The notes under the pieces: generated by a model | What the model was told of the DNA's origin: nothing | Database searches by the model: none | Seen by the model: only the letters and a program-made list of their open reading frames with translations | Shown here: piece by piece, positions 1 through 64,000 of the stretch | How positions within the stretch are numbered: the first letter of the stretch is position 1 | Layout: every line of letters starts with the position of its first letter | Assembly (NCBI GenBank): GCA_009692425.1 | Contig: SHZF01000017.1 | Coordinates: 5,714 to 69,713 of the forward strand | DNA length: 64,000 nt | Origin: Myxococcales bacterium | GTDB taxonomy: Bacteria; Myxococcota_A; UBA9042 | Direction: 5' to 3' | Position numbers and translations under genes: made by a program

Positions 1-687
1 CCGGTTGCGCAGGAGGTCCTGGATTTCGTGCTGGGTCCCGCAGGCCACGAGGCGACCGCGAAACAGCAGCACGAGCCACGAGGCGACGGCCTCGACCTCC
101 TCGAGGATGTGGCTCGACAACACGACGCACGCTCCCCCCTGGACGGCCTCGTGCATCAGCGCGGCGACTTCGAGCCGCCACACGGGGTCGAGCCCGTTGA
201 GCGGCTCGTCGAGCAGGATGAGGTCGGCCGGCAGGGCGAACGCCTGCGCCAGTTTGACGCGCTGCCGCTGACCGCGCGACAGCGTGCCGAGCGGTGCATC
301 GGCCATCGTTGCCAGTCCGAGCCGATCGAGCGTGGCGCGCGCCCTTGCTTCGGCCGCGTGCGCTCCCAGGCCCGCACAACGCAGCAGGGCGGTGCAGAAT
401 TGGGCTGCCGTGTCGCGGCGCGGCAGTTGGTCCCCGTCCGACACGAAGGCGATGCGGTTCGCGAGCCGCACATCGTGGCGCTGCACGCCAGTGCCCCACG
501 CCACCTGGCCTGAGCGCGGCAGCAGCAACCCGGCGGCGACGTGGAGGAAAGTTGTCTTGCCGGCGCCGTTCGGCCCCAGCAGCCCGACGAGCCCGGGCTC
601 GAGGTGCACCGTCACGTCGAGCAGGCCGACGCGCGACCCGTACATGCGGGTGACGCGCTCGAATGTGAGGGAGGTGGGGGCAGTCAT
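1..687 (-). CDS. ABC transporter ATP-binding protein (partial; C-terminus lies beyond window start)
   Basis: Reverse-complement translation from CAT at 685-687 reads MTAPTSLTFERVTRMYGSRVGLLDVTVHLEPGLVGLLGPNGAGKTTFLH (Walker A), later LSRGQRQRV (signature-like) and LILLDEPLNGLD (Walker B). It is absent from the ORF track only because it runs off the window edge. Confidence 0.8.
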   Translation of the reverse strand, partial: MTAPTSLTFERVTRMYGSRVGLLDVTVHLEPGLVGLLGPNGAGKTTFLHVAAGLLLPRSGQVAWGTGVQRHDVRLANRIAFVSDGDQLPRRDTAAQFCTALLRCAGLGAHAAEARARATLDRLGLATMADAPLGTLSRGQRQRVKLAQAFALPADLILLDEPLNGLDPVWRLEVAALMHEAVQGGACVVLSSHILEEVEAVASWLVLLFRGRLVACGTQHEIQDLLRNR

Positions 688-702
688 GGCGGGTGGTTCT
701 CG

Positions 703-1728
703 TCAGGCGCTGCGGCTGCGGCCGAGCGGGGGCGCAGCCAGAAAGCGCTGGAGTAGAGTCCATGCGCCGGCGGCGAGTGCGACCCAGAGTGCGGCGCCAA
801 ACAGCGCGTCGAGGCGGGCGGCGCGTGGCAGGGATTCCGGCTGAAAGGGTGCAGACAGCAACACGAAGAAGCTGCCGAGGGCGTGGTGCAGGTCGAGCGC
901 GCGCGCCGCCGAATCGCGCCCCCACGCGCGCTGCAGCACCCACGACACGGCGACGCTGCCGAGAATCGTACCGCCGAACACGAGCGGGGCCGTGCCGGGT
1001 CCGCGCGCGATGACGCCGGCGGCCAACGCGACCAGGCTGGCGGCGCCCGCGGCGATGACCGTGGCGACCGCGCCCGCAACGAAGGTGCCTAGCCACAGCA
1101 GCGGCGCCTTCCAGCCCACCAGGGTCGTGCCCCCGAGTTCGGTGCCGAGGAAGAGCGCGTGGGCCGCCAACAACAGCGTGAACGGCACCAGCAAGGCGCC
1201 AGCGCACAGGCTCGCCGCCGCACCCCAGCGCGCCAGTCCGTAGTGGCCGCGCTCGACGGGCCTGCTGAAATACAGCAGCAGCGCGCCACTGGCGGCGTCG
1301 CGGGCAATGACGGCGGCGACCTTGCCGGCAAGCAGGAGCAGCAACCAAGCGTGCAGCGCCGTGAGCAGCCAGCCGAGGTTCGTGAACAGGAACGCGGTCT
1401 GCTCCGGCGCCTTGACGGTGATCTGTTCGATCTTGGCGCGCGCCAGCACGTAGATCGAGAGGCCCGCCGCCGGCGCGAAGAATGCCGCAAAGGCGGCCTT
1501 GGCCAGCAGGCCGCGCGTCAGATCGCGCAGGAACACGCCAACCAACGCAGCGAGGCGGCGCGCGGCGGGCACGACGGCTCCTTCGTAACGCGAAAACCCG
1601 CCCGGCTTGAGCACGGCGCGACCCGCGCTCGCTCCGGCATCCGTGCGCGCGGTGGGGCCCGGCAGAGCCGCTCCCGCAGGCCCGGAAGCCGCAGCGCGCG
1701 CCGACGCAGCCGGGGAAGTCAGGGTCAT
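703..1728 (-). CDS. ABC-2 type transporter permease (multi-TM membrane protein)
   Basis: 341-aa ORF with several hydrophobic helices (LLLLLAGKVAAVIA, LLVPFTLLLAAHALFL, WLGTFVAGAVATVIAAGAASLVALAAGVI). It sits between two ABC ATPase genes, and its start overlaps the stop of the upstream ATPase. Confidence 0.6.
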   Translation of the reverse strand: MTLTSPAASARAAASGPAGAALPGPTARTDAGASAGRAVLKPGGFSRYEGAVVPAARRLAALVGVFLRDLTRGLLAKAAFAAFFAPAAGLSIYVLARAKIEQITVKAPEQTAFLFTNLGWLLTALHAWLLLLLAGKVAAVIARDAASGALLLYFSRPVERGHYGLARWGAAASLCAGALLVPFTLLLAAHALFLGTELGGTTLVGWKAPLLWLGTFVAGAVATVIAAGAASLVALAAGVIARGPGTAPLVFGGTILGSVAVSWVLQRAWGRDSAARALDLHHALGSFFVLLSAPFQPESLPRAARLDALFGAALWVALAAGAWTLLQRFLAAPPLGRSRSA

Positions 1729-2741
1729 CGCGACGCCTCCGCCTGGGTGCCGACCTTGCGCAGCGGGTCATCGATGTGCAGGTGGCGGACGAAGGCGTGC
1801 GCCATGTCTTCTTCGGCCCGGCCGAATCCCGCGATGCCGGTGCCGCACGCCGCGGCGATGCGCCAGAACTGGGCGAGGTCGGCTTCGTCGAGGTGGACCG
1901 TCAAGTCGGCACCGATCGGGTCGGAGCGGACGCCTCCTTCGCGCAGCGCCGCCGCGAGGCCGTCGCGGTCGCCGTGGACGCGAACGCGCCAGGCGGGCCC
2001 CGAAGCACCTTGCCGGAAGCGCTCGATGGGCCCCACGAAGCCGAGTTGACCCTTGGACAGCAGGACCACGTGGTCGGCCACCGCCTCGACATCGGCCAGT
2101 ACGTGAGTGGACAACAGCACGGAAGTGCCCGAACGCCCGATTTCGGCCACCAGTTCGAGCATCTGGGCGCGCCCCTCCGGGTCGAGGCCAGCGGTCGGTT
2201 CGTCGAGCAGCAGCAGTTGCGGACCGTGAACGAACGCCATCGCCATGCGTGCGCGCTGCCGCATGCCCAAGGAGTAGCCTGCGGCCGGGCGGTAGCGGGT
2301 CTCGCGCACGCCGGCCAGGTCGAGCGCCTCGTGGGCGCGCGCGGTCGCGTCCACCCGCGGCAGCCCGCACAGGTTGGCGGCGTGGACGACCTGTTCGATG
2401 CCCGTGAGTTCAGGGAACAGGCAGTCGTCCTCCGGCATGAAGCCGACGAGGGCGCGCACGGCCAGCGCAGCGTCCGGCATCGGTCGGCCCAGCACCCAGA
2501 CTTCGCCTTCGTCGGCCGGTTCGAGCCCGAGCAGCAGGCGGAAAAGTGTCGACTTGCCCGACCCGTTCGGCCCCAGCACGCCGGTCACGCCGGCCGGCAG
2601 CGCGAGGTCGAGGCCACGCAGGGCACGCGTCTCGCCGTACGACTTCGTCACCCCGCGCAACACGGCCACGCCTGCGTGCGACGCAAGGCCAGTCGGTGGC
2701 GCGTCGGGCAGGCGCAGGGCGGTGTCTCGGGCAGCCGACAT
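1725..2741 (-). CDS. ABC transporter ATP-binding protein
   Basis: From the internal Met (MSAARDTALRL...) the ORF has GPNGSGKST (Walker A), a YSLGMRQRA signature and LLLLDEPTAGLD (Walker B). The upstream 157 aa of the 495-aa ORF are low-complexity and overlap the plus-strand lipoprotein gene, so I chose start 2741. Confidence 0.8.
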   Translation of the reverse strand: MSAARDTALRLPDAPPTGLASHAGVAVLRGVTKSYGETRALRGLDLALPAGVTGVLGPNGSGKSTLFRLLLGLEPADEGEVWVLGRPMPDAALAVRALVGFMPEDDCLFPELTGIEQVVHAANLCGLPRVDATARAHEALDLAGVRETRYRPAAGYSLGMRQRARMAMAFVHGPQLLLLDEPTAGLDPEGRAQMLELVAEIGRSGTSVLLSTHVLADVEAVADHVVLLSKGQLGFVGPIERFRQGASGPAWRVRVHGDRDGLAAALREGGVRSDPIGADLTVHLDEADLAQFWRIAAACGTGIAGFGRAEEDMAHAFVRHLHIDDPLRKVGTQAEASR

Positions 2742-2790
2742 GAGCACGCAGTGTGGCACGCACGACCGGATGCGGCTAGGCTGCGCCCGC

Positions 2791-3585
2791 ATGGACCGCA
2801 CCCCAGTTGCCGCCTCGCTCTTCTTGCTGCGCGCCGTTGCGCCGCTGGGAGCCATTTTGGCTTGTGCCGACCCGCCCGCAGCGCCGCCGCCTGTGCCCCT
2901 CGACGCCAAGACCGACGTGACACCGGCGCGGACGTTCGGCGCACGCTGTGGGTCCGACTCGCCGTGCGCGGCGGGGCTGACGTGCCAGGACAGCGAGTTT
3001 GCCCCGTTTCCCTGGTGCGCGCGGGCGTGCCCGATCGAGCGCGTCAAGGACCACTGCGACGCGATCGCCGGCGAGCCGCCAGGCTTCTGCGTGCAGATGC
3101 CCAAGGGTTGGCGAGGGCCCGCAGACCCGTTCTGCGTACCGGAGTGCGCCAACCTCGCCCAATGCCAGGGCCACGCGCCGGGTTGGGAGGAGTGCGACAA
3201 GCTCAAGTACAAGAAATCCCCGCTGTATGGCGACTTGCCGACGCGCGTTTGCCAGGCCCCGTCGGCGCACGGCCAGATTCACGTCGACCCCGCAACTTGC
3301 GAGTGGGAGGCCCGCGTGACAGACCCAATGCTCCAATCGGCCAAAGGTCTGTGCAAGGCCTTCTGTCTGTTCAAGAAGGATTGCCAGTTGCGCCAGCCGG
3401 CCGAAACCGCGGCGTGCTGCGGCTGGACCTGTTTCCAGTGGTTGACGCCCGGCGCCAACGTCGACGCCCCGCGCGAGGCCGCGCTGAAGTGCCACATCAA
3501 GTCGTACAGCGCGAACACCCGCACGCCCAACGTTTGCACGGCGTGGAAAGACGACTGCAAGGGCATGCAATCCGTGCCGATGTAA
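2791..3585 (+). CDS. cysteine-rich secreted lipoprotein (about 26 Cys)
   Basis: ATG at 2791. Signal peptide with lipobox (LLRAVAPLGAILAC). The mature part is packed with Cys in spaced pairs (CARAC, CVPEC, CQGH, CCGWTC). There is no recognisable catalytic motif. Confidence 0.55.
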   Translation: MDRTPVAASLFLLRAVAPLGAILACADPPAAPPPVPLDAKTDVTPARTFGARCGSDSPCAAGLTCQDSEFAPFPWCARACPIERVKDHCDAIAGEPPGFCVQMPKGWRGPADPFCVPECANLAQCQGHAPGWEECDKLKYKKSPLYGDLPTRVCQAPSAHGQIHVDPATCEWEARVTDPMLQSAKGLCKAFCLFKKDCQLRQPAETAACCGWTCFQWLTPGANVDAPREAALKCHIKSYSANTRTPNVCTAWKDDCKGMQSVPM

Positions 3586-3699
3586 CCGTTTTTTTGCGAG
3601 CCTGTGCGACGCTGGCATCATGCAAGCGGCAGTGAATGTCGGCGCCGGGGCCGACGTTGCTGTCAGGACAGGGCGGCGACGCCTGCCGGGAGTCTGTTC

Positions 3700-4311
3700 A
3701 TGCGTACCCTTATCCTCTCCCTGAGTGCGCTCGCCACATTGCTTGTCGCCGCACCCGCGACCGCGCTGGACGTCTACATCAACGGCACGAAGGCAACCGG
3801 CCTCAAGAACGTCGACCTCGTCAACTGCCAGGTCCGTTTCGACGGCGATGGCAACCTCCACATCATCTCGCCCGGCTACACGATCCAGACCGACAAGGAC
3901 GGCGTTCCGCGCCTGGGCGGCGAGTCCGACCTCGTCGGTGTCAAGGATACGCTCGCCGGCAAGCTGAAGATGCGCTACGTGTTGGTGTATCGGCCGAATC
4001 CGAAAGTGAATTACCAGTTCGACGTATCCGTGAACAACAAGCCTTTCAAGAAGATCGGGCTCGACCAGGGGCCGTTCACGGTCGAGGTCACCCAAGATCT
4101 GCGACCGGGCGCGAACACGATCAAGGTCGTCGGCAAGCCGGGCGATGCGCCGCCGGCCGGCAACGAGACCGATGTCGCCACGCTGCAAATCTTTCGCGGC
4201 GAGGAGAAAGACGGCCGCTTCGTGGCCAAGCCGCCCGCCGTGTGGGAGTTCGCGCGCGCCGCCATCGACCGCACGGCGCTCGACCGGGCCTATTCCGTCG
4301 TCGCCGAGTAG
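3700..4311 (+). CDS. secreted hypothetical protein
   Basis: ATG at 3700 gives MRTLILSLSALATLLVAAPATA followed by an AxA-type cleavage site. The mature protein is beta-rich with no known motif. Confidence 0.55.
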   Translation: MRTLILSLSALATLLVAAPATALDVYINGTKATGLKNVDLVNCQVRFDGDGNLHIISPGYTIQTDKDGVPRLGGESDLVGVKDTLAGKLKMRYVLVYRPNPKVNYQFDVSVNNKPFKKIGLDQGPFTVEVTQDLRPGANTIKVVGKPGDAPPAGNETDVATLQIFRGEEKDGRFVAKPPAVWEFARAAIDRTALDRAYSVVAE

Positions 4312-4423
4312 CTCCGTGGCGAGCCAGCGCGCGCAAAGCGGTCAGCGGCCGGTCGACCTGCGGCGCGTGCTCGCGTGCGATGGTGTCACCGCATGGCTGT
4401 TCGGTGCGGGGCGCGTCGATGCA

Positions 4424-5614
4424 ATGGCGGTGGCGCCCGGCCATGAGCCGCTCTGGCAGCCCGGGGATTGGCTCGACCTCAGCGGAGGGCACCCGCGACG
4501 GTTGGGGCGCGCCCACGAGCCAAGGCAGTTTCCCCATCCAGACGGAGACTTCGCGCGGCTGAGCGCGGGCCATGGCCGGGCCTGGCTGGGCGTGCGCGCC
4601 CGCGCGGTGCTGCTGCGAGCCATCCGTGCATTCTTCGACCAGCGCGGCTTCGTCGAAGTGGATCCGCCGACGCTCGCGGCGTGTCCCGGCCTAGAACTGC
4701 ACTTGGACGCTGTGCGCGCCGAACTGCGCGAAGGCATGGGCGGTGCACCGGTGACGCGCTGGCTGACGACGAGCCCGGAGTATCACTGCAAGCGCCTGCT
4801 TTCGGCCGGCTTTTCTCGGATCTACAGCCTGGGACATGTGTTCCGTTCCGGCGAACGCGGCACCCACCACAATCCCGAGTTCTCCATGCTGGAGTGGTAC
4901 CGCGCCGGGGCGCCGTGGACCGCTATCGTGCGCGACACCCGTGCGCTCGTGCGTCACTGCGCGCGCCGGCTGGAAACGGCACCCGAACTCGCTGCACTGT
5001 GGCAGGTGCCCGCACGCCGGCCGCGCCTGGATGTCGAGGCTCCCTGGCAGCGCATGTCTGTGCGGGCGGCGCTGCGGGAGTTTGCCGGTTTCGACCCCGG
5101 GCGCATGGACGACGCCGGTTACGTGGAGCGGCGGGCGCGGACAGCAGGGCTCGAAGTGCGCGCAGGCGATGGGGTTCGCGACATCTTGACGCGGGCCCTG
5201 GCAGAGCGCGTCGAACCTGCGCTGGTGGCGCGCAGCGAGCCGCCTGAGTCGGCCGCACAGTTCGTGGTGCTTGCGCCATTCCCGGCGTGCATGGCGTCGC
5301 TGGCACGCACGGTGCCCGGGCGGCCGTGGCTGGCCGAGCGCTTTGAGGTCTATGCGGGCGGCGTCGAACTGGCGAACGGCTTCGGCGAACTCACCGACCC
5401 ACACGAGCAGCGCGCCCGCTTCGAGGCAGACCTGGCCGAACGCCGGCGCACGGGTCGCCCGGAATACCCGATCGACGACCGGTTCTTGCGCGCCCTGCAC
5501 GACGGCTGTCCGCAGGCAGCGGGCGTGGCCCTCGGCGTCGATCGCCTGTTGATGGCCTTGACGGGGCTCAACGACATTGCCGACGTGCTGCCGTTTCCGT
5601 TCGAGCTGGCGTAG
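4424..5614 (+). CDS. epmA: EF-P beta-lysyl ligase EpmA (class II LysRS paralog PoxA/GenX)
   Basis: Class II aaRS core motifs are present: SPEYHCKRLL, FRSGERGTHHNPEFSMLEWY, ERFEVYAGGVELANGFGEL, GVALGVDRLLM. The length and the absence of an anticodon-binding domain match the EpmA family. Start chosen at the first ATG after the upstream stop (MAVAPGHEPLWQP). Confidence 0.8.
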   Translation: MAVAPGHEPLWQPGDWLDLSGGHPRRLGRAHEPRQFPHPDGDFARLSAGHGRAWLGVRARAVLLRAIRAFFDQRGFVEVDPPTLAACPGLELHLDAVRAELREGMGGAPVTRWLTTSPEYHCKRLLSAGFSRIYSLGHVFRSGERGTHHNPEFSMLEWYRAGAPWTAIVRDTRALVRHCARRLETAPELAALWQVPARRPRLDVEAPWQRMSVRAALREFAGFDPGRMDDAGYVERRARTAGLEVRAGDGVRDILTRALAERVEPALVARSEPPESAAQFVVLAPFPACMASLARTVPGRPWLAERFEVYAGGVELANGFGELTDPHEQRARFEADLAERRRTGRPEYPIDDRFLRALHDGCPQAAGVALGVDRLLMALTGLNDIADVLPFPFELA

Positions 5615-5718
5615 CGCTCCCAGCCGCCCACCGGCCCATCCTGCGCTTGCCGCCCCACAGCCACTGGACTACCGTGTCCGCGCCTGCGGCTAGGACCGCG
5701 CGTGTGGAGGGCTTTTCC

Positions 5719-6693
5719 ATGCTCGACAACTTCGGTCCGCTCGTCGTCGGCGCGATCGGCCTCGGCTTCCTGCTCGGCTCGTTCGTGACGGTGCGGCAGG
5801 GCACGGTCGGCGTGGTCACCATGTTCGGCAAGTACCGGCGCGTGCTGCACGCAGGCCTGAACTTCAAGCTGCCGTGGCTCGAGGCCATCCAGTCGCGCAT
5901 CAGCGTGCAGAACCGCTCGGTGGAACTCGAATTCCAGGCGATCACCGTCGATCAGGCCCAGGTCGGGTTCAAGGCGATGCTGCTCTACTCGGTGCTCAAC
6001 CACGACGAAGAGACGATCAAGAACGTCGCCTTCAAGTTCATCGACGAGCGCAGCTTCATGCAGGCGCTGGTACGCACCGTCGAGGGCTCGGTGCGCTCGT
6101 TCGTCGCCACGAAGCGCCAGTCAGAAATCCTCAAGCTGCGCAAAGAGATCGTCGATGAGGTGAAGGACCAACTCGACGCCTCGTTGGAGACGTGGGGCTA
6201 CCACCTGATCGACCTGCAGATGAACGACATCTTCTTCGACCAGTCGATCATGGACTCGATGGCGCGCGTCGTCGCGTCGGCCAACCTGCGCGCTGCCGCG
6301 GAGAACGAAGGCCAGGCGCTGCTCATCACGAAGACCAAGCAGGCAGAGGCCGAGGGCCGCGCCATTCAGATCACGGCGGAGGCCCAGCGCGAGGCGAGCC
6401 GGATGCAGGGCCAGGGCGTCGCCCAGTTTCGCGAGGAGATGGCCAAGGGCGTGCGGCAGTCGATCGCGGAGATGACGTCGGCGGGGCTCGACCCGTCGTT
6501 CCTGCTGTTCTTCATGTGGACAGAGGCGCTCAAGCATGTCGCCGAAAACGGCAAGGGCAACATGATCTTCCTCGACGGCTCGGTCGAGGGGATGGAGCGC
6601 ACGCTGCGCGAGATGATGGGCGTGGCGCGTATGGACAAGGGCTTCGACCGCACCCAGGCGCTGGCGGTGGGGCGCAAGCCGCCGGCCCCGTGA
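5719..6693 (+). CDS. SPFH/band-7 (stomatin/prohibitin-like) membrane protein
   Basis: N-terminal TM segment (LVVGAIGLGFLLGSF), then GTVGVVTMFGKYRRVLHAGLNFKLPWLE, which is typical of a band-7 domain. The C-terminal half is coiled-coil rich. GGAGGG RBS 8 nt upstream of ATG 5719. Confidence 0.8.
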   Translation: MLDNFGPLVVGAIGLGFLLGSFVTVRQGTVGVVTMFGKYRRVLHAGLNFKLPWLEAIQSRISVQNRSVELEFQAITVDQAQVGFKAMLLYSVLNHDEETIKNVAFKFIDERSFMQALVRTVEGSVRSFVATKRQSEILKLRKEIVDEVKDQLDASLETWGYHLIDLQMNDIFFDQSIMDSMARVVASANLRAAAENEGQALLITKTKQAEAEGRAIQITAEAQREASRMQGQGVAQFREEMAKGVRQSIAEMTSAGLDPSFLLFFMWTEALKHVAENGKGNMIFLDGSVEGMERTLREMMGVARMDKGFDRTQALAVGRKPPAP

Positions 6694-6893
6694 CGAGCCA
6701 TTGCGCCTGATCACGCCGGGCATCTGCGCCAGAACGCCGCGGCCCGACTGGAACTCTGCACGGACATTCATTATCGTCAACTCGGCAGGGCGGACCCGCG
6801 CCGGCACGAACGCGCCAACCTGCCAAAACCGTTGCCAACCACGATCCGTTGCGCGACAACGCGGACGCTGCCGCCCGCAGACTGAGCCCCACC

Positions 6894-8546
6894 ATGGTTG
6901 AGCCCTCCGCCGACGACGATTTCGAGGCGCTGCTGCGCGAAGACGGCGGTCGCCCGATGGCCCGGGTCGAGACGGGGCAGGCCGTGCGCGGCCGCGTGCT
7001 GCACGTCGGCGACAAGCACGCGGTCCTCGATCTCGGCCACGGGCTCGAAGGGATGCTCGACCTCGGCGGCTTCGTCGACAAGGACGGCTCCGTGCGGATG
7101 CGCGTCGGCGACAGCATCGATGCGTTCGTGCAGCGGGCAGGCGGGCGCATGGTCCTGCTGACGCGCGCGCTCGGCCGTGGCCAGGCGTCGATGCAGGCGC
7201 TCCAGGAGGCGGCCGCAAGCGGGTTGCCCGTCGAGGGGACGGTCACAGCCACGAACAAGGGTGGCTATGCAGTCGATGTGTCTGGAGTTGCGTGCTTTTG
7301 TCCGCACGCCCAGATCGACCTGCGCCGCGTCGATGACCCGCTGCGCTTCGTCGGCCAACACTTGCGGTTTCGCGTCACCGAAGTGCGCGGTGGCCGCGAC
7401 GTCGTGTTGTCACGCCGCGCCCTGCTCGAGGCGGACAACGCGCGCAAGGCGGAACAGACGCGCCAGACCCTGGCGCCCGGCGTGCGGGTCTCTGGCACCG
7501 TGACGGCCGTGCGCGACTTTGGCGCCTTCGTCGATGTCGGCGGGCTGGAAGGCTTTGTACCGGCGAGCGAACTGGCGTGGGGGCGCAGGCGACCCGAAGA
7601 CGTCGTCGGCGCGGGCGATGTGGTCGAAGTCGAGGTCATGCGCATCGAGAGCGGCGTGCGCGGCGAGCGCGTCGTCCTGTCGTTGAAGGCTTCGTCGCAG
7701 GATCCCTTCCAGGCGATTGCGGCGGCGCTGGAGCCGGGGGTGGTGCTCGACGGGACGGTGACGCGCGTAGAGGCATTCGGGGCATTCGTCGAACTCGTCC
7801 CGGGCGTCGAAGGGCTCGTGCATGTCAGCGCATTTGGCCGCCGCATCGGCAAGCCCGCCGACGTCGCACAGCCCGGGCTTGCCGCCATCGTGAAGGTCGA
7901 CGGCGTGGACCCCGTGCAGCGCCGCGTAAGTCTTTTCTGGGTCGAGCGCGATCAGTTGGATGCGGTGCTGGACCCCGACGCGCGCGGCCCCGACGCGCGC
8001 GGCGGTTTGCGGGTGCGCGGCCGGGCCCGACCTCCGGCGCCCGACCCGCGTGGCCCGCGACTGCGCACCGAGCGCGACACCGACGCCGAAGGGACGGCAC
8101 AAGCCGCGGCCCGCCTCGCCGCGGCACCGCGCGTGCCGATGCAGGACGCGCCCAAGCTGGCACCCGGCATACTGCTCGAAGTGACGGTCGACAAGGTGGA
8201 GCCGTTTGGCGCGTTCGTGGCGTGGCCGGGGGGCCGCGGGCTCGTGCCGGTCGCCGAACTCGGGCTGCCGCACGGTACCGATGCGCGCCGCGCGGTTCCC
8301 GTAGGCACCGTGTTCAAAGCGGCAGTGCTTGAGGTGCGTCCTGACGGCAAGGTGCGCCTGTCGAAGCGTGCGGCGGTCGACGCCGAGGAACGCGCCGAGG
8401 CCCAAGCTTGGCTCACGCAGGCCGCGAACTCGTCCAGGGCGGGGTCGGGAGTTCCGGGCTCTGGTGTCGGCACGCTGGGCGAAGCGCTGCTGCAGAAATT
8501 TGGTCCGGGGGGCTTCAAACCAGTTGGCCGCGTCGGTCGGCGCTGA
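6894..8546 (+). CDS. S1 RNA-binding domain protein (multiple S1 repeats, RpsA-like)
   Basis: Repeated S1-like blocks (GxVxGxVtxVxdFGAFVdlgGveGlvhvSe...) occur at least four times, for example GTVTAVRDFGAFVDVGGLEGFVPASEL and GTVTRVEAFGAFVELVPGVEGLVHVSAF. Confidence 0.7.
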   Translation: MVEPSADDDFEALLREDGGRPMARVETGQAVRGRVLHVGDKHAVLDLGHGLEGMLDLGGFVDKDGSVRMRVGDSIDAFVQRAGGRMVLLTRALGRGQASMQALQEAAASGLPVEGTVTATNKGGYAVDVSGVACFCPHAQIDLRRVDDPLRFVGQHLRFRVTEVRGGRDVVLSRRALLEADNARKAEQTRQTLAPGVRVSGTVTAVRDFGAFVDVGGLEGFVPASELAWGRRRPEDVVGAGDVVEVEVMRIESGVRGERVVLSLKASSQDPFQAIAAALEPGVVLDGTVTRVEAFGAFVELVPGVEGLVHVSAFGRRIGKPADVAQPGLAAIVKVDGVDPVQRRVSLFWVERDQLDAVLDPDARGPDARGGLRVRGRARPPAPDPRGPRLRTERDTDAEGTAQAAARLAAAPRVPMQDAPKLAPGILLEVTVDKVEPFGAFVAWPGGRGLVPVAELGLPHGTDARRAVPVGTVFKAAVLEVRPDGKVRLSKRAAVDAEERAEAQAWLTQAANSSRAGSGVPGSGVGTLGEALLQKFGPGGFKPVGRVGRR

Positions 8547-8553
8547 CGGAACG

Positions 8554-10611
8554 ATGCACGCGACGAATGCCAACGTGAGGCAACTGCCGCCCGAGGAACA
8601 GGGGGTTGCGCGCTGGCAGCCTCAGCCGATCGCGGCGGCCTGGCACGAGGTCCTGGCAACGCGGTCGGCGCAACGGGTGGGGCCGGCACTCGACGCGACC
8701 GTCGATGTCGTAGTGCGCCTGCTCGCCATCGTGGCGTTGCGCGACTACCTCGATGGACCCGCAGACCCGATGGTCGAGGAAGCGATCGAGCGGTTGGATC
8801 GACCGCAGTTGGTCGACTGGCTCGATCTGGTGGCGGCATGTGCGGCAGCCGTTGCCGGGCGTGGCGAGCCGAGCCCGTTCGCCCCGGAGTGGCTGCTTTG
8901 GGCGCGCACCCCCAAGGGCAACATTGGCCCTGGACTGGCGGCCGCGCGCCGTGCGGCGGCCGAGCGGGCGCACGTGACCGCGCATGGTGGAAACCCTGAC
9001 CCCGACGATGCGACCGGTGGTGCCGCGGCCGACGACGCGGGCTTGCGGGCAACGGTCGCCCTGCTCGATTCCATGCGCTGGTTCGGCGCCTATCGGCTGG
9101 TTCGCGTCGTCGATCTGACGACGCGGCGCCACGGCGGATTCGACGGACACCTGCAATTTTTTGTCGGCGCGGAAGAAGCCCCCGAACCGGTCGCTGCCGG
9201 CTGGACCGGCCACCTGTTGCAAGATGTCGTCTACCTGGCCAACCCGACGGCAACGGCGTTTGTCGAGTTGTCGCCGCTCGTCCGCGTGCTGCCGCACCCG
9301 CGCACGCGGCGCCCCGCCCTGTTCGTGCTCGAGGCCGCGCCGCGGCTGCAGCGGCTCGAATTGCGCCACACGGCAACCGGCGTGCGCGTCGAGACGACCA
9401 TTGTGGGTCCAGCCGGCGAAATGCAGCTGCGGCAGTGGCTCGCTGCGCGCCGGGAGCACGGTGCGCGCGTCGCCAACGTCGTGCTCGCGGGCCCGCTCGC
9501 CGTGGATGGCGACGACGACGCATTTGCGCCACACCGCCAAGAGCGGCCGCGTCGCGCCATCCCGGACCTCGCGCCGCAGCGCGTGCGGCGAACGCGCGCC
9601 AGTTCGAGCATGGCCCTGCCGGGGGCGACGCACCGCACACGTCTGCTGGTGGGCGCCCAAATCGCAGTCGCCGCGTTGCTGGTCGGCGCCACGGTGCGCC
9701 TGCTCGGTCCGCGCGTGCGCACGCCGACTCTCGACCCGGACACCGTAGCCGCCGCGCCGCGCAAGCCCGTGGGTTCGTCCGAAGCGCAGATCGCAGGCGA
9801 CGTGAGCACACGCGTCTCGACCGGTGTCGCTGGCGCTGCCGCCCCGAGTTTGCCCCAGCCGGTCGCGACGGTGCGGCCAGAGTCGATCCCTGCAGCCGCA
9901 CGTGAGCCAGTCTTGCCCGCCGCTCCCCAGCCTCGCGCGCCTGCTGCGTTTGCTTTGCCCGCGGCGCCTGCTGCGTCTGCTTTGCCCGCGACGGCGGCTG
10001 CTGCCGCTGCCGCGCTCGCCCCTTCCATCGACCTGCCTCCCGACCGGGCGGCACCACCGGAACCTTCCCGACGCGAGGCGTCCCGCGCAGACGCCCCGCG
10101 CGCAGTTGGAGATGACGCAGACGCCCCGCGCGCACCGGGACATTACGCAGGTACCGCGCCCGACGTGCTGGGGCCGGAGCCCGACCACGCCCGGCTCGCC
10201 CAGGCGGCCCATGCGCTGCGGCCGAGCTACGCCGCGCTGCAATGGGAGCAGGCTCTGTTGCTCGGCGACGCCTCGGCCGGCGACGCGCTGACGGCGATGG
10301 GCCGCCCTCCGGCGACCCCTGCAGACCCCGCCGACCTCGCACGCCGGCTGCACCGCGAAGGGAGTTCGATCATCTACGGCGGCGTCCTCAAACCCGCCGA
10401 CCGCCGCCGCCTGGCCAAGGACCTCTACGCCGACGCGGCGCGGCGTGGACTGCGCGCCGGACTGCTCGGCGTCGCGCGCATCGCCCTGTATGGGGAATGG
10501 AACCGGGGGCAATGCCGCGCATTCGTGGACGCCTTCCTCGCCGCGACGGGTCCGGCGACTGCCGCCGAGACCCACGAGGCCCGCGGTCTGGCGAACAAGT
10601 GCGCTCCCTAG
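8554..10611 (+). CDS. hypothetical membrane protein with Pro/Ala-rich low-complexity region
   Basis: Coherent 685-aa ORF starting immediately after the S1-protein stop. One predicted TM helix (LLVGAQIAVAALLVGATV) is followed by a P/A-rich segment containing an in-frame tandem duplication. The overlapping 796-aa minus-strand ORF is Arg/Pro-rich noise. Confidence 0.5.
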   Translation: MHATNANVRQLPPEEQGVARWQPQPIAAAWHEVLATRSAQRVGPALDATVDVVVRLLAIVALRDYLDGPADPMVEEAIERLDRPQLVDWLDLVAACAAAVAGRGEPSPFAPEWLLWARTPKGNIGPGLAAARRAAAERAHVTAHGGNPDPDDATGGAAADDAGLRATVALLDSMRWFGAYRLVRVVDLTTRRHGGFDGHLQFFVGAEEAPEPVAAGWTGHLLQDVVYLANPTATAFVELSPLVRVLPHPRTRRPALFVLEAAPRLQRLELRHTATGVRVETTIVGPAGEMQLRQWLAARREHGARVANVVLAGPLAVDGDDDAFAPHRQERPRRAIPDLAPQRVRRTRASSSMALPGATHRTRLLVGAQIAVAALLVGATVRLLGPRVRTPTLDPDTVAAAPRKPVGSSEAQIAGDVSTRVSTGVAGAAAPSLPQPVATVRPESIPAAAREPVLPAAPQPRAPAAFALPAAPAASALPATAAAAAAALAPSIDLPPDRAAPPEPSRREASRADAPRAVGDDADAPRAPGHYAGTAPDVLGPEPDHARLAQAAHALRPSYAALQWEQALLLGDASAGDALTAMGRPPATPADPADLARRLHREGSSIIYGGVLKPADRRRLAKDLYADAARRGLRAGLLGVARIALYGEWNRGQCRAFVDAFLAATGPATAAETHEARGLANKCAP
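9937..9990 (+). repeat. 27-bp in-frame tandem duplication (x2, one mismatch)
   Basis: gcgcctgctgcgtttgctttgcccgcg followed immediately by gcgcctgctgcgtctgctttgcccgcg; this encodes APAAFALPA-APAASALPA. Confidence 0.7.
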
Positions 10612-10669
10612 CCGATCGGGCAGTTTCTCCGTTGCGTTCGCCGCTTATTCGGGCCAGCATGCCACTCTG

Positions 10670-13600
10670 ATGAGCATGGCCGCCGAACCCCAGAACGCCG
10701 CGCCGCGTCGCGCCGACCCGCCGCCTGCCGAGGACCTGATGGCCCCCGTGGCGGTCTCAGGCGACGCCCCGCTGCCCGCCGAACGCACACCCGACGCCGA
10801 ACGCGCGCCAGGGTGGCCGTTGCCGCCCGTCACGCGTCCAGTTGTGCCAACGCCGGCCGAACCGTTGCGCGCGCTCCAGCCCGCAGTGAGCCGACCGGTC
10901 GGCGACGGGCTGCTGCCGCGCGACCTGCGCCATCCGTCGGGCATGGTCGAGCGCTTCGGCCTGCTCGTGCGCTGGTTCGCTTGGGTGTTTTTTGACAAGG
11001 TCCAATTCCCCGCGCGCATCGGCAACGACGTTGCCGCCGTGGCCCGCGAGGGCGCGGTGGTGTACGCACTGCACACCATCAGCGTGCTCGACTACCTCTA
11101 CCTGAACCACGTGCTGCCGCGGCACGGCCTGCCGCTGTCGCAATGGGCGAATGGCGTGTCGATGACCCTGTTCCAGCCGTGGCGGCGCGCCCTGGCTGGC
11201 TGGTTCGCGCGCGCCGTCCTGCGCCGCCCGCAGCCGGCCGAAACCGATGTGCTGCATGGCCACCTGCGCCGACGCCACGCCGTGACCGTTTTTCTGCGGC
11301 GCGCACACTCGCTCGTCGACGTGCTGACCGGGCGGCCTGACCCCGCGTGGTTGGGTGAACTGTTGGCGGCGCAACGGCAGGTGGGCTTTCCCATCCACGT
11401 CGTGCCGATGGTCCTGGTCTGGCAACGCGACCCTGAAACGCCGAGCACGTCCATCCTGGACGCCTTTTTCGGCGACCCGGAGGCGCCCGGCCGCCTGCGC
11501 AAGCTTCTGTCTTTCCTGATGAATTACCGAAGGGCCCACGTGCAGGCGGGCGAACCCATCGACCTGCAGCGCTTCCTGACGGCGCACGCGGCCCTGCGCG
11601 GAGAAGACCTGCTCGTCGGGCGGTTGCGCTTCCTGCTCGTGCAGGCCCTGAAGGCCGAGCAGCGGGTCATTCGCGGCGCTCCGGTCAAGCCGCCCCACGA
11701 GGTGCGCCACGAACTGCTCGCCGACCCCGAGGTCAGCGCCGACCTCGAAAGGGTCGCGCAGCAGACCGGCCAGCCCATCGCCATGGTGCGCGCCATCGCC
11801 GACCGAGACCTCCGCGAGATCGGTGCCGATTTTCGCATGTGGATGGTCGCGACGTTTTCGTTCGTCCTGACTCTCATCTGGGCCCGCATCTACGAGGGCA
11901 TCGAAGTCGATGAGGAAGGCCTGGACCGCGTACGCGAAGCCGGCCGCCGCGCGCCCGTCGTGATCGTGCCGAGCCACAAGAGCCACATCGACTACCTCGT
12001 CATCAGCTACATCTTCTACCGCCACGGCCTGATTCCGCCGCACATCGCGGCCGGCGACAACCTGAGCTTCTTTCCGCTCGGGTGGACATTTCGCCGCGCC
12101 GGCGCCTTCTTCTTGCGCCGGTCGTTTTCGGGCGCGCCCATCTACGCGGCAGCGTTTCGCCACTACGTGCGCAAGTTGCTCAAGGACGGGCACTGGATCG
12201 AGTTCTTCCCCGAAGGCGGACGCTCGCGCACGGGCAAGCTGCTGCCGCCGAAGATGGGCCTCATGCGCAACGTGCTCGAGGCCGTCGCCGACGGCGTGCA
12301 GACCGACGTTTGGCTGATGCCGACCAACTTCGGCTACGAGCGCCTGATCGAGGAGAAATCGTACAAGAAGGAACTCGAAGGCGGCGAAAAGACTAAAGAA
12401 TCGATGGGAGAGGTGCTCAAGGCCACGAGCATCCTCGTTCACAAGTACGGCCGCATCCGTGTCCAATTCGGCGCGCCGGTCAGCGTGCGCGCCCTGCTCG
12501 AAGAACATGGCGCCCTCGTCGCGGGAGTGGCGCGCGACCCCCACGCGTTCGACCGTGCAGTCAAGGTGGCGGCGTGGCGCGTGCTGGGGCGCATCAACGA
12601 GGCGGCCGTCATCACGCCCACAGCGCTCGTGGCCGCCGTCCTGCTGACCAAGATCGGCAAGGGCATCGGGCGCGAGGACCTGCTGCTGCGCGTCGGCTTC
12701 CTGCTCGAGGGTGCCGTGAAGCGCAAGGCGGTGCTGTCGGAGCCATTGGTGACGGCGATCAAGATGCGGCGCGCCCAGTTGCACGATGCAGGCCAGCGCG
12801 ACCACCACCGTCACGCCGAGTCGGGTGGCGTCGCAGATCCTCTCGGCGAGCAGTCGGAGCGCGCGCGCCGCATGGGTCAGGCCGTGGCCGGAGTCGTCGA
12901 ACCCGTGCTGCAGATGTTTGCCGAGGGCCACTGGGTGGTGAGAAAGACGTTTGATTCTGAAGATGTGCTGTTGGTCAAGAAGGCGGGCCGGCTGCACCTC
13001 GACTACTACAAGAACAACCTCCTGCACCTGTACGTGCCCGAGGCGCTGCTGGCAGCGAGCCTGTTGGCGTTGCGAGAGTCGAACCTCGGCGGGGCGCGGG
13101 CCAACGGGGCTGGCGCGCTTGATCCGGTGGAGTTGCAGGAGCAGACGAAGTTCTTGTCGCGGCTGCTGAAATTCGAGTTCGTGTACGAGCCGGGCATCTC
13201 TTTCGAGCAGCAGTACCAGCGCACGGTGGATGAATTCTGCGCCGAGGGCTGGCTGGCGCGCGACGCCGATGGCCGGCTCCAATTGGCGGCGACGGTGGTG
13301 CCGGCTGTGCGGCTCTACGCCAAGCTCATCCAGAATTTCATCGAGTCCTACTGGGTCGTGGGGCGCGCGCTCGACGGCCTGAAGAAGGGCGCGATGACCG
13401 AAAAAGCCTTCCTCGAGCACGTCCAGGCCGAGGCCGAAAAGGCGTTCGATCTGGGCGCAGTGCAGTGCTACGAGGCCGTGAGCAAGGTCAACCTCTCGAA
13501 TGCGCTGAAGATCTTTATCGAACAGGGCTTCGTGCGCCGGGCATTTGAGGGCAGCGGCAAGAAGAGCCAGCCCGTGCTCAGTGTGGTGGTCGGCGAGGAA

Positions 13601-13678
13601 ACCGGGAAGAATCTGGCCTGTCTCGTGGAACGAATCGCACAGTTGCAGGCGCCGTGGCGGGCCGACAAGACGACCTAG
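10670..13678 (+). CDS. plsB: glycerol-3-phosphate 1-O-acyltransferase PlsB (with about 200-aa N-terminal extension)
   Basis: Acyltransferase blocks are present: VPSHKSHIDYLVISY (HxxxxD), FFLRRSF, FFPEGGRSRTGKLLPPKMGL. The length and downstream conserved regions match PlsB. Start chosen at MSMAAEPQ after the upstream gene stop. Confidence 0.8.
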   Translation: MSMAAEPQNAAPRRADPPPAEDLMAPVAVSGDAPLPAERTPDAERAPGWPLPPVTRPVVPTPAEPLRALQPAVSRPVGDGLLPRDLRHPSGMVERFGLLVRWFAWVFFDKVQFPARIGNDVAAVAREGAVVYALHTISVLDYLYLNHVLPRHGLPLSQWANGVSMTLFQPWRRALAGWFARAVLRRPQPAETDVLHGHLRRRHAVTVFLRRAHSLVDVLTGRPDPAWLGELLAAQRQVGFPIHVVPMVLVWQRDPETPSTSILDAFFGDPEAPGRLRKLLSFLMNYRRAHVQAGEPIDLQRFLTAHAALRGEDLLVGRLRFLLVQALKAEQRVIRGAPVKPPHEVRHELLADPEVSADLERVAQQTGQPIAMVRAIADRDLREIGADFRMWMVATFSFVLTLIWARIYEGIEVDEEGLDRVREAGRRAPVVIVPSHKSHIDYLVISYIFYRHGLIPPHIAAGDNLSFFPLGWTFRRAGAFFLRRSFSGAPIYAAAFRHYVRKLLKDGHWIEFFPEGGRSRTGKLLPPKMGLMRNVLEAVADGVQTDVWLMPTNFGYERLIEEKSYKKELEGGEKTKESMGEVLKATSILVHKYGRIRVQFGAPVSVRALLEEHGALVAGVARDPHAFDRAVKVAAWRVLGRINEAAVITPTALVAAVLLTKIGKGIGREDLLLRVGFLLEGAVKRKAVLSEPLVTAIKMRRAQLHDAGQRDHHRHAESGGVADPLGEQSERARRMGQAVAGVVEPVLQMFAEGHWVVRKTFDSEDVLLVKKAGRLHLDYYKNNLLHLYVPEALLAASLLALRESNLGGARANGAGALDPVELQEQTKFLSRLLKFEFVYEPGISFEQQYQRTVDEFCAEGWLARDADGRLQLAATVVPAVRLYAKLIQNFIESYWVVGRALDGLKKGAMTEKAFLEHVQAEAEKAFDLGAVQCYEAVSKVNLSNALKIFIEQGFVRRAFEGSGKKSQPVLSVVVGEETGKNLACLVERIAQLQAPWRADKTT

Positions 13679-13694
13679 CCCGCTTGAAAGACCC

Positions 13695-15389
13695 ATGAAA
13701 TCGTTCGATCTGCATGTGCCCGTCGGGCCCGAATCGGCTCCCGGTGCCGGCGAACCTGCCGTGTTGCGCGCGGCGGCGGCGGCGACGGGCCTAGCGCCCG
13801 ACCGCGTGGGCACGGTGGTCATCCGGCGGCGTTCGCTCGATCTGCGCAAGCGCCGTCAGCCACAGTGGGTGTTGCGCTGCGACGTGTTCCAGACCGACGA
13901 AGTGCCGCCGTCGGGGGCCTTGCCGCCGCTCGTGCGGCCGTGGCGCCTGGGTAGGCCGCTGCCGGGCTTGCACCCCATCATCGTCGGCAGCGGTCCGGCC
14001 GGGCTTTTCGCGGCCCTGCAGTTTGCCGATGCCGGCGTGCGCTGCACGCTGCTCGAGCGCGGAGCGGCGGTCGAAGGGCGCAATCTCGACGTCCGCGACC
14101 TGCGCGCCGCGGGCACCCTCGACCCGGAGTCGAACCTGTGCTTCGGTGAGGGCGGCGCCGGCACCTACTCGGACGGCAAGCTTTTCACGCGCTCGAAACA
14201 CCCATTGGTGCGCGAGGTCTACGAACGCCTGGTGGCGCTCGGCGCAGGCCCGCAACTGCTGGTCGATCACCATCCGCACATCGGCACGAACCGGCTGATC
14301 CCGATGGTGCGGCGCCTGCGCGAGGCCCTGCTCGAAGCGGGCCATGACCTGCGCTTCGGCGCGCGCGTCGATGACTTGATCGTCAGGCCCGGCAGCGTAC
14401 GTCCCACGGTCGTCGGCGTGCGCCTGCAAGACGGCACCGAGATCATCGGCGGGCCGGTGCTGCTGGCCACGGGCCACTCGGCGCGCGACACCTACGCCAT
14501 GCTGGCCCGCCACGGCGTCGCGCTGCAGCGCAAGGACTTCGCAGTCGGCGCGCGCATCGAACATCCGCAGGCGTTGGTCGATGCGGTGCAACTCGGCGAC
14601 CTGGCGGGGCATGCGGCGATCGGGCCGGCGGAGTACTTCCTGGCGTGCCAGGTGCCAGGGCACGACGACGGGGCACGCGGCGTGTACTCGTTCTGCATGT
14701 GCCCCGGCGGATTCGTGCTGCCGACGCCGACGCAGGCCGGGCGACTGAACGTCAACGGCATGTCCAATTCCAACCGCGGCAGCGGCTTTGCCAACGCGGC
14801 ACTGGTGGCACAGGTGCGCGCTCACGAGTTCTGGCTCGAACGACCGGGCGATCTCGATGCCGATGCCGAATTCGGCGCCCACGTGGCCGGCGGTGCCTTG
14901 CTCGGGCTGGCGCTGCAGGATCGCTTGGAGGCGGCGTGCTTCGAGTCGGGTGGCGGAGGCTGCGTGGCACCGGCGCAGGGGGTGCTCGATTTCGTGGCCG
15001 GTCGTGACCCGGTGGCGCTGCCGGAACGATCGACCTACCGCCCCGACTTGCGCCTGGCGCGGGTCGATCGCCTGCTGCCCAGTCGCATCACGCGGGCGCT
15101 GCGCCTGGCGATGAGCGAGATCGACCGGCGCCAGTTGCGCGGGTACCTGAGTCAGTTCGGCGTCGTCATGGGCGTCGAGACGACGACGAGCGCGCCCGTA
15201 CGCATCGTGCGCGGCGACGATCTGCAGTCGATCAGCCACGCGGGACTGTATCCGTGCGCCGAGGGTGCCGGCTACGCGGGCGGCATCGTGTCGTCCGCGA
15301 TCGACGGGATGGAGGCCGCCCGCGCGGTCCTCGCGTGCCACAGTAGCGTTACGATGCCGGTCGCCGCCGCCGTGCGTCCTGCGGTTTGA
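13695..15389 (+). CDS. FAD-dependent oxidoreductase (COG2509-like)
   Basis: N-terminal Rossmann dinucleotide motif IIVGSGPAGLFAALQFADAG...LLERG with GEGGAGTYSDGKL. The C-terminal domain is typical of uncharacterised FAD-dependent dehydrogenases. Confidence 0.7.
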   Translation: MKSFDLHVPVGPESAPGAGEPAVLRAAAAATGLAPDRVGTVVIRRRSLDLRKRRQPQWVLRCDVFQTDEVPPSGALPPLVRPWRLGRPLPGLHPIIVGSGPAGLFAALQFADAGVRCTLLERGAAVEGRNLDVRDLRAAGTLDPESNLCFGEGGAGTYSDGKLFTRSKHPLVREVYERLVALGAGPQLLVDHHPHIGTNRLIPMVRRLREALLEAGHDLRFGARVDDLIVRPGSVRPTVVGVRLQDGTEIIGGPVLLATGHSARDTYAMLARHGVALQRKDFAVGARIEHPQALVDAVQLGDLAGHAAIGPAEYFLACQVPGHDDGARGVYSFCMCPGGFVLPTPTQAGRLNVNGMSNSNRGSGFANAALVAQVRAHEFWLERPGDLDADAEFGAHVAGGALLGLALQDRLEAACFESGGGGCVAPAQGVLDFVAGRDPVALPERSTYRPDLRLARVDRLLPSRITRALRLAMSEIDRRQLRGYLSQFGVVMGVETTTSAPVRIVRGDDLQSISHAGLYPCAEGAGYAGGIVSSAIDGMEAARAVLACHSSVTMPVAAAVRPAV

Positions 15390-16410
15390 CGTCAAGCAGG
15401 TCGGGCCGCGCGGCGCGAACGTGGGCCAGGTAGAACGGAGCCTCGCGTTGGCGTTCAAGACGGCCGACGTCCGCTTCGTCTTCGAGCCAACGCTGAATCG
15501 CGCCCAGCCATGGACCGGGCGGCAGGCCCGTCTCGCTCAAGACCAGCGAACCGAAGCCTTTGGGCAAAGCGGGCAGCTTGGCGTCTCCCGCGGCAATCTC
15601 GGGGATGCGCTCGTTCAACTGGCTGGCCAGCGAGCGGACCTCGGCAATGCGTTGGCTGCGTCGCGTCGTGTAGTCCGATTGGCTGAACGCGAGCACATCG
15701 TCGAGGTGCGGACCCATGTCGCGGATGAGGCGGCGCACGGCCGAATCGGTCCACTCCGCGGTGTAGACGTTGGCGCGCGCGTGGTTGGCGATCACCCACG
15801 CGATGCGATCGCGCAGTTCGGGCTCCATGTGGAATCGACCGGCGACACCCTCCATCAGGCTCGCGGACAACTCCTCGTGGCGAAAGAAGTGGACCTTGCC
15901 TTGCCGCACGGTGCGCGTCCACACCTTGCCCGCGTCGTGCATGAGCGCGACCCAGCGCACGACGAGCGACGGCGGGCATTTCTCGACCACCTGCAGCGTG
16001 TGGTCGAAGATGTCCTTGTGGTGCACCGGACAGGACTTGTGGAAGTCGATCATGCAAACGACTTCGGGCACCAGCAGTTGCAGGGCGCGGGCATCGTGCA
16101 GCCAGCGCAGCCCCGTCGCCGCGCGCGGGGCCACCAACACCGCACCGAAGCGCTCCTGCCACACCGCGCGATCCAGCCCCAGCAAGTTGCCGGCATCGCG
16201 TTGGGCGTGGCGCGTCAGGTCCGGCGCCGGCCGCAATCCCGAGGCGGCGGCCCACACGGCGACGTCGAGAATCCGGTGGGCGCCTTCGCGCAGCAATACG
16301 CGCAGGTCGCCGGCAGGCCGCAGCCGACCCTGGCTGGCCTCGTCGGGATCGGCGTGGCAGCCGAGGGCGGCCAGGCGTTCGAGCGTCGTCGGCAGGTCGG
16401 TCACAGGCAC
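15349..16410 (-). CDS. HD-domain phosphohydrolase-like protein
   Basis: HD-domain residues in FHKSCPVHHKDIFDHTLQVV...LMHDAGK. The N-terminal 47 codons of the ORF are low-complexity, so I tentatively placed the start at an internal GTG (VPVTDLPTTLERL). Confidence 0.55.
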   Translation of the reverse strand: MPVTDLPTTLERLAALGCHADPDEASQGRLRPAGDLRVLLREGAHRILDVAVWAAASGLRPAPDLTRHAQRDAGNLLGLDRAVWQERFGAVLVAPRAATGLRWLHDARALQLLVPEVVCMIDFHKSCPVHHKDIFDHTLQVVEKCPPSLVVRWVALMHDAGKVWTRTVRQGKVHFFRHEELSASLMEGVAGRFHMEPELRDRIAWVIANHARANVYTAEWTDSAVRRLIRDMGPHLDDVLAFSQSDYTTRRSQRIAEVRSLASQLNERIPEIAAGDAKLPALPKGFGSLVLSETGLPPGPWLGAIQRWLEDEADVGRLERQREAPFYLAHVRAARPDLLDVKPQDARRRRPAS

Positions 16411-16622
16411 GGTGTTGGGTCCTTGCCCGCTGGGCGATGAACGGCAGGCGGTCGCGGTGTAGCGGCGGGGCGGGCCGCGGTCAATCCCTGACGCGTGCGC
16501 CCCCGTCGATTCGCAGGCGGAGGAGCAAACGTCAGGGCGTCGACTGTACAATCTTGACCCCTGCCCTGCGTCCGACGCATCCTGCCTCCGCGCACCGCCC
16601 GCACCGGTGCGTGGGGCCCCCG

Positions 16623-17657
16623 ATGGTCGATACCCGCTTTGTCGCAGCGCACCTCCGGTTCGTCGCGTTGACTCTGCCGCTGGCCGTCCTCGCCGCGTCG
16701 TGCGGCGCGCCCCAGTTCATGCGCGAGCCCGGTGCGCCCAAGTACAAGGCGCTGCACTACACGCACCCGGTCATGGTCGCGCCACGCCTCGACATGTTGC
16801 CCGAGCCGCGCCAGATCGTGGGGTTGATGGCGACGCTGACGAGGGGTGGCGCCGGCGATCGCGCCAAGGTCGCCGGCAAGTTCCGCTCTGAGGCCCGCAA
16901 GTACGGCTGCGACGCGGTGGCCGAGGTCAGCTTCGAGACACTCGAAAAGAAGGGGACGCGCCCCGTGCGCGTGCTCGGCAAGGACGGTCGGCCGGAGACG
17001 GTGCAGGAAGCGTTCGTGGTGCGCGACTATCGCTGGACGGGCAAATGCGTGCGCACCGCCGATGTCGGTCTGGACCCTGGCGCGGCACCCACAGCGCGCG
17101 TGGCCACCGACGACGCGGCCGTCAAGGAATTGCTGGCGTCGGCGACGAACGAGCCGGTCGATCCGGTGCCGGCGCCACCGGCGGGCGGCGCGGGCCCCAA
17201 AGAGGCGACGGTCGCCGCCACGCACCCGATCGTGGCCGACTTCGCCCAGCGCCTCGACCGCTATGCCGACACCTACCTGCGCAACTGGCGGGAAAAGCTC
17301 CGCGCGCCCGGCCTCGACGCGATGGATGTGCTGGAAGCCTGGAACGAACTCGCCTTCCAAGTCTCCGGCCCGGGAGGCTTCTGGCGCCGCACCGTGCCGC
17401 AGAACTGGTGGGGTTGCGCCGGCTCAGTTCCGGCCGAGACGTGCAAGAACATGGAAGCCGCCACGCGGGACCTGGCGCGCTGGGACCGCATGCAGGCGGC
17501 CATCGGCGCGATCGAGCCCCAGCAGGCGCTCAGCTTCCTGCGCAAGCAAAAGCCGAAACTGGCCGAGTACCTCGACGCGGTCGTGCCGGACGAGGCGAAC
17601 CAGTCGAGCATGGAGCACACCGGGTTCTTCAAGGCCCACTTTCAGGCCTCGCCGTGA
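16623..17657 (+). CDS. hypothetical lipoprotein
   Basis: MVDTRFVAAHLRFVALTLPLAVLAASCG is a lipoprotein signal peptide with lipobox. The mature protein has no recognisable domain. Confidence 0.55.
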   Translation: MVDTRFVAAHLRFVALTLPLAVLAASCGAPQFMREPGAPKYKALHYTHPVMVAPRLDMLPEPRQIVGLMATLTRGGAGDRAKVAGKFRSEARKYGCDAVAEVSFETLEKKGTRPVRVLGKDGRPETVQEAFVVRDYRWTGKCVRTADVGLDPGAAPTARVATDDAAVKELLASATNEPVDPVPAPPAGGAGPKEATVAATHPIVADFAQRLDRYADTYLRNWREKLRAPGLDAMDVLEAWNELAFQVSGPGGFWRRTVPQNWWGCAGSVPAETCKNMEAATRDLARWDRMQAAIGAIEPQQALSFLRKQKPKLAEYLDAVVPDEANQSSMEHTGFFKAHFQASP

Positions 17658-17911
17658 GGGCCCGTGCAAGAATTACCCAGTCGACCGGCCATCTCGGTGT
17701 TGCATCGTGAAATCTCTTCGGCACGGTCCCTTGTCGCTGATCGGGTCGCCAAGTCCGCGGCGGAAGCCGACTCGCAGCGACACGAAGGCGATCGACTTGT
17801 TCTTGCGCGCGCCGTGACCCAGGCTGCCAGGCAGGCGAATTCGACAACCCGGCGAACCCGTGCGATGGGTGCCCCAGGCTGGCTGCGCGCAGCCCGCCGT
17901 ACCTGAGGTCC

Positions 17912-18769
17912 ATGTCCACTGGCAATGTCGCGAAACTGCGAGAGCTCAGGGGCGTCATCGAGGCCGCGATCGGTCCGGTTCATGCTCCGTTGGGCATCAT
18001 CCTGGGCTCCGGGCTTGGCGCGGTGGCCGATGCCGTCACCGATGCGCGCCGCCTGCCGTATGGCCGGTTGCCGCACCTGTCGCCTTCCACTGTCATCGGA
18101 CACAAGGGCGAGTTCGTGGCCGGGCGCTGGCGTGGCCGCGACGTGGTCGTGCTGTCGGGGCGCGTGCACCGCTACGAAGGGCACAGTCACGATGCGGTTG
18201 CGCTGCCGGTGCGCTTGTTGGGCGCGCTCGGCGTCGATACCGTCATCGTCACAAACGCGGCGGGCGCACTGCACACCCGGCTGCAGCCCGGCGACCTGAT
18301 GCTGCTCGCGGACCACATCAACCTGAGCGGCGGCAATCCGCTCACCGGCAAGAATGACGCGCCCCTCGGGCCGCGTTTTCCCGACATGACGGCGGCCTAC
18401 GACGTCGAACTGCGGGCGCTCGCGAAATCGGTTGCCGCACGTCTCGGCCAGGACCTGCACGAAGGGGTCTATGTCGGCCTGCAGGGACCGAGCTACGAGA
18501 CCCCGGCCGAAGTGCGCATGCTGGCCCAGTTGGGCGGCGATGCGGTCGGCATGTCGACCGTGTCCGAAGTGATCGCGGCACGCCACATGGGCCTGCGCGT
18601 ACTCGGGCTGTCCTGCATCACGAATCTCGGCGCGGGTCTCGGCTCCGGCACGCTCGATCACAGCCACGTCGGCGCGGTGGCCCAGGCGGCATCGGAGCGC
18701 ATGATCGCGCTGCTCGCCGGCGTGGTCGATGGCCTGCCGAGCCTGGCTTGTCGCCCGAGGCCGTTCTGA
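17912..18769 (+). CDS. purine nucleoside phosphorylase (trimeric PNP-I family)
   Basis: LGIILGSGLG, VIGHKGEFVAGRWRGRDVVVLSGRVHRYEGH, GMSTVSEV and LSCITN match the PNP/MTAP family. GAGGT RBS upstream of ATG 17912. The stop overlaps the cdd start (TGATG). Confidence 0.85.
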   Translation: MSTGNVAKLRELRGVIEAAIGPVHAPLGIILGSGLGAVADAVTDARRLPYGRLPHLSPSTVIGHKGEFVAGRWRGRDVVVLSGRVHRYEGHSHDAVALPVRLLGALGVDTVIVTNAAGALHTRLQPGDLMLLADHINLSGGNPLTGKNDAPLGPRFPDMTAAYDVELRALAKSVAARLGQDLHEGVYVGLQGPSYETPAEVRMLAQLGGDAVGMSTVSEVIAARHMGLRVLGLSCITNLGAGLGSGTLDHSHVGAVAQAASERMIALLAGVVDGLPSLACRPRPF

Positions 18770-19236
18770 TGGCGTTGCCTGCTGTCCCCGACCCCAACGC
18801 GGCCTTGGCCGGCCGACCGGACCTCGCCGAGTTGGCGGCGGCGGCTTCCCACGCACGCAGCCGGGCCTATGCTCCGTATTCTGGCTTTCTCGTGGGCGCT
18901 GCGCTGCGCGGCAAGTCCGGGCGTGTCTATACCGGCGTCAACGTCGAGAACGCGTCGTTTCCCGTGAGCATTTGTGCGGAACGCGCGGCGCTCGTGCACG
19001 CGGTCAGCGAAGGGGAGCAGGCCTTCGACGAGATTGCGGTTGCGACCGATGCCCGCGAGCCGGCGGCACCATGTGGGCTGTGCCGGCAGATGCTGGCGGA
19101 GTTCGGGCTGGACCTCGAGGTCACGGTCGTCGGCGCCCAGGGTGTGGCGTGGCGCCGACCCCTGGGCGAGTTGCTGCCCCACGCGTTCACCCCAGGCTCG
19201 TTCGAGCCGCGGCCGGCGCGCCTCGCCGGGCACTGA
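18769..19236 (+). CDS. cdd: cytidine deaminase
   Basis: Zinc-binding CDA motifs CAERAA (H/C-A-E) and PCGLCRQ are present. 155 aa. Translationally coupled to the PNP gene. Confidence 0.85.
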   Translation: MALPAVPDPNAALAGRPDLAELAAAASHARSRAYAPYSGFLVGAALRGKSGRVYTGVNVENASFPVSICAERAALVHAVSEGEQAFDEIAVATDAREPAAPCGLCRQMLAEFGLDLEVTVVGAQGVAWRRPLGELLPHAFTPGSFEPRPARLAGH

Positions 19237-19241
19237 TCGGG

Positions 19242-20975
19242 TCAACTCCGCCGCGGCACGACACTCTGGCGCTGCCACCACCATGCGAGCAGGGTGGCGG
19301 CGGAGTCGCCCTGGATCCCGTAGCTGGCCGTCATCGCGCGGCCCATCTCCGTCAATGCGCGCAGCCGATCCGTGTCGTCTTCGGCTTGTTGCGCCGCCTG
19401 CAGCGCGGCCGTGCCGTCGTGCCACGCCGACCCGTCGCTCGGCGCCGGCAAGGCTTGAACGTGCGCCGCGGCCAGCTTGATGGCGCGGGACGACAGCGCA
19501 GTTCCGCCGAAATCGCGCACGGCGAGCGCCGTCAGCACCGGTGATGCCAGCGCGGCGGCCACTTGCCACAGCGCGGCGGGGTCGCGCGGCACGATCGTGA
19601 GGCACGGCACGGAAGGCACGGCGACACCCGCCGCATCGACCCAGGGCTCGAGCACGCGCGTCTGCGTCGCCAGCAGGATCTTGGGCACCAGGCGCTGCGC
19701 CAGCCACGGTCCCAGTTTCGTGTGGGCCTCCACGCGGTCGCGGTCCACGCGCGGGGCCTGCCAGACCTGGCCATGGACGCGCGTCGCTCGCTCGCCCCAG
19801 CGGCAGCGAGCGAGGTCGATGAGGCCGACGGTCACCAGCGGCGGAAACCGATCGCGGACGTTCGCGGGCACCGCCGCGTCTTCGACCAGGCAACCGCGCA
19901 GCCCGTAGTACTGGTCGCGAAAATCAGCAGTGGCGGTGCAGCACCACGCCAGCGGACGAGATCCCTGGCAGTGGATTGCAGGAAGATCTGACGGCTCTGC
20001 ACCAAGGCTCGCCCACGTCGGTCGCTGGGCGATGCCGCGGGCGTCGGCTGGTTCCATCCATTCCAGGCCGCGGCCACGCCAGCGCGGCACGTCGGCGGGA
20101 TGGTCGGGGTCGCCCGTGCCAAGCGCGGTGCGTGTCAGGACGGGTGCAATCACGTCGACCTGGGCGTCGAACACGTCGCGCCCGCCGAGCCACAGGCCTG
20201 TCAGCACGGCGCGGGCCAGCGTCGCCGCGCGCACTGGGGCCGCGTCGCGCGTGGCCAGCAGCGAACGCGGCTGGATCAGGCACACCACGCCGCCGTCCGG
20301 CACCGCGTCGAGGGCCGCCAGCAGGAAAAGCGCAGACGCGTCGGTGTAGGCGTTCACCGCGCTGCCGAAACGGGCGCGCAACCGGTCGCGCCGCGCGCGG
20401 TCGTGGGCCGTCGGGCCCTTCAGTTGGCCGAGGAAGGGCGGATTGCCGAGCACGCACGCGAATGTGGCCGGCGCGGGGTCGAGCAGTCCGTCGCCGCACA
20501 CGATGTGGTCCGCGAGTTCGGCCAGCGGTGGCGCCGCCGGGTCGGCGTGGCGGGCGAGTGCGAGGCGAGCCAGGTCCACTGCACCGGGGTCGATGTCGGT
20601 CCCCCACAACGAATGCTGGGCAACGGTGCTGCGGGCGAGCGCCAGGGGGCATTGGTGCACATGCGCCCACGCCGACGCCAGAATCTCGAGTGCGGCGCAC
20701 AGCCACACCCCGTCGCCACAGGCCGGATCCCAGACGGTCAGGTGCGCCAGCGCAAGGGCCGGTTCGGTTGCTGCCAGGGCGCGTGTCACGAGCGGCGCCA
20801 GCACCAGTTCAGTCAGGCGGCGCGCGACATCGGGCGGTGTGTAGAAGGCGCCGAGTCGCCGCCGTTCGGTGCCGAGTCCGGCGTCGTACGATGAGCGCGC
20901 GGTGGGGTCGGCCGGGCGAGCGAGCGCTTCGAATGGCACAGGCAGCCCCTGTGCGCGTGTGCGTGCCGGGCCCAT
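19242..20975 (-). CDS. N6-adenine DNA methyltransferase, gamma class (Eco57I/TaqI-like)
   Basis: Motif X GAFYTPPDVARRL, motif I DPACGDGVWL and motif IV VLGNPPFLG appear in gamma-class order. A C-terminal region of about 280 aa is a presumptive target-recognition domain. Start CAT at 20973-20975. Confidence 0.75.
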   Translation of the reverse strand: MGPARTRAQGLPVPFEALARPADPTARSSYDAGLGTERRRLGAFYTPPDVARRLTELVLAPLVTRALAATEPALALAHLTVWDPACGDGVWLCAALEILASAWAHVHQCPLALARSTVAQHSLWGTDIDPGAVDLARLALARHADPAAPPLAELADHIVCGDGLLDPAPATFACVLGNPPFLGQLKGPTAHDRARRDRLRARFGSAVNAYTDASALFLLAALDAVPDGGVVCLIQPRSLLATRDAAPVRAATLARAVLTGLWLGGRDVFDAQVDVIAPVLTRTALGTGDPDHPADVPRWRGRGLEWMEPADARGIAQRPTWASLGAEPSDLPAIHCQGSRPLAWCCTATADFRDQYYGLRGCLVEDAAVPANVRDRFPPLVTVGLIDLARCRWGERATRVHGQVWQAPRVDRDRVEAHTKLGPWLAQRLVPKILLATQTRVLEPWVDAAGVAVPSVPCLTIVPRDPAALWQVAAALASPVLTALAVRDFGGTALSSRAIKLAAAHVQALPAPSDGSAWHDGTAALQAAQQAEDDTDRLRALTEMGRAMTASYGIQGDSAATLLAWWWQRQSVVPRRS

Positions 20976-20978
20976 CGC

Positions 20979-22133
20979 CTACGCCAACGCCCGCCCGACC
21001 GCCGCCCCCACCGCCCGCTGCAAGCCCGCCAGTTCCCCGTCCACGGTCGCCGCCGGCGTGCGCCACACCGAATGCGGTCGCTCGATGCCGGCCGGCGCCA
21101 GCCCGAGCACCTCGTCGCCCGCCACCGCCACGCGCACGGCGTCGGCGCGCGCCGCCCTTCCCAACGGACCCGCGCTCCAACTCAGCGCAAGCGTGCCGAT
21201 CCGATCCGGCAGGTCGGAGTCATCGGCGCCGCCGGCCACGAGCATGTGGGTGCGCAGGCCGTCGGGCAGGCTCTCCAAGGCCAGGGGCGTCGCGAGCGCG
21301 TCGCCCCACGGCGCCGGCAGCAGGTGCGCGAGCTGTTGGTGTGCCGAGAGCGCATCGTTGACGGGGAAAAGCAGGCGCTCGGCCGACTCCAGCGCGCGCG
21401 CCGTGCAGCCGGCCTCGTCGGGTTGCAGGGCGAGCGACGAGCGCAGCACGCCCGTCAGGTGGTCGCGCGGGCCCGGGCTGACGCGCAGATCGTGCAGGGT
21501 CCACGCCGCGCCGGGACTGCGCGCGATCCAACCGCGCAAGCGTGCCAGCCCGGTACCTGGGGCGCAGTCGATGGCGACGGCGTTCGTGTGGTCGCACGCG
21601 GGGAAGCGCCAGATGTTGCGCGGCCGCCGCAGGTCCATGCGCGCCAGATCGACATCGCGGTCCGCGCCGCCCGCCCTGGCACACGGAGCGAGCAGGACGA
21701 CGTCGGCCCGCGCCGGTGCCGCGTCGGTGAGCGCCTGGACCCAGCCTGCGGTGCCGAGCGCCGGGCCGCGCACGAACACGAGTTCCCAAGGGCGCTGGCT
21801 GTGCCCCTGCAGGACGGCGTGCAGCGCGGCGAGCCAGCCGACTGCGACGTCGGGTCCACCCAGGCCCGCGAGGTCATCGCGCCAGGTGCCGCGCCCGCCA
21901 GGCCCGGGTGGGTCGACGTCGACAGCGACCAACCACAGCGGCGCGTCGCCGACCGGGGCCGCCGGTCCGGCCGTGCGCACACATACGGCGTCGCCATGCT
22001 CCAACGCAACAGCCTGCTCGCGCACGCTGCAGCCCGCCGCAAAAAGCAGGTCGAGCAGCGCGAAGCGAAAGCCGAGCGCGTCGTCGTGGCGGGCGTGCAA
22101 CAGGCGCGCCGCGCGGGCGAGGTCGAATGGCAT
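20979..22133 (-). CDS. hypothetical protein co-transcribed with the methyltransferase
   Basis: 384-aa coherent ORF from MPFDLARAARLLHARHDD. AGGAGG RBS (reverse complement of 22136-22141) 5 nt upstream of the start at 22133. Its stop lies 4 nt before the methyltransferase start. No motif recognised. Confidence 0.5.
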   Translation of the reverse strand: MPFDLARAARLLHARHDDALGFRFALLDLLFAAGCSVREQAVALEHGDAVCVRTAGPAAPVGDAPLWLVAVDVDPPGPGGRGTWRDDLAGLGGPDVAVGWLAALHAVLQGHSQRPWELVFVRGPALGTAGWVQALTDAAPARADVVLLAPCARAGGADRDVDLARMDLRRPRNIWRFPACDHTNAVAIDCAPGTGLARLRGWIARSPGAAWTLHDLRVSPGPRDHLTGVLRSSLALQPDEAGCTARALESAERLLFPVNDALSAHQQLAHLLPAPWGDALATPLALESLPDGLRTHMLVAGGADDSDLPDRIGTLALSWSAGPLGRAARADAVRVAVAGDEVLGLAPAGIERPHSVWRTPAATVDGELAGLQRAVGAAVGRALA

Positions 22134-22135
22134 GG

Positions 22136-22141
22136 GGCCTC
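22136..22141 (-). promoter_or_regulatory. Shine-Dalgarno AGGAGG for the 20979-22133 gene
   Basis: Sequence cctcct at 22136-22141 on the plus strand is AGGAGG on the minus strand, 5 nt upstream of the ATG. Confidence 0.6.
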
Positions 22142-22306
22142 CTGCGCTGGATTCCGGGACAGGCGCCGGATTATGAGTGCGCCGTGGGCCCCGAAGCAAC
22201 GTCCGCGGCACCAGCGCGAGGTTGCCGTGGAGGTGGCCGCGCGCATTCTTCAGGTTCCTCTGGCACACTGCCGCCCGCCGCCCGCACGGCCCGGGCCTGA
22301 GGTTGC

Positions 22307-23203
22307 ATGCGTCCCGTCCGCGAACTCCGCGTCGCCGCCCAAGACGGCACCGACCTGTGCGCCTACGACACCGGCGGCGGCGACGGCCCCACGCTGCTGC
22401 TCTGCAACGGGCTCGGCGGCAACCTCGACGCCTGGCAATACTTTGTCGACGAGTTCGGCGGGCGGCACCGCATCGTGTCGTGGGACTACCGCGGCCTGTA
22501 CAAGTCGGGCGCGCCGCAGGGCAACGACTACACGGTGTCGACCCAGTGTGAAGACGGCCGCGCGGTGCTCGATGCCCTCGGGGTCAAGCAGGCGATCTTC
22601 GTCGGCTGGTCGATGGGGGTCCAGGTCAGCTTCGAACTGTACCGCCACCACCGCGAACGCGCGCTCGGCTTGATCCTGATCAACGGCACCTACGGCCGAC
22701 CGCTGGCGACGGCGTTTGCGCCGGTCCTGCGTGGCAGTCCGATCGTGCCGCTGCTGCCCGCCGTCACCCGGGCGCTCGAAGCGGTCGCCCACCTGTCGGC
22801 GCCGGTGCAACCGCTCGCCCAGAAGATCGCGCAGACGAGGATCTCCCTGAAGGTTCTCAAGTTGCTCGGCCTCGTCAGCGCCAGCCTCGATGAGCGCGTG
22901 TTTCTCGAACTGGCCGGCAACGTCGCCGCACTCGACATGCCGCGCTACATGGCGACGCTGAACAGCCTGGCCGACCACTGCGCCGAGGCGATGCTGCCGC
23001 GCATCGACGTGCCGGTGCTGATCGTGACCGGCGACCGCGATCTGTTCACGCCGGTCGAGCAGAGCCGCAACATGGCGATGCGGATTCCGGGCGCCGAACT
23101 GCTGGTGATTCCGTCGGGCACGCACTACACGCCGCTCGAGTTTCCCGAGTTGATCCACCTGCGTGTGCGCAAGTTCGTCAAGGAGCGGCTCGGCCATGGC
23201 TAG
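22307..23203 (+). CDS. alpha/beta-fold hydrolase
   Basis: Nucleophile elbow GWSMG, HGxxG-like LLLCNGLGGN, and acid/His region (TGDRDLFTP ... GTHYTPLEFPE). Confidence 0.75.
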   Translation: MRPVRELRVAAQDGTDLCAYDTGGGDGPTLLLCNGLGGNLDAWQYFVDEFGGRHRIVSWDYRGLYKSGAPQGNDYTVSTQCEDGRAVLDALGVKQAIFVGWSMGVQVSFELYRHHRERALGLILINGTYGRPLATAFAPVLRGSPIVPLLPAVTRALEAVAHLSAPVQPLAQKIAQTRISLKVLKLLGLVSASLDERVFLELAGNVAALDMPRYMATLNSLADHCAEAMLPRIDVPVLIVTGDRDLFTPVEQSRNMAMRIPGAELLVIPSGTHYTPLEFPELIHLRVRKFVKERLGHG

Positions 23204-23233
23204 GCCGCGGCGCCTTGCTCGGACCCTACGCGC

Positions 23234-24043
23234 CTACATCCCCTTGCGCGCCGACTCCTCCACCATCCGCCGCGCATCCTGCACCGTGAACGGCAACTCC
23301 ATCTTGGGCGCTCCCAACGGCGCCGGCACCCACTCTTCGGGCACGGGGGTCAAGGTCGGCCCCCACTGCGACCCCGGCGCGTCGTCGGGATGCACGCCTT
23401 CGACCACGTAGTCGTGCTTGGGCCCAGCGTGCGTCGACCACGCCTCGACGCCAAAACGCACCTCCCACGGGTCTTCGATGAGGATGCGCCGGAAGCTCGC
23501 CCGCATCCGCCGCACGAAATCCACCGTCCACACCTGCGCCAGTTCCGGCTTGGGGATGCGCGCCGTCCTCACCTCGCGCAGTTCCTGCCCGGGCTCGCCA
23601 CCCAGCCCGCGCACGCGCTGCAGCGGCAACGGCTCGGTCAAATCGACGTCCATCTCCATGCGCCCGATGTTGCGCAGCGTGAACTGCGGCATCTGGTTGT
23701 CGTGGATGGCGTCCATGACGGAGGCCGGCACCATCGAATCGGTGCCCTCCTTGAAGCCGCGCGCGTATGTCTCCTGGAACTGCGAGCGCTTGACGACCGA
23801 TTCGCTCAGCCGATCGGGCTTGAACTCGTGGGGGCGAAAAACGAAAATCCCCGTCGCCAGCTTGATGTTGCGGTCCAGGACACAGTGGCGCGCCGTCGAA
23901 AACCGCTGGCGTCGCGTCACCCGCCCGGCCAGCGGCCACGCGAACATGATCGGCACGTGCAGCAAGTCCCTGGCCCGCGCTTCTAGGTGCCCGCCGTCCG
24001 GCTCGGCACGGGGGCGCCGGATGGTTGCAGGGTCAAGGTCCAT
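23234..24043 (-). CDS. hypothetical protein (last gene of the AAA/DUF1257/DUF2997 operon)
   Basis: 269-aa coherent ORF. It starts 8 nt after the stop of the DUF2997-like gene. No known motif. Confidence 0.5.
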   Translation of the reverse strand: MDLDPATIRRPRAEPDGGHLEARARDLLHVPIMFAWPLAGRVTRRQRFSTARHCVLDRNIKLATGIFVFRPHEFKPDRLSESVVKRSQFQETYARGFKEGTDSMVPASVMDAIHDNQMPQFTLRNIGRMEMDVDLTEPLPLQRVRGLGGEPGQELREVRTARIPKPELAQVWTVDFVRRMRASFRRILIEDPWEVRFGVEAWSTHAGPKHDYVVEGVHPDDAPGSQWGPTLTPVPEEWVPAPLGAPKMELPFTVQDARRMVEESARKGM

Positions 24044-24050
24044 GGGGAGC

Positions 24051-24263
24051 CTACGCGTCGCCGCCCTGATCGACCTTTTCGGTCTGATCCTGCTGTTGGT
24101 AGAACTCCGAAGTGTGCTGGCGCTCCTTGACGATGCCGAGCGCCAGTTCGATCTCGCGCGTCAGCCGCTCGCAATCGGGGCCCTTGAGGCCGACGACCTT
24201 GATCGACACCTCGCCGTGGTCGTCGATGGTGAACTCGATCTCGCGGCGGGTGGCCATCTTCAA
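24051..24263 (-). CDS. small DUF2997-like protein
   Basis: 70-aa ORF MKMATRREIEFTIDDHGEVSIKVVGLKGPDCERLTREIE... Its size and pattern resemble the small proteins that travel with DUF1257 and AAA ATPase genes. The family name is from memory and not verified. Confidence 0.55.
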   Translation of the reverse strand: MKMATRREIEFTIDDHGEVSIKVVGLKGPDCERLTREIELALGIVKERQHTSEFYQQQDQTEKVDQGGDA

Positions 24264-24300
24264 CTCCTGGCGTTGGCTCGGCGCGCTCCAACCTGACGCG

Positions 24301-24711
24301 CTACTCGCTCCAGCTGGAAACCTTGATGTGAATCTGCTGGTTCTCGTCGATCTTCTCTTCTTCGAGGGTGTAGCCGCGCTTCGTCACCTCTTCCTTCACG
24401 GTGTGGTAAGCATAGCGCTGCACGACCTTGCGCGTGAACTGGTCCTGATTGTAGCCCGCCGTCATCTCGACGAATTCCCAGTCGGCCACGAACGCCACGT
24501 TGCCGGTTTCCGCATCCACTGTGACACCGATGTCGTACGTTTTTGAGGCGTGGATCGCGATCTTCGCGCCGGTGGTCTGGCCGAGGTAGCCCTTGACCTT
24601 GACCGTCTCGTTCTCGTGGGCCTGGGTGAACGCGAAGCCGAGTTCCTTGAGCACGAGCACCAGGCGCGCGACATTGTTGATTTTCGTCTGGACGGTCGTG
24701 AAGTGGGACAT
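24301..24711 (-). CDS. DUF1257-like protein
   Basis: From internal Met MSHFTTVQTKINNVARLVLVLKELGFAF... (CAT at 24709-24711). The 30 codons upstream in the ORF are low-complexity. The stop sits 6 nt after the AAA ATPase gene stop. Confidence 0.6.
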   Translation of the reverse strand: MSHFTTVQTKINNVARLVLVLKELGFAFTQAHENETVKVKGYLGQTTGAKIAIHASKTYDIGVTVDAETGNVAFVADWEFVEMTAGYNQDQFTRKVVQRYAYHTVKEEVTKRGYTLEEEKIDENQQIHIKVSSWSE

Positions 24712-24716
24712 GGGGT

Positions 24717-26378
24717 CTACATCTCCAACCGCGCCTGTTTCTCGTCCGTTGGCGCCGCCTCGTCGGGCGGACTGGCCCGGCGCGCGCGCGACTTTGACCA
24801 CTCTCGCATTTCTGCGAGCCGCTCGCGCATGGTCATGCTCAACGGAATGATTTCCTTGATGTTCTGGATCAGCCTATCCGTCGTGATGTCCGTCTTGCCG
24901 AAGCCCTCGTCGTACGCGTCGTAGAGCGCGGCCACGATCACCTCTTCGAGTTCCGAGCCGGAATAGCCGCCCGAGGCTGCCACGAGCCGGTCCAGGTCGT
25001 AGCCGCCCGGATCGCGGTGGCGCTTCTTCAGGTGGATATCGAAAATAGCCTTGCGTTCCTCGCGGTTGGGCAGATCCACGAAGAAGATTTCATCGAAACG
25101 GCCCTTGCGCAGCAACTCGGGCGGCAGCATCGAGACGTCGTTGGCGGTCGCGATCACGAACACCGGGCTCGTCTTCTCCTGCAGCCACGTCAAGAACGTC
25201 GCGAACACACGCGCCGTCGTGCCGCCGTCCGACGAACCCGACGACTTCGTGCCCGAAAACCCCTTCTCCAGTTCGTCGAGCCACAGGATCGCGGGCGCCA
25301 CGGCTTCAGCCGTCTTGATGGCGCGGCGCATGTTCTCTTCGGACGAACCGACGAGGCTGCCGAACACCTTGCCGACGTCCAGGCGCAAGAGCGGCATCTG
25401 CCACCCCTGAGAAATCGCCTTTGCCGCCAGCGACTTGCCGCAACCAGGCACTCCCAGCAGCAGGATGCCCTTGGGCGGCGGCAGGCCGAACTCCTGGGCC
25501 GCGGGCGTAAACGCGTGGCGGCGCTTGTTGAGCCACTCCTTCAGGTAGAAAAGCCCACCGACCGACTCCATGCCGAGCGTCGTCTCGTAGAATTCGAGGA
25601 TGCCGGACTTGCGGATGATGTGCTTCTTCTCCGCCAGGATCGTCTTGAGACTGAAGCCCTTGTCGCGCACGGAAGTCTTTTGGAAGACTTGCGTCGCCTC
25701 CGACTCGGTCAGCCCGAGCGCGGCCTCGGCGATCTCGCGCTGCATTTCTGGATTCTCAAGCACCTTCGCGAAGTTCTTGCCATAGCGCTGCGACTTGGCG
25801 CCCGCGAACGCCTGCTCGCGCACGATGTCTTCGAGGGTCTGGCGGTCGGGCAGATCGAAATCGACGACGACGAGGTCCTTCTCCAGTTCCATCGGAATTT
25901 TGACGGTCGGGCTCAGGAACACGATCGACCGCTTCGCCTGGGTCGGGTCCTTGAACTGGCCAGGGATGTCGCGCACGCGGCGCGCCACCATGGGGTCGTT
26001 GAAAAACGGATGAAAATCGCGGAGCACCACGATCGCGTCGCGCGTCAGGTTGTTCGCGATCCAGTCGAGCGCGCGGATCGGGTCGCGGATGTCGCCCGGC
26101 ACGTCGGCCTGGTCGCAGCGAAATCCCTGGCTGCAGCTCCACTTGATCAGCTGACGCGGCTTCCACGTCGTTACATCCCAACGCTCGCGCAAGTGGGGAC
26201 TGTCGAGCACGGCGACATCGCGCAGCCAGCTCTCGACGCGGTCCTCCTCGGCCGACACGATGTAGATCAGCTTGTACTGGGCGCGGACGAGGTAGTGCAG
26301 TTCATCGACGGCGGCGGGCACGGTGCGCCCGGGCGACGCGGCGACGGCCTCAGCTATGGGAGAAGCGCTTGTAGTCAT
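24717..26378 (-). CDS. AAA+ ATPase (classic AAA/FtsH-Cdc48 clade) with about 300-aa N-terminal domain of unknown function
   Basis: Walker [19 protein letters not shown], Walker [12 protein letters not shown], sensor-1 [23 protein letters not shown] and Arg-finger region are present. The N-terminal 300 aa are uncharacterised. Confidence 0.8.
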
Positions 26379-26386
26379 TCAATTTC

Positions 26387-28273
26387 CTACGATCCAAGAG
26401 ACTTCCGCACCGACGCCACCATGCGCTCCTGCTCCTTGAGATCCTGAGCGAGCACGATCGCGATGTCGTTCATCAGTTCGATGGAGTCGCCCAGATCGCC
26501 GGCCGCCGCCTTGTGCTTCTCCATCTGTTGCGCGTAGCGCTTGATCAGGTTGGCATTCGACGCCGACGCCGACACCGTATCGGCCAGCGCTTCGAGGGTC
26601 TCGGGCACATCGGCCGGCACGGTCGGCCCCTTGGGCGCTTGGTTCTCGGCGAGTGCTTCGTTCAGCCGCACTTCGGTGTCGCGCAGCTTGGCTTCGAGGG
26701 TCTCGACCCGCTTCTGGCCCTGGGCGAGTTCGGCTTCGAGCGCTTTCGTCGCCGCGCCCGTCGCCTCGACGGCTTCGAACTTGACCTGGGCGCGCGCGAG
26801 TTCCTTCTGCACGCTCGACAGTTCCTCGCGCAGTCGCTCGATTTCGCGCGCCTTCGCCTTGAAGTCGGGGTGCTCGCTCACATCGACCAACGCGGCCGGC
26901 TTGCGTTCGGCGGCTGTCTTGGCGGCCTCCAGTTCGGCCTTCATCGCCTCGGCACTGCGCTGGGCTTGCATGGCGCGCTCCTGCAGTTCGTCCACGCGGC
27001 GGGTCGCGTTGTGGTAGTCCTGCAACAACTGGCGCTTTTCGTGTTCCAAGTCGCTGATGCCGACGCCCATGCGGACCTGCCTGATTTCCATGTCCTTTTC
27101 GCGCAGGTCGATCTGCAATTGCTGGATCTTGTCTTCCTTCTCCTGAATGACTTCCTGTAGCAGGTTGATCTTGCGCTCCAGACGCCCTTGGTCGTTGGAC
27201 TCGCGGTTGAAGCTCGACTGCAGCGACTCATTCTCGTCGCGGGCGGCGCGCAGTTCGTACTCCAACAGGTCGAGCTGCCGCTGCAACTCCTCGATCTGTC
27301 GGTCTTTCTGCGTGATGCGGACCTTCAGCCCAGACAACTGCTCCGTGGCGTCGGTCGCCTTCTCGCGTGCGGCCTGGATTTGCTGCTCGAACTCGGTGGC
27401 GCGCCGCTCTGCCTCGAACAGCCGGTCTTCCTGCTCGCGCAATTCCGCCCGCGTCTTTTCGAGCTCCTTCTGGATGACCTGGTTGTGCTCCTTGAGCTTG
27501 ACGTACTTCTCGCTCAGGCCCTCCAACTCGACTGAATAGCGCATCGCGCGCGGCTCGATCGCCTTGACGTCGGCCTCCGCTCGCGTCGCCCGCGCCTCGG
27601 CCTCGGCGAGCGACTGTTCGAGCGCGCGCACCCGGCGGCCCAGTTCACCCGCGTCGCCACCGCCAGCGGACGTCGGCGCCGGTCGAGCGGTCGGCTGCGA
27701 TACCACGGGGGCCTGACCCGTCGGCACGGCAGTCCGCGCCGCGGCGGGCCGGTCCGCGGACTGCGGTTCGGGGCGGGCACTCGGACCGGCCGCCGGGCTC
27801 GGTTCGCGCCGGGTGGTCGCCGCGCCGATGGCGCCTGCGCGGGCCGCGTGCTGCTGCGTCTGCTTGTCGGCCACCAATGCGACGAGCTTGGCCTGATCTT
27901 CGGCCTTGAAGCCTGTGGTCGGCATTGCCTTGGCGACGGGTCGTTCGGCTTGCGGCGCACCGCCGCCATCCTTTTTCGATGAACCTGGGCGCAGGAAGAT
28001 TTCGAGCACTTCGCCGCAACGGACCGTGTCGCCCTCGCGGATGACTGCGCGCTGGGTGCGCTCGTTGTTGACGAAGCTGCCGTTCGACGAGCCGAGGTCC
28101 TTGATGTAGTAGCCGTCCTCGTCCCAACCGATGCGGCCGTGGTTGCGCGAAACGGTTGTCTCTTTCGAGTAGACGGTCGACCCCGGGTTGCGCCCGATGG
28201 TCACCGGTTCCATGTCCGGCCCCGCCGGGTGCTGGACCCAGTTGCCCGACACGTCGCGCCACTCAAGGTACAT
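26387..28273 (-). CDS. FHA-domain protein with about 400-aa coiled-coil
   Basis: N-terminal FHA motifs VTIGRNPGSTVYSKETTVSRNHGRIGWDEDGYYIKDLGSSNGSFVNNERT. The rest is a heptad-rich E/R/K/Q segment. Its stop lies 9 nt before the AAA gene start. Confidence 0.75.
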   Translation of the reverse strand: MYLEWRDVSGNWVQHPAGPDMEPVTIGRNPGSTVYSKETTVSRNHGRIGWDEDGYYIKDLGSSNGSFVNNERTQRAVIREGDTVRCGEVLEIFLRPGSSKKDGGGAPQAERPVAKAMPTTGFKAEDQAKLVALVADKQTQQHAARAGAIGAATTRREPSPAAGPSARPEPQSADRPAAARTAVPTGQAPVVSQPTARPAPTSAGGGDAGELGRRVRALEQSLAEAEARATRAEADVKAIEPRAMRYSVELEGLSEKYVKLKEHNQVIQKELEKTRAELREQEDRLFEAERRATEFEQQIQAAREKATDATEQLSGLKVRITQKDRQIEELQRQLDLLEYELRAARDENESLQSSFNRESNDQGRLERKINLLQEVIQEKEDKIQQLQIDLREKDMEIRQVRMGVGISDLEHEKRQLLQDYHNATRRVDELQERAMQAQRSAEAMKAELEAAKTAAERKPAALVDVSEHPDFKAKAREIERLREELSSVQKELARAQVKFEAVEATGAATKALEAELAQGQKRVETLEAKLRDTEVRLNEALAENQAPKGPTVPADVPETLEALADTVSASASNANLIKRYAQQMEKHKAAAGDLGDSIELMNDIAIVLAQDLKEQERMVASVRKSLGS

Positions 28274-28376
28274 GCGGCCAAGCCTCCGGGAGCGCGTACC
28301 CTGTACAGCCGAATTCGCGCGCCCCGAGTCTAGTGCAGCGTCAACCGCCCGTGCAAGGTACGGCGGGAACCGGTGT

Positions 28377-29567
28377 TCAGAAACCCTTCGCCATCACGGC
28401 GGGCATGCCGCGCTCGATCTCGCGCACGCTGTGGGTCATGACAGCCAAGCTGTGCCGGTCATAGGCTTCGACAACCATCGCGATGCCGATCTGCTCGTCG
28501 GGAAAGTCGCGCAGGTCCTTGACCTGGGCCCGCCGCAGCCCGTCGCCGCGCCACATGATCTCGAAGCGGTTGCCGCGCGCCACGTTGTCGTCGGCACCCT
28601 TGTCGATGTAGACGTAGTGCCAGGCGCCCGCCGCCGTTGTCTCGTGGTGGAAATCGACGATCGTGCCGACGAGTTCGACCTTGTTCGGCACCGGCTTCAC
28701 CAGTTGCAGTGGCTCGAACACGTTGGTGACGAGGTCGCCGCGCGAAATTTCGCTGTAGGCACGCGTCAGCAGCACCGTCGCCAGCGGGCGCGCGGTTGCC
28801 AGCACCTTGCCCTCGCCCAAGAAGTTGATCTTGAAGCCGACGACCTTGCCCGTCAGGGGATGCACGACCTCGCGCTCGACCCGGTAGAAGGTGAAGCGGT
28901 CGGCGTCGCGCACGCACGGCCCCGAGAACACTTCGGGTTCGGCCGGGTTCTTGTCGAGCGAGACGATCTCACCGTCCCTGGAGTCGGCCGCGTCGTCGGC
29001 CTTGGCCTTGTCGGTCGCTTCGCGGCAGCGCCGCATCAGGAAACGCACGTACACTTCATCCAACGTGCCGAGCATGTTGCGCTCTTCGCGGCTGGCCTCG
29101 ATCGTGCCCGACTCCCGGTAGTCGCGGCTGGTGATGTACCCCACGCGGCGCGCGAGCTCCGTTGGGGCCGACTTGACGCCTTCGTAGCGCGAGCCGGCAA
29201 ACGTCAGCGCCTTCTGGGCGATACCCTGCGGCGGCTTGCGCGACAGGTAGAGCAGATCGCCGGCGTAGATCAGGTGCGGATTCGTGATCTGCGGGTTGTA
29301 CGACCACAGCGACGGCCAATACCACGGCTCGTCGTAGAGGCCCTCGGCAATGGACCACAGCGTGTCGCCCGGCTCGACGACGTAGGTGCGCTCGCCGGCC
29401 ACGTTCGACTGCTCGACGCGGATGGCCGGCTGCGACACGTCGGGCACGGACACCTGGGCGGCGGCGAGGCCCGGCACAGCAGCCGCAAGCACAGCGGTCG
29501 CAAGCACGGCGCTTGCAAGCACAGCGCTCGCGTGCGCGGCGATGGCGGCGGTGGCGCGCGCGCTCAT
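28377..29567 (-). CDS. LysM-domain secreted protein
   Basis: Signal peptide, then LysM motif YVVEPGDTLWSIAEGLYDEPWYWPSLWSYNPQITNPHLIYAGDLLYL. Large C-terminal domain of unknown function. Confidence 0.7.
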   Translation of the reverse strand: MSARATAAIAAHASAVLASAVLATAVLAAAVPGLAAAQVSVPDVSQPAIRVEQSNVAGERTYVVEPGDTLWSIAEGLYDEPWYWPSLWSYNPQITNPHLIYAGDLLYLSRKPPQGIAQKALTFAGSRYEGVKSAPTELARRVGYITSRDYRESGTIEASREERNMLGTLDEVYVRFLMRRCREATDKAKADDAADSRDGEIVSLDKNPAEPEVFSGPCVRDADRFTFYRVEREVVHPLTGKVVGFKINFLGEGKVLATARPLATVLLTRAYSEISRGDLVTNVFEPLQLVKPVPNKVELVGTIVDFHHETTAAGAWHYVYIDKGADDNVARGNRFEIMWRGDGLRRAQVKDLRDFPDEQIGIAMVVEAYDRHSLAVMTHSVREIERGMPAVMAKGF

Positions 29568-30553
29568 GGCTCGCCCCTCGGTTTCTGCAGTTCACCGGCG
29601 GCCAACTGCCCTGCCGGCGTCGTCGGGAACTGGCGCACCAGCTGCCGCAGCACGTCGTGGGCACCCTTGTCGTCGCCGAGTTGGCTGTACGAGCGCCCGA
29701 GCTTGAGCAGGGCGTCGGGCACCTTGTTCGCGCGCGGGTACTCCTTGCAGACCCGCAAGAAGGCCTGGGCCGCCTTGAGCCACAAGGACTGCGCGTAATA
29801 GCTCTCGCCAATCCAATAGAGCGCGTTGTCGGCGAGCTCGTGGTCGGGGTAGAGGCGCTGCAAGTTCTCGAATTTCGTGCGTGCCGGCTGCAACTGCCCG
29901 CTGTCGAGCAGGGCCTTGGCGTGGGTGTAGAGCGCGGCGGCGGGGTCGAGGTTGGGGCGCAGCGGCACGGCCGACGTGTCCTGCTGTGGCGGCGGGTCGT
30001 CGGCAGGTCCGCTGGGTCCATTGGCGGGTTCGGGGTCGGCGCCGGTACCGGGCACGAGGATGTCGGGGCTGCCATCGCGCCGGGCGCTGCGGACGGGCTC
30101 CGTCGCCGTGCGGCCAGGCTGGGCCCCTTCGATCGGCGGCACGGGCCCGGGCTCGACGCGCACGGTCGGCAGCCGCGGAATCCAACCGTCGTCTCGGCTG
30201 CCATCGGCGCGGCGCCCGCCATCGACGCGGGCACTGTCGACCCGCGCGGTGTCGATCTTCTCTTCGATCATGACGAGGCGGTTGCGAAACTCATCGAACT
30301 GCACGCGAGCGGCGGCCTGGCTGCGCTTGAGGTCATCGAGTTCGTCGCGCAGGGCCCGCGTATCGCTTTGGGCCTGGGCCAACTGAGCACCGCTGCAGGC
30401 CCATGCCGACACGGCGCACGCGATCGCCACAACGAGCGCGGCGCGCTGGCGCCAAGTGGTGCCACGGGCGTGTCGGGTGGCGGGGTCAGAGGCGGGCAGA
30501 AGTTCCGTTCGCACGCAATCTCGCTCGGGCGCTGGGAAGGGCCCCGCGGCCAT
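29564..30553 (-). CDS. YbgF/CpoB-like periplasmic TPR protein (TM anchor, coiled coil, TPR)
   Basis: TM segment AALVVAIACAVSAWA, a coiled-coil, then C-terminal TPR-like repeats (YPDHELADNALYWIGESYYAQ ... YPRANKVPDALLKLGRSYSQLGD) as in Tol-Pal-associated CpoB. The start is uncertain. Confidence 0.55.
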   Translation of the reverse strand: MAAGPFPAPERDCVRTELLPASDPATRHARGTTWRQRAALVVAIACAVSAWACSGAQLAQAQSDTRALRDELDDLKRSQAAARVQFDEFRNRLVMIEEKIDTARVDSARVDGGRRADGSRDDGWIPRLPTVRVEPGPVPPIEGAQPGRTATEPVRSARRDGSPDILVPGTGADPEPANGPSGPADDPPPQQDTSAVPLRPNLDPAAALYTHAKALLDSGQLQPARTKFENLQRLYPDHELADNALYWIGESYYAQSLWLKAAQAFLRVCKEYPRANKVPDALLKLGRSYSQLGDDKGAHDVLRQLVRQFPTTPAGQLAAGELQKPRGEP

Positions 30554-30610
30554 ACCCCCGGGGACAGGGTCAGCCGATACCTTCGCGATCTACCGGGCGG
30601 GCGCGGGAAG

Positions 30611-31045
30611 TCAAGATTTGCCGGACGATCCGCCCGCTGCGGCGCGCAAAACCCGCCACGCAGCGCGGACGATGGCAACCGGTCGAGGGGCGACGGTGGC
30701 CCACGCGAGGCCGGTGCGCCGGGCGATTGCAGCCACCACGCCCATGCCAGGGACCGGGACCCGCCCGCCTCGCCACTCGATCGCGGCCACGCGACCGATG
30801 ATCGCAGACGCGGGCAGTTCCGGGTCGGCGGCCAGGTTCGTATCGCCGCGCGTGCGGATGCGATTGCCGTCGATGGCACGCACGCGGTGGACGAACACGG
30901 CGCCCGTGCGCGTGCCGACGAAAGCAACGACGTCGCCCGGACACAAGGCGGCAACTCCCACGCGCTCCAGGCCGACGCGCAAGGGGGCGGCGAGCGGCCA
31001 CATCGAGCGGCCGGCGACGTCGTACCAGTCCAATGGGTCGCACAC
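30611..31045 (-). CDS. S26/S24-family (signal-peptidase-like) serine peptidase, last gene of the rSAM cassette
   Basis: GRSMWPLAA matches the signal-peptidase Ser box (SM-P). CPGDVVAFVG...VHRVRAIDGNRIRTRGDTNLAADPE resembles the S26/S24 beta-barrel, including the conserved basic residue. Start tentatively GTG (VCDPLDWYDVAGRSMWP) at 31045. The longer 489-aa ORF overlaps the rSAM gene out of frame and is rejected. Confidence 0.5.
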   Translation of the reverse strand: MCDPLDWYDVAGRSMWPLAAPLRVGLERVGVAALCPGDVVAFVGTRTGAVFVHRVRAIDGNRIRTRGDTNLAADPELPASAIIGRVAAIEWRGGRVPVPGMGVVAAIARRTGLAWATVAPRPVAIVRAAWRVLRAAAGGSSGKS

Positions 31046-31131
31046 TTTGCCGGGAGGCGTCACGTTGCCGGGGAGCGTGTCGTTCACTTTGCCGGGGAGC
31101 GTGTCGTTCACTTTGCCGGGGGCTGCACGCG
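31040..31131 (-). repeat. three to four degenerate copies of a 24-bp unit spanning the rSAM stop codon
   Basis: cactttgccggggagcgtgtcgtt occurs perfectly at 31085-31108, with degenerate copies immediately before and after. On the minus strand the rSAM 3' end ...CCGGCAAAGTGA is re-iterated as ACGACACGCTCCCCGGCAAAGTGA. Confidence 0.7.
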
Positions 31132-32286
31132 GGCGCCCTGGCCCTTCTTTGGGCGGTAGATCGGAAAAACGAACCGCTCCGGGCGCGGCAGGCGTGGGCC
31201 GCCGCTGGGCACGCCTTGCCACACCTCCGGACCCAGCGGTTGGCCGGTCGCGGCTTCGTAGGCGGCCATCCGGTAGCGTGTTTGCTCGTGGAACTGCACG
31301 GGAGCCTTGCGAAAGTCGCCTGTCTGCTTGAACGCCTCGCCAGGGCAGTACGCACAATGGCCGCTGCCGCCACACGACGTGCAACTCGTCCGATCGCGGT
31401 TCTTCCACGCCACGATCTGCTGGCGCTCCACCGAGCCGCGCCAGATGGCGGCAAACGACTGTTCGCGCAGGTTGCCCAGCGCCATGGGGAACTGCGCGCA
31501 CGGCCACACCGCGCCATCGGGGGTCACGTAGGCCCGGCTGCGACCGGCACTGCACGCGCCCTGGCCCTGGCGTTCCGACACCGGTGGCCGCGGGGGAGCC
31601 GGCGTCAAGCGCAGGCGTTTCTCCTCGGCGCGCTGGAAGTCGGCCGGCGGCATGGCGAGCACGTCGAGGTCCTCGTTGCCCAGGTGGTTGCGGAAGATGT
31701 CGTTGCCGAACACCACGTTGCAGCCCTGCGCGCTGAAGCAGGCGAAGAGGGCTTCCATCTCGTCGATCGTGTTGCTCTGCACGACGCAACTGACGCGCAC
31801 GGCCACGCCCGCCGCGCGCAGTTCGGCGATGCCCGCGCACGTCGCCGCCAACGATCCGGCGCGCTGGGTAAAGGCGTCGTGCACGGCGGGGCGCAACGAG
31901 TAGACGCTGACATGGACTTGCGCGATGCGCAGCGCGGCGAGGTGGCGGGCGCGCGCGGCGTCGATCAACCCGGCGTGCGATTTCAGGGTCTGCGCGAACC
32001 CGCGCTGGGCCGCATACGCCAGCAGTTCGTCCATGTCGGCGCGTTCGAACAGTTCGCCGCCCGACCAGAGCAGCTTCCACACGCCGAAGTCGGCAAGTTG
32101 GTCGACGAGGGCCCGCAGTTCAGCCCCCGTCATCTCCGGCCAGGTCGTGCGGTTGTCGAGGTAGCAGTGTTTGCACGCCAGTCCACAGCGGTAGGTCGCG
32201 TCGATGTGGACGGTCTGCGGGACGTCGGCGCGCTGCACCGCGGCGTGCAAGGCCTGTGCGATTTCCCTGGAAGCGGCCGTGATCAC
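31108..32286 (-). CDS. radical SAM / SPASM-domain peptide-modifying enzyme
   Basis: CGLACKHC is the canonical CxxxCxxC, with HIDATYR ahead of it. C-terminal SPASM-type Cys cluster: CSAGRSRAYVTPDGAVWPC...CTSCGGSGHCAYCPG. I chose the GTG start at 32286 because it overlaps the HprK-like stop as GTGA (translational coupling). The alternative ATG at 32355 would overlap that gene by 73 nt. Confidence 0.8.
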   Translation of the reverse strand: MITAASREIAQALHAAVQRADVPQTVHIDATYRCGLACKHCYLDNRTTWPEMTGAELRALVDQLADFGVWKLLWSGGELFERADMDELLAYAAQRGFAQTLKSHAGLIDAARARHLAALRIAQVHVSVYSLRPAVHDAFTQRAGSLAATCAGIAELRAAGVAVRVSCVVQSNTIDEMEALFACFSAQGCNVVFGNDIFRNHLGNEDLDVLAMPPADFQRAEEKRLRLTPAPPRPPVSERQGQGACSAGRSRAYVTPDGAVWPCAQFPMALGNLREQSFAAIWRGSVERQQIVAWKNRDRTSCTSCGGSGHCAYCPGEAFKQTGDFRKAPVQFHEQTRYRMAAYEAATGQPLGPEVWQGVPSGGPRLPRPERFVFPIYRPKKGQGARVQPPAK

Positions 32287-33158
32287 GCGGACTCCTGCTG
32301 GGCTGCGTACGCCGCCAGGGTCTCGGCAATGGTCTCTGGCGAATCGTCGAGACAATGCGACAGGAGTCCCACCGGAACGTCCCGACCGAGGGCCGCCGCA
32401 GCGTCGAGCAACCAGGGCGTGGCGGCGCCGCCGGCATAGTAGGCCCGCGCCAGGACGAGTGCGGCCCGCTCACCTGCAGGCGCGGCGACGACCTCGGTGC
32501 GGGTGCGCACGTTGGGCAGCAACACGAACAGGCCCCCGAGCGGCAGCACAAGCGCGTGTTCGCCAGGCAGGCCGCGCCACTCCGCATGGTGCCAGGCGGT
32601 CCAACCTGCCGGCGTCGGCACAAGGTACGCGATCTCGTCGTGGCTCGCCACGCCCGGAAACCGCCTGGCGAGCGTCGTCTTGCCCACTCCGCTGTGCCCC
32701 GCGATGACCCACGCACGCCCGCCCGCCTGCAAGGTCGCCGCGTGCAGGGCGATGCCGCCGCGCACCAGGACTTCTGCGAGGCCCGCCGTGAGCATGCCTT
32801 CGACGGCCGCGTCGTGGACCCCTTCCGGCTGTTCGTGGGGCACGTGCAGGGTCAGCGTTCCTTGGGCCGAGGTCCGGTCCAACTCGACCGACGCCCACGG
32901 GGCGCGCGCGGCATAGCCGTTGGCGTCAAAGCGACTGAACACGACGGATTCTTGGCGGCTGCCAGGCACCGCGCGGTAGCCAAACCGGATCGCAGCGGGC
33001 CCTTGTCGTTCCAGCCAACGTCGCCTGAACACAGGCCCGCAGTGGGCCGGAACCTCGAATTGCAGCGTCACGGGTCCAAACCGGACATCCGGACGCCGAA
33101 CCGGCAGGCCGCGCGCGTGAAGGTCTTCGAGCAGCGAACCCGCTCGGCTGCCGGGCAT
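32283..33158 (-). CDS. HPr-kinase C-terminal-domain-like P-loop protein (HprK-related)
   Basis: HAATLQAGGRAWVIAGHSGVGKTTLA is a P-loop in the HprK/P C-domain context. 291 aa. The start lies 3 nt after the precursor ORF stop. Confidence 0.7.
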   Translation of the reverse strand: MPGSRAGSLLEDLHARGLPVRRPDVRFGPVTLQFEVPAHCGPVFRRRWLERQGPAAIRFGYRAVPGSRQESVVFSRFDANGYAARAPWASVELDRTSAQGTLTLHVPHEQPEGVHDAAVEGMLTAGLAEVLVRGGIALHAATLQAGGRAWVIAGHSGVGKTTLARRFPGVASHDEIAYLVPTPAGWTAWHHAEWRGLPGEHALVLPLGGLFVLLPNVRTRTEVVAAPAGERAALVLARAYYAGGAATPWLLDAAAALGRDVPVGLLSHCLDDSPETIAETLAAYAAQQESA

Positions 33159-33160
33159 CG

Positions 33161-33334
33161 TCAGTCCGTCGTGGAGTTAAGGGTGTCGCAGCCAGGGATG
33201 TTGGTACCCAGCAATTCGAGCAGTTCGGCGTCGACCGTCTGGATCGCTGGCGCCGCGTAGGGAGCCTTGGCGGGCACACCTGTGCTGCCGTCGCTCTCGC
33301 CCTGCGGCGTGTTCGGAGAGTCGTTCATCTGCAT
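33161..33334 (-). CDS. candidate RiPP precursor peptide (57 aa)
   Basis: MQMNDSPNTPQGESDGSTGVPAKAPYAAPAIQTVDAELLELLGTNIPGCDTLNSTTD. AGGAG RBS (reverse complement of 33340-33344) 6 nt upstream. Stop TGA at 33161-33163 lies 3 nt before the HprK-like start. Leader-like amphipathic ELLELL segment; single Cys in a C-terminal GCDTLNSTTD tail. Confidence 0.5.
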   Translation of the reverse strand: MQMNDSPNTPQGESDGSTGVPAKAPYAAPAIQTVDAELLELLGTNIPGCDTLNSTTD

Positions 33335-33393
33335 GGCCCTGCTCCTGGTGGCGCGCCTCAGCGCCGCGCCAAAGGGGAAAAACGCCCCCGTCG

Positions 33394-36300
33394 TCAGTAC
33401 ATGATCACGAGCGACCCGTCCGTGGATCCGATGGCCGCGTCCGCGACGCCGTCGCCCGTGAAGTCGTCGAGCGGCGCGATGCCCACACCGCCCCATGAGT
33501 TCGAACCGATGCCCCACTTCGGGTCGCCGGGCTTGAACGGGTTGCCGAATTCGATGTCGGCCACGGCGTAGCTCGCGGCAGTTCCCGTCGCCGAAGCTCC
33601 GGCCGCGCCGGGCCGCACCAAACCGTGCCGAATGGTCACGATGGACGATGCGCCTGGCATGAAAAACGCCGGCCGGCCGTGGATCAGGTCGACACTGCCG
33701 CCGCCAGCCGCGCCGACCTTGCCGAAGCGCTGCAGCCCGGCCACGAATGCGTCGGCCACAAACCCGTGGGGAACCTGGTAGAGCCCCGTTTCGCCGGGCA
33801 CCGGCGTAGTTAGCAGGAACGCCACGCCGCCGAGCGATTTGTTCAGCGCACTCCCGCGCAGCCAGTAGATGCCGCCCGTCTTGCCGAACGAAGAGCCGCC
33901 CTGCTGCTGGATCACGAGATCGACCAGGCCGTCGCCATCGAACTCGACGGCATCCATCTGGAAGCCGATCACGTTCGCGCCGAACTGCGTCGCCGACGTC
34001 CCCGCGCTCACGTGGACGGCACTCGCGCTCGCTGGCAGCGTGGTGTCGTACTGGGCAAACTCGAGCACCTGATCCCCCGCCGCCGGCCGCCCCTTGACGA
34101 GGCGCACGCACTCCGCCGACGTCGACTGTTGGATGCCCACGTCTTCATACTGGGTGCCCTTGCCGTCGCCATCGAGCAGCAGGTTGCCGAGGCCCCAGAT
34201 CGCCGCCCCGAAGACTGGCGCACTGACCGGATTCTTGATGTTCAGCGTGATGACATTGTTGTCCTTGCGCTGCGTGGCGTTGTCGATGTCGATCGTCAGC
34301 GTCTTGCCGTCCGCGAGCGTCGCGTTGCCGGGCACGATCAGGACACGGGTGTAGGTGACCGTCGCCGTCGGAAAGGTGGTGACGCCGAACGAGTCGATCG
34401 GCAGGCCGGCCGCCGACTTGGCTCCGGTGAAGTTGCCGGTCACGTTCATGCGCAGGACGCCGAACGGCAACGGGTTCACGATGCCCGTCACGATCAGCGC
34501 CGGCGTCTTGCCCAGCGTGCCGGCCTTCTTGCCCAGGTACACGTGCACGCTGCGCAGCTTGCCCACGCCGATGCCGTTGCCGACCACGAGATCGCCGATG
34601 CCGTCGCCGTTCATGTCGGCTGCGCGCCCCGTCGTGGCACCCAGGCCGCCGTCCTTGTTGTCGAAGCAGGTGTAGCCAGTGCCGTCGAGGCTGTCGATCG
34701 TCAGCGCCGCCAACAGGCCGTCGGCGCCCGCCTTGCGGCCGTAGACGACACACAGGGGAGCTTTTTCGCCGCCGCCCGCCACGAAGTCCGCCAGGCCGTC
34801 GCCGTTGAGATCGCCGACTGGGAAAGCCCGCGAACGGAACTCGGGCACGTCGAACAGGCCCTTGGTCACCACCTGCAGGTAGCGCAGCCGCAAGTCCTTC
34901 GTCGTGATGACGTTGGAAACCGGCGAGCGGTTGCCCGCGGCGTCGACCGCCTGGATCGCGAATGCGTACTGGGTGATGCCGTCGTCGACCATCGGATTGA
35001 ACTTGCAGACGTCCGAGCCCACGCGCGGGTCGGGACCGTCTACCTGAATCGTTTCGTTGCCGCCAGCGTCCGTCGGGGTCGAAATCTTCGCAAACGGCAG
35101 GGCCTTGGCATCGCACGCCGCCTTGAACTCGGTCTCGTTGGCGAGCGCCGTCTTCTTGACGTAGCGCACGTCGTAGCTCGCCGCCTTGCCCGTCAGCCCG
35201 TCGTCGCCAACCGCCGTGAAGCGCAGCGCGATGCCGGGCAGCCGCGGCTTGAGGTCGCTCGCCTGCAAGGGCAGGAGCACGGGCGCGGCCGGCGGCGTCC
35301 AGTCCGCCTTGATCGCAATGGAGGCCTCGGCCGTATTGCCCAGCGCATCTTGCACGGTGGCGCGCACGATGTTGGTCGCGTTCTCCTGCAAGGTCGCGTG
35401 CTGCACCTCGACGGTGGCCGTACCGGCGGTGTCGAACGTCTTCGGCAACGTGACGGACTTCTGTGCCAGGTCGGCAGCCGCGCCACCCGCGACCGTGCGC
35501 TGCAGCGCAGTCACCTTGCCACCCTTGAGGCCGCTGTCGGTGACCTGCAAGAGCAAGTGGAGTTGGTGGCCGGGCGTGGCGGGGTCGGTGTCGGACGGTT
35601 TGCCGACCGTGCCGCTGACGCCCCCTGGGGTCGCGACGCTCTGCACGGTGCCTGCAACCCACTGTGCCACGGGATTCGTCAAGTCGGCGAGCACACCGAT
35701 CGCCCCCGTGCTGCCCTTTGCGGTGCCGACGGTCACGCCCTCGAGCGAGAACTTGGCGCCATCGGCCACCGTCACATCGAAGGTGGCGACGGACGCGGTC
35801 GGCGCCTTGCTCGCGACCTCCTTGCCATCCTTCAACAGCTGGACCGCCGTGACCGTGCCGCACGGGCCGAAGAACTCCACCATGACCTTGGCAGCCACGC
35901 TCGCGCAGTTCTTGCCCTTGTCGGCGCAGGACTGTGTCGTGAAGGCGCCGCCTTGCGGAAGCCCCTTCATCGACAGGAGGCAGCCCGACAGCTTGACGGC
36001 GAAACCCTGCTCGACCTTGGCCGTGTTGCCCGAGGAGTCCTTCGCCGTCAGCCGCGCCGAATAGTTCGGGGTGGCGCCGAACGGCACGGTCAGCAAGATC
36101 GTCGGCTCCTGCTTGCCGGGTGCGGTGACCGTGCCGCTGCCCACGGGCGCGTAGCCGGCACACTTGGCGAACGTCGCATCGCAGTCCGCGCCCAATTCGA
36201 GCGTCCATGATACAGCGTCGGTCGTGGTGAACTGCACCGTGACCTGGTAACCGCCCACGGCGGGCGCCGCGTCGGCAGCGTCAGCAAACGTCGCACCCTG

Positions 36301-39300
36301 CGCAGGTGCATCGATCTTCAACACGGGGGGCTTGGTATCGACCCCAACGACGGCCGGCGTCGTCTGGACCGTCGCGGTGTTGCCGCACGCGTCGATGAGC
36401 TCTGCCGTCAGTTCATGCTGACCGTCACCGAGCACGCCGTACTTCGCGTGGGGATACTTGGTCGCGCCGCTGGCGAACGCTTCGGTCGCCTTCGTCACGC
36501 CGGCGTCCTTCAACACCGCGGCTTTGCCCTCGACATCGACCGTGCCGGCGTCCGCGATCAGTTCGATGTCGAGTGGATCGCCCGCCAGCAGGGTCGCCTT
36601 GCCTGTAGCCGGCACCGCAAACGTCGCCGCCGGCTTCGTCGTGTTGACTTGCCACGTCTGCGCGGCCGACTCCTTGCCCTTGTTGCCGACCGCGTCCAGC
36701 GCCTTGGCGACGACCGTGACGGCCCCTTCGACCGGGATCGGCACGTTGAGGGTGACGGTCTTGTTCTGCGACTGCGCCGTCGCCGCGATGGCATCGTTGA
36801 CCAGCACGAACACCAGCGCATCCTCGTTGGCCAAGGTGGCGACGAACTTGAACGTGCCGCCGGCCTTCGTGTCGGGTGCGGCGTCGAGCTTGCCCGACAG
36901 GCAACCGGCGGGCACATCGGCAGCGCTCGGCCCGACCAGCGACGCCAGCACCGGCACGATGCTGTCGAGCACGATGGTGCGGTCCTTGCCGGTGATGGAC
37001 GGGCTGCCGAGCGACGACGTCCAGTCGATGCCGGTCCCTGCGTCGGACGTCTCGGCGGTGAAGTGGTACTTGCCGTCCGTCAGCGCCGACATGTCAAAAT
37101 CGATCAGGTTGTTCTGCGACTTCGTGATCGAGACGACTTCGTTGTACCCGGCTTGCTTGCACGGGCCCTTGCCGACGCCCGGCGTGTCGGAGCACAGCCG
37201 CACCAGCGCGCCCGACGGCATGCCGATCACGTTGACGGTGATGGTCTTGGACGAATCCGCGTTCCACGGGGTCGCACACGTTCCGCCCGCGCAGACGCCG
37301 AGGCCGCACTCCGCCGTCGCCGTGCACGGCTTGGCCACGATGCCCAGGGGGGACTGGAACTGGATTTCAGGCTGCTTCGAAATCACAGTCGCGACCACGG
37401 TCTTCGAAGCCGGGTTGCCCGCCGCGTCTGCGGTCGCGAACACGATCTTGACCTTGTTGCCGTCGGGCAGCGTGACGACCCCGAAGCTCACCGCACCGAT
37501 CTGACCGTCGGACACGTCGGCAGCGACCGTGGCCGGATAGCTGCCGTTCTTGGCGCCGTTGTCGTCGAACACGTCGGCAACGACCTTCGTGCCGGCGCTG
37601 ACGCCCGACACCTGCACCTGCAGGTTGACCTGCATGCCGTCCGCCGGGTTCTGGTTCACGTCGTCGAGCGCCGCCAGCGTGAAGGTCGCGGCGCCGCCCT
37701 TGGCCGGCGAAGACAGGCTGCCGAAGACCGGCGCGGTGCGGTCGATCTTGATCGTGACGACTTTGGATGTCGCCGTCTGGTTGGCCGCATCGACCACCTT
37801 GGCGGTCAGTTCACACGTCGTCTGATCGGCCAGCACGATGCCGGTGAACGGCGCTTTGCCCGCAGCTACGACGCCCGCCACCGCCTTGGATGCCGCGCCG
37901 CACTTGACGGTCAGGGTCACCGCGCTGTCGTCCTCGGCATCCGTCGTCGCCACATCGACCTGGGTCACACAGTTCGCCACGCCTGGCAGACACGCAGCCG
38001 CCGTCAGGTTCAGGTTCGACCCGTCGGTCGGCGCGGTGATCGTGGCCGTGGGCAACTTGTTCTTGAAGCCGAGGTCGATCGCCGCGGAGTAGCCGATCGC
38101 CTTGGGCGTGGCGGCGAGGTAGGCGCCGACTTGCAGCGTAGTTGAGCCCTTCGACAGGCCGCTGATTTCGAACGAGTACGTGCCATCGCCGACATCGGTC
38201 ACCGGGGCAGCGACCTTGGCGCCGTTGACGAGCACGTCGAGCGTCGCGCCGGGCATGGCCGCGCCGTTGGGCTTGGCGACCTTGACCTTGACCGTCAGCT
38301 TGTCGGTGATCACGCTGCCTGAGCCAAGCGGTTGCAGGAACGTGACGACCGGCGCCTCGGAAACGAGCGTGATCGTGCTGACCGCCGTCTTGGTGACGTT
38401 GCCGACCGTGTCGGTGGCGGTCGCATGGACCGCATTCGGTCCCGCCTGCAGCGAGATGCCCTCGAAGACCACCTTGCCCTTGCCGAGCAGGCCGGATTGA
38501 CAGGAAACCTTGGCGCCGCCGACGTATACGCACGCACTGGCCGCGTCGGCACTGGTCACGGTCAATTCGACATCGATCTGGTAGCCGGGCTTGGGGTCCG
38601 AGTCGAGGTCGTCGGCAGCCGTCAGGGTCGCTTTCGAAGGCAGCGTGATGGCGACGCTCGGCCCCTTGGAGTCGAGCGTGAAGTTGCGCTTGACGGTGGA
38701 ACAGGTCTGCTCCGAAGCGACGTTGCCGAGCAGATCGGTGGCGTCGAACGTGATGACGTAGGCGCCATCGGGCAGCGTCTCGGCCGGCGCTCCGACTTGG
38801 AGGGCGAGCGTGGTCGACAGCAGACCCTTCTTGGGCTGGCCGACCGCCAGCGCCGGATACGCGCCCCCGCCCGGCACGGCAATGACGGCCTTGACGTCGC
38901 GGTTCTCGAGGTTCGTGGTCGTCAGCGCCACGTTGAACGACGCCGTGGTCAGCGTGACGTCGCCTGCCGGCAGCGCCACTTTCAAGCATGGCGCGGGCAG
39001 GGCCACGGTGACGGCAACGTCCTTTTCCGACTGGCTGGGGTTCGGCGCATTGTCCTTGGCCATGCACGTCACAGCGGAGCCCAGGCTCTCCACGTCGATG
39101 ACGACGGGGACCGCCAACGAAGTCGCGGCTGCGTCGGAAAACTTCGCCGAGCCCGATGCCGTCGGCGGATACGCCACGTTTGGCCCGGACTTGCGGCAGA
39201 AGATCGACACCTCCGTGCTGAGGTCCGGTGCGGCCTGAAAGTTCACCGTCACGGTCGTCTCGTACGTGAGCGCCGTTTCGGGCTTGCCGTCGTTCTTGGC

Positions 39301-40530
39301 GTACAGCACCGAGCCGCCGACCGGGTCTGCGATGACCATCTTCCCCTGCCCGGCAAAGACCACGTACGTCGTCGACAGCGACTTTTCGAGGCCGCAGCCA
39401 TTCTTCGCGGTGATCTGCAGCGCGTAGCTGCCCGATGACGGAAACGAGACGGGAATCGAGAACGTATTGTCGATGTCGAGGCTGACGGCCGGCAGGTCCT
39501 TGCCGTCGAGCTTGGCCGTGATGCCGTTCTTGTCGGCCGTCGTCAGCGTCGATGCGGTGCCGACGATCACGGTCTGGATGCCGGGCGCGGCCGCGTCCTT
39601 GTCGTCGCTGTTCTTCAGCACATTCTTCTTGTCCGGCGTGGGCTGCAGGATCGTCAGGGTCGGCGCCTTCGTGCCGACGCTCACCGCCAGCGGGTCCGAA
39701 GGGGTCGAGGGGCGGCCCGGATGGTCCTCGTCGCTGACGAACGCCTGCACGGTCGCGGTCTTGCCGTCGACTTCATCGTTGCTGGGCGGCGTGAGCGTCG
39801 CCGTGATGAGTGCGGAACCGCCGACGAGCAACACCTTGGCCGTATCGGACTTCGCGCCCTCCGTCGTCGTGACCGCGAGCCGGGCGTGCGTGCAGCCGAC
39901 CGACTTCGTCGTTACCTTGAAGTTGGCCTGCAGGCCGGGCGTCTGAGGGTCCACGTCCGTATTCTGGCAGCCGGCCGTGAACGCCTTGACGTCGGCCAGG
40001 CAACTGTCGGTGCAGTCGAGCTTGATCGACTTGATCTCTGACGAGGCGTCGCCGCCGGGCACCTTCGCGACCACGGAGATGTTCGGAGCCACCGTGCTGC
40101 ACTCCAGCGTGATCTTGAGGCGCGCTGCATTGCTCTGCGCCTTGGCGGTCGCCTTCGTCACGCCGTCGATCTGGACTTGGAGGTCGGTGCCGTTCGGCAC
40201 GTTCGTCGTCGTCACAACGACATCGACCTGCACGCCCAGTTCCGGGTACTTGTCTGCGTCGAGTGCGACCGTCGCCGTCGATGCGGTTTCGAGCACGTTG
40301 CCGTCCTTCGTTTCGACGAAAAAGGCAACGGTGGGCTTGACGACCGGGACGTCCTGCGTGTCGCCGCCGCCCGCGTCCGACGTCGCGTCGGCGGGGCACG
40401 CCACTTTGCCGCAGGGCCCCCCGACAGGTTCGTCATCGCTACAGGCTGCGAGTCCCGCGCACAGGCTGGCGGCGACAAGCGCTCGCAAGGACACGGAAAC
40501 ATGGCCGTGCTGCTTGAGTACCCCGATCAT
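33394..40530 (-). CDS. giant cell-surface lipoprotein (2378 aa) with Ig-like repeats and C-terminal FG-GAP/VCBS repeats
   Basis: AAGGAGAG RBS, then MIGVLKQHGHVSVSLRALVAASLCAGLAAC (lipobox). A long beta-rich T/A/V/G-rich repeat region follows. C-terminal Ca-binding FG-GAP-like motifs: DLNGDGLADFVAGG, DMNGDGIGDLVVGN, FDGDGLVDLVIQQ, DDFTGDGVADAAIGS. Plus-strand ORFs across this span are antisense shadows. Confidence 0.8.
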   Translation of the reverse strand: MIGVLKQHGHVSVSLRALVAASLCAGLAACSDDEPVGGPCGKVACPADATSDAGGGDTQDVPVVKPTVAFFVETKDGNVLETASTATVALDADKYPELGVQVDVVVTTTNVPNGTDLQVQIDGVTKATAKAQSNAARLKITLECSTVAPNISVVAKVPGGDASSEIKSIKLDCTDSCLADVKAFTAGCQNTDVDPQTPGLQANFKVTTKSVGCTHARLAVTTTEGAKSDTAKVLLVGGSALITATLTPPSNDEVDGKTATVQAFVSDEDHPGRPSTPSDPLAVSVGTKAPTLTILQPTPDKKNVLKNSDDKDAAAPGIQTVIVGTASTLTTADKNGITAKLDGKDLPAVSLDIDNTFSIPVSFPSSGSYALQITAKNGCGLEKSLSTTYVVFAGQGKMVIADPVGGSVLYAKNDGKPETALTYETTVTVNFQAAPDLSTEVSIFCRKSGPNVAYPPTASGSAKFSDAAATSLAVPVVIDVESLGSAVTCMAKDNAPNPSQSEKDVAVTVALPAPCLKVALPAGDVTLTTASFNVALTTTNLENRDVKAVIAVPGGGAYPALAVGQPKKGLLSTTLALQVGAPAETLPDGAYVITFDATDLLGNVASEQTCSTVKRNFTLDSKGPSVAITLPSKATLTAADDLDSDPKPGYQIDVELTVTSADAASACVYVGGAKVSCQSGLLGKGKVVFEGISLQAGPNAVHATATDTVGNVTKTAVSTITLVSEAPVVTFLQPLGSGSVITDKLTVKVKVAKPNGAAMPGATLDVLVNGAKVAAPVTDVGDGTYSFEISGLSKGSTTLQVGAYLAATPKAIGYSAAIDLGFKNKLPTATITAPTDGSNLNLTAAACLPGVANCVTQVDVATTDAEDDSAVTLTVKCGAASKAVAGVVAAGKAPFTGIVLADQTTCELTAKVVDAANQTATSKVVTIKIDRTAPVFGSLSSPAKGGAATFTLAALDDVNQNPADGMQVNLQVQVSGVSAGTKVVADVFDDNGAKNGSYPATVAADVSDGQIGAVSFGVVTLPDGNKVKIVFATADAAGNPASKTVVATVISKQPEIQFQSPLGIVAKPCTATAECGLGVCAGGTCATPWNADSSKTITVNVIGMPSGALVRLCSDTPGVGKGPCKQAGYNEVVSITKSQNNLIDFDMSALTDGKYHFTAETSDAGTGIDWTSSLGSPSITGKDRTIVLDSIVPVLASLVGPSAADVPAGCLSGKLDAAPDTKAGGTFKFVATLANEDALVFVLVNDAIAATAQSQNKTVTLNVPIPVEGAVTVVAKALDAVGNKGKESAAQTWQVNTTKPAATFAVPATGKATLLAGDPLDIELIADAGTVDVEGKAAVLKDAGVTKATEAFASGATKYPHAKYGVLGDGQHELTAELIDACGNTATVQTTPAVVGVDTKPPVLKIDAPAQGATFADAADAAPAVGGYQVTVQFTTTDAVSWTLELGADCDATFAKCAGYAPVGSGTVTAPGKQEPTILLTVPFGATPNYSARLTAKDSSGNTAKVEQGFAVKLSGCLLSMKGLPQGGAFTTQSCADKGKNCASVAAKVMVEFFGPCGTVTAVQLLKDGKEVASKAPTASVATFDVTVADGAKFSLEGVTVGTAKGSTGAIGVLADLTNPVAQWVAGTVQSVATPGGVSGTVGKPSDTDPATPGHQLHLLLQVTDSGLKGGKVTALQRTVAGGAAADLAQKSVTLPKTFDTAGTATVEVQHATLQENATNIVRATVQDALGNTAEASIAIKADWTPPAAPVLLPLQASDLKPRLPGIALRFTAVGDDGLTGKAASYDVRYVKKTALANETEFKAACDAKALPFAKISTPTDAGGNETIQVDGPDPRVGSDVCKFNPMVDDGITQYAFAIQAVDAAGNRSPVSNVITTKDLRLRYLQVVTKGLFDVPEFRSRAFPVGDLNGDGLADFVAGGGEKAPLCVVYGRKAGADGLLAALTIDSLDGTGYTCFDNKDGGLGATTGRAADMNGDGIGDLVVGNGIGVGKLRSVHVYLGKKAGTLGKTPALIVTGIVNPLPFGVLRMNVTGNFTGAKSAAGLPIDSFGVTTFPTATVTYTRVLIVPGNATLADGKTLTIDIDNATQRKDNNVITLNIKNPVSAPVFGAAIWGLGNLLLDGDGKGTQYEDVGIQQSTSAECVRLVKGRPAAGDQVLEFAQYDTTLPASASAVHVSAGTSATQFGANVIGFQMDAVEFDGDGLVDLVIQQQGGSSFGKTGGIYWLRGSALNKSLGGVAFLLTTPVPGETGLYQVPHGFVADAFVAGLQRFGKVGAAGGGSVDLIHGRPAFFMPGASSIVTIRHGLVRPGAAGASATGTAASYAVADIEFGNPFKPGDPKWGIGSNSWGGVGIAPLDDFTGDGVADAAIGSTDGSLVIMY

Positions 40531-40642
40531 GCTCTCTCCTTGTTCCTTCGGCCCGGTCCGCTGCAATTGAGTTCAAGGCGATCCAGTGGGTTAGTGCGAT
40601 CTGGGTCTGCGGCGACAGGCTCCGACTCGGGGGGCCGTGCGC

Positions 40643-40936
40643 TCAGACCGGTTGGCGCTCCAGCACGCGGCGGACGACCAACTCATCCAAGAAATTCAAG
40701 ATGTCTGCTAGCGCGCGCGCCAAGCCGACGTCGTAGCGTGCGGCAACGAGCCCAGCCAGGGCCACGGCATCGGCCGTGCCGGCGGCGATGGCTTCGAACA
40801 CATCGACGGCGGTGCCGGGCAGCAGGCGGTGAAACGCGCGGTCGTCCGTCACGACGAAGACTTCGCCCCCGACGCAGCGGTGTGCGGCGAGTGGATGGAC
40901 GCGGTAGCGAACGGCGGTGTCGGTTGGGGTGCTCAT
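40643..40936 (-). CDS. PqqD-family protein (RiPP recognition element-like peptide chaperone)
   Basis: MSTPTDTAVRYRVHPLAAHRCVGGEVFVVTDDRAFHRLLPGTAVDVFEAIAAGTADAVALAGLVAARYDVGLARALADILNFLDELVVRRVLERQ matches the PqqD length and pattern. The longer 251-aa ORF N-terminus is R/P-rich and rejected. Confidence 0.65.
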   Translation of the reverse strand: MSTPTDTAVRYRVHPLAAHRCVGGEVFVVTDDRAFHRLLPGTAVDVFEAIAAGTADAVALAGLVAARYDVGLARALADILNFLDELVVRRVLERQPV

Positions 40937-41425
40937 CGCAGTCAAGCCTTGGGACGGGCAAAAGCCAGCGCCGAATGCGTGTAGGTGGGACGCGGGCCGC
41001 TCGCTGCGGCTGTTGCCCCGGACTTGGTGGCCGACGGCGGCCAAAAAGTTGCGCGCACAATTCTTTGGCTCAGCACCAGCGGCGAGCGCTGAATCCGGCC
41101 TCGTGCCGCAGGGTTCGAATTCGGTCAGCACCCTCCCGACGAGCGGCGCACAGTCGAAGCCGGTCCCGACCCACGACCGACAATGCCCGCTGCCGTGCAT
41201 TGTGCAGCACGGGGGTGGCACTGACAAGGGCACCCGCCGCCCCCGGTCCACCGCCTTCGGCGCAGTTCTGCGTTGTCGCTGCGGAATCGGCGTTCGAAGT
41301 ACCGGGTGTCCGTCTTCAGGCCGACTCCTTGCTCCGCCTTGATCGGCATCCGAATTCGGCGGCCGGGGATGGGAGGCGGTGGTGAATCCTGGCCGCAAGC
41401 CAGCAACACGATTGCAGACTGCCGG

Positions 41426-42097
41426 TCATACGGGCTGGTGGCGCTCCGCGTGGGAATCCTGCAGGTAGCGGGGCAGCAGGTCGTGTGCAGCAAGGCTGGG
41501 CAGGGATTCTGCAAGCTCCGCGATCGCACGTGCGACGGGGGCATCGGCGACACCCACGTCGGTGGCTGCCGGGCCGGCTGCGGCGCGGAGCCACCCTGCG
41601 GCATGCCACCCCGAACCGGCCACTGCCACCGCGCGGCCGCTGGCACGGTGCGGCCACCACCCTGCGAAATCGTCTGCCGTCAGGAGCGTTTCTTCACATG
41701 CGATGCCGGCGTCGGACCAGCCGACGTACGCGACGCCGGTGCGGGCGGGCAGGGCCACCGCGCACGGCCCGGTCCAGCCCGCAGCACGCAGCGCAGCGAC
41801 GAGGGTCGGCAGAGACCCGACGCCGACGCAAGGCACGGCGTGGGCCCAGGCGAGGGCGCGCGCGGTCGCCAGGCCCATGCGCAAGCCGGTAAACGAGCCA
41901 GGTCCGATGTCGCACGCGATGCGCTGCAAGTCCGCGGCATCCAGTCGGGCCGCCGCCAGCAGGGCCCAGATCGCCTCGGTGAGTGGCCGTGCCTGGCCGC
42001 GCGCCACCATGCAGGTGCGCCCTGCAGCGAACCCCGCGTCTGTGCGCAGCCACACGCCGACCGTGGGCGTGGACGTCGTGATCGCCAACACGTTCAA
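41426..42097 (-). CDS. tsaB: tRNA threonylcarbamoyladenosine biosynthesis protein TsaB (YeaZ)
   Basis: MNVLAITTSTPTVGVWL...IACDIGPGSFTGLRMGLATARALAWAHAVPCVGVGSL is the inactive Kae1/TsaD paralog pattern. Confidence 0.8.
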   Translation of the reverse strand: MNVLAITTSTPTVGVWLRTDAGFAAGRTCMVARGQARPLTEAIWALLAAARLDAADLQRIACDIGPGSFTGLRMGLATARALAWAHAVPCVGVGSLPTLVAALRAAGWTGPCAVALPARTGVAYVGWSDAGIACEETLLTADDFAGWWPHRASGRAVAVAGSGWHAAGWLRAAAGPAATDVGVADAPVARAIAELAESLPSLAAHDLLPRYLQDSHAERHQPV

Positions 42098-42107
42098 CGG
42101 ACGGCCC

Positions 42108-43994
42108 CTACCGGATCAGGTTGCTGGCCCAGCTCTGCAAGCCTTCGAGCACGCGCTCCGTGTCGTTCTTCATCACGACGACGAAAAGCAGGCCGAGAAA
42201 GCTCATCCCGACGTAGGCGGCGATTTGGCGCGCGCGCAGGCTCACCGGTTCGCGCTTGATGGCTTCGATGAGCAGGAACAGCAGGTGCCCGCCGTCGACC
42301 AACGGGATCGGCAACAGATTGAGAATCGCCAGGTTGACGCTCAGCCACACCATGAGCTCGAAGAAATACCCCCAGCCGAGGTCGGCCGTCTTCGATGCCA
42401 GTTGGGCCATGAAGATGGGTCCGCCAACCTCCTTGACCGGCACGTGCCCGCGGAAGAGGCCGGCGACGGTCAAGACGGTCACCTGGAGCGCTTCAGTCAT
42501 GCGATCCCGCGTCGAGCGCACGGCGTAGGCCAGCAACGCCGGGTTCTCGATCATCTCCGGCTCGACGTAGTCCTGGACACCGTTCGCTCCAAAGGCCAGG
42601 GCCGGCCGGGCGTCACGGCCGACATCGACGGCAAGCTGCAGCACCGCGTCGCGATCCGCCCAGCCCCGCTGCAGCACCGAGGCGCCGTCGGGTTGGGCCG
42701 CGAGCCAGGTCTCCAGTGCGGTGGCGGGCGGCCGCTGGCGCGCCACGACCGGCTGCAGGCGCGCGACATCGGCGGCGCGGAACATGTGGCGCACCCGCAG
42801 CACGTGGGGCCGCTCCAATGCCTTGTGCATTTTGACGAGCTGGTCTTCGGCCGACAGCGTGCGCAGCGTGGGGTCGGCGCGCACGTCGTCCCACGGCTTC
42901 GAAAGCACGTCGTGCACCGCAAGGAAGCTGCGCGCGGGAACGCCATCGACCGCGACGACCTCGTCGCCCGGCACGAGACCTGCCCCCCGATCGGCCGGCG
43001 ACCCCTTCTCCACGGGGCCGACGATCAGGTGCGCGGGCAGCAGGCCGAGCGCCTCCATCGTCGTCGCCCCCTGCGGCTGAATGCGCACCGTGCGCAGGGC
43101 CGGGTCATGTTGGCGCTCGAAGGCTTGCTGCAACTCGCTGCGCGCGACGGGGGCGTCGAGCCGCAGGTTCGCCACGTCGACGACCAAGGGCGCTCCCGCC
43201 GCGAGCGCGGTGCGCAGCGTGTCGGCCAGTTCGTACAGCCGCAGCGTGGGCCGGCCACCGACGCGCGCGATGCGGTCGCCGCTGCGGATGCCCGCTTGCC
43301 ATGCTGGAGTGCCGGGCCGCACGGCGACGGTCGTGTTCTGGGCGTCGGGGCGCACCTCGATGCGGCCCACGATGTCGATCAGCCCGAGTTCGGGCAGGCG
43401 CACCTGACGGTGACTGGCCGGAGTAATCGCCACACTGTGCCGGCGACCGGCGCGTTCGTATTCCACTGCCGCGCGCCGCCCCGGCCGTGCGGCGATCTGG
43501 CGGCGCAGATCCTCGAACGTGACGATTTCTTCGCCATCGATGCGCACGATGCGATCGCCCGGACGCAGGCCGGCGCGGTCGGCAGGACCGTCGGGCATCA
43601 CCGTGCCCAGCCGGCTCGACATGACGCGGCCATCGACCAGCAACGCGCCAAAAAAGAGGATGAACACCGGCAAGATGATGTTCGCGATCGGACCCGCCGC
43701 GACGATCAGGGCGCGCCGCCATACAGGCTTGGCGGTAAAGGCGTCGGGCGCCAGGTTCGCGGGTTCGTCGGGTGGAGCGCTCGGGTCGTCGCCCAGCATC
43801 CGCACGAAGCCGCCCAGCGGCAGCGCGCGCACGGCGTATTCGGTGCCGCCTCGCTCCCAGCGCAGCACGGTGGGGCCGAAGCCGATCGAGAACGACAGCA
43901 CGCGCACGCCCATCCAGCGCGCGACAAGAAAGTGGCCCAACTCGTGGAACAGCACGAGCGGCACGAGCAATGCAAGAAAGTAGAGCACGAACAT
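42108..43994 (-). CDS. rseP: RIP site-2 metalloprotease RseP
   Basis: HELGHFLVAR (HExxH) in TM1, PDZ domains (GPADRAGLRPGDRIVRIDGEEI; GSPADRGAGLVPGDEVVAVDG), and C-terminal LPIPLVDGGHLL motif. Start at the internal Met (MFVLYFL, CAT at 43992-43994). The upstream 226 codons of the ORF are noise. Confidence 0.85.
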   Translation of the reverse strand: MFVLYFLALLVPLVLFHELGHFLVARWMGVRVLSFSIGFGPTVLRWERGGTEYAVRALPLGGFVRMLGDDPSAPPDEPANLAPDAFTAKPVWRRALIVAAGPIANIILPVFILFFGALLVDGRVMSSRLGTVMPDGPADRAGLRPGDRIVRIDGEEIVTFEDLRRQIAARPGRRAAVEYERAGRRHSVAITPASHRQVRLPELGLIDIVGRIEVRPDAQNTTVAVRPGTPAWQAGIRSGDRIARVGGRPTLRLYELADTLRTALAAGAPLVVDVANLRLDAPVARSELQQAFERQHDPALRTVRIQPQGATTMEALGLLPAHLIVGPVEKGSPADRGAGLVPGDEVVAVDGVPARSFLAVHDVLSKPWDDVRADPTLRTLSAEDQLVKMHKALERPHVLRVRHMFRAADVARLQPVVARQRPPATALETWLAAQPDGASVLQRGWADRDAVLQLAVDVGRDARPALAFGANGVQDYVEPEMIENPALLAYAVRSTRDRMTEALQVTVLTVAGLFRGHVPVKEVGGPIFMAQLASKTADLGWGYFFELMVWLSVNLAILNLLPIPLVDGGHLLFLLIEAIKREPVSLRARQIAAYVGMSFLGLLFVVVMKNDTERVLEGLQSWASNLIR

Positions 43995-44133
43995 GGGGCC
44001 AGCCCGACGCCGGGCGGTCGCCCCAGCCTGACGCTGCCAAGATAGCCCGTTCGGCGTCGGCTCGCCACCCGATTGCAAGCCGTGGGCTGGCACGGTAGAA
44101 GAATCGGCCGGACGCCTTGCGCCCACGGAGACC

Positions 44134-46035
44134 TTGCTCATGCTGGCAGCCCCGCGATGCACCCGGCAGCGAGGCCTTGGCGCGCTGGCTTGGAACCGGG
44201 CTAGGAACGCGGCTTGGAACCGGGCTAGGAACGCGGCCTGGCAGCGGGAATGCCTCTGTTGCGTGGTCCTGCTCGCCGCATGCACGACGGCAACGCCAGA
44301 CGCCACGGACCCGGAACCGGGCGGACCCGGCATCGGATTGCAGTTCGCGGCCTTGCAGGCCGGGTCTTGCACCACGACATCGAACGGCGCCAAGAAGTTG
44401 CCCGACGACGTCGCGACTTTGGCGCTGGCGCTGCGTACCGGCGAGGGCGAGTCGATCGTGCGCGTCACCGGGTCGGACCTCGCCGCCGTGCGCGCCAAAG
44501 GCCAGTGGCTGGTCAAGCTCAAGGCGACCGACCGACTCGACATCGAGGTGTTCGGTTGCGACAAGACCAAGCAGGTCACTTGGTACGGCCGTAGCAACGA
44601 CCACCACATCGACAAAGACAAGGACACGCCGGCCCGCGTGTTCCTGACGCCTGTCGGCAAGGTCGCGTGCACGGGCAGTCAGGGGACGGCCGGGACGCTG
44701 CAGGCCGGTCGCAGCCTGATGGGCGGAACGGCGCTACTGCGCGCCGAAGACGCCGGGGCCGACAACAAGACGACGCTGGTCTCGCCGGGCGGCGATGCGT
44801 TGGTGGTCGGCGGCATCCGCGAGTGGTCGGCGACGAAGGCGGTGGGCGCGGGCGCGACGGCCACCGACATCTACGACCACCGGCTGGGCGGGTTCCGCAA
44901 GGGCCCCGATCTGCTGGTGCCGCGCATCGCCCCGCACGTGCACGTGCTCAGCGACCGCAAGGTCCTGGTGGCGGGCGGGCTGTCGGCGGCGCCGCGGCTG
45001 GGCGACACGAACCTGCCGATGCAGATGCTGGCCCCCGACAAGCCCGGCGCGGGCGTGCCGGACCCCAAGGCGGAGGTCCTCAAGTTGTTCAAGGACGCCG
45101 AAGGCGGGCCCGGCAGCAAGAAGGCGGGGGCCGATGTGGGCGTCGGCGCGTTGCCATGGTCGAGCGCACGGCAGCACGGCACCGCGATCACGTATGCAGG
45201 CGGGCTGCAAGCCGATGGCACCGCGTCGGCGAAAGCGACCCGGCTCGAGGGGCTGGCCGAAGTGGCCACGGGCGGTGCCGGCAAGACGACCGCCATCGTG
45301 CTGGCTGCCGGCAGGGTGCGGCCGGGGCTCGTGACGTTCGGCGACGGCGCACTCGTCGTCTGGGGCGGCACGGCACTGGAGACCGCGATCGGCGAACTCG
45401 TGGTCGACGGCGAGACCCAAGGGAAGGCGCTGGACCTGACCGGCGCGGACAGCGTCGGCGGCAAGCTCGCGTCGGCGGCGCCCCTGGTGGTGCCGCTCGA
45501 CATCGGCGAGACGATCATGACTCTGCTTGTGATCGGGGGAGTGCCGTTCGACGATCCCTACAATGCGGCAAAGGCGCCGACCTACGCCGTCACGATCGAC
45601 CGGAGCAAGAATACGGCGGTCATCAAGCCGATCACGCTCGCTGGCGGCGGCGCGCTGCGGGCGGGGCTGTTCGCGGCCGGGTTCCAGACCGCGTCGCGCC
45701 AGGTGCTCGTCGCCGGCGGATTGTTGGCGGTGACGTCGGTGCCCGAGGTGTGCGGCACGGGCAGCGAGTGCGTGCTCGACGGCGTGCTGCTGTTGACGCC
45801 TCCCGCCGACCTGGGCGCAGACAAGTTCGAACTGGGCGTCGCGCTGCACGGCAAGCTCGGCGGCCCGCGCTTCGGCGTGTTGGCGCTCGGCGTGCCGGCG
45901 GGCGTGCTGCTGGCGGGCGGGCAGTCGAGCCTGTTTCCGCCCCCGACGCCCGAAGCCGCCGACGTCTTCGAGACGCTGGGCCAGGTGGCGACGCCTGCCC
46001 TGGACGGCAAGCGCGTCGCTGACGTGTGCAAGTAG
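44134..46035 (+). CDS. hypothetical lipoprotein
   Basis: Lipobox LLAAC preceded by a long Arg-rich n-region that contains a 24-bp tandem duplication. The mature protein is Gly/Ala-rich with beta-propeller-like repetitiveness. The start is uncertain. Confidence 0.5.
   Translation: MLMLAAPRCTRQRGLGALAWNRARNAAWNRARNAAWQRECLCCVVLLAACTTATPDATDPEPGGPGIGLQFAALQAGSCTTTSNGAKKLPDDVATLALALRTGEGESIVRVTGSDLAAVRAKGQWLVKLKATDRLDIEVFGCDKTKQVTWYGRSNDHHIDKDKDTPARVFLTPVGKVACTGSQGTAGTLQAGRSLMGGTALLRAEDAGADNKTTLVSPGGDALVVGGIREWSATKAVGAGATATDIYDHRLGGFRKGPDLLVPRIAPHVHVLSDRKVLVAGGLSAAPRLGDTNLPMQMLAPDKPGAGVPDPKAEVLKLFKDAEGGPGSKKAGADVGVGALPWSSARQHGTAITYAGGLQADGTASAKATRLEGLAEVATGGAGKTTAIVLAAGRVRPGLVTFGDGALVVWGGTALETAIGELVVDGETQGKALDLTGADSVGGKLASAAPLVVPLDIGETIMTLLVIGGVPFDDPYNAAKAPTYAVTIDRSKNTAVIKPITLAGGGALRAGLFAAGFQTASRQVLVAGGLLAVTSVPEVCGTGSECVLDGVLLLTPPADLGADKFELGVALHGKLGGPRFGVLALGVPAGVLLAGGQSSLFPPPTPEAADVFETLGQVATPALDGKRVADVCK
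44188..44235 (+). repeat. perfect 24-bp tandem duplication (x2)
   Basis: gcttggaaccgggctaggaacgcg occurs twice in a row, encoding AWNRARNA-AWNRARNA. It lies about 200 nt upstream of the rseP start on the other strand. Confidence 0.8.
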
Positions 46036-46042
46036 CCTGATC

Positions 46043-46975
46043 ATGCGCCTGTCCATCGAACGCTCGGCGCTCCTGCGCGACCGCGAACGTGAGCGCTCCG
46101 GTCCGCGGCCGCGCCTGCCCGACTGGCTGCGGGCGCCGCTGCCCGGCGGGGCACGCTATGCCGCGATCAAGGATCGGCTGCGGGCCCGTGGGCTGCACAC
46201 GGTGTGTGAAGAGGCGCAGTGCCCCAACATCGGCGAGTGCTGGCAAGAAGGCACGGCCACGCTGATGCTGATGGGCGATGCTTGTACGCGTGCCTGCCGC
46301 TTCTGCGCAGTGCGCACCCACCCGCGACCTCCTGCGCTCGACGCCGACGAGCCCCGCAAGGTGGCCGAGCAGGTCGCGGTGATGGGCCTCGACTACGTCG
46401 TGCTCACGAGCGTGAACCGCGATGACCTGCCCGACGGCGGCGCGGCGCATTTTGCGGCGACCGTGCGCGCGATCCAGGCGGCCGGTGCCGCGACGCTCGT
46501 CGAAGTGCTGACGCCCGACTTTGAAGGCCGCACAGCCGACGTGGCGACGGTGCTCGCGGCCGGCCCGGACGTCTTCGCCCACAACGTCGAGACCACGGCA
46601 GCGCTGACGCCCGTGCTGCGCGACCGCCGCGCTTCGTACGCCCAGAGCCTCGCGGTACTTGCGTTTGCCGCGCGCGAACGGCCCCACGCGATCACGAAAT
46701 CGTCGATCATGCTGGGTGCGGGCGAGTCCGCTGTCGATGTCGAGGTGACGCTGCGCGATCTCCGGACCGCGGGGGTCCGCGCCGTCACGCTAGGGCAGTA
46801 TTTGCGGCCGTCGCCTTGGCATCACCGGGTCGCGCGCTTCGTCGAGCCCGCGGAATTCGACATGTGGAAGGCGCGCTGTGCGGACCTGGGCTTCGCCTAC
46901 TGCGCGGCGGGTCCGCTGGTGCGCTCCAGTTGGCGGGCCGGCGAGCACTACTTGAAGGCGCTGGCCCGGAGTTGA
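46043..46975 (+). CDS. lipA: lipoyl synthase
   Basis: CEEAQCPNIGEC (auxiliary cluster) and CTRACRFC (radical SAM cluster). Conserved LipA length and C-terminus. Confidence 0.9.
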   Translation: MRLSIERSALLRDRERERSGPRPRLPDWLRAPLPGGARYAAIKDRLRARGLHTVCEEAQCPNIGECWQEGTATLMLMGDACTRACRFCAVRTHPRPPALDADEPRKVAEQVAVMGLDYVVLTSVNRDDLPDGGAAHFAATVRAIQAAGAATLVEVLTPDFEGRTADVATVLAAGPDVFAHNVETTAALTPVLRDRRASYAQSLAVLAFAARERPHAITKSSIMLGAGESAVDVEVTLRDLRTAGVRAVTLGQYLRPSPWHHRVARFVEPAEFDMWKARCADLGFAYCAAGPLVRSSWRAGEHYLKALARS

Positions 46976-47055
46976 GGCTTCGGCAACGGCGAAGGAAGCA
47001 CGACCATGCACGAAGACGGCTGCTCTCGAACGCGGCGGGGCCGCGCAACCGTGGT

Positions 47056-47109
47056 ACTCAGGCGCAGCGTGGCTGCAATGGCACTCAGGCGGAGCGTGGC
47101 GGCAGCGGC
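47056..47109 (+). repeat. 27-bp imperfect tandem duplication spanning the likely start codon of the EEP lipoprotein gene
   Basis: actcaggcgcagcgtggctgcaatggc followed by actcaggcggagcgtggcggcagcggc. This encodes (V)LRRSVAAMA-LRRSVAAAA. Confidence 0.7.
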
Positions 47110-48241
47110 ACTTGGCTGCACCCTGGCGGCAATTGCCATCGCGTGCGGCGAGTCCCCGGCGGCGGGGACCTATTTCAAAGCGTCCGACGTGGCCCTTGCA
47201 GATGCGGCGAACGTCGATGGCAGCCCATCCGCCGACGGCGCTGCCCGCGGCGATGGTGCTGTATTGGGCGATGGCTCGGTGGCCCCGGACGCTGCGGTCG
47301 CGCCAGACGCCGGCCCTGTTGATCTCGGCGCGCCGCCCCTGCCTGCAGGGGTCGTCTTCGCGACTGTGACGCCGCCAGCCCCCGCCGCGCCGGCGCTGCG
47401 CGTCACGACCTACAACGTCATGTGCTCATTTTGCGTGAACAGTTCGCACAAGGACTGGCAGCAGAAGTGGTCCGAGCGCCTGCCGTGGCTGCTGGAAATC
47501 CTGGCGCGCGAGAACCCCGACGTGGCCGGCCTGCAGGAGTTGAGCGACAACGAGGCGTCGGGCAAGGAGATCGCCGACCTGACGGCGACGGCCGGTGTCT
47601 ACGGCGCGGTGTCGTACAAACACAAAGCCGACGATGACCTCGAGATCGACTACCCCGATGCCGCGATCCTGTACCGCAAGAGCCGGTTCGCGCTGCTTGA
47701 AAGCGGTCAGTTCTGGCTGAGCCCGCAACCCGACAAGGCGTTTTCGATCGGGTTTGCCAAGTCCGGCGCGCAGTTTCCGCGCCTCGTCGTGTGGGCGCTG
47801 CTCGACGACAAGGTTGCCAAACGCAAGTTCTACTTTGCTACCACGCACTTCGACAACAATCCGCCCAGCCAGGAACTGAGCGCGCCGCTCGCGCTCGATC
47901 GCTTGCATCCGCTCGCGCAGAAGCACCCACTGGTCTTCGTGGGCGACTACAATGCGAAGCCCGACAACAAGGCGTATGCGATCCTGACGGGCAAGGAGGG
48001 CGGCAAGCCCTGGAAGTTCCAGAACGTCGTGGACCTCGCCACGGTGCGCGCCGTCGAATCGAATGTCGCCGCCCCGCCGGCCGCGCCGTTCGCGTTTGCC
48101 GACCGCATCGACCACATCTTCGTGGCGGGCGCGACGTTCAGCGTCGGGCGCTGGGCCATCGACTGGTTCGTGTATGGCGCCAAGAACCAGTTTCCGTCGG
48201 ACCACGAGTCGATCTATGCCGATGTGGACTGGGTGCCGTGA
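47078..48241 (+). CDS. endonuclease/exonuclease/phosphatase (EEP) family lipoprotein
   Basis: MALRRSVAAAALGCTLAAIAIAC is a lipoprotein signal. EEP signatures: TYNVMCSFC, GLQELS, HFDNNP, GDYN, SDHESIYADV. The ORF extends upstream to 47006, but the signal peptide begins at 47078. Confidence 0.7.
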   Translation: MALRRSVAAAALGCTLAAIAIACGESPAAGTYFKASDVALADAANVDGSPSADGAARGDGAVLGDGSVAPDAAVAPDAGPVDLGAPPLPAGVVFATVTPPAPAAPALRVTTYNVMCSFCVNSSHKDWQQKWSERLPWLLEILARENPDVAGLQELSDNEASGKEIADLTATAGVYGAVSYKHKADDDLEIDYPDAAILYRKSRFALLESGQFWLSPQPDKAFSIGFAKSGAQFPRLVVWALLDDKVAKRKFYFATTHFDNNPPSQELSAPLALDRLHPLAQKHPLVFVGDYNAKPDNKAYAILTGKEGGKPWKFQNVVDLATVRAVESNVAAPPAAPFAFADRIDHIFVAGATFSVGRWAIDWFVYGAKNQFPSDHESIYADVDWVP

Positions 48242-49089
48242 CGGACCCCTCCCCTCCGTTCGACGCCGACGAGCGTGCCGGGCTCGTGCGCACGCTGGCG
48301 GCCGCCCTGCGCTGGGAGGCGTGCAGTGGCGCCACGGATGTCGAACGTCTCGCCTGGGTCCAGCCCGACCGGCAGGGGGAGGGAGCGGCCGAGTTGGTGG
48401 GGCCGCACGTCGTCGTGGCGCCGCACGTCGTCGTGGCGCCGCGCGTCTTTGTGGTGCAGCCCCGGCCGGTGTCCCCCCCGCGTCCTGCGGTACCGACTCC
48501 GGCACGCCCGCCATCGGTCGAACGGGAATTCGTGCTGGCGGGGTTGCGCGCCCGCGTCGGCACCTGCACGCGCTGCCCCTTGCATGTAGCGCGAACCCGG
48601 ATCGTACACGGGGCCGGCAACCCGCACGCCCGGCTGGCGCTCGTCGGGCTGGCGCCGGGGTCGGACGACGATCGAAGCGGCCTGCCGTTCCAAGGCGAGT
48701 CGGGTGCACTGCTTGAACGCATGCTCGGCGCCATGGGCCTGCAGCGCAACGACGTGTGGATGGCCATGCTAGCGATGTGCACCGTGCCGGGCGGCGCGGA
48801 CCCGCCGGCAGAGGCGCTGGCCACGTGCAGTCGCTTCCTGCGCACGCAACTCGACGCCGTGCGCCCCGAAGTCGTCGTCCTGTTCGGAGAGAGCGCGGCC
48901 CGCTTCCTGCTGCGGGAGGCTGCTGCCTGGCCTGCGGCGCGCGGCCAGTGGCACACGCTGCTCGGCGTGCCCACGCTGGCCACGCACGCGCCGGCCGATC
49001 TGCTGCAGCACCCTGAGCGCAAGCGGGAGACGTGGGGCGATCTCCAGCGCGTGATGGCGCGCCTCGGCCTGCCGCGCCGTATGCCCTGA
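48238..49089 (+). CDS. uracil-DNA glycosylase, family 4 (Fe-S type)
   Basis: GTCTRCPLHVARTRIVHGAGNPHARLALVGLAPG is the family-4 UDG motif with Cys ligands. Start GTG at 48238 overlaps the EEP stop (GTGA). The ORF-track entry 47791-49089 covers the same frame. Confidence 0.65.
   Translation: MTDPSPPFDADERAGLVRTLAAALRWEACSGATDVERLAWVQPDRQGEGAAELVGPHVVVAPHVVVAPRVFVVQPRPVSPPRPAVPTPARPPSVEREFVLAGLRARVGTCTRCPLHVARTRIVHGAGNPHARLALVGLAPGSDDDRSGLPFQGESGALLERMLGAMGLQRNDVWMAMLAMCTVPGGADPPAEALATCSRFLRTQLDAVRPEVVVLFGESAARFLLREAAAWPAARGQWHTLLGVPTLATHAPADLLQHPERKRETWGDLQRVMARLGLPRRMP
48403..48438 (+). repeat. perfect 18-bp tandem duplication (x2, plus a degenerate third copy) inside the UDG gene
   Basis: ccgcacgtcgtcgtggcg occurs twice and is followed by ccgcgcgtctttgtggtg. 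This encodes PHVVVA-PHVVVA-PRVFVV. Confidence 0.75.
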
Positions 49090-49117
49090 TGCGGGCCGCC
49101 CTGGGAAACTCGCCCGA

Positions 49118-49633
49118 TTGCCGCGCAAGTGGCAGGATGCCCCGATGGACACCCGGCCCCATCCCGCCATGCCCGTGCCCGACATCGAGACGCTGCGCGA
49201 CTGGCTGCAGTCGGAAATCGACGAAGAGGTCGTGCGTTTCGGCGCGGCGCCCAAGCCCCTTGCCTTGGGCGTCTGGTACGCGACCCACCTGCAAGTCGCT
49301 CGCATCGAGACGCGCCACAGCCTGCCGCTGGCCGTCTTGCAGACCACGTTCTGTGCGTTGCCGCGCCGGCGCCGCGCCGTGCTGCCGCTGATCGCGCACG
49401 CCAACCAGCAACTGGAGCGCGGGCGCTGGTTCGTGCAGCAGGAGCCGTTGCGCCTGACGTACGCCATGGAAGTGCCTGCCCAGCGCCTCGACGCTGGCCG
49501 ACTGGGCCGGGAGTGGCGACGCTTCTACAACGAGGCCGTCGCCCACGGCATCGAGCTGACCCTGCGCCTGCGCGCCGTGACGTACGTCGACCTCCTGCGC
49601 CAGAAACGCCGCGCCCGCGAGCCCACCTCATGA
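49118..49633 (+). CDS. hypothetical protein (possibly YbjN-like fold)
   Basis: 171-aa ORF. Its stop overlaps the next gene start (ATGA). No motif; the fold assignment is a weak guess from the hydrophobic pattern. Confidence 0.4.
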   Translation: MPRKWQDAPMDTRPHPAMPVPDIETLRDWLQSEIDEEVVRFGAAPKPLALGVWYATHLQVARIETRHSLPLAVLQTTFCALPRRRRAVLPLIAHANQQLERGRWFVQQEPLRLTYAMEVPAQRLDAGRLGREWRRFYNEAVAHGIELTLRLRAVTYVDLLRQKRRAREPTS

Positions 49634-50397
49634 CTGCCGGTCTCACGCCAGAAGCCACTGCCGATGCGAACGCTGAGGCCCAGGCGATCGACCTCGTCTC
49701 CCCCGTGCCCGCCGAGTGTTGGCGTGCCTTGCGGGGGTGGCTCGACCGGCTCGGGGTGGACTACGAGCCGAACCTGCACGACGAACTGGGGCTGACCGGC
49801 TACGCGGTGAGGCTGCGCAATTACCTGCTCGGCATCGGGCTCGGCGTCCGCTCGACCGGACCGGCCCTGACACTCACGGCTGTGCTCTGTCGGGGCATGG
49901 ACCGGCCCCAAGTCGCACTGGCCGCGGTCGATCGGGCCAATGGCCAGGTGCGACTCGGGCAGGTGTTGTTCTTCCCCGGACCGCCGGCGGAACTCAGCTT
50001 CTTCGCGACCTGGTCCTTCGACCTGCTCGACGAAGCGACGTTTGCGCTGCTTTTCGATGCCGTGCTGGCCGAATTGAACGATGTCGGGTTTCCCGCGGTC
50101 ATGGCGGTGCGCGGCTACCATCCGACCGACCAAGCGGCGCCGTGGGCCGACCCGGAACTGCAGGCGGAGGCCCCCGAGGCCCCCGACGCCTCTGATGGCG
50201 AACCACCTGCGGACACCGGCACTGCAACCGGCACGAGCGCGTCGAATGAAGCCGGCACGTCGAATGAAGCCGGCGGGTCGGACGCGACCAGCGCCTCGGG
50301 CGAAGCCGGCGCGGTGGGGGATCCGGGCGCTCTCCGGGACCCTGCACCTCGGCCGCCGACCCGACGCCGGGGGCCCCGCGGCCCGCGCCGGAACTGA
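49629..50397 (+). CDS. hypothetical protein with acidic Ser/Gly/Ala/Glu-rich C-terminal tail
   Basis: MTAGLTPEATAD start. The globular N-terminal 170 aa are loosely similar in pattern to the upstream gene product. The tail contains an 18-bp tandem duplication. Confidence 0.45.
50241..50276 (+). repeat. 18-bp tandem duplication (x2, 2 mismatches)
   Basis: gtcgaatgaagccggcac followed by gtcgaatgaagccggcgg, encoding SNEAGT-SNEAGG. Confidence 0.7.
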
Positions 50398-50640
50398 TGC
50401 ATCCCGTGCCCGCGCCCAACTCCGCCACCCCAAGACCTTCCCAGGACGCCGAATTGGGTCCAGATGCTAGGCGGAGCAAGGGGTTGGGGCGAAGACGTAC
50501 TTGGGTAGGTTGAGCACCAACGCCGCCGCGACAACGACGCGGATGGGCCCAAGGCGGCGAATCCGTGCCGCGCGCCTGCGATTGACCGCCTGTCGCGCCG
50601 CCCCTAGACTGGCTTCTGGACCCTCGTCCTGCGGGCTGTC

Positions 50641-52560
50641 GTGACGACTCGAACGCCCGAACCCCCGCACGTCGCGCCGCCCGCGCCTGCGCCCACTTGT
50701 GCCCGGGCCCGGCTGCCCGCTGGTTCTGCGCCCACCCGCCCACGCGCAGCGTTGCCCGTCGCACCGCCAGCCTCGCTGCCAACCTCGTTGCCGGCGACCC
50801 TGGCGGGGTTGCTCGTCGTGACCGCCGGCCTCACGCTGCTCGCGGCGGTCGTCGTCGTCCTTGAGGCGCCGGAGCGGGCCGGAACCCCGCCGATTCTTGC
50901 GCGCTGGAGTCCAGCGGGTCCTGCGGCGGCGGCCGGTCGCGGCAATGTGCCGCCGAGCGCAGCAGCGAGCGCGGGCGACGCGGGGCAATTCCGCGGTGTG
51001 CAGGTGGCCGCAGCACCGACAGGCCGGGCACTGCGAGCGGGTCCCGCCGAAACGCCGACGCCCGATGCCGATGGCCAGAGCGCCCTGCCCGCCGGGACCG
51101 CCACACCCGCCCCGTTCGAGGCCACGGAGCCTGCCGGCCGCAGCCCGCTGCGCCGCTACACTGGTCGCAACATCGTGTTGATGACCGACACGCGCCACGA
51201 GTACGCCCAGGACCTGCTGCTCAAGCTCGACTCGTTCATGCAGCAGGCGGCGGCGGCCATCGCGCGCGTCCTCGACACGCAGTCGAGTCCGCGCCCCACG
51301 CAAATCATCGTGTTCGAGTCGCAGGAGCGCTACCAGGACCATGCGCGCGAGCACGCGCCCGGCCTCGTGAACAATGGCGGTTACTACGACGGCGGCATGC
51401 GCACGGTGGTCACCTACCGCTACAACAACTCGATGCAACTGTATTTCCACGAACTCGTCCACGCGATGATGGGCGAGCAGTTCAACGACCACCACTTCAG
51501 CAGGTACACGCGCCGGCATTGGCCGATCTGGTTCGACGAGGGCATGAGCGAGTACCTCGGCTCCTTCGAGGTGCAGGGGGCGGGCATCCGCATTCCGGCG
51601 CCGAACAAGGGCAAGCTGGCCTACCTCGCCAACGCGATGGCACAAGGCGTGTTCATCGACCTCGTCGGCCTGCTGCGCGCGCCGCCCGACCGCTTCAGCG
51701 GCGTTTCGATGAACATCTACTACGCCGAGTCGTGGGGCCTGCTCGACCACCTTCTGGCGTCGCCGGTCACGCGCGGCCGTGTGCCGTTGTTTTTCCGCAA
51801 GATCCGCTCGGGCGAGGACGGGCTGCAGGCCTTCAAGACCTGTTTCGGCGAAGACCTCGGCCTCATCGACGCGGCGTGGCGGGCGCACATCTATGCGAAG
51901 ACCCGGCCGCCGGCCGGCTGGGTGCCGCTTTTCTCGGGCGAGAGCATCGACGACTGGACGGTACACGAAGGCGGCCAATGGAAGGCGGCGGCGGGCGAGA
52001 TTTCGGGCGCCGGCGACCGCAACTACAACTACTTGATCAAGAGCGAAATTCCGATGACGGACTTCGCCTACGAACTCGAACTCAACATCCAGCGCGGCAC
52101 AGCCGGCCTGATCCTCGGCAACAACTTCCACGGCGAGTACCCGTACTACTACCTGATCGACGTCGCACGCGATGCCGTCATGTTGCGGCGGGCGTACTCG
52201 TCGAGTCAGATCGAGCCGGTGATCCAGGCGTGGGCCGAAGTGCCCCTGGGGGAGTGGGTGCGCTTGCGGGTCACTGTCATCGACCGAGTGCTGCGCCTGC
52301 ACGTCGGCGGGCGCGAAGTGTTGCAGGCACGCGTCGATCGCGAACGCTATTCGCTTTTCGGGCTGTACCTGTACCGGGCGCGGGTGCGCTTCCGAGGCCT
52401 GCAATTGCGGCGCGAACTGCCGGAACGCGCGCTGGCCGGCGTGCCGTCGCAAGGGCCAACTGCTGGAGGACCGGCCGAGCCTGCTCCCGGCTGGACACCC
52501 GCGGGCAACCCGGCGGCGTCGGCAGCGCCGCGGGCCGGCATGGCTCGCGAAGAACGGTAG
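50641..52560 (+). CDS. membrane-anchored putative metalloprotease (HExxH, DUF1570-like) fused to a DUF1080/LamG-like C-terminal domain
   Basis: TM helix LAGLLVVTAGLTLLAAVVVVL. HELVHAMM...WFDEGMSEY is an HExxH with a downstream Glu. C-terminal GWVPLFSGESIDDWTVHEGGQWKAAAGEISG...NYNYLIKSE fits the DUF1080 pattern. The start is uncertain. Confidence 0.55.
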   Translation: MTTRTPEPPHVAPPAPAPTCARARLPAGSAPTRPRAALPVAPPASLPTSLPATLAGLLVVTAGLTLLAAVVVVLEAPERAGTPPILARWSPAGPAAAAGRGNVPPSAAASAGDAGQFRGVQVAAAPTGRALRAGPAETPTPDADGQSALPAGTATPAPFEATEPAGRSPLRRYTGRNIVLMTDTRHEYAQDLLLKLDSFMQQAAAAIARVLDTQSSPRPTQIIVFESQERYQDHAREHAPGLVNNGGYYDGGMRTVVTYRYNNSMQLYFHELVHAMMGEQFNDHHFSRYTRRHWPIWFDEGMSEYLGSFEVQGAGIRIPAPNKGKLAYLANAMAQGVFIDLVGLLRAPPDRFSGVSMNIYYAESWGLLDHLLASPVTRGRVPLFFRKIRSGEDGLQAFKTCFGEDLGLIDAAWRAHIYAKTRPPAGWVPLFSGESIDDWTVHEGGQWKAAAGEISGAGDRNYNYLIKSEIPMTDFAYELELNIQRGTAGLILGNNFHGEYPYYYLIDVARDAVMLRRAYSSSQIEPVIQAWAEVPLGEWVRLRVTVIDRVLRLHVGGREVLQARVDRERYSLFGLYLYRARVRFRGLQLRRELPERALAGVPSQGPTAGGPAEPAPGWTPAGNPAASAAPRAGMAREER

Positions 52561-52580
52561 CGTTCAGCCGCCGCTTGGTA

Positions 52581-53711
52581 TCAGGCAGCCGTTTGCGTCG
52601 CCAGCCCGTCGCGACCCAGTGGACGGAAAGCGCCCATGCCCACCCGGTCGGCAAGCGCGCGGTAGATGCCGGTGCACACGTCGTCGTGGCCGCATCGCGC
52701 GCAACTCTCCGGCTTGCACCAGTATTCGGTGTGGCTGTAAGCGACGCGCTGACCCGTGGCCACTTCGACCGAAAAATCGTCCAGGTAGTAGTCAATGTTG
52801 CGGTGCACGATCTCGGGGGCGAGGCACGCCTGCACGTTGCGAAACACGGCCGGCACGCCCAGGCGATCGGCTTCGGCGAGCAGGGTGCGCACGAGGTCGG
52901 CCGATGCCGCGGGCTCGATCACCAGGGCGTCGGCGTGGCGCAACCCGTCGCCGATCGGCTTGACCACGGCGAACACGATCGGGGGCGGCGCGGCCAACCG
53001 CAGGCGTTCGGCGCGCTCGGCCAGGCCCGCCAGCAGTGCCGGCAACGTCGGGCCGTTGACGAGTGAGGTCGCCACGTAGTCATACACGTGGAAACGGCCG
53101 TCACGCAGCGCCGCGTCGAAGCCCGCCAGTTGCCGGTCGAGCCGCCCTTGCGATCGCGACAGGCGGTCGTAGGTGGCGCCGTCGAGCGTGTCGATGCTGA
53201 TGTGCAGGGTCGCCACGCCGCCCGCGTGCAGGTGGTCCAGCGCACCGGGCTCGGCCAGACGCAGGCCGTTCGTCATGACGATGTGGCGCGCCGGCAGGGC
53301 GGCGGCATGGAGCGCGGCAAATGCGGTGTCGAGGTGGGGATAGATCGTCGGCTCGCCACCGATCAGGATCGCGCGGTCGCAGCGGGCGGCGCGGCCAGCT
53401 TGCACGATCGCGGCGATGTCGCCCGGTGGCAAGAAGCCCTGGGCGTCTTCGTGGGGCGGCACCGCGCAGTACAGGCAGGCCGAATTGCACGGGCGGCCGA
53501 AGTCGATGTAGAAACTTGGGGTGAGCCAATCTGCCAGTTGCAGCGCGGTCGCATCCGGGTGGGCGAGCGGCACGTCGGTGCGGCGCCCATGCACGTCGGC
53601 GACGGCGCGGCCCACGAAGCGGCGCTGGCCGCTCGACACCGCTGGCCGGGGCCGGGGCAGCGCAGCGGTGGTGCCCGCGGCGTCGGTTGGTTTGCGTTCG
53701 GATTCCCGCAT
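52581..53711 (-). CDS. radical SAM protein with C-terminal Cys cluster
   Basis: FGRPCNSACLYCAV contains CxxxCxxC. C-terminal CKPESCARCGHDDVC may bind an auxiliary cluster. Start at the internal Met MRESERKP (CAT at 53709-53711). Confidence 0.7.
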   Translation of the reverse strand: MRESERKPTDAAGTTAALPRPRPAVSSGQRRFVGRAVADVHGRRTDVPLAHPDATALQLADWLTPSFYIDFGRPCNSACLYCAVPPHEDAQGFLPPGDIAAIVQAGRAARCDRAILIGGEPTIYPHLDTAFAALHAAALPARHIVMTNGLRLAEPGALDHLHAGGVATLHISIDTLDGATYDRLSRSQGRLDRQLAGFDAALRDGRFHVYDYVATSLVNGPTLPALLAGLAERAERLRLAAPPPIVFAVVKPIGDGLRHADALVIEPAASADLVRTLLAEADRLGVPAVFRNVQACLAPEIVHRNIDYYLDDFSVEVATGQRVAYSHTEYWCKPESCARCGHDDVCTGIYRALADRVGMGAFRPLGRDGLATQTAA

Positions 53712-53765
53712 GGGCGTGCCGACTCCGGCCGCGACCGCCAGGAGCGCGCGGCGCAGATGACGGAG

Positions 53766-54629
53766 CCTACCACACCGCACCTGACGCTGCTTGGGGCGAC
53801 CGGGCGCTTGGGGCGCGCGCTGCAACGCACCACGACGCAAGCGTGCGTCGGGCTGAGCCGCCGTGTGCCGCTGGCCGCGGGCTTGCACCGACACGTGCGT
53901 GGCGACTGTTGCGACCCGGTTGCGCTGGCCGCCGCGCTGCACGGGGCCGGCGCGGTCGTCCACCTGTGCGCTTTTGACGCGGCGGCCGCCGAGTCAGCCA
54001 ACGCTGCCGCGCACGCCCTGGGGCTGGCAGGCGTGCCGCTCGTGTTTGCCTCTGCGCTGGCCGAGCGTGGCCAGGCAGCTTGGCAGGAACCGGAGGACGC
54101 CGACCTCGCCGCGGACCCTGGGGACGCCTACGGTTGCGGCAAGCACGCGGCACGGGTGGCGTTCGAGCGTGGCTGGCCGGGTCCCGTGCTCAGCGTGCGC
54201 CTGCCGCAGTTGGCCGCTTGGGACGACCCAACGTGCCGCGAGAGCACCTACATCGACAGCGTGCGCGCCACCGGCACAGCCTGGCTGCCCGGCTCCGGCG
54301 AACAGCGACCGGCCGTCGTGCCGACCGACACCGCGGCGGCCTTGATGCTGGCGTGGCTCGCGGCACACCCCCAGGAGTCGGCGCGCGTCGCCGCAGCGCA
54401 TCCCGCGCCCCGGCCCCTGCGCGTGCTGGTCGAAGCCCTGCTGGTGGGCGCCGGCTTGCCGCCGCACACGGCGCCGCATCCGGACTGCCAGTGGCGTGGC
54501 CCTCACAGCAGCAGCGACGAGGCTGTCGCGAGCGGCGCGGCGCTGCGGTGGTTGCCCGCGCCGCAGTGGCCCGACCTCGTCGTCTGGCATCGCGGGCTCG
54601 GCGAACGCCTGGTTGCGCCTGGGCGGTGA
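53766..54629 (+). CDS. NAD(P)-binding epimerase/dehydratase-like protein
   Basis: LTLLGATGRLGRAL is a Rossmann GxxGxxG. 287 aa. Divergent from the radical SAM gene, with a 54-nt intergenic region. Confidence 0.5.
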   Translation, partial: PTTPHLTLLGATGRLGRALQRTTTQACVGLSRRVPLAAGLHRHVRGDCCDPVALAAALHGAGAVVHLCAFDAAAAESANAAAHALGLAGVPLVFASALAERGQAAWQEPEDADLAADPGDAYGCGKHAARVAFERGWPGPVLSVRLPQLAAWDDPTCRESTYIDSVRATGTAWLPGSGEQRPAVVPTDTAAALMLAWLAAHPQESARVAAAHPAPRPLRVLVEALLVGAGLPPHTAPHPDCQWRGPHSSSDEAVASGAALRWLPAPQWPDLVVWHRGLGERLVAPGR

Positions 54630-54671
54630 CGGTGGCTGCCCCGACCGCAGTCCTGCGTCGGGTCCGCTCGC

Positions 54672-55970
54672 TCATGCCGGTCCTCCCCGCACGGGTGTCT
54701 CGCGCATGTCGTGGTCGGTCAGCAGCACGGACGCGACCATGCGCAGTACGGTCGTGACCTGGGGCGAACAGCCGATGAACTGCAGGCGCTCGAATGCCGT
54801 CAACCCGTACGCCTGGACCGCAGGGTACAGCAGCGCGTACGCAAACGCCTGCGTGGCGACCTTCGTCGTGTCCCACGTCAGGGCCACGGGGCCGCGCGCC
54901 AGCAGGAGCGTCACGTCCTCGCGCCCCACCCGCAACGCCCGCTCCCGGTCATAGGCCATCACGCCCGTGTCTGGCGCGATCGCGAGAATGGTGCGCGCAG
55001 CGTCCGCAGCACCCAGGCGGCGAAAAAACTGCAGCGAGCGGTGGTGAGGGCCCCGGCCCTCGATCTCATCGCGTAGGCGCCGCAGCACTTCGCCCACGGC
55101 GGGCATGGCGTCGAGTTGCAGCGTGACCGCCACCGCCGTGCCTTGCCAGTCGCCTTCGACAGTTTCGACCCGTGGCGCAAACGTCTCCGGCTGGTCGGTC
55201 GACGACAGCACGCGGACGCGGCGCGTCAGCAGCCAGAACCTCCCGTGACCGGCCAACGACAACTGGCGCACCACATGGAGCCCGACGCCCATGTTGCGCC
55301 CGGGGTCCTCGCTGCCCGACACACGCGGCTCCAGTGCGACGGTCACGGCGGCGGCGTCGTCCAGTTCGCTGCCACCCACGAAGCTGGCGCGAATGTCGGC
55401 GGCAATGCCTTGGCCGCAGTCTGCCACGCCAATCCGCACGAGGCGTTGGCGCGCGTCGATGCTCGCCGCCCAGTGCGCGCCGTGGGGAGTCTTCGCGTGG
55501 TGAAACACGTTGCGAATCAAGTCCTCGACACACTGGATCATGGCCTGTGCGGTGTTTTCGTCGCTGCCCGTCAGCCGCTCGACCGCCGCGCCGATCGTGC
55601 CGAACTCCGCCTCGGAATGAACGACTTGCGCTGGCACGACGGGGCGGCCCGGCACCGCGGTGGCGACGTGTCCGGCCAGCCGCGACAGGACACCGGCCGC
55701 GTACCCGTGGGGCGTGCGCACGTTGGCCGCAACAGCGAACTGGATGCCCGCGGCCGCGCGATGGGCCGCCCATGCGCTGATCATGGCGGCGCCGACCGGT
55801 TCGACAAAGCGCAGGCCACCTTCCGCAGCATCGACGACGCGCGGAGAGACGACGGGCGGCTCCCAACGCCATGTCGATGCGCCGGCCGACTCCAGCCACG
55901 ACAGCCCTAGAGTTCCGGGCAGGTGCAAGGGATTGTCCATGGTAGGCATGGCGCGCTCCATGACAGGCAT
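54672..55970 (-). CDS. hypothetical protein with histidine-kinase-like ATPase (GHKL) features
   Basis: IGVADCGQGI and GRNMGVGLHVVRQL resemble G1/G2 boxes of GHKL ATPases or anti-sigma-factor kinases. This assignment is weak. Confidence 0.45.
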   Translation of the reverse strand: MPVMERAMPTMDNPLHLPGTLGLSWLESAGASTWRWEPPVVSPRVVDAAEGGLRFVEPVGAAMISAWAAHRAAAGIQFAVAANVRTPHGYAAGVLSRLAGHVATAVPGRPVVPAQVVHSEAEFGTIGAAVERLTGSDENTAQAMIQCVEDLIRNVFHHAKTPHGAHWAASIDARQRLVRIGVADCGQGIAADIRASFVGGSELDDAAAVTVALEPRVSGSEDPGRNMGVGLHVVRQLSLAGHGRFWLLTRRVRVLSSTDQPETFAPRVETVEGDWQGTAVAVTLQLDAMPAVGEVLRRLRDEIEGRGPHHRSLQFFRRLGAADAARTILAIAPDTGVMAYDRERALRVGREDVTLLLARGPVALTWDTTKVATQAFAYALLYPAVQAYGLTAFERLQFIGCSPQVTTVLRMVASVLLTDHDMRETPVRGGPA

Positions 55971-56261
55971 CGCGCGCGGCGACCTTGACGGTTCAGCGGC
56001 TGCACCTTATTCTCTGCACACCGGTGGGTGCTTGTCCACGCGGTACGCGATGGTAGCTTTTGGACACCGCCGCCTGAGTTCGTCAGCGGCCGTGACGGCA
56101 GCCAGCGTCGCAGCGTACCAGCTGCAGTGTTTTCGCAAACGGCGAGTCGTGCCCTGTGTACGCTCGCCGTTTGTGTTTTTCCAGGTCGCCATGCGGGCCA
56201 GGCCAGACGCCCCTTCCCGCACGGCAGCCGGCATGGACACGGCTACGCACGGGGAGGGTTC

Positions 56262-57113
56262 ATGACGGCCGACGACTTCGGGTCGCGCTTGCAGGCCGTC
56301 ATCGCTGAGTCCGATGGCCGACCGATGCTGCTGGCGTACCTGGGTGCCCGGTTGCGCGCACGGGACCCAGACCTCGACTACCGAGCGCTCGGCGTTCGAA
56401 CCCTGCGCGAGGCGATGGCCCGCTGCACGAGCCTCGGCACGTTGGAACGAGATCCGTCGGGCAGCGATTGGATTTTCGTGCCAACGCCCACCACACGGGC
56501 CCCCGCACAGCAGAGCGCGCCGGAGTTCGTCGCCGAGCCGTGGTTCCAGCATGTGTCGCAATACGACCCCGCACATCAGTGCTGGTTCGACCTCGCCTCC
56601 GCAGAACTGCAGGCAGACGCGACCACGGTCGCGCTCGAACCGGAGCGCTACGTGGAAGTCCCGCGCGCCGACATCGAGGTCCAGCGGCAGTGGGCTCATC
56701 GGTGGAGTGCTTCTCTGGCGGATGCCGTGGCGGCTCCGCTGTGCGCCGGCCTCGAGGCGTCCGCCGGCATGGGCGCTTTCAACGCGGCCGTCGTCGCGCA
56801 CGGGTTGGGCACCAGTTGGGCCGGCCACCGGCGCGGTCGGATTACGGAACTCATCAGAAGCTGGGCGAAACAGCACGCGATCGATGCCACGCCCATACTG
56901 AGCCGCGGCCTGCCCGGCGGGTCGCGCCGCCCACCCCGTGCGATCGTGCCGCGCGCCGCCATCGACAAGTTGGACACGCCCACCGCAGCGGCAGACGCAT
57001 CGGCGTTGCGCGCGTTCCTGCACGCGATGGTCGATGGGCTCGCCGACGCGGAGTTGTGCGAGTTTCCGATTCCGCTCCGATTCGCACTGCGCAGCCCGCA
57101 AAACGAACGCTAG
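56262..57113 (+). CDS. hypothetical protein
   Basis: GGGGAGGG RBS upstream of ATG 56262. Coherent 283-aa ORF with no motif. The overlapping 381-aa minus-strand ORF is R/G-rich noise. Confidence 0.45.
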   Translation: MTADDFGSRLQAVIAESDGRPMLLAYLGARLRARDPDLDYRALGVRTLREAMARCTSLGTLERDPSGSDWIFVPTPTTRAPAQQSAPEFVAEPWFQHVSQYDPAHQCWFDLASAELQADATTVALEPERYVEVPRADIEVQRQWAHRWSASLADAVAAPLCAGLEASAGMGAFNAAVVAHGLGTSWAGHRRGRITELIRSWAKQHAIDATPILSRGLPGGSRRPPRAIVPRAAIDKLDTPTAAADASALRAFLHAMVDGLADAELCEFPIPLRFALRSPQNER

Positions 57114-57195
57114 CCTGCCGGCCGCGGCGTCACCGGGACTGCGAGCGTTCAACGACCCGGGGAGGCCCTCGGCTGGTGGATTCGGGCCGCGCAGG

Positions 57196-58179
57196 TCACG
57201 ACGGTGGCTCCAGCAGGACGTCGAGCCGCCGCGGCGCCAGGCGGTACGTCGTTTGGCAGTAGTCGCATGTCATCTCCAGCAGTTCCTTCGACGCCGCCAG
57301 TTCCTCGATGTCGCCTTGCGGCAGCGCGCCCACCATCGCGAGGATGCGGTCCTCCGAACAGCGGCACTGGAACGTCACGGGCGTCCGCGCCACCTGGTCC
57401 CACGGCAGCCCGCGCAGCAGCGCTTCGGCCCAGGCGCGCGCATCCGGGTCGGCCTCGCTCATGCCGTCGCGCAGCGGTGCCAGGCCTTCGAGGTTGTGCG
57501 TCAGGGCTCGCAGGTGCTCGCGCCGGCCGTCGGGCATCAACTGGACGAGGTAGCCGGCCGCCGCGATGACCCCGCGCGCATCGGCCTGCACATCGACATC
57601 GAGCAGGCTCAGGATCTGCTCGCTTTCGAGCAGGTAGCGCATCATGTCGTGGGCCACGCGCTCGCCCTGCAGTTCGACCGTGCTGCGCCACACCCGCCCG
57701 CTGGCGTCGTGGCTGCGCGTCACCTGCAGCGTGCCCTCGCCCAGCAGGAAGCCGTAATCGGAACGCAACGCAGTCGGCCGTTGCACGTAGGCGCGCAGCC
57801 CGCCGTTCTCCCAGCCATCGACGATGATCTGGCCCACCGGACCCTTGTGCGTCACCAGCATCTGGATGCGCTCGTCGGGATGCAGCGTCTGCCGCACCAG
57901 CGCCGTGGCCACCGCGATCTCGCCAACCAGGCACGCGACGTCGGGCGAACACTCCAAGCGCAGCGTGGCCTCGCGCACCGTCGCGGTCGCACGCGCCAGC
58001 AGCAGTCGCGCCTCGCCGCCGCGGGTGAGGCCACGCCAGAGCATGTCGTCGTGCAGCGCGGGTGCCGGCTCCAGCCACTGCGTCGGGCCTGTCGCGCGCT
58101 CAGCCACCAGCCGCTTGTAGCGTTCGACGGCTGTCTCGGTCGCCGCCGCCGCGACCGGTGCCTCGCGGTCCGTGCTCAT
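57196..58179 (-). CDS. hslO: redox-regulated chaperone Hsp33
   Basis: C-terminal zinc centre FQCRCSEDR...CDYCQTTY (CxC...CxxC). The N-terminal domain is conserved. Start at MSTDREAP. Confidence 0.85.
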   Translation of the reverse strand: MSTDREAPVAAAATETAVERYKRLVAERATGPTQWLEPAPALHDDMLWRGLTRGGEARLLLARATATVREATLRLECSPDVACLVGEIAVATALVRQTLHPDERIQMLVTHKGPVGQIIVDGWENGGLRAYVQRPTALRSDYGFLLGEGTLQVTRSHDASGRVWRSTVELQGERVAHDMMRYLLESEQILSLLDVDVQADARGVIAAAGYLVQLMPDGRREHLRALTHNLEGLAPLRDGMSEADPDARAWAEALLRGLPWDQVARTPVTFQCRCSEDRILAMVGALPQGDIEELAASKELLEMTCDYCQTTYRLAPRRLDVLLEPPS

Positions 58180-58198
58180 CGGAATCCACCCGCCCGGC

Positions 58199-60121
58199 TC
58201 ACCGGAATTCGCCGTCCGTCGTGACGCGCAACACCTCGCCAAACGTCGTCAGCCCGAGCGCCATCTTCTTGATGGCCGCCTCGCGCAGGGTGAGCATGCC
58301 GCCTGCCACCGCCTCGCGCTGCAGTTCGTCCGTGGGTCGCCGATCGACGATGAGCCGGCGCACCTTGTCGGTCACCGCCATCACCTCGAACACGCCCGTG
58401 CGCCCCTTGAGCCCGGTGTCGCGGCACAGCGCACAGCCCGCACCCGCGTGGACGGGGAAGCGCTCGCCAGGCCGCCGATCCAGCCCCAGCACCCGCATCT
58501 GGTCGGGGTTCAACTCGGTCTCGAAGCGGCAGGCCATGCAGACCGTACGCAGCAGTCGCTGCGCCACCACGCCGACCAGCGTGCTGCCGACGAGGAACGG
58601 CTCGATGCCCAGATCGAAAAGTCGCGCAATCGTCGAAGGCGCGTCGTTCGTGTGCACGGTGGACAGCACCAGGTGGCCGGTCATCGCGGCCTGGATCGCG
58701 TTCTGGGCGGTCTCCTGGTCGCGGATTTCGCCCACCATCACCACGTCGGGGTCCTGGCGCAGGATGTGGCGCAGGGCGTCGGCAAACGTCAGCCCGATGC
58801 GCGGGTTGACTGCGGTCTGGTTGAACGCCTCGACCACCATCTCGATCGGGTCCTCGATCGTCGTGATGTTCAGCGTCGGCTGGGCGATCGCGCGCAGGGC
58901 CGAATACAGCGTCGTCGTCTTGCCCGAACCGGTCGGCCCGCACACCAGCACGAGCCCATGGGGCCGCGCCACGAACCTGCGAAACTGCTCATACTCGTTT
59001 GGGAACATTCCAATCGAGGCGATGTCTTGCAACAGCACCTGCGGGTCGAAGATGCGCATCACCACTTTTTCGCCAAACGCCGTGGGCAGCGTCGAGATGC
59101 GCAGTTCGACTTCGATGTCCTTGTGTTGGATCTTGATGCGGCCATCTTGCGGTCGCCGCTTCTCGGCGATGTCGAGCCGAGCCAAAGTCTTGATTCTACT
59201 GGTAATCGCGTGGTGCACGATCTTCGGCAGCTCGTGCACCGTGTGCAGGACGCCGTCGATGCGCAAACGCACCAGCGACTTGTCGCGCTTGGGCTCCACG
59301 TGGATGTCCGACGCTGCCTGTTCGAGCGCGTAGCCCAACAGGAAATCGACCGCGCGCACCACGTTCTTGTCGTCGCCATCGACCGCTTCGCCGGCCTGAC
59401 CGAGCCGCACCAGCTGTTCGAGGTTGCCGATGTCGTGCAGGCCCTCGCCGAGGTCCGCCGCCGCACCGCGAATGGTGGCGCGAAAGTGAAAGATCTCAAA
59501 AATCTGGCGCAGGATGTCCTGGCGCACCGCGACGACCAGTTCCACGGGCAATTCGGTGCGCGCCTGTAGGTTGACGGCGACTTCCTTGGCGAACGGGTCA
59601 TCGACGGCGACCACCAGCTTGCCGCCTTCCTTGGCCATCGGCAGCACGGAGTTGCGGCGGGCAAACGCATGGCTCACCGAACCGACCACGAGGCGGGCGT
59701 CGATCTTCAGCGCGTCGACCCGCACGTAGCGCAGCCCGGTCGCCTGGGCGAGCGCCTGCTGGATGCGCTCTTCGCTCAGGGTGGTCCCCTGCGGCGTCTG
59801 CAGCGCAAACGAAGCCACGAGTTCGGCGGGCATCACTACGGCGGCCTCTTCGCCCGCTTCGAGCGTCCGGTTGCGCTCGATGAGGCGCCGGCGCCTTTCG
59901 GCATGAATGCGCACCTCATGGGCCTGCGCTGCGCTCAACAGTCCCGAGCCGTGCAGGACTTCGAGCAACAGGTCGAGCGACAGCGGCCCCGCGTGCCCGC
60001 GCGCATCGACCCCGGCGGGCGCGCCATCCTGGACGAGCACCGGCAACGGACGCGAAGGCCGCCCGGTGGGCAGCAGTGCTGCGCCCGACTCGACCCCACC
60101 CGGTGGTCCATTCTTGGTCAT
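58199..60121 (-). CDS. GspE/PilB-family secretion ATPase (type II secretion / type IV pilus)
   Basis: Walker A LVCGPTGSGKTTTL, Asp box, Walker B DPDVVMVGEIRD, His box LVLSTVHTN and tetracysteine motif CMACRF...CALCRDTG. An N-terminal GSPII_E_N-like domain is also present. Confidence 0.85.
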   Translation of the reverse strand: MTKNGPPGGVESGAALLPTGRPSRPLPVLVQDGAPAGVDARGHAGPLSLDLLLEVLHGSGLLSAAQAHEVRIHAERRRRLIERNRTLEAGEEAAVVMPAELVASFALQTPQGTTLSEERIQQALAQATGLRYVRVDALKIDARLVVGSVSHAFARRNSVLPMAKEGGKLVVAVDDPFAKEVAVNLQARTELPVELVVAVRQDILRQIFEIFHFRATIRGAAADLGEGLHDIGNLEQLVRLGQAGEAVDGDDKNVVRAVDFLLGYALEQAASDIHVEPKRDKSLVRLRIDGVLHTVHELPKIVHHAITSRIKTLARLDIAEKRRPQDGRIKIQHKDIEVELRISTLPTAFGEKVVMRIFDPQVLLQDIASIGMFPNEYEQFRRFVARPHGLVLVCGPTGSGKTTTLYSALRAIAQPTLNITTIEDPIEMVVEAFNQTAVNPRIGLTFADALRHILRQDPDVVMVGEIRDQETAQNAIQAAMTGHLVLSTVHTNDAPSTIARLFDLGIEPFLVGSTLVGVVAQRLLRTVCMACRFETELNPDQMRVLGLDRRPGERFPVHAGAGCALCRDTGLKGRTGVFEVMAVTDKVRRLIVDRRPTDELQREAVAGGMLTLREAAIKKMALGLTTFGEVLRVTTDGEFR

Positions 60122-60134
60122 GGAGGAACTCGCG

Positions 60135-61121
60135 CTATGCGAAAGCGTCTTCGTCCCGGTCGCCCGGGCCTGCCCTGTGTGGGGCGAGGAAGTCGTGCAG
60201 GGCGCGGTCGAGCAGGAAGCGGGGCTGCGCGTGCTGCAAGGCGTGCAGGGCGGACGGCAGTGCGCCCGGATAGCGCTCGTCCATCTCCTTGAGCAACTGC
60301 CCCATCTGCGCGCGCTTGAGGTCCGGCTGGCGCGAGCACAGGTTGCACGGAATGAGCGGATACTCCTGCAGTTCAGCCCACTTCACCAACCACGCCTCGG
60401 GTACGTAGGCGAGCGGCCGAATCACGGTGTTCACGCCGTCGTCGGCACGCAGCACCGCCGGCATCGCCTTCAACTGGCCGCAAAAGAACAGGTTGAGCAG
60501 CAGCGTCGTGATGATGTCGTCGCGGTGGTGGCCGAGCGCGACCTTGGTGCACCCCAGCCTCTTCGCGGTGTCGTACAGGATGCCGCGCCGCAGCCGCGAG
60601 CACAGCGAGCACGTCGTCTTGCCCGGTTCGAGCTTGTCGAGGACGATCTGGTACGTGTGCTGGTGGATGATCTCGTAGGGGATTCCCGTCGATTTCAGGT
60701 GGCCCTCGAGCCGGTCGAGCGGGAAGCCGGGGTGGCCCTGATCGAGGTGGACGGCGACGATCGTGAAGTCGATCGGGGCCTTGCGGCGGGTGTATTCCAA
60801 GAAGTGGAGCAGGCCGTACGAGTCCTTGCCGCCCGACATGCACACCATGACCTTGTCGCCATCGGCCAGCATGCCGAAGTCCTTGCTGGCATCGGCGACG
60901 AGGTGGGCGAGGCGGCGCTCGAGCGTGTACGCATCGGCAGGCACGGCGCCGCGGGCGGGCACTTTGATGTCGACGAGGCTGTCGGCGAGCAGCGCACGCG
61001 GCAGCGCGGCGGGCCGGACGACGTGCGGCGCGCTGTGATCCGGTGCGGGCGAATCGACCGCTGGCACCGCAAGACGATCCGAGGCAGTGCGCAGGCTGCG
61101 CGGCAGGGCGACGACGGACAA
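60135..61121 (-). CDS. ttcA: tRNA 2-thiocytidine(32) synthetase TtcA
   Basis: PP-loop CMSGGKDS, plus CSLCSRLRRG and CNLCSRQ Fe-S ligand motifs. Confidence 0.85.
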   Translation of the reverse strand: MSVVALPRSLRTASDRLAVPAVDSPAPDHSAPHVVRPAALPRALLADSLVDIKVPARGAVPADAYTLERRLAHLVADASKDFGMLADGDKVMVCMSGGKDSYGLLHFLEYTRRKAPIDFTIVAVHLDQGHPGFPLDRLEGHLKSTGIPYEIIHQHTYQIVLDKLEPGKTTCSLCSRLRRGILYDTAKRLGCTKVALGHHRDDIITTLLLNLFFCGQLKAMPAVLRADDGVNTVIRPLAYVPEAWLVKWAELQEYPLIPCNLCSRQPDLKRAQMGQLLKEMDERYPGALPSALHALQHAQPRFLLDRALHDFLAPHRAGPGDRDEDAFA

Positions 61122-61226
61122 GGGCAGCTTCCCACCTTCGGCACCAAGCCGCCGGTCGCGCGAGTCTATCGCAATCCTGTGGACAGGGCGATCGCGACCA
61201 GTACCTTCGTGCAGTACCTTCGGGTA

Positions 61227-61673
61227 CTAGTCTTTCTTCTTCTTCTTCTCGGCCTTGCCCTCGTGGGCCTCGGCTGCCGCAGCGTCGCCCTCCGCGGCGG
61301 GCGCGGCATCGGCAGCCCCAGAATCGGCAGCCCCAGAATCGGCAGCCGCTGTAACGGGAGCCGCTGTAACGGGGGCCGCTTCGACGGGAGCCTCTGCTTT
61401 GGCGGGCTTCTTAGATTCGGGCGCCGCAGCGGGCCCTGCGGCGGAAACGGCACCAGATACGGCAATGCGCTCGAGGATCGACTTCTGCTTGTACGCGGGC
61501 ACCAGGCTCTCGACGGCCTGGGCGATGCGCTGCGCCGCGCCGGAGTCGTAGGCGTCGGACTTCTTGACGCCGGCCTTGTCGAGCACCTCGCCGGCCACGG
61601 CGCGGGCGGTCAGGTAGTCGAACTTGGCTTCAAGCGCGCTGATGAGCGTGTCATGCGAAAGCTGGGTGGCCAT
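61227..61673 (-). CDS. hypothetical protein with Ala/Pro-rich repeat tail ending KAEKKKKKD
   Basis: Start MATQLSHDTLISALEAKF. The C-terminal tail contains two 15-bp tandem duplications (APVTA x2, DSGAA x2) and a lysine-rich end. Confidence 0.5.
   Translation of the reverse strand: MATQLSHDTLISALEAKFDYLTARAVAGEVLDKAGVKKSDAYDSGAAQRIAQAVESLVPAYKQKSILERIAVSGAVSAAGPAAAPESKKPAKAEAPVEAAPVTAAPVTAAADSGAADSGAADAAPAAEGDAAAAEAHEGKAEKKKKKD
61321..61384 (-). repeat. two adjacent 15-bp tandem duplications
   Basis: ggcagccccagaatc x2 (61321-61350) then gccgctgtaacggg x2 (61355-61384). Confidence 0.7.
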
Positions 61674-61912
61674 TCTCGGTTCCTCCAAGGCGCGCCTACA
61701 GCGCATGGAATCTGGTGCGGCGTGCGGACTGCGGGCGGTTGCCCGTGCGGGCTGCCGACTGTGGTGCCAAGCCTAGCCCGGGTCGCCAGCGGCGGCAAGA
61801 TCGGGGCTGCGGGCCCAGCCGAGCGCGCCAGATCGCCGTTGCGAGTGTGCCGGCTTGCGGTATGCTGTACAGCCCACGTCCTCGACGTGGTGAAAGGTGC
61901 CCGGGATCGCTG

Positions 61913-63778
61913 ATGGAAAACCGCTCGCCACCCGCGCCCGCCCTGATCGCCCGCCTGCGCAGCGCAGGGCCTGCGCTGGCCGTGCTGCTCACGTTCGGCG
62001 TCCAAGCGTGCAGCGACACGGTCGTTCACGGCATGCTGATCGTCACCGACGCCAAGGGCGACACCTCGAAAAAGCTGTTCGGGGACACGACCAAGCCGAC
62101 GACCACCGGCTCCGACGGCAGCGTTTCAGTCACGTCGGACGCAGAAGACCAGGCCCCGCTGCAGCGCGAGATCATCGTGCTGCTCAACACCGACGCGCCG
62201 CAAGTCATGGGGCCCACCGCATTCCTGCCGATTCAGGCCAAGGTGGTCGATTACGCGCTCGGTGCGCCGGCCGACGGTGTCGCCGTATTCTGGAAGCTGG
62301 TCGCCAACCAGGGCTTCGACGGTCCCGGCCCGGGGTCGCTCGACGCCGAAATGACGCCGACCGATCTCAAGGGGCTCATCGGCAATGTGTTCCGCGCCAA
62401 CAAGGGCCCGGCCGTCAACTACAAGGTCGAGCTGTCGTGCGAAGGAGCAGAGTCCGTCACGGTCGACATCACAGTGACCGACACGCCCAAGGGCCACCTG
62501 CGCGTGCACATGACCTACGACAACCAGGTGCCGCTCGGCCAGGTCGCCGTGCGCGTGATGCCGGCGCCGTTCACGTGCGCGTCGTTCAAGCCGACCCAGC
62601 CGGCGCAGAACTTCCTCGCGTCCAAGACGACGGTGATCGAAGACACGCCCGAGTTCCAGAACCTGCCCGGCGAGAAGAAGTACGGCGTCTACGTGATCGG
62701 CAAGGACCCCGACGGCCACCTGACGGCCGCCGGCTGTGCGGACGCGATCCTGATCGTCGACAAGCAGACCACCGACGTCACGGTGTCGGTCTTTGCGCTC
62801 GCCCTGTTCGCGCCCGGCCCGTACGACATGGTGAACCACTTCGACTTCACCGGCGCGATCCCCGGCCAGCTCGGCAAGGTGCTCGACACGGCCGTGCAAA
62901 TCTTCTATGATCCCGGGGCCTTCATCATCAGCCAGATCAAGAACCTGATCAAGCAGTTGCTGCCGTCGATCATCGTGGACGCCGTCTTCGGCCTGTTCGA
63001 GAACCAACTCGCCAAGGTCGTCACCGACTGGCTGCTGACGAAAAGCCCGCCCTGGTTGCAGGACTTCTTCCAGATGGGCCAGGACGTGCTGCAGATCGTC
63101 AAGAACCTTGAAATGTTGGGGGTGTTGACCTTGTTCAAGGTGTCGAACGACTTCTTCGTCAAGGGCGAGATCTCGTTTACCGGTGTGAACCTGTACTGGA
63201 AGCTCGGCTGCGACAAAAAAGACCCCAATTACAAGACCTGCGGCAAGATTCCGCTCGACATGAAGGCGGCAGTCAACGACCCGAACTTCCCGTTCAACCT
63301 GCTCGCCGGCACGCTGACGGGCACGATCAGCCAGCAGAAGAAGCTCGCGATCGACTCGGGCACGATCAAGCTGAACTACGGCAAGCTGATCCTGTACGTG
63401 CTGATGTTCGTGGTGCTCAAGAAGATTACGGGCGAGACGAGCTTTACTGGTGCCATGCAGAAGCTGATCGGCTGCGAGGGCATCGCCAAGGGCATCGGCG
63501 GGTCGATCCTCGGCAAGCTCGGCCTGAGCGAGAACACCGTGAAGAATGCCTGCAATTCGGCGGTCGCGCTGATCGTGCTGCCGATCGAGCAGTTGCTGGG
63601 TGGCCTCGCGCTCGATTCGAAGCTGAGCCTGAACGGCACATGCACGATGGTCGACGAGAACGACGACCTCAAGGTCGACATGCTGATCGACGGCGTGTGG
63701 GTGGGCAACATCGTGGCCGACACGCCGGGCAAGCCGTTCAAGGGCGACTTCACGGCGGTGCGGCAGGCTGGCTTCTAG
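61913..63778 (+). CDS. hypothetical lipoprotein (621 aa)
   Basis: MENRSPPAPALIARLRSAGPALAVLLTFGVQAC is a lipoprotein signal. There is no known domain. Confidence 0.55.
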   Translation: MENRSPPAPALIARLRSAGPALAVLLTFGVQACSDTVVHGMLIVTDAKGDTSKKLFGDTTKPTTTGSDGSVSVTSDAEDQAPLQREIIVLLNTDAPQVMGPTAFLPIQAKVVDYALGAPADGVAVFWKLVANQGFDGPGPGSLDAEMTPTDLKGLIGNVFRANKGPAVNYKVELSCEGAESVTVDITVTDTPKGHLRVHMTYDNQVPLGQVAVRVMPAPFTCASFKPTQPAQNFLASKTTVIEDTPEFQNLPGEKKYGVYVIGKDPDGHLTAAGCADAILIVDKQTTDVTVSVFALALFAPGPYDMVNHFDFTGAIPGQLGKVLDTAVQIFYDPGAFIISQIKNLIKQLLPSIIVDAVFGLFENQLAKVVTDWLLTKSPPWLQDFFQMGQDVLQIVKNLEMLGVLTLFKVSNDFFVKGEISFTGVNLYWKLGCDKKDPNYKTCGKIPLDMKAAVNDPNFPFNLLAGTLTGTISQQKKLAIDSGTIKLNYGKLILYVLMFVVLKKITGETSFTGAMQKLIGCEGIAKGIGGSILGKLGLSENTVKNACNSAVALIVLPIEQLLGGLALDSKLSLNGTCTMVDENDDLKVDMLIDGVWVGNIVADTPGKPFKGDFTAVRQAGF

Positions 63779-63844
63779 CCGCCGCGCGTTTCCCTTCGGC
63801 GCAGCAACGCCCTACCATCGCGCCCCCTTTCGCTGTGCGGTCCC

Positions 63845-64000
63845 ATGCTCCTGCGCGCCCTGCTTCCCAGCCTGCTTGTCGTTCCGGCGTGCGGCGGATT
63901 CGTGCTCGACCGCTTGGAAGGCGAGCCGACGACGACCCATCCGTTCACCGAGTCCGTCAGCCAGCGCACCCACCCGGCGATCGACGGCGTGCAGCGCTTC
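63845..64000 (+). CDS. hypothetical lipoprotein, N-terminal fragment (runs off window)
   Basis: MLLRALLPSLLVVPACGGF is a lipobox-type signal. Only 52 codons are present. Confidence 0.3.
   Translation, partial: MLLRALLPSLLVVPACGGFVLDRLEGEPTTTHPFTESVSQRTHPAIDGVQRF

Follow-up and report, generated by a model that had tools for sequence, protein, structure and literature searches.

The five co-oriented genes at 23234-28273 on the minus strand of the window, the 64,000-nt stretch of DNA analysed here, form a genuine operon in a myxobacterial genome, and their best reading is a modular ATPase cassette for the unfolding or loading of substrates, which in Myxococcota would be tied to phosphothreonine signalling. 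The genes run in the order FHA plus coiled-coil protein, 553-aa AAA+ ATPase, DUF1257 (Ycf35 family), DUF2997 and a 269-aa protein, hereafter genes 1 to 5 (Table 1). We hold, with moderate confidence, that a Ycf46-family AAA+ machine and two near-universal small partners may be coupled in Myxococcota to a phosphothreonine-reading scaffold.

Table 1. Coordinates of the genes, domains and upstream region of the operon, with the basis of each assignment.
Feature	Position	Strand	Basis
Intergenic gap of 103 nt separating gene 1 from the LysM gene upstream	28274..28376	-	Sole long gap on the minus strand
Gene 1, 628-aa FHA + coiled-coil protein	26387..28273	-	Pfam FHA + SMC/tropomyosin-type matches
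FHA domain, gene 1 aa 24-87, phosphothreonine-peptide-binding module	28013..28204	-	Pfam PF00498, full profile 1-67
Gene 2, 553-aa Ycf46-type AAA+ ATPase	24717..26378	-	Pfam AAA + lid matches
D1, pseudo-ATPase AAA+ fold without P-loop, aa 1-~265	25584..26378	-	
D2, active AAA module (predicted from motifs), aa ~295-510	24849..25496	-	Motif conservation, alignment to Cdc48 D1/D2
Gene 3, 136-aa DUF1257 / Ycf35-family protein	24301..24711	-	Pfam DUF1257
Gene 4, 68-aa DUF2997 mini-protein (70 aa from TTG 24263)	24051..24257	-	Pfam DUF2997
Gene 5, 269-aa protein, no described family	23234..24043	-	Conserved PQFxLRNxGR motif

An ORF check of the window found all five reading frames of the one-strand operon where the original prediction had placed them. 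The close spacing that it described was also found, while its exact range of 6-40 nt becomes 5-43 nt after start-codon revision (gaps of 8, 5, 43 and 7 nt). All five ORFs have a GC3 of 0.85-0.90 against a GC2 of 0.33-0.47, a coding signature that fits a genome of ~69% GC. A DUF1257 start at GTG 24801 was rejected because the gene would then overlap the AAA gene, and the start was revised to ATG 24711, giving a protein that begins MSHFTT. The DUF2997 gene most likely starts at ATG 24257, with AGGAG 7 nt upstream, and existing gene calls for the identical contig also give 68 aa. The gap upstream of gene 1 is the likely candidate promoter region of the operon. In a relative (L005), an opposite-strand gene stands between the LysM and FHA genes, which argues that the operon begins at the FHA gene. 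A scan of the minus strand detected no sigma-70-like site and no terminator that would delimit the unit, as might be expected if the five genes were only neighbours with no joint function; this is hardly credible, since the one-strand gaps are of 5-43 nt, 60+ species share the gene order and several phyla have the core trio.

We examined synteny in 69 Myxococcota-type species-representative loci, the assessable subset differing for each gene. The FHA-coiled-coil gene lies directly upstream of the ATPase gene in 61/61 loci, DUF1257 and DUF2997 lie directly downstream of it in 64 of the 66 assessable, and gene 5 homologues occupy the matching position in 36 of 58, in agreement with the original prediction that the trio is extended on both sides. 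This arrangement lies far beyond chance. Conservation of the trio itself, which had also been proposed, was seen in related genomes, in Elusimicrobiota, where the order is AAA-DUF1257-DUF2997 with overlapping stops and starts, and on Cyanobacteriota and Bacillota plasmids, where the three genes occur together. DUF1257 and DUF2997 accompany the ATPase in at least four phyla, and the FHA-coiled-coil gene and gene 5 are Myxococcota additions outside the universal core. The cyanobacterial stress operon that the prediction had mentioned stands in the literature as slr0373-slr0374(ycf46)-slr0376 and Synpcc7942_0416-0418, and ycf46 operons in cyanobacteria are induced by many stresses in a ppGpp-dependent manner (PMC7496141; bioRxiv 10.1101/2025.07.21.665879). 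In red-algal plastid genomes, ycf35 and ycf46 show correlated loss (PMC5940233). In line with the prediction, the searchable literature yielded no mechanism for AAA, DUF1257 and DUF2997 together.

Gene 2 is 100% identical to the database entry 'AAA family ATPase [Myxococcales bacterium]' and is covered over its full length by phrog_8638 (1.9e-139). Its first part, D1, is a degenerate AAA+ module; a conserved linker joins this to D2, an active AAA module of the classical clade, and a C-terminal motif specific to the family follows. Pfam AAA (PF00004) matches residues 305-435 (E 4.5e-29), and in a PDB sequence search only residues from 257 onwards found matches, the targets being Cdc48/p97/VAT. 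The N-terminal 300 aa, which had been taken for an unknown domain, are instead a degenerate AAA+ module without Walker A, in which [11 protein letters not shown] occupies the Walker A place and DFH the Walker B position. D2 carries Walker A (GVPGCGKS), Walker B (LWLDELEK), sensor-1 (ATAN), pore loop 1 (L-V-G) and the arginine fingers ([11 protein letters not shown]). We scored 8000 relatives of gene 2; in 127 diverse family members the D2 motifs are conserved at at least 60-90%, with Walker A/B, sensor-1 and the arginine fingers near-invariant. Judged by these motifs, D2 retains the full catalytic set of the classical Cdc48/FtsH/proteasomal clade, and D1 has lost the nucleotide-binding loop. 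The ATPase is 54-85% identical overall, and the values across distant lineages (54-61% among distant Myxococcota, 55-58% between Sericytochromatia and Chloroflexota members) point to purifying selection of the strength that a core machine should experience. Since pore loop 1 is Leu-Val-Gly and not the usual aromatic-hydrophobic-Gly, canonical threading is not assured.

Profile searches bore out the assignment of the two small proteins, as both pass the Pfam gathering thresholds (DUF1257, 70 bits, E 2.3e-19, cut-off 22.2; DUF2997, 57 bits, E 1.4e-15, cut-off 24.1). Gene 3 encodes a small alpha+beta domain whose N-terminal MSHFT is invariant. Gene 4, aligned from 68 loci, has a single invariant Cys in G-x-x-G-x-x-C, a conserved T-S-E-Y/F-Y-Q and a variable acidic tail. 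The DUF2997-DUF1257 pair is found without the ATPase in cyanophage P-SSM2 and also in the cyanobacterial fed7 cluster (PMC4284462), which argues that the two proteins act jointly. Gene 5 has no match in Pfam, NCBIfam, PADLOC, PHROGs or PDB, and seems to be an accessory restricted to a Myxococcota subclade. Among the best fold matches of DUF1257 are the KA1 domains with which METTL16 and TUT1 bind RNA, and DUF1257 could accordingly be the KA1-like nucleic-acid-binding adaptor of a nucleoprotein remodeller, for example one that clears protein-DNA or protein-RNA complexes that have stalled or been damaged. In Sericytochromatia, Chloroflexota (Litorilinea) and locus L088, the gene directly after the AAA gene encodes an SNF2-family helicase, Paenibacillus plasmid neighbours are UDG, ThyX and UvrD, and in B. 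cereus the gene ahead of AAA encodes a helix-hairpin-helix protein; the cyanobacterial ycf46 operon, which is ppGpp-dependent, is moreover anti-correlated with ribosomal gene expression (bioRxiv 10.1101/2025.07.21.665879). However, the SNF2 linkage is limited to a few lineages, and the window operon and the Myxococcota loci contain no helicase or nucleic-acid-binding domain, so that we find such a role quite improbable.

The coupling to phosphothreonine signalling comes from gene 1, in which an FHA domain (Pfam E 1.2e-15, residues 24-87) is followed by an Ala/Pro-rich linker (aa ~100-210; A 24%, P 13%), a long coiled coil (aa ~210-560; rich in E/R/L/A/Q, 2% Pro) and a conserved C-terminal region, with many coiled-coil-type Pfam matches over residues 210-600. 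In an alignment of gene 1 orthologues, the canonical phosphothreonine-binding residues G27, R28, S42, R43, H45 and N64 are invariant, as is the GR...SRxH...N signature. The proposal of a Ser/Thr-kinase-regulated remodeller is therefore upheld in the FHA linkage and the conserved phosphothreonine-binding residues, but the window flanks examined contain no Ser/Thr kinase and no PP2C phosphatase, so that kinase regulation is read from the FHA domain; a PP2C lies near the operon in one relative only (L003). We propose that the ATPase would assemble as a hexameric ring, in which the D1 tier may be structural or bind partners and D2 would spend ATP to unfold a protein substrate, pull on it, extract it or load it. 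DUF1257, taken to be a KA1-like alpha+beta domain without enzymatic activity, may together with DUF2997 serve the ring as adaptor or regulator, or be its first client. The FHA domain could dock the complex onto a threonine-phosphorylated target, with the coiled coil as spacer or scaffold, and activity would then track Ser/Thr-kinase signalling. Gene 5 is possibly a lineage-specific accessory or client.

Elsewhere, the ATPase is partnered by Hsp70/GrpE, an SNF2 helicase, a contractile injection system or a radical-SAM protein of small size, and the cassette appears to be modular, other lineages swapping the FHA scaffold for these partners. Because its contexts are so varied (injection system, SNF2, radical SAM, Hsp70, phages, plasmids), it may act more specifically than in general remodelling. 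The injection-system context would fit a Cis15/Pvc15-like cargo loader or assembly ATPase module for a contractile injection system, or for another envelope nanomachine, whose genes lie elsewhere on the chromosome or genome; its FHA-based post-translational control would be analogous to the T6SS threonine-phosphorylation pathway. In 10 Spirochaetota loci and one Coriobacteriia locus, a small radical-SAM gene stands before the gene of this AAA family (37-42% identity in D1), and the spirochaete AAA fills the ATPase position in sheath-tube-hub clusters in which FHA and VWA proteins are encoded as well. Loci L056, L057, L068 and L074, examined by ORF pattern or Pfam, have in this order FHA, VWA plus Zn-ribbon, sheath, gp19 tube, CIS_tube/LysM, GPD hub, radical SAM and AAA genes, with DUF2997 after AAA in L057. 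On the T. succinifaciens plasmid, VgrG/Pvc8-family and baseplate-V genes flank the AAA gene and a second injection-system cluster contains DUF1257. Polyangia loci have four FHA genes ahead of the AAA gene, two with Zn-ribbon or VWA domains, and FHA, VWA and Zn-ribbon genes are common to the Polyangia and spirochaete clusters. Cis15 is the hallmark AAA of contractile injection systems (PMC12210884), and Pvc15 follows the same dead-D1/active-D2 logic (PMC11495950). Nevertheless, we regard this reading as rather unlikely: no sheath, tube, hub or baseplate gene was found in the window or within 6-8 kb in the 69 Myxococcota loci, the Pvc15 N domain is absent from gene 2, and the adjacent LysM protein has a hydrophobic signal-peptide-like N-terminus (translation inspected) and no tube domain. 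The cassette also occurs in plastids and in cyanobacterial operons that the literature describes as having three genes only.

The operon could also be a conflict or mobile-element module (anti-phage defence, counter-defence, plasmid or phage maintenance) domesticated on the myxobacterial chromosome, a reading that we find about equally doubtful. The FHA, VWA and Zn-ribbon arrays presumably resemble phospho-signalling conflict systems. Occurrence on large plasmids is frequent (36 records, from Bacillus, Paenibacillus, Planktothrix, Paenarthrobacter and others), with toxin-antitoxin and OLD/RloB-type modules among the neighbours; the ATPase family occurs in mycobacteriophages (39 phage records), and all three core proteins match PHROG families. 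Against this, plastid genomes retain ycf46 and ycf35 (PMC5940233), and PADLOC returned generic AAA matches only (IetA, TRIP13) and none for DUF1257, DUF2997 or gene 5. The Myxococcota operon has a fixed chromosomal position amid housekeeping genes and a genome-typical GC3, and the ATPase is highly conserved, unlike fast-evolving defence islands.

The T6SS threonine-phosphorylation pathway combines Fha1/TagH and PpkA/PppA with the AAA+ protein ClpV. The FHA-wired cassette resembles this pathway in the genetic coupling of an AAA+ ATPase with an FHA protein, its spirochaete relatives adding a contractile sheath-tube machine, but the window has no kinase/phosphatase pair and ClpV is a Clp/Hsp100 AAA+, outside the family of gene 2. 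Pex1/Pex6 D1, NSF D2 and the FtsHi/Ycf2 motor subunits, examples of AAA+ proteins with one catalytically dead tier, have no sequence relation to gene 2 beyond the AAA+ fold (~10% identity). D2 is homologous to the Cdc48/p97/VAT unfoldases; unlike these and mycobacterial Msm0858, also type II and classical-clade, gene 2 lacks a double-psi-barrel N domain, its D1 is predicted to be unable to bind nucleotide via the canonical motif, and its pore loop 1 is L-V-G where theirs is aromatic-hydrophobic-G. With Pvc15/Afp15/Cis15, gene 2 shares a degenerate first AAA module, a second module as sole active ATPase, and the classical clade with SRH. Pvc15, an analogue that has been studied by experiment, has an N domain, an inactive D1 and a D2 that is the sole active ATPase, and the cargo that it loads or unfolds bears a signal-peptide tag (PMC11495950). 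Gene 2 differs in lacking the ~205-aa N domain and in a D1 without any P-loop, where Pvc15 D1 has deviant residues; the window has no injection-system structural genes, and Pvc15 has no described DUF1257 or DUF2997 partner. The resemblance to cyanobacterial and plastid Ycf46 extends to the length class (~500-550 aa) and the single active AAA module, the JGI label on relatives of gene 2 being 'SpoVK/Ycf46/Vps4 family', and DUF1257 is Ycf35, MSH N-terminus included. Cyanobacterial plasmids share AAA, DUF1257 and DUF2997 with the window (chromosomal and plastid ycf46 were compared by literature description), to which the window adds, unlike those Ycf46 operons, the FHA-coiled-coil gene and the fifth gene. 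The host is a non-photosynthetic myxobacterium, which rules out CO2 utilisation and photosynthesis, the roles put forward for Ycf46, as the general function.

The five minus-strand ORFs of the operon carry a strong coding signature, with GC3 of 0.85-0.90 against GC2 of 0.33-0.47 in a window of about 69% GC, and a Pfam search gave matches for four of the five products. The start of the DUF1257 gene was corrected, so that its protein begins MSHFTT..., and the most likely start of the DUF2997 gene, judged from the sequence, is an ATG preceded by an AGGAG site (see table). After start correction, the intergenic gaps are 8, 5, 43 and 7 nt. On the operon strand, the sole long gap (28274-28376, 103 nt) lies before the FHA gene, and since one relative carries an opposite-strand gene in this gap, the unit starts with the FHA gene. 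A simple scan for sigma-70 promoters and terminators gave no information. The GC content falls to 0.63-0.66 over much of the operon, compared to the window average of ~0.69, with a strongly negative AT skew, which is likely due to Glu/Lys-rich proteins rather than to a foreign origin. Recent horizontal transfer, considered because of this drop, was rejected, as the operon has the GC3 typical of this genome and a conserved position.

The original prediction had called the small partners DUF1257-like and DUF2997-like, and profile searches bore this out: gene 3 matches PF06868 with 70 bits against a gathering cut-off of 22.2, and gene 4 matches the full PF11211 profile (1-47) with 57.3 bits against a cut-off of 24.1. 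Residues M1, S2 and H3 of the gene 3 product are invariant in 42 homologues, and an N-terminal Met-Ser-His is characteristic of Ycf35 (PMC13060386). The DUF2997 domain (~47 residues) has a single invariant Cys, after which come a conserved TSEY/FYQ motif and an acidic tail that varies. A role as a ubiquitin-like or Pup-like tag was rejected, since the C-terminus shows neither a conserved Gly-Gly nor a GGQ/E. A fold search of BFVD with DUF1257 gave a single significant match, which has no name and was uninformative, and a PDB sequence search found nothing for either DUF1257 or the 269-aa gene 5 product. The latter also has no match in Pfam, NCBIfam, PADLOC or PHROGs, and in alignments its homology extends to relatives of just 22% identity, among which the motif PQFxLRNxGR is conserved.

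The gene 1 product (628 aa) consists of an FHA domain (PF00498, E 1.2e-15, residues 24-87), an Ala/Pro-rich linker and a coiled coil of ~350 residues whose centre is unusually conserved; residues 210-600 give a cloud of matches to coiled-coil families. The canonical phosphothreonine-contacting Arg, Ser, His and Asn are kept, with G27, R28, S42, R43, H45 and N64 invariant in four orthologues, down to 30% identity, and the domain is predicted on this basis to read phosphothreonine. In a distant relative, the upstream 765-aa gene has no precomputed Pfam match, but alignment identified it as a genuine FHA-protein orthologue.

The ATPase (gene 2, 553 aa) has two AAA+ folds in one chain, a type II (tandem) arrangement. 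The second module, D2, matches PF00004 (E 4.5e-29, residues 305-435), and in a PDB sequence search the C-terminal half aligned with Cdc48/p97/VAT (E ~1e-52). D2 belongs to the classical clade, carrying the Walker A motif GVPGCGKS and the Walker B motif ILWLDELE, and when 127 diverse members of the family are aligned, the motifs GvpGcGKS and DE.EK are near-invariant, as are sensor-1 (aTaN; ATAN in the window) and an 11-residue arginine-finger segment of the second region of homology, which provides two arginine fingers. Pore loop 1 is L-V-G where D2 of yeast Cdc48 has W-Y-G; it thus lacks the aromatic-hydrophobic-Gly pattern and is kept as l-v-G across the family. The N-terminal module, D1, has no nucleotide-binding motifs: the P-loop is missing, and the consensus in the same alignment is lirArypl...v..EE.R. 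A PDB sequence search with D1 found no match, and since hhalign gave just a weak local match between the D1 and D2 profiles (probability 24%), the assignment of D1 to the AAA+ fold rests on structure comparison. In summary, the ATPase is a tandem AAA+ protein with an active second tier, according to its motifs, and a dead first tier whose AAA+ fold is modelled; D1 as an AAA+ tier lacking a P-loop appears to be new relative to the searchable literature.

This architecture, the family N-module and one active AAA module in ~500-550 aa, is that of the Ycf46 family. The N-module family comprises 3211 representative clusters (50% identity, E <= 1e-3), with named members from Armatimonadota, Planctomycetota, Sericytochromatia and Chloroflexota, and full-length matches to the ATPase include AAA proteins of cyanobacterial plasmids and Sericytochromatia. 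PHROGs families exist for the full-length ATPase (1.9e-139), DUF1257 and DUF2997. The one support for kinship with chromosomal or plastid ycf46 (e.g. slr0374) is a COG-level JGI label, 'SpoVK/Ycf46/Vps4'. By membership, the operon belongs with the Ycf46/Ycf35/DUF2997 group, having both its Pfam-defined features and the MSH motif of Ycf35.

To follow the neighbourhood, species-representative genomes were scanned with two peptide patterns taken from a seven-sequence alignment of the ATPase N-domain, which revealed relatives in at least 523 genomes. The best 80 loci were kept, 69 of them of the Myxococcota type, and all of their ORFs were searched with HMMs from four orthologue sets. In 64 of 66 assessable Myxococcota-type loci, DUF1257 and DUF2997 directly follow the ATPase, on its strand, which upholds the claim that the three genes form a conserved trio. 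The two exceptions are Bradymonadales, and in one of these (locus L048) the small genes are nearby on the opposite strand. The FHA and coiled-coil gene is directly upstream of the ATPase in every assessable locus (61/61), an invariant coupling in Myxococcota, and gene 5, present in 36/58, is limited to a single subclade. Both the FHA protein and gene 5 are myxobacterial additions to the core. With this degree of synteny, we regard it as very improbable that the five genes are merely adjacent. Four successive FHA genes (Zn-ribbon+FHA, VWA+FHA, FHA and FHA-coiled-coil) precede the AAA gene in Polyangia/Haliangiales, and in one such locus a gene for an FHA and sigma-54 activator lies ~4 kb downstream. 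One relative has a PP2C gene three genes upstream. In two phyla, a Peptidase_M20 gene, absent from the window, borders directly on the cluster, with a junction that overlaps or measures 4 nt (loci L003, L027, L028, L030, L033, L037, L038, L044 and L091); it follows gene 5 in one Myxococcota clade and SNF2 in Litorilinea.

Positions of the operon, its neighbours in the window, and features at loci (L numbers) around relatives of the ATPase or of its small partners
Feature	Sequence	Position	Strand
Five-gene operon	Window	23234-28273	minus
DUF1257 start (ATG)	Window	24711	minus
DUF2997 start (ATG), most likely	Window	24257	minus
Segment of lower GC	Window	24001-28000	
Methylase-like gene and neighbour	Window	19242-22268	minus
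Radical-SAM/SPASM gene and 291-aa ORF	Window	31108-33158	minus
2390-aa ORF	Window	33394-40566	minus
Four-FHA-gene locus	L058, Polyangia MAG	914-5948	
Four-FHA-gene locus	L046, Polyangia MAG	172-5922	
FHA + sigma-54 activator gene	L058	12051-12788	
Peptidase_M20 gene	L003	11065-12246	
Peptidase_M20 gene	L091, Litorilinea	9679-10896	
ATPase gene (Ryadel gp99)	L089, Corndog-type phage	3926-5626	
DUF2997-DUF1257 pair (PSSM2_178/179)	L094, phage P-SSM2	2802-3381	
Chaperone-linked cluster	L092, plasmid pPg_01	2864-10363	
SNF2-family helicase gene	L088, unassigned contig	7482-11374	
SNF2-family helicase gene	L090, Sericytochromatia MAG	7605-10621	
SNF2-family helicase gene	L091, Litorilinea aerophila (Chloroflexota)	7726-9675	
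Cluster with pentapeptide-repeat gene	L057, Oceanispirochaeta MAG	179-8461	
DUF1257 gene	L093, plasmid pTRESU01	5001-5408	
Ycf46-type AAA gene	L095, plasmid pTRESU01	7067-8491	
Small radical-SAM gene	L087	5381-5956	
Small radical-SAM gene	L057	5386-5940	
Small radical-SAM gene	L095	6336-6944	
Small radical-SAM gene	L096	4922-5770	
Small radical-SAM gene	L097	5068-5709	
Small radical-SAM gene	L071	2119-2709	

Outside Myxococcota, the core is found in several forms. An Elusimicrobiota contig carries AAA-DUF1257-DUF2997, with stops and starts that overlap, and lacks an FHA gene; on plasmids of Pseudanabaena, Geminocystis and Planktothrix the three genes lie within 2-4 kb on one strand; the full trio is also present on a Paenibacillus plasmid, and on a Bacillus cereus plasmid DUF2997 comes after AAA. 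The ATPase occurs alone in Corndog-type mycobacteriophages (Ryadel and 33 similar phages), as a 566-aa protein that shares the dead-D1 N-module (24% identity); neither DUF1257 nor DUF2997 was detectable near its gene, and a ParB-like gene is close by. Conversely, Prochlorococcus phage P-SSM2 has an overlapping DUF2997-DUF1257 pair and no AAA gene, and this pair mirrors the DUF2997-ycf35-fed7 cluster described in cyanobacteria (PMC4284462); a ferredoxin gene is a few genes away. Since the pair exists without the ATPase in P-SSM2 and within the trio elsewhere, DUF2997 and DUF1257 form the tightest unit and the ATPase the next tier.

This presence on phages and plasmids would suit a domesticated conflict or mobile-element module, a reading to which we give a low probability. 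PADLOC-DB 2.0 returned generic AAA-domain matches (IetA, 2.2e-23, and TRIP13), with no IetS-like partner and no match for genes 3-5, so that the complete set of a catalogued system is lacking and the operon is not a catalogued defence system. Around the operon, the window encodes a LysM and a TPR protein, a radical-SAM/SPASM protein, an alpha/beta hydrolase and a DNA methylase-like protein, alongside housekeeping genes; the ORFs tested in the window included none for a Ser/Thr kinase, a PP2C or an injection system. The methylase-like protein (577 aa, N6-adenine, Eco57I/MmeI-type) is encoded beside a 429-aa protein that has no Pfam match, and the two may be a restriction-modification remnant. 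Upstream, the radical-SAM/SPASM gene with its 291-aa ORF and the 2390-aa ORF, whose equivalents at one related locus (L001) are an annotated ScmC and a 2384-aa Big_13/FG-GAP protein, look like a separate peptide-maturation or surface-protein cluster.

Other partners accompany the ATPase elsewhere. An SNF2-family helicase gene directly follows the AAA gene at three loci, and is itself followed in L088 and L090 by a gene for a 419-630-aa protein that has no Pfam match. Plasmid pPg_01 of Pseudanabaena galeata encodes, in order, GrpE, an Hsp70-family protein, DUF1257, an AAA_21/AAA_15 ATPase together with a 167-aa protein (the two are probably a defence pair that was inserted), DUF2997, the Ycf46-type AAA and a HEAT/WD40 protein, a cluster that links the trio with a chaperone pair (GrpE/Hsp70). 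The window has no SNF2, GrpE/Hsp70, M20 or small radical-SAM partner. We consider a nucleoprotein remodeller, which the helicase genes might bring to mind, to be improbable.

The spirochaete relatives of the ATPase share 37-42% identity in D1 and are embedded in contractile-injection-system clusters in the order FHA, VWA+Zn-ribbon, sheath, gp19 tube, CIS_tube/LysM, GPD hub, Fer4_12 radical-SAM, Ycf46-type AAA and DUF2997. Judging by gene position, these clusters appear to use the Ycf46-type AAA as their ATPase; they have FHA, VWA and Zn-ribbon in common with the Polyangia/Haliangiales loci. The same ORF pattern is seen in L056, L057, L068 and L074, and in L057, an Oceanispirochaeta MAG, a pentapeptide-repeat protein gene comes after DUF2997. 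The Treponema succinifaciens plasmid pTRESU01 carries two injection-system-like clusters, one with DUF1257 among tail and baseplate genes, the other with the Ycf46-type AAA between VgrG/Pvc8-family and baseplate-V genes. A small radical-SAM gene (180-280 aa, Fer4_12/NrdG-like) is directly upstream of AAA in all ten Spirochaetota loci, in Coriobacteriia and in Elusimicrobiota, and one or two genes upstream on both Bacillota plasmids; it is never present at Myxococcota loci. The invariant Cys of DUF2997 is one candidate substrate of its product.

Contractile injection systems are defined in part by their AAA ATPase, Cis15 (PMC12210884). Sheath, tube, spike/hub and baseplate genes accompany the spirochaete relatives only, being absent from the window flanks and the Myxococcota loci, and the window ATPase starts directly with D1, lacking the N domain of the ~700-aa N-D1-D2 form. 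As defined by context and this architecture, the operon ATPase is not of the Cis15/Pvc15 family. That it loads an injection system or other nanomachine encoded elsewhere, as the spirochaete clusters might suggest, is accordingly an unlikely reading.

The trio itself is a known, though uncharacterised, entity. Cyanobacterial ycf46 sits in a three-gene operon that is one of the most strongly induced units when cells are exposed to blue light, high light, salt or oxidative stress or are short of iron, sulfur or nitrogen (PMC7496141); low inorganic carbon induces it too (PMC7283877). In Synechococcus, the operon is dependent on RpaB and ppGpp, and its expression is anti-correlated with that of ribosomal genes (bioRxiv 10.1101/2025.07.21.665879). 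A knockout led to the proposal of a role in CO2 utilisation (Jiang et al. 2015, as cited in cyanobacterial ycf46 papers), and ycf35 and ycf46 were lost together in freshwater red-algal plastids (PMC5940233). We found no mechanism, structure or FHA-linked form of the trio in the searchable literature, relative to which both the form with FHA-coiled-coil and gene 5 and the links to injection systems, radical SAM, SNF2 and Hsp70 appear to be new.

The dead D1 and active D2, the spread of the trio, the FHA coupling and the injection-system slot lead to the hypothesis of an unfoldase or loader that is guided by an adaptor and has an input module varying from lineage to lineage. For the operon, we lean, with confidence a little above even, towards a remodelling ATPase with an adaptor pair and an FHA tether. 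The ATPase would assemble into a hexameric ring, with ATP hydrolysis by D2 driving the unfolding, extraction or loading of protein, and the conserved, nucleotide-free surface of D1 (A33, Y35, E44, E45, R47, W80, D121-F122-H123 and R133) would dock partners. The DUF1257/DUF2997 pair could be an adaptor, a regulator or a primed client, and gene 5 a clade-specific accessory or client. The FHA-coiled-coil protein would tether the machine to a threonine-phosphorylated target, so that its activity follows kinase signalling. Weighing on this model are the non-aromatic pore loop, the lack of a nearby kinase and the varied genomic contexts.

A broader idea, which we hold as tentative and rather doubtful, is that Ycf46, Ycf35 (DUF1257) and DUF2997 are one ancient portable loader/unfoldase cassette, plugged into different machines by lineage. 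Spirochaetota would have joined it to injection systems with a radical-SAM partner, Chloroflexota and Sericytochromatia to SNF2 helicases, a cyanobacterial plasmid to Hsp70/GrpE, and Myxococcota to FHA/VWA phospho-signalling scaffolds. In that case the operon of the window would be the version gated by threonine phosphorylation, and solving it would also reveal the role of plastid and cyanobacterial ycf46 and ycf35, which have been "hypothetical chloroplast reading frames" for decades. The ATPase travels with DUF1257 and DUF2997 far outside phototrophs, and these findings offer non-photosynthetic, genetically simpler contexts for finding the substrate.

Among known systems, Pvc15, the cargo-loading ATPase of the Photorhabdus virulence cassettes, has a catalytically deficient D1 and D2 as its sole active ATPase (PMC11495950), and the window ATPase is like it in having a dead first tier and an active second one. 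By analogy, the operon may work most like the Pvc15-type loaders and the Cdc48-type unfoldases.

Follow-up and report, generated by a model that had tools for sequence, protein, structure and literature searches.

A conserved Myxococcota cassette with the features of a radical SAM peptide-maturation operon

What is made by four closely packed minus-strand genes of a Myxococcales bacterium that encode a 57-aa peptide, an HprK-like P-loop protein, a radical SAM/SPASM enzyme and an S26-like peptidase? A sequence-only reading of the 64-kb stretch of DNA analysed here (the window) had taken them for a RiPP-type cassette. Our analysis indicates that they probably form an operon for the maturation, in the cytoplasm, of a ribosomally made (RiPP-type) peptide. 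We infer that the cassette is an uncharacterised variant of radical SAM (rSAM) peptide-maturation cassettes, related to SynChlorMet and to HprK-PqqD-rSAM cassettes; its presumed chemistry and product are set out below.

Table 1. Position of the cassette genes and associated features in the window.
Feature	Coordinates	Strand	Basis
24-bp tandem duplication (2.6 copies, 97% matching), spanning rSAM stop and peptidase start	31060..31121	.	Tandem Repeats Finder
Soluble S26B-like (Sec11/SipW-type) Ser/His/Asp peptidase, 166 aa as annotated (NCBI record), putative leader peptidase	30611..31111	-	
Radical SAM/SPASM enzyme, 392 aa	31108..32286	-	Pfam Radical_SAM and SPASM
ScmC/HprK-like P-loop protein, 291 aa, putative ATP-dependent precursor-peptide kinase	32283..33158	-	
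Putative precursor peptide gene, 57 aa	33161..33334	-	AGGAG ribosome-binding site, coding-type GC3, conserved motif
Giant lipoprotein, about 2,378 aa from ATG 40530, Ig-like (Big_13, Big_3_3) and C-terminal FG-GAP repeats	33394..40530	-	Pfam
PqqD-family ORF, 97 aa, candidate leader-binding chaperone (RRE)	40643..40936	-	Pfam PF05402

All four ORFs described by the sequence-only reading are present on the minus strand and are genuine genes, running from 33334 to 30611 in the order small ORF, ScmC-like, rSAM, peptidase (Table 1). Their tight packing, described as 3-nt gaps or overlapping start and stop codons, needs one correction: the gap between the small ORF and the ScmC-like gene is 2 nt, not 3 (TGA 33161, then ATG 33158). 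The GTGA overlap reported between the ScmC-like and rSAM genes is real (stop 32283; GTG start 32286), and a second GTGA overlap joins the rSAM gene to the peptidase gene (stop 31108; GTG start 31111). In all five relatives checked at this last junction, with identities of 35-58%, the peptidase start codon shares nucleotides with the rSAM stop or is no more than 3 nt away. The cassette genes are co-conserved and translationally coupled. The tandem duplication across the same junction gives the peptidase an N-terminus with a repeated GKVNDTLP and is missing in the closest relative, L001. Neither the cassette nor the genes adjoining it include an exporter or immunity gene. An Rfam search of 26-42 kb of the window gave no family, and none of the four proteins is assigned to a curated NCBIfam family.

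The same gene order recurs in about 12 related, divergent Myxococcota metagenome loci, with invariant catalytic residues and identities of 47-76% for the rSAM enzyme, 35-71% for the peptidase and 32-72% for the ScmC-like protein. A metagenome-contig profile search with a 6-sequence peptidase alignment added only four further loci, all from the same clade. Synteny within this clade extends far beyond the cassette; the gene order is partly inherited rather than selected and, taken alone, is weaker evidence than it seems. An independent case is L011, a locus of unrelated context in which the cassette is rearranged to S26B-like peptidase, discrete PqqD, rSAM, a 59-aa ORF with TYEKPLL, and ScmC-like protein.

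The small ORF (ATG 33334 to TGA 33161) is preceded by AGGAG 7 nt 5′ of its start, and its GC1/2/3 values of 0.59/0.52/0.81 resemble those of neighbouring genes. It has been called in an ENA assembly and is missing from the NCBI annotation. The leader is of the lasso type: Y26-x-x-P29-x-I31 stands 17 residues from an L41-L42|G43-T44 junction, which is followed in the core by the invariant Cys49 and by a tail that is variable, acidic and rich in Ser/Thr. Inspection of the sequence revealed no hydrophobic signal sequence, and a motif scan found the leader motif only once in the window. Conservation of the small ORF beside the HprK-like gene, on which the earlier interpretation depended, was found in all relatives with sequence at that position. 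Every related locus has, between its giant and ScmC-like genes, a 53-65-aa ORF; the homologues at this position in nine other loci, those relatives with DNA, share the motif R..[YW]xxPx[VIM]x[ST]...LL[GAST][ST]x0-5C with its invariant Cys. The element [YW]xxPx[VIM] occurs in 11/11 precursors, 17 residues before the conserved junction (18 in three). Most family members have a single Cys, and the L003 precursor has no Ser/Thr C-terminal of it.

Two genes that the first reading overlooked lie upstream on the same strand, a PqqD-family ORF and a giant surface-protein gene. The proposed four-gene unit keeps its order across the related loci; it probably reaches upstream to both and may comprise six genes rather than four (pqqD-like, giant, precursor, kinase, rSAM, peptidase). 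The PqqD-family ORF, directly upstream of the giant gene and 7.3 kb upstream of the cassette, scores just over the cut-off of PF05402 (26.4 versus 23.4 bits, E 8.8e-6) and aligns with the cassette PqqDs of L011, L018 and L010 over 76 columns (hhalign, E 2.7e-4). Its GC1/2/3 of 0.77/0.47/0.81 is coding-type; the more 5′ portion of that reading frame has 0.68/0.64/0.71. A 3-sequence PqqD profile and tblastn did not detect this ORF, whereas Pfam did. No RRE was detected in any of the three cassette enzymes.

The giant gene, located between the PqqD-family ORF and the precursor gene, encodes a protein with an N-terminal lipobox (LAAC). The gap between giant and precursor genes is only 59 nt, and a scan of it found no promoter or terminator. 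In every related locus, where the available DNA ends inside the giant gene, the small ORF is directly preceded by a homologue, an Ig-like/FG-GAP lipoprotein of about 2,370 aa; this includes L008 and L017, in which two inserted genes stand between the cassette and the TPR/LysM genes downstream of it. This arrangement raises the alternative that the matured peptide is a dedicated partner, ligand, cofactor-like subunit or assembly factor of the giant lipoprotein and not a diffusible natural product. There is a parallel in QhpC, the small subunit of quinohemoprotein amine dehydrogenase, which undergoes crosslinking by an rSAM enzyme and processing by a peptidase and is assembled together with large periplasmic subunits. 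The cassette moreover looks vertically inherited, is single-copy and has no transporter or immunity gene, features more in keeping with a housekeeping role than with an antibiotic cluster. Nevertheless, we regard a peptide dedicated to the giant lipoprotein as unlikely, although it is the strongest of the alternatives. The evidence for it consists of adjacency, and the giant gene is a putative part of a peptide-maturation system; synteny in the clade is broadly conserved anyway. Export separates the lipoprotein from the cytoplasmic enzymes, and the cassette has no linked exporter. The leader motif does not occur in the giant protein, and the related cassettes of L011, L018 and L010 occur without such a protein.

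The rSAM gene starts with GTG, 7 nt behind an AGGAG. The rSAM/SPASM architecture assigned to its product was confirmed by profile search, as both Radical_SAM (PF04055, 53.3 bits) and SPASM (PF13186, 49 bits) exceed the Pfam cut-offs. The CX3CX2C motif is formed by Cys34/38/41. Together with six SPASM cysteines (245, 263, 302, 305, 311 and 314) it is invariant in 22 relatives; the seventh Cys usual in SPASM domains is absent, and the protein ends in a conserved extension of about 75 aa. The family is distinct, with 35 proteins at 44-100% identity before a fall to 37%. All NCBIfam equivalogs remain far under cut-off (ScmE, 76.6 bits versus 400), and the best sequence match in the PDB is SkfB (1.1e-8).

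A different substrate would leave the small ORF without its assigned role. The rSAM enzyme might have a protein or small molecule as its substrate, in the manner of an anaerobic sulfatase maturase or a heme-type enzyme. It has no N-terminal RRE domain, and searches detected no RRE in the three cassette enzymes; NirJ2 and AhbD head its NCBIfam matches, and a relative is called 'AdoMet-dependent heme synthase' in one source. However, these matches reach 115-118 bits against cut-offs of 500 and no tetrapyrrole genes are nearby, on which grounds we rejected a heme-type (AhbD/NirJ) assignment; sulfatase genes are likewise absent from the vicinity. The co-conserved small ORF carries an RRE-type leader motif and an invariant Cys, and in L011 and the outgroup cassettes related rSAMs occur together with PqqD and with HprK-like proteins. 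Overall, a substrate other than the small ORF is very improbable.

The ScmC-like protein contains a P-loop kinase domain with an HprK/PEPCK-like fold and the motif H...GxSGxGK[ST]...D[DE], and keeps intact the catalytic motif known from proven kinases of lasso precursors. The kinship with SynChlorMet and HPr-rel cassettes named in the sequence-only reading is well founded: ScmC (TIGR04249) is the best NCBIfam match of the window protein and of 43/51 family members, the precomputed Pfam match is PF27840 ScmC, and the nearest outgroup rSAMs (34-37% identical) are found in HprK-like/PqqD/rSAM/nucleotidyltransferase cassettes (L018, L010). Scores fall far short of the cut-off, with 27.8 bits against the ScmC threshold of 125; the best E among 51 relatives is 6.2e-10 and none passes. 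The models for HPr-rel-A and HprK-related kinases A or B (TIGR04352, TIGR04355) gave 16.6 and 17.8 bits against a cut-off of 200. HPr kinase/phosphorylase (HprK/P) was rejected as an assignment, since Hpr_kinase Pfam models (Hpr_kinase_C/N) gave no match at E up to 0.1 and the context is a peptide cassette, not carbon-catabolite (HPr) genes. The lasso-precursor kinase BsfK scores 48 bits against the profile of the ScmC-like family. A genome-contig profile search with three close ScmC-like proteins returned no relatives; with a broader alignment, the matches listed included two distant HprK-like loci, L010 and L009, an Acidovorax lasso cluster.

The S26-like ORF is intact, with conserved catalytic residues, and is not the frameshifted remnant that had been considered. 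It carries the S26B Ser/His/Asp residues and can be described more precisely as soluble, since inspection of its sequence found no N-terminal membrane anchor or hydrophobic segment; a helical hairpin forms the C-terminus. Ser36, His75 and Asp90 are invariant, and GxSMxPL, GD, HR and GDT are constant across loci. The protein stays under all curated cut-offs (TIGR02228, 26.8 bits versus 51.85, E 3.9e-6; PF10502, 13.1 versus 22.9), while the family profile matches human SEC11C/A with SM.P, HRV and GD[TN] aligned. In the AF2 model (pLDDT 85.8; residues 1-20 low), Foldseek recognized LexA, SEC11A and SpsB, that is, the LexA/Sec11/SpsB fold of clan SF. The L011 homologue matches TIGR02228, SipW and Ni-superoxide dismutase maturation protease (TIGR02754) models. 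The soluble S26 protease that matures Ni-superoxide dismutase is a precedent for a dedicated S26 enzyme removing a propeptide.

Chance adjacency or decay of genes without joint function is a next to negligible prospect, effectively refuted by the conservation data: spurious ORFs are numerous in the 70% G+C sequence of the window, and the peptidase and the ScmC-like protein fall under curated family cut-offs, but catalytic residues are intact and invariant, GC3 is coding-type, AF2 models are of high confidence and the rSAM-peptidase start/stop overlap recurs in the diverged relatives.

As a working model of the peptide-maturation operon, we propose that leader binding and presentation of the peptide fall to the PqqD-like protein. 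The kinase-like protein would phosphorylate a Ser/Thr of the precursor, and at a guess the invariant Ser/Thr at position 44 beside the junction is the best candidate. The rSAM enzyme may modify the sole invariant Cys49, most likely by linking it through a thioether to some residue in the variable C-terminal tail; this thioether is a guess prompted by the invariant Cys and the weak similarity to SkfB. The peptidase would remove the leader at L42|G43, the lasso register, or at G43|T44. The latter site fits the -3/-1 rule of signal peptidases, because Leu/Val occupies -3 and Gly/Ala/Ser/Thr occupies -1 in 11/11 precursors.

How does this arrangement compare with known systems? That the first reading did not recognise it as a described system agrees with our searches: no curated family covers it, and the literature searched for SynChlorMet, ScmC, HprK-related proteins and HPr kinase with radical SAM held nothing relevant to it. 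SynChlorMet (ScmC TIGR04249, ScmD TIGR04248, ScmE TIGR04250, ScmF TIGR04251), itself uncharacterised, likewise combines a ScmC-type P-loop protein, rSAM/SPASM enzymes and a PqqD-family protein. In contrast to it, the window cassette has one rSAM instead of two (ScmE and ScmF), a PqqD-like ORF outside the cassette, an S26B-like peptidase and an identifiable precursor, and all scores are far under the equivalog cut-offs. Membership in SynChlorMet was rejected on the ScmC score, the number of rSAMs and the lack of a PqqD gene between the cassette genes. The HprK-like/PqqD/rSAM-SPASM/NTP_transf_5 cassettes of L018 (a metagenome) and L010 (a Thermomonas MAG) also place the rSAM gene beside HprK/ScmC-like and PqqD genes, but they have the nucleotidyltransferase, lack an S26-like peptidase and a neighbouring giant lipoprotein gene, and carry PqqD inside.

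Lasso clusters with a precursor kinase provide the closest parallel for the leader. In BsfK/BsfB1/BsfA from Bradymonas sediminis, an HprK-like kinase with a stated catalytic motif phosphorylates the lasso precursor in a leader- and RRE-dependent manner (PMC10368454, which also cites ThcoK- and PadeK-type kinases). Shared with these clusters are the YxxPx[L/V/I] motif in the same register (-17 to -12, as in BsfA), a small residue at core position 1, a candidate PqqD-type RRE and the kinase motif H...GxxGxGK[ST]...D[DE]. Here, however, an rSAM/SPASM enzyme and an S26B-like peptidase replace the lasso cyclase and B2 protease, and an invariant Cys is the only fixed core residue instead of the ring-forming Asp/Glu. 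Neither a lasso cyclase (L009 query) nor BsfB2 gave a tblastn match in the window at E up to 1, and no related locus contains a cyclase or B2 protease. The peptidase shares SM.P, HR[VL], GD[TN] and the clan SF fold with S26B signal peptidases (eukaryotic Sec11, archaeal signal peptidase I, Bacillus SipW) but differs from them in its solubility, the C-terminal helical hairpin and a substrate without a hydrophobic signal. Sactipeptide and ranthipeptide maturases (SkfB, AlbA, StsB, PapB) are rSAM/SPASM enzymes that act on precursor Cys, and StsB and AlbA align over most of the length; compared with them, the window enzyme has no N-terminal RRE domain and six SPASM cysteines, not seven, with scores far under the cut-offs, and its presumed substrate carries only one Cys in most members of the family.

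If the proposed reading is true, the cassette would represent a new RiPP-type family joining a lasso-style leader, an HprK-like peptide kinase and an rSAM/SPASM enzyme. It would introduce an S26B signal-peptidase-like enzyme as a dedicated cytoplasmic leader peptidase, a protease family not listed in a 2023 review of RiPP leader proteases, which mentions neither S24/S26 enzymes nor signal peptidase (PMC10885120). It would also provide the first candidate substrate for the uncharacterised ScmC/SynChlorMet-type proteins, and the single invariant Cys and conserved junction lead to clear, checkable predictions. The cassette is fixed beside a giant surface protein across an uncultured Myxococcota clade, and a peptide serving that protein, while less likely, would be more interesting: with a Cys-crosslinked, possibly phosphorylated peptide, RiPP machinery would then be put to a new purpose in the biology of the cell envelope.

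Four minus-strand genes, encoding a 57-aa precursor peptide, a ScmC/HprK-like kinase-like protein, a radical SAM (rSAM)/SPASM enzyme and an S26B-like peptidase, probably constitute a peptide-maturation system. They belong to a metagenome-assembled 'Myxococcales bacterium' (locus tags EXR79_07390 to EXR79_07400) and lie in a window of ~70% G+C, where their codon-position G+C matches the pattern of the neighbouring genes. The sequence-only reading had described them as tightly packed, and an ORF check confirmed this arrangement. The GTGA overlap that it had seen between the ScmC-like and rSAM genes exists and recurs at the rSAM/peptidase junction; the gap that it had given as 3 nt is one nucleotide shorter. 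In the NCBI record of the 32283-33334 region the ScmC-like protein is cut to 219 aa and the 57-aa ORF is left unannotated; an ENA assembly has full-length calls for both. Because the N-terminus is conserved, 291 aa is the right length for the ScmC-like protein. The 59-nt gap upstream of the precursor gene holds two small G+C-rich hairpins just ahead of the ribosome-binding site, which could adjust the precursor transcript level against that of the preceding giant lipoprotein gene.

Features of the cassette and its surroundings in window coordinates
Feature	Position	Strand	Remarks
Sigma-70-like site	41227..41199		about 260 nt upstream of PqqD-like ORF
PqqD-like ORF, 97 aa	40936..40643	-	Pfam PqqD 26.4 bits, cut-off 23.4
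Giant Big_13/FG-GAP lipoprotein gene	40530..33394	-	ATG 40530; lipobox LAAC
Two hairpins	33335-33393	-	GGGGG..CCCC then TTT; GGCGCG..CGCGCC
57-aa ORF (precursor)	ATG 33334 to TGA 33161	-	AGGAG 7 nt upstream
291-aa ORF (ScmC-like)	33158 to 32283	-	2-nt gap after 57-aa ORF
392-aa ORF (rSAM/SPASM)	GTG 32286, stop 31108	-	start within GTGA overlap
166-aa ORF (peptidase)	GTG 31111, stop 30611	-	start within second GTGA overlap
24-bp tandem duplication	31060-31121		2.6 copies, 97% matching
AAA ATPase, DUF1257, DUF2997, unnamed gene	24301-26378	-	downstream set

Ten clade precursors share the motif R..[YW]xxPx[VIM]x[ST], followed after about 9 residues by [LV]L[GAST][ST] and, 0-5 residues later, by an invariant Cys, behind which the tail of 8-17 residues is variable. 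The peptide of L011, a rearranged cassette in unrelated context, is more distant and retains YxxPxL, a VL-S junction and the Cys. The aromatic residue stands 17 residues ahead of the LL/[GAST] junction (18 in three cases), which places [YW]xxPx[VIM] in the same register as the YxxPxL of lasso leaders at -17 to -12. The junction of the window precursor, YAAPAIQTVDAELLELL/GTNIPGCD, resembles that of BsfA, the lasso precursor of Bradymonas sediminis, YKKPQLTYHSTLAAIIR/GTSGNEVD, and neither a lasso cyclase nor a B2 protease was found within the 64-kb window. The residue after LL is always Gly, Ala, Ser or Thr, and two positions before it there is always Leu or Val. Signal peptidases follow a -1/-3 rule for their cleavage site, and the precursor junction would fit this rule with cleavage one residue beyond LL.

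A PqqD-like leader-recognition element (RRE) was not detectable in the ScmC-like protein, the rSAM enzyme or the peptidase. A separate PqqD-like ORF, which was missed by a small purpose-built PqqD profile and detected by Pfam, ends 113 nt ahead of the giant-gene start, is alignable to cassette PqqDs and has a composition of coding type. As it lies just before the giant gene, the order in the window is pqqD-like, giant lipoprotein, precursor, kinase-like, rSAM and peptidase. With the giant gene in this position, the peptide might be made for the surface protein itself, which we consider unlikely. The kinase-bearing lasso cluster of the Myxococcota relative B. sediminis has at its border an FG-GAP repeat protein described as 'presumably not involved' (PMC10368454), and this kind of neighbour, common to both clusters, may be a coincidence.

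Turning to the enzymes of the favoured maturation system, the 291-aa protein had been read as an HprK-like P-loop protein of a kind known from SynChlorMet-type cassettes. Its best NCBIfam match is ScmC of the SynChlorMet cassette, followed by HprK-related kinases A and B, and the picture was the same among 51 relatives (ScmC best in 43), in every case under the cut-off. The motif H139-x14-G154-x2-G-x-G-K160-[ST]...D174-[DE] is conserved in the ScmC-like family with the spacing that PMC10368454 gives for BsfK, a kinase proven to act on a lasso precursor; BsfK matches the family profile with 48 bits. In an exhaustive profile search the ScmC/HprK-like superfamily comprised 582 cluster representatives at E up to 1e-3, a number that fell to 56 when the limit was 1e-10.

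The 392-aa protein is a radical SAM/SPASM enzyme, as proposed, with both Pfam domains over cut-off; in a profile search it fell far under the cut-off of every NCBIfam equivalog. Its family is sharply bounded, with about 35 clusters at 44-100% identity and the next match at 37%, and has a conserved C-terminal extension of ~75 aa. Cys34, Cys38 and Cys41 do not vary across 22 relatives, nor do six cysteines of the SPASM domain; the seventh, usual elsewhere, is absent. A residue other than Cys, e.g. invariant Asp324 or near-invariant His333, would be needed as fourth ligand of the second auxiliary cluster, or else the site would be open. The rSAM enzyme might act on some other substrate, which seems improbable; a small ORF co-varies with the cassette, a point that the sequence-only reading had proposed to check, occupying the same position in readable clade loci with the shared leader motif and invariant Cys.

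No Pfam annotation was found anywhere for the 166-aa protein. Since its family profile matches human SEC11C and SEC11A (SM.P, HRV and GD[NT] align), its AF2 model (pLDDT 85.8) has the LexA/Sec11/SpsB fold by structure comparison, Ser36, His75 and Asp90 are invariant in relatives and a membrane anchor is absent, it is a soluble S26B-like peptidase, in line with the S26-like assignment. It ends in a helical hairpin. A frameshifted remnant, considered in the sequence-only reading, is ruled out by the fold, the SEC11 alignment and the invariant catalytic residues. Owing to the tandem duplication over the rSAM stop/peptidase start overlap, the peptidase N-terminus repeats GKVNDTLP and as many as four GTG starts are in frame; the duplication is absent from the closest relative, L001.

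Conservation of the unit across genomes had been suggested as a check. Every rSAM-family member with a readable contig carries, in order, the giant Big_13/FG-GAP gene (~2,350-2,390 aa), a small ORF (53-65 aa) and the ScmC-like, rSAM and peptidase genes, usually followed by TPR and LysM genes. At the rSAM/peptidase junction, stop and start overlap or are no more than 3 nt apart (5/5 relatives checked). The AAA ATPase set further downstream is conserved in all syntenic loci (same position in L005, L006 and L013). Leaving out the close relative L001, identity to the window is 76-84% for the flanking AAA protein and 47-58%, 35-48% and 32-41% for rSAM, peptidase and ScmC-like protein, respectively; therefore, the cassette has been kept through real divergence. 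The gene order is partly plain inherited synteny inside a single clade. Support beyond this clade comes from L011 (1387-8205), an unrelated metagenome contig with an S26B-like peptidase, PqqD, rSAM, a 59-aa precursor that is rich in Ser, Thr and Cys and has TYEKPLL, and a ScmC-like protein, the only case found here of S26B-like and ScmC-like proteins with rSAM/SPASM beyond the clade. That the genes lack a joint function is barely credible. In L011, a 1,113-aa Peptidase_C25 (gingipain-like) protein follows the ScmC-like one. The nearest outgroup rSAMs occur in HprK/ScmC-like, PqqD, rSAM-SPASM and NTP_transf_5 (nucleotidyltransferase) cassettes of a Thermomonas MAG (L010, 9700-13100) and a metagenome (L018, 1-3500); near the L010 cassette there are also an ABC transporter and one further gene each for an HprK-like protein and PqqD. 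On the Acidovorax sacchari chromosome (L009, 6500-15100), an HprK-like match beside an Asn-synthetase-like cyclase, a sulfotransferase-like ORF and an ABC transporter looks like part of a lasso-peptide cluster.

In the proposed maturation system, the PqqD-like protein would bind the precursor leader, the HprK-like kinase would phosphorylate a Ser/Thr, the rSAM enzyme would modify Cys49, most plausibly to a thioether, and the S26B-like peptidase would take off the leader, each single step being much less certain than peptide maturation as such. No curated family claims the cassette proteins, a literature search under the cassette names found nothing, and a review of RiPP leader proteases makes no mention of an S24/S26 enzyme (PMC10885120). 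The cassette is one among many uncharacterised rSAM-RiPP families; unusual are its S26B-like peptidase, a lasso-type leader without lasso enzymes and the giant gene embedded in the unit.

Follow-up and report, generated by a model that had tools for sequence, protein, structure and literature searches.

The closest described system to the locus analysed here is that of the linear polyphosphorylated peptide (LPP) clusters of Bacillota, LppA/B/K/S (Nat Commun 2026;17:6633, PMC13381572). LPP leaders follow the consensus YxxPxVLxHQxIxFET, Ser3 of the core is phosphorylated, and the F-E-T end of the leader is needed by the SpI-like protease LppS, which cuts after F-E-T (PMC13381572). Part of this consensus has a wider distribution, as [Y/W]xxPx[L/V/I/F/A] is the experimentally defined motif by which both lasso and LPP leaders are bound by discrete RRE proteins (PMC13381572).

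A comparable arrangement is found in the window, by which we mean the whole stretch of 64,000 nucleotides that was analysed. Here too the leader carries YxxPxV-type residues followed about 10-12 residues on by hydrophobic-x-Thr, and, as in LPPs, the precursor combines a conserved N-terminal part with a variable C-terminal part. At the centre of the locus is a 57-codon ORF that we consider likely to encode the precursor substrate of a ribosomal-peptide modification pathway made up of a stand-alone RRE, an HprK-like protein, a radical-SAM/SPASM enzyme, and an S26B-like protease. The peptide gene and these four genes all lie on the minus strand, as does every feature whose coordinates are given below, and with the giant gene excluded that is embedded among them, this minimal set occupies less than 3.5 kb.

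An earlier note on this DNA had described the 57-codon ORF, with its own ribosome-binding site and directly upstream of the HprK-like gene, and the ORF is present as described, on the minus strand (57 codons plus TGA; 33161..33334). Reading from the sequence, its ATG is at 33334-33332 and its TGA stop at 33163-33161, the product is a peptide of 57 aa (MQMNDSPNTPQGESDGSTGVPAKAPYAAPAIQTVDAELLELLGTNIPGCDTLNSTTD), and a gene is called at the ORF in an independent ENA assembly as well. The Shine-Dalgarno-like AGGAG can be read directly at 33342..33346, 7 nt upstream of the ATG, and the position immediately before the HprK-like gene was borne out as well; the spacing of 3 nt given for it was not, since only 2 nt (CG) precede the ATG at 33158. 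The peptide does contain the single Cys ascribed to it, Cys49 (codon 33190-33188). On its own, the ORF is within chance expectation for this very GC-rich DNA, in which a 14-kb stretch is overlapped by 114 ORFs of 30 aa or more and the frame of the peptide remains open for 316 codons upstream. Given that ORFs of this size mean little in such DNA, the significance of this one comes from comparison between loci.

We therefore rely on 45 Myxococcota/Bradymonadia loci fetched via the radical-SAM gene, together with metagenome contigs; every homologue derives from uncultured MAGs. Scanning contigs with the radical-SAM alignment worked where the HprK-like alignment failed: scans of genomes and metagenomes with a 3-sequence HprK-like alignment gave no matches, and a broader HprK-like alignment had no stretch conserved enough to build patterns on. 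In 49 loci, drawn from most of the 45 that were fetched and from the metagenome contigs, a small ORF of the peptide family terminates immediately upstream of the HprK-like gene, representing 44 distinct sequences; about 35 of these are significant matches to a peptide HMM, and the most divergent members were assigned by motif and position, not by significant HMM score. Searching for peptide homologues directly recovered the identical sequence only, small ORFs being mostly uncalled or unindexed, and no NCBIfam or Pfam model matches the peptides. The peptide pattern gave no convincing candidate beside distant radical-SAM genes (Omnitrophota, archaea, and others; L053-L062), one of which, L054, carries RRE, ScmC-like, and S26-like genes, yet no convincing peptide candidate.

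Conservation of the ORF in syntenic loci was the test that the earlier note had set for its own proposal, and the conservation found there is at the level of the protein and not merely of the nucleotide sequence. Indels relative to the two closest relatives of the peptide are all multiples of 3, and dN/dS stays under 1 throughout the peptide (0.46 in the N-terminus, 0.35 in the motif region, and 0.18 in the tail), values that rest on close relatives. In the called frame, GC3 is 0.82, compared to 0.60 for GC1 and 0.52 for GC2. The family as a whole is conserved in the 49 loci at a DNA divergence at which synonymous sites are near saturation. Among 37 distinct homologues, 24 have a GGAG, GAGG, or AGGA at 4-18 nt upstream of the start that was chosen for them, which is an underestimate because several homologue starts were picked too far upstream. 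The ORF is thus a real conserved gene, one member of an undescribed peptide family that occurs at about 50 myxobacterial genome loci. We also considered a regulatory RNA in this region and dropped that reading: the intergenic hairpin upstream of the ORF scores no higher than shuffled sequences do (z = -0.16), neither a promoter nor a terminator was found between the giant gene and the ORF, and Rfam has no match in the ORF region.

All 44 peptides share a common layout, in which a variable polar N-terminus is followed by the motif [R/K]xx[Y/W]xxPx[V/I/L]x[S/T], an LxxLLx[S/T]-like segment, and a hypervariable tail. The leader and core that had been proposed for the window peptide alone are family-wide, with a variable N-terminus, a conserved leader that includes the stretch IQTV...LLELLG, and a Cys-bearing C-terminal core. 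In the window peptide, the polar and acidic N-terminal region M1-A22 (33269..33334) belongs to a part whose sequence and length are little conserved in the family. It precedes the candidate leader recognition box K23-A-P-Y26-A-A-P29-A-I31-Q-T33 (33236..33268). The Y/W, P, and V/I/L of this box are found in 44 of 44 peptides, these positions being also the regular expression by which the peptides were registered, and at its flanks S/T occurs at Y+7 in 43 and R/K at Y-3 in 38 of the 44. The strongest leader signature, Y26-A-A-P29-A-I31, had gone unflagged in the earlier note. A hydrophobic segment with a candidate cleavage box, L38-L-E-L41-L42-G43-T44 (33203..33223; family LxxLLx[S/T]), is conserved in the main clade, and the predicted core N45-IPG-C49-DTLNSTTD57 follows at 33164..33202.

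The tails are hypervariable between lineages, yet under purifying selection between close relatives, and their length (2-22 residues), number of Cys (1-4), and sequence all vary widely in the family. At least one Cys is nevertheless present in every one of the 44 tails, 17 having one and 27 having two to four, and Cys makes up 14% of tail residues compared to 0.4% of the N-terminal part. The residues C, P, G, D, and T are frequent in the tails whereas K and R are nearly absent, and the peptide is predicted to be mostly unstructured and polar. No core residue other than Cys is conserved across the family, so no acceptor residue can be named; tails such as CGGYGG and CF contain almost no candidate acceptor at all. 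Several cores also have no Ser or Thr (e.g., GCPPEAPLQE), and phosphorylation of the core therefore cannot be universal. We rejected a lipoprotein reading of the "L-A-S-G-C"-like strings that precede Cys, given that the preceding segment is polar and acidic with no hydrophobic h-region, that most members have no canonical lipobox, and that the co-encoded protease is SPase-I-like and not LspA-like.

The discrete RRE is a PqqD-like protein of about 97 aa (40643..40936, start codon inferred) that scores 25.5 bits against the Pfam PqqD model, whose gathering score is 23.4, and homologues score 1.8e-10 and 1.9e-9. Its gene lies 7 kb upstream of the peptide gene with the giant gene between them, is found in nearly all related loci, and directly adjoins the peptide gene in L042 and L048. 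As Y26-A-A-P29-A-I31 fits the published RRE-binding motif, the leader box would be the site at which the RRE binds the peptide; we found no RRE columns that co-vary with Y-type versus W-type leaders.

Downstream of the peptide gene, 2 nt after its stop, begins the gene for an HprK-superfamily P-loop protein (ScmC-like, 291 aa; 32283..33158). Its NCBIfam matches are all below threshold (ScmC 1.5e-6, HprK_rel_B 0.0015, HprK_rel_A 0.003), and among 14 members of its family HprK_rel_B is matched by 13, ScmC by 12, and HprK_rel_A by 10, none of which reaches the curated cut-off; precomputed PF27840 (ScmC) matches exist for homologues. G-x-S-x-x-G-K-x-T is invariant in the family, with the Ala nearly so (consensus GxSGAGK[S/T]T), and Asp174 is nearly invariant. 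A sequence search of the PDB gave P-loop and PEPCK-type matches only, and an AlphaFold2 model from a 3-sequence alignment was unusable (pLDDT 47). In the source MAG's NCBI record, the only call appears to be a shortened form of this gene (P0002, 219 aa).

The next gene encodes a radical-SAM/SPASM enzyme of 392 aa (31108..32286), which overlaps the gene upstream by 4 nt and for which a longer form with a TTG start at 32355 is possible. It matches Pfam Radical_SAM (4.7e-14) and SPASM (7.8e-13) and has no fused N-terminal RRE, and its family has an invariant CxxxCxxC and six further invariant Cys in the arrangements C-x12-G-x4-C and C-x2-C-x5-C-x2-C. No NCBIfam family reaches its cut-off for this enzyme (StsB, 87 vs 625 bits; AlbA, 76 vs 850 bits). 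By sequence and fold its closest solved relatives are SkfB (1e-31), PqqE, SuiB, anSME, and CteB, a similarity that places it among SPASM/Twitch peptide maturases without discriminating its predicted chemistry. Lastly, an S26B (archaeal/ER-type) signal-peptidase-I-like protease is encoded at 30611..31111, overlapping the radical-SAM stop by 4 nt. Its G-x-S-M-x-P, H-R, and G-D boxes are invariant; TIGR02228 (sigpep_I_arch) is matched by 10 of 12 members, at best with 3e-9 and below cut-off; and in the PDB the protease is matched best by signal peptidase I (4me8) and SEC11A (7p2p), with which the HR and GD boxes align. The Ser-to-His spacing of 39 residues equals that of LppS (S29/H68). The protein is probably the leader peptidase.

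Between the RRE and peptide genes, the window carries a giant gene (33394..40566) for a predicted lipoprotein of 2390 aa with Ig-like, PKD, and FG-GAP repeats (Pfam Big_13, Big_3_3, FG-GAP, and PKD), in which an LAAC lipobox-like motif can be read near the N-terminus. It occupies the same position in about 40 loci and lies near the radical-SAM gene even in divergent loci, and is perhaps functionally linked to the peptide pathway. The peptide gene was found beside the HprK-like and radical-SAM/SPASM genes in all 49 loci, and of the loci that extend far enough to cover the protease gene, most were seen to contain it. The peptide gene is accompanied by those for the RRE, the HprK-like protein, the radical-SAM/SPASM enzyme, and the S26B-like protease over a range of radical-SAM identities from 31 to 58%. 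Throughout the clade the block is inherited vertically and keeps one chromosomal position, with RseP, TsaB, CpoB, and LysM as neighbours, so that part of this co-occurrence could reflect shared ancestry. Two loci argue otherwise: in L042 and L048 the order is RRE-peptide-HprK-like-rSAM-protease, with no giant gene between RRE and peptide.

These observations are consistent with a pathway in which the genes would be co-transcribed, as their layout suggests, with the HprK-like, radical-SAM, and protease genes translationally coupled by their 4-nt overlaps and the peptide gene ending 2 nt ahead of the ATG that follows. Y26-x-x-P29-x-I31 would then bind to the discrete RRE by adding a beta-strand to it, in the manner known from lasso B1 and LppB, and the RRE would present the C-terminal tail to the radical-SAM/SPASM enzyme, which may act at or through the family-invariant Cys49. 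The likeliest product of this step would be an intramolecular thioether from Cys49 to a nearby residue of NIPGCDTLNSTTD. Such a sacti/ranthipeptide-type thioether is plausible for the peptide, other radical-SAM chemistry being compatible with the data as well, and a thioether specifically is a tentative assignment to which we give somewhat less than an even chance. The Cys had previously been cast as the thioether "acceptor", which has the chemistry reversed, as Cys is the donor. By analogy, the HprK-like protein could use ATP to phosphorylate Ser/Thr of the precursor, the least certain step, for which T33 (the nearly invariant S/T at Y+7), T44 (the S/T before the core), and the Ser/Thr of the core are candidate sites. 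Finally, if it acts as LppS does, the S26B-like protease, aided by the RRE, would remove the leader at or shortly after L42-G43-T44, releasing a modified peptide of about 9-13 residues.

Several alternatives bear on this interpretation. The peptide could be the scaffold from which a small cofactor or a housekeeping molecule is made, in the way that PqqA serves PQQ and MftA serves mycofactocin, and not a secreted bioactive peptide; a PqqD-type RRE with a SPASM radical-SAM enzyme is indeed the toolkit of PQQ and mycofactocin, and the vertical inheritance of the block, its fixed position among envelope and housekeeping genes, and the lack of any exporter gene in it would suit such a role. Cofactor precursors, however, have invariant reacting residues, whereas here one Cys is invariant in an otherwise widely variable tail, and the NCBIfam PqqE and mycofactocin models fall below cut-off for the window enzyme, so that we regard a cofactor scaffold as having a low probability. 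It is improbable, too, that the peptide is an LPP-like substrate of the HprK-like kinase and S26B-like protease only, yielding a linear phosphopeptide, with the radical-SAM enzyme acting elsewhere, e.g., on the giant FG-GAP lipoprotein. The invariant and enriched Cys of the K/R-poor tails has no role in LPP chemistry, the Ser3 of LPP cores is absent, and the radical-SAM gene, coupled in translation to the HprK-like gene on one side and the protease gene on the other, is kept in L042 and L048, even though an RRE, an HprK-like protein, an SpI-like protease, and a YxxPxV leader make up the LPP core set with no need of a radical-SAM enzyme, and the giant gene lies within the cluster in about 40 loci and stays near the radical-SAM gene in divergent ones.

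Conservation and purifying selection alone do not prove modification, and a conserved small protein with a non-substrate role (a regulator, a chaperone, or a partner of the giant surface protein) might merely lie beside the enzymes. We consider this improbable, given that the leader has the specific motif for RRE binding and the loci always encode an RRE too, that a conserved leader with a hypervariable Cys tail in a largely unstructured, polar peptide is typical of precursors, and that the peptide occurs also in loci in which the giant gene is not next to it. A chance ORF in a non-coding 5′ leader of the HprK-like gene, in keeping with the abundance of ORFs this long and with the shortened HprK-like gene of the NCBI record, is effectively refuted: conservation across the 49 loci is at the level of the protein, indels keep the frame, dN/dS is under 1, GC3 is 0.82, and a Shine-Dalgarno site is present, with neither an Rfam match nor a significant RNA fold on its side.

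A modified-peptide precursor thus remains the interpretation we favour, and it has several implications. It provides radical-SAM/SPASM enzymes that lie outside any curated model with a substrate family of 44 distinct sequences, a defined leader motif, and an invariant Cys, and it may hint at where the precursors of ScmC-type (SynChlorMet-like) cassettes lie. The very recent pairing of a signal-peptidase-like leader protease with an HprK-like protein would be extended from Bacillota to Myxococcota and linked to radical-SAM chemistry, and the minimal gene set is of a size that would allow it to be reconstituted directly in a heterologous host. That the locus is conserved vertically and lies in an envelope-associated context also raises the question of a housekeeping role for the modified peptide. 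To our knowledge, processing machinery that combines an RRE, an HprK-like protein, and a signal-peptidase-like protease is so far known only from the LPPs of Bacillota. That the system forms a previously undescribed class of ribosomal peptides, in which a radical-SAM/SPASM enzyme acting at an invariant Cys is joined to such LPP-like machinery, is possible, though on balance we think it doubtful. If true, the class would be vertically fixed across a large Myxococcota/Bradymonadia clade beside a 2,400-residue FG-GAP surface lipoprotein and Tol-Pal/LysM envelope genes, which is unusual for such clusters and would suggest that the product has a conserved role in the cell envelope or at the surface, perhaps in concert with the giant protein, instead of being an accessory antibiotic.

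The locus shares features with several known systems. The SPASM radical-SAM enzyme QhpD makes Cys-to-Asp/Glu thioethers in QhpC, the small leader-bearing gamma subunit of quinohemoprotein amine dehydrogenase, whose product serves a cellular rather than an antibiotic role; the tails here are likewise rich in Cys and Asp, but the resemblance is one of idea only, as the peptides are unrelated in sequence to QhpC and genes for an amine dehydrogenase are absent. With lasso systems and paeninodin-type HprK-like kinases, the locus shares a [Y/W]xxPx[L/V/I] leader motif read by a discrete PqqD-like RRE (B1 in lasso systems), and the HprK-related kinase family TIGR04355 is the most frequent match of the P-loop protein (13 of 14 members). 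In contrast, no conserved-block gene list includes a B2 cysteine protease or an asparagine-synthetase-like cyclase, and a Thr at -2 followed by a macrolactam-forming core is absent. The SynChlorMet (Scm) cassette (NCBIfam TIGR04249-04251) also combines a PqqD homologue, an HprK-related protein (ScmC), and a PqqE-like radical-SAM/SPASM enzyme, and ScmC is the best NCBIfam match of the P-loop protein family, but the window proteins score far under the cut-offs (27.8 vs 125 bits for ScmC, TIGR04249; 76.6 vs 400 for ScmE). There is also one radical-SAM gene here compared to two (ScmE and ScmF), together with an S26B protease and an identifiable precursor family; we know of no precursor identified for the cassette in its NCBIfam description. 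Our literature search returned nothing on SynChlorMet, on ScmC with radical SAM, or on HprK with RiPP and radical SAM.

Sactipeptide and ranthipeptide systems (SkfA/SkfB, SboA/AlbA, CteA/CteB, and SCIFF) likewise place a SPASM/Twitch radical-SAM maturase beside a small precursor with a Cys-bearing core, and SkfB, which makes a thioether at a single Cys, is the closest solved relative of the window enzyme. Their maturases, however, have a fused N-terminal RRE, whereas the RRE here is a separate gene; they have neither an HprK-like protein nor an S26B protease; and no sacti-, ranthi-, or SCIFF-type NCBIfam model reaches cut-off for the window enzyme, for which a thioether product is inferred. 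From LPP clusters, which have no radical-SAM enzyme and a core marked by Ser3, the locus differs in its radical-SAM/SPASM enzyme and Cys-defined core. The rest of the LPP leader (VLxHQxIxFET) is absent and the window core starts N-I-P, the Pfam-annotated gene lists of six long loci contain no NTP-transferase or MsbA-like exporter, and the block is vertically conserved and syntenic in Myxococcota with a giant surface-protein gene embedded in it, whereas the distribution of LPPs is patchy. The P-loop protein, a putative kinase, matches HprK-related models below cut-off. The two systems nonetheless have features in common: a discrete RRE is present here as well; the hydrophobic residue at -3, any residue, and Thr or Ser at -1 of the LxxLLx[S/T] box, which would be the cleavage site, parallel the F-E-T of LPP leaders; and both encode a signal-peptidase-I-like protease of the archaeal type with Ser, His, and Asp (the S of GxSMxP, the H of HR, and the D of GD).

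The precursor gene is a minus-strand ORF of 57 codons (ATG at 33334, TGA stop at 33163-33161) with the product MQMNDSPNTPQGESDGSTGVPAKAPYAAPAIQTVDAELLELLGTNIPGCDTLNSTTD. The AGGAG ribosome-binding site named in an earlier note lies 7 nt 5' of the ATG, and Cys49 is, as that note had said, the sole Cys of the peptide; the gap to the HprK-like gene, put there at 3 nt, is two bases between the stop and the ATG of the 291-aa form. GC content across the window is very high (114 ORFs with a length of 30 aa or more overlap 14 kb) and the precursor reading frame is open over 316 codons, so the ORF alone is no evidence of a gene. A protein search with the peptide matched only an identical peptide on another assembly, and we therefore sought homologues through the neighbouring genes; as a called protein, the precursor was found only on the ENA assembly. 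HprK-like homologues (72-74% identity) were present on two metagenome contigs, each with a 60-62-aa ORF at the same position; relative to the window, every gap is a multiple of three, and differences cluster at the N-terminus and extreme C-terminus while the middle block is conserved. Long contigs with radical-SAM orthologues (43-57% identity) showed the order RseP-TsaB-RRE-giant protein-small ORF-HprK-like-radical SAM-small protease-CpoB-LysM-FHA-AAA-DUF1257, and in the place of the small ORF independent pipelines had called a gene of 53-64 aa. A radical-SAM alignment scan using one genome per species yielded 45 Myxococcota/Bradymonadia loci, and an HMM built from eight peptides was run on the six-frame ORFs of every locus; approximately 35 loci were significant, all with matches on the correct strand ending just 5' of the HprK-like gene. 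A second HMM round and a closer look at the loci that diverge most supplied the remainder, giving 44 distinct sequences, none of which is matched by any Pfam or NCBIfam model. Conservation in syntenic loci, the check suggested in the earlier note, is thus borne out by a small ORF at the same position in 49 loci, about 35 of them with significant protein-level HMM matches.

In the main clade the entire block is syntenic over radical-SAM identities of 40-58%, which by itself could be vertical inheritance. The order RseP-TsaB-[RRE-giant-peptide-HprK-like-rSAM-protease]-CpoB/YbgF-LysM-FHA-AAA-DUF1257-DUF2997 is kept at ~24300-42100 of the window and in L003-L039, and this conservation is vertical and housekeeping-like, unlike the patchy distribution reported for linear polyphosphorylated peptide (LPP) and lasso clusters. 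In divergent Bradymonadia-type loci the flanks differ, and the RRE, peptide, HprK-like, radical-SAM and protease genes remain together. Loci L042 and L048 have the order RRE-peptide-HprK-like-radical SAM-protease without an intervening giant gene, and their peptides carry Trp in place of Tyr in the leader motif and three Cys (e.g. ...KRAWKTPRVETSEVFNKAALSCCVTPFNTVEGSSGAGLPFCPG); genes of a self-contained peptide-modification module would be arranged in this way. An Omnitrophota MAG (L054, 2462-7142) carries a distant radical-SAM/SPASM gene (22% identity) with S26-like, ScmC-like and PqqD-like genes, suggesting that the enzyme module may reach beyond Myxococcota. In that locus the search for the [Y/W]xxP...Cys pattern yielded no peptide.

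All genes of the set lie on the minus strand. The discrete RRE (~97 aa), 5' of the giant gene, is a genuine PqqD-family protein. The giant gene (33394-40566), 5' of the precursor, encodes a predicted lipoprotein of 2390 aa whose repeats are of the Ig-like, PKD and FG-GAP types, and may represent a partner or target for the peptide, or an ancient insertion. It lies between the RRE and precursor genes in ~40 loci (at ~1800-8900 in L003-L039, with a product of ~2,350-2,390 aa and LAAC near the N-terminus). In several divergent loci it can still be detected close to the radical-SAM gene. Directly 3' of the precursor, the HprK-like P-loop protein (32283-33158, 291 aa) has its best NCBIfam matches, all sub-threshold, to ScmC (1.5e-6) and to HprK-related kinases B and A, and 14 P-loop family members match these models in 12, 13 and 10 cases, respectively, again all below cut-off. 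The family has an invariant G-x-S-x-x-G-K-x-T and a nearly invariant D174 in an H-D-E context, whose position after the P-loop resembles that of the catalytic Asp of HPr kinase. The NCBI record of the source MAG, an uncultured member of the Myxococcales, gives a 219-aa protein (P0002, 75% coverage), N-terminally shorter than the form conserved in relatives.

The radical-SAM/SPASM gene (31108-32286) overlaps the HprK-like gene by 4 nt; its product has Pfam matches at 4.7e-14 and 7.8e-13, no NCBIfam family at threshold and no fused RRE. Its nearest solved relatives are SkfB (1e-31), PqqE, SuiB, MoaA, CteB and anSME by sequence, and SkfB, PqqE, BlsE, SuiB, anSME and CteB by fold (model pLDDT 84.5). 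Besides the CxxxCxxC triad, six Cys are invariant, arranged as C-x12-G-x4-C and C-x2-C-x5-C-x2-C. A post-SPASM C-terminal extension is also conserved (...RPxxFVFPIYRPxKGRGARV, with invariant F, P, I and R), and confidence in the model is low at its extreme end. The S26B-like protease gene (~166 aa; weak archaeal-type signal peptidase I match) follows 3' with a further 4-nt overlap. Its G-x-S-M-x-P, H-R and G-D boxes are invariant across all lineages, the Ser-to-His distance of 39 residues equals that of LppS, 10 of 12 members match TIGR02228 with a best value of 3e-9, and an alignment of the profile to SEC11A covers the HR and GD boxes. Several gene callers start the protease at a Met (MWPL...) directly after the catalytic Ser (L003 11245, L015 10308, L022 11233 and others); the conserved in-frame upstream G-R-S shows that the true start codons lie earlier and that annotated products lack the nucleophile. 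A 24-bp tandem repeat (31060-31121; 2.6 copies, 97% matches), encoding PGKVNDTL-PGKVNDTL in the protease frame, spans the radical-SAM 3' end and protease 5' end, overlapped by an 18-bp repeat at 31043-31078.

Across the 44 distinct peptides, the N-terminus is polar, often acidic and differs in length, and is followed by the leader motif [R/K]-x-x-[Y/W]-x-x-P-x-[V/I/L]-x-[S/T]. Y/W, P and V/I/L occur in 44/44, although the peptides were registered with a motif built on these same positions; R/K is present at -3 in 38 and S/T at +7 in 43. A hydrophobic LxxLLx[S/T]-like segment follows, and the first Cys lies 17-27 residues past Y/W, usually 18-23. The tail (2-22 residues) has one to four Cys, with a single Cys in 17 peptides including that of the window; Cys makes up 14% of the tail vs 0.4% of the N-terminus, and the tail is also rich in Pro, Gly, Asp and Thr and nearly devoid of Lys/Arg. 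It is hypervariable among lineages yet the most constrained part between close relatives, as expected for a functional core that diversifies. This family-wide anatomy supports the precursor status and leader/core layout first proposed from the window sequence. For practical purposes, a non-coding reading can be set aside as excluded by dN/dS (0.46 in the N-terminal part, 0.35 in the motif part and 0.18 in the Cys tail; ten roughly independent pairs), GC3 of 0.82 vs GC1 of 0.60 and GC2 of 0.52 in the called frame, SD-like sites ahead of most family starts, and no Rfam match or significant RNA fold in the ORF region. The stretch separating the ORF from the giant gene holds no promoter or terminator.

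From the observed arrangement and coupling of the genes, together with the leader motif, the invariant Cys and the catalytic boxes, we hypothesize the following precursor chemistry. The RRE would bind the leader at Y26-x-x-P29-x-I31, and the radical-SAM/SPASM enzyme would modify the core at Cys49. The leading candidate for this modification is an intramolecular thioether, since thioether-forming maturases are among the closest relatives of the enzyme and no core residue other than Cys is invariant; the cores share no conserved acceptor residue. The HprK-like protein may phosphorylate a Ser/Thr, and since some cores lack Ser/Thr, any universal phosphosite would need a leader position (T33 or T44). 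By analogy with F-E-T in LppA, the protease would cut at or shortly after L42-G43-T44, leaving approximately NIPGCDTLNSTTD. A weak point of this mechanism is that the cluster has no exporter.

LPPs, described in 2026, are patchily distributed and confined to Bacillota, with a discrete RRE (LppB), an HprK-like kinase (LppK) that phosphorylates core Ser3, an NTP-transferase plus an exporter resembling MsbA as core genes (PMC13381572). Their leaders read YxxPxVLxHQxIxFET, YxxP being essential to LppB binding, and [Y/W]xxPx[L/V/I/F/A] is the motif read by discrete lasso RREs; RRE-assisted cleavage by the SpI-like protease LppS needs F(-3), E(-2) and T(-1), and SpI-like proteases had no earlier description in such pathways (PMC13381572). 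The text of that paper mentions neither radical SAM nor Myxococcota, and a literature search returned nothing on SynChlorMet or on ScmC or HprK combined with radical SAM. The window cluster shares with LPPs the RRE, SpI-like protease and YxxPxV leader and carries a putative HprK-like counterpart, but lacks the LPP leader consensus, Ser3, NTP-transferase and exporter; it shares with sacti/ranthipeptides the SPASM enzyme and Cys core, but matches no curated maturase or precursor. It scores far below the SynChlorMet cut-offs, with one radical-SAM gene vs two, and has no lasso B2 or C genes. By defining features it thus falls outside all four classes, and it probably works like a hybrid of LPP and sacti/ranthipeptide-type clusters. 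The individual parts are already known; what is new is an uncharacterised peptide family and the combination in which these parts occur.
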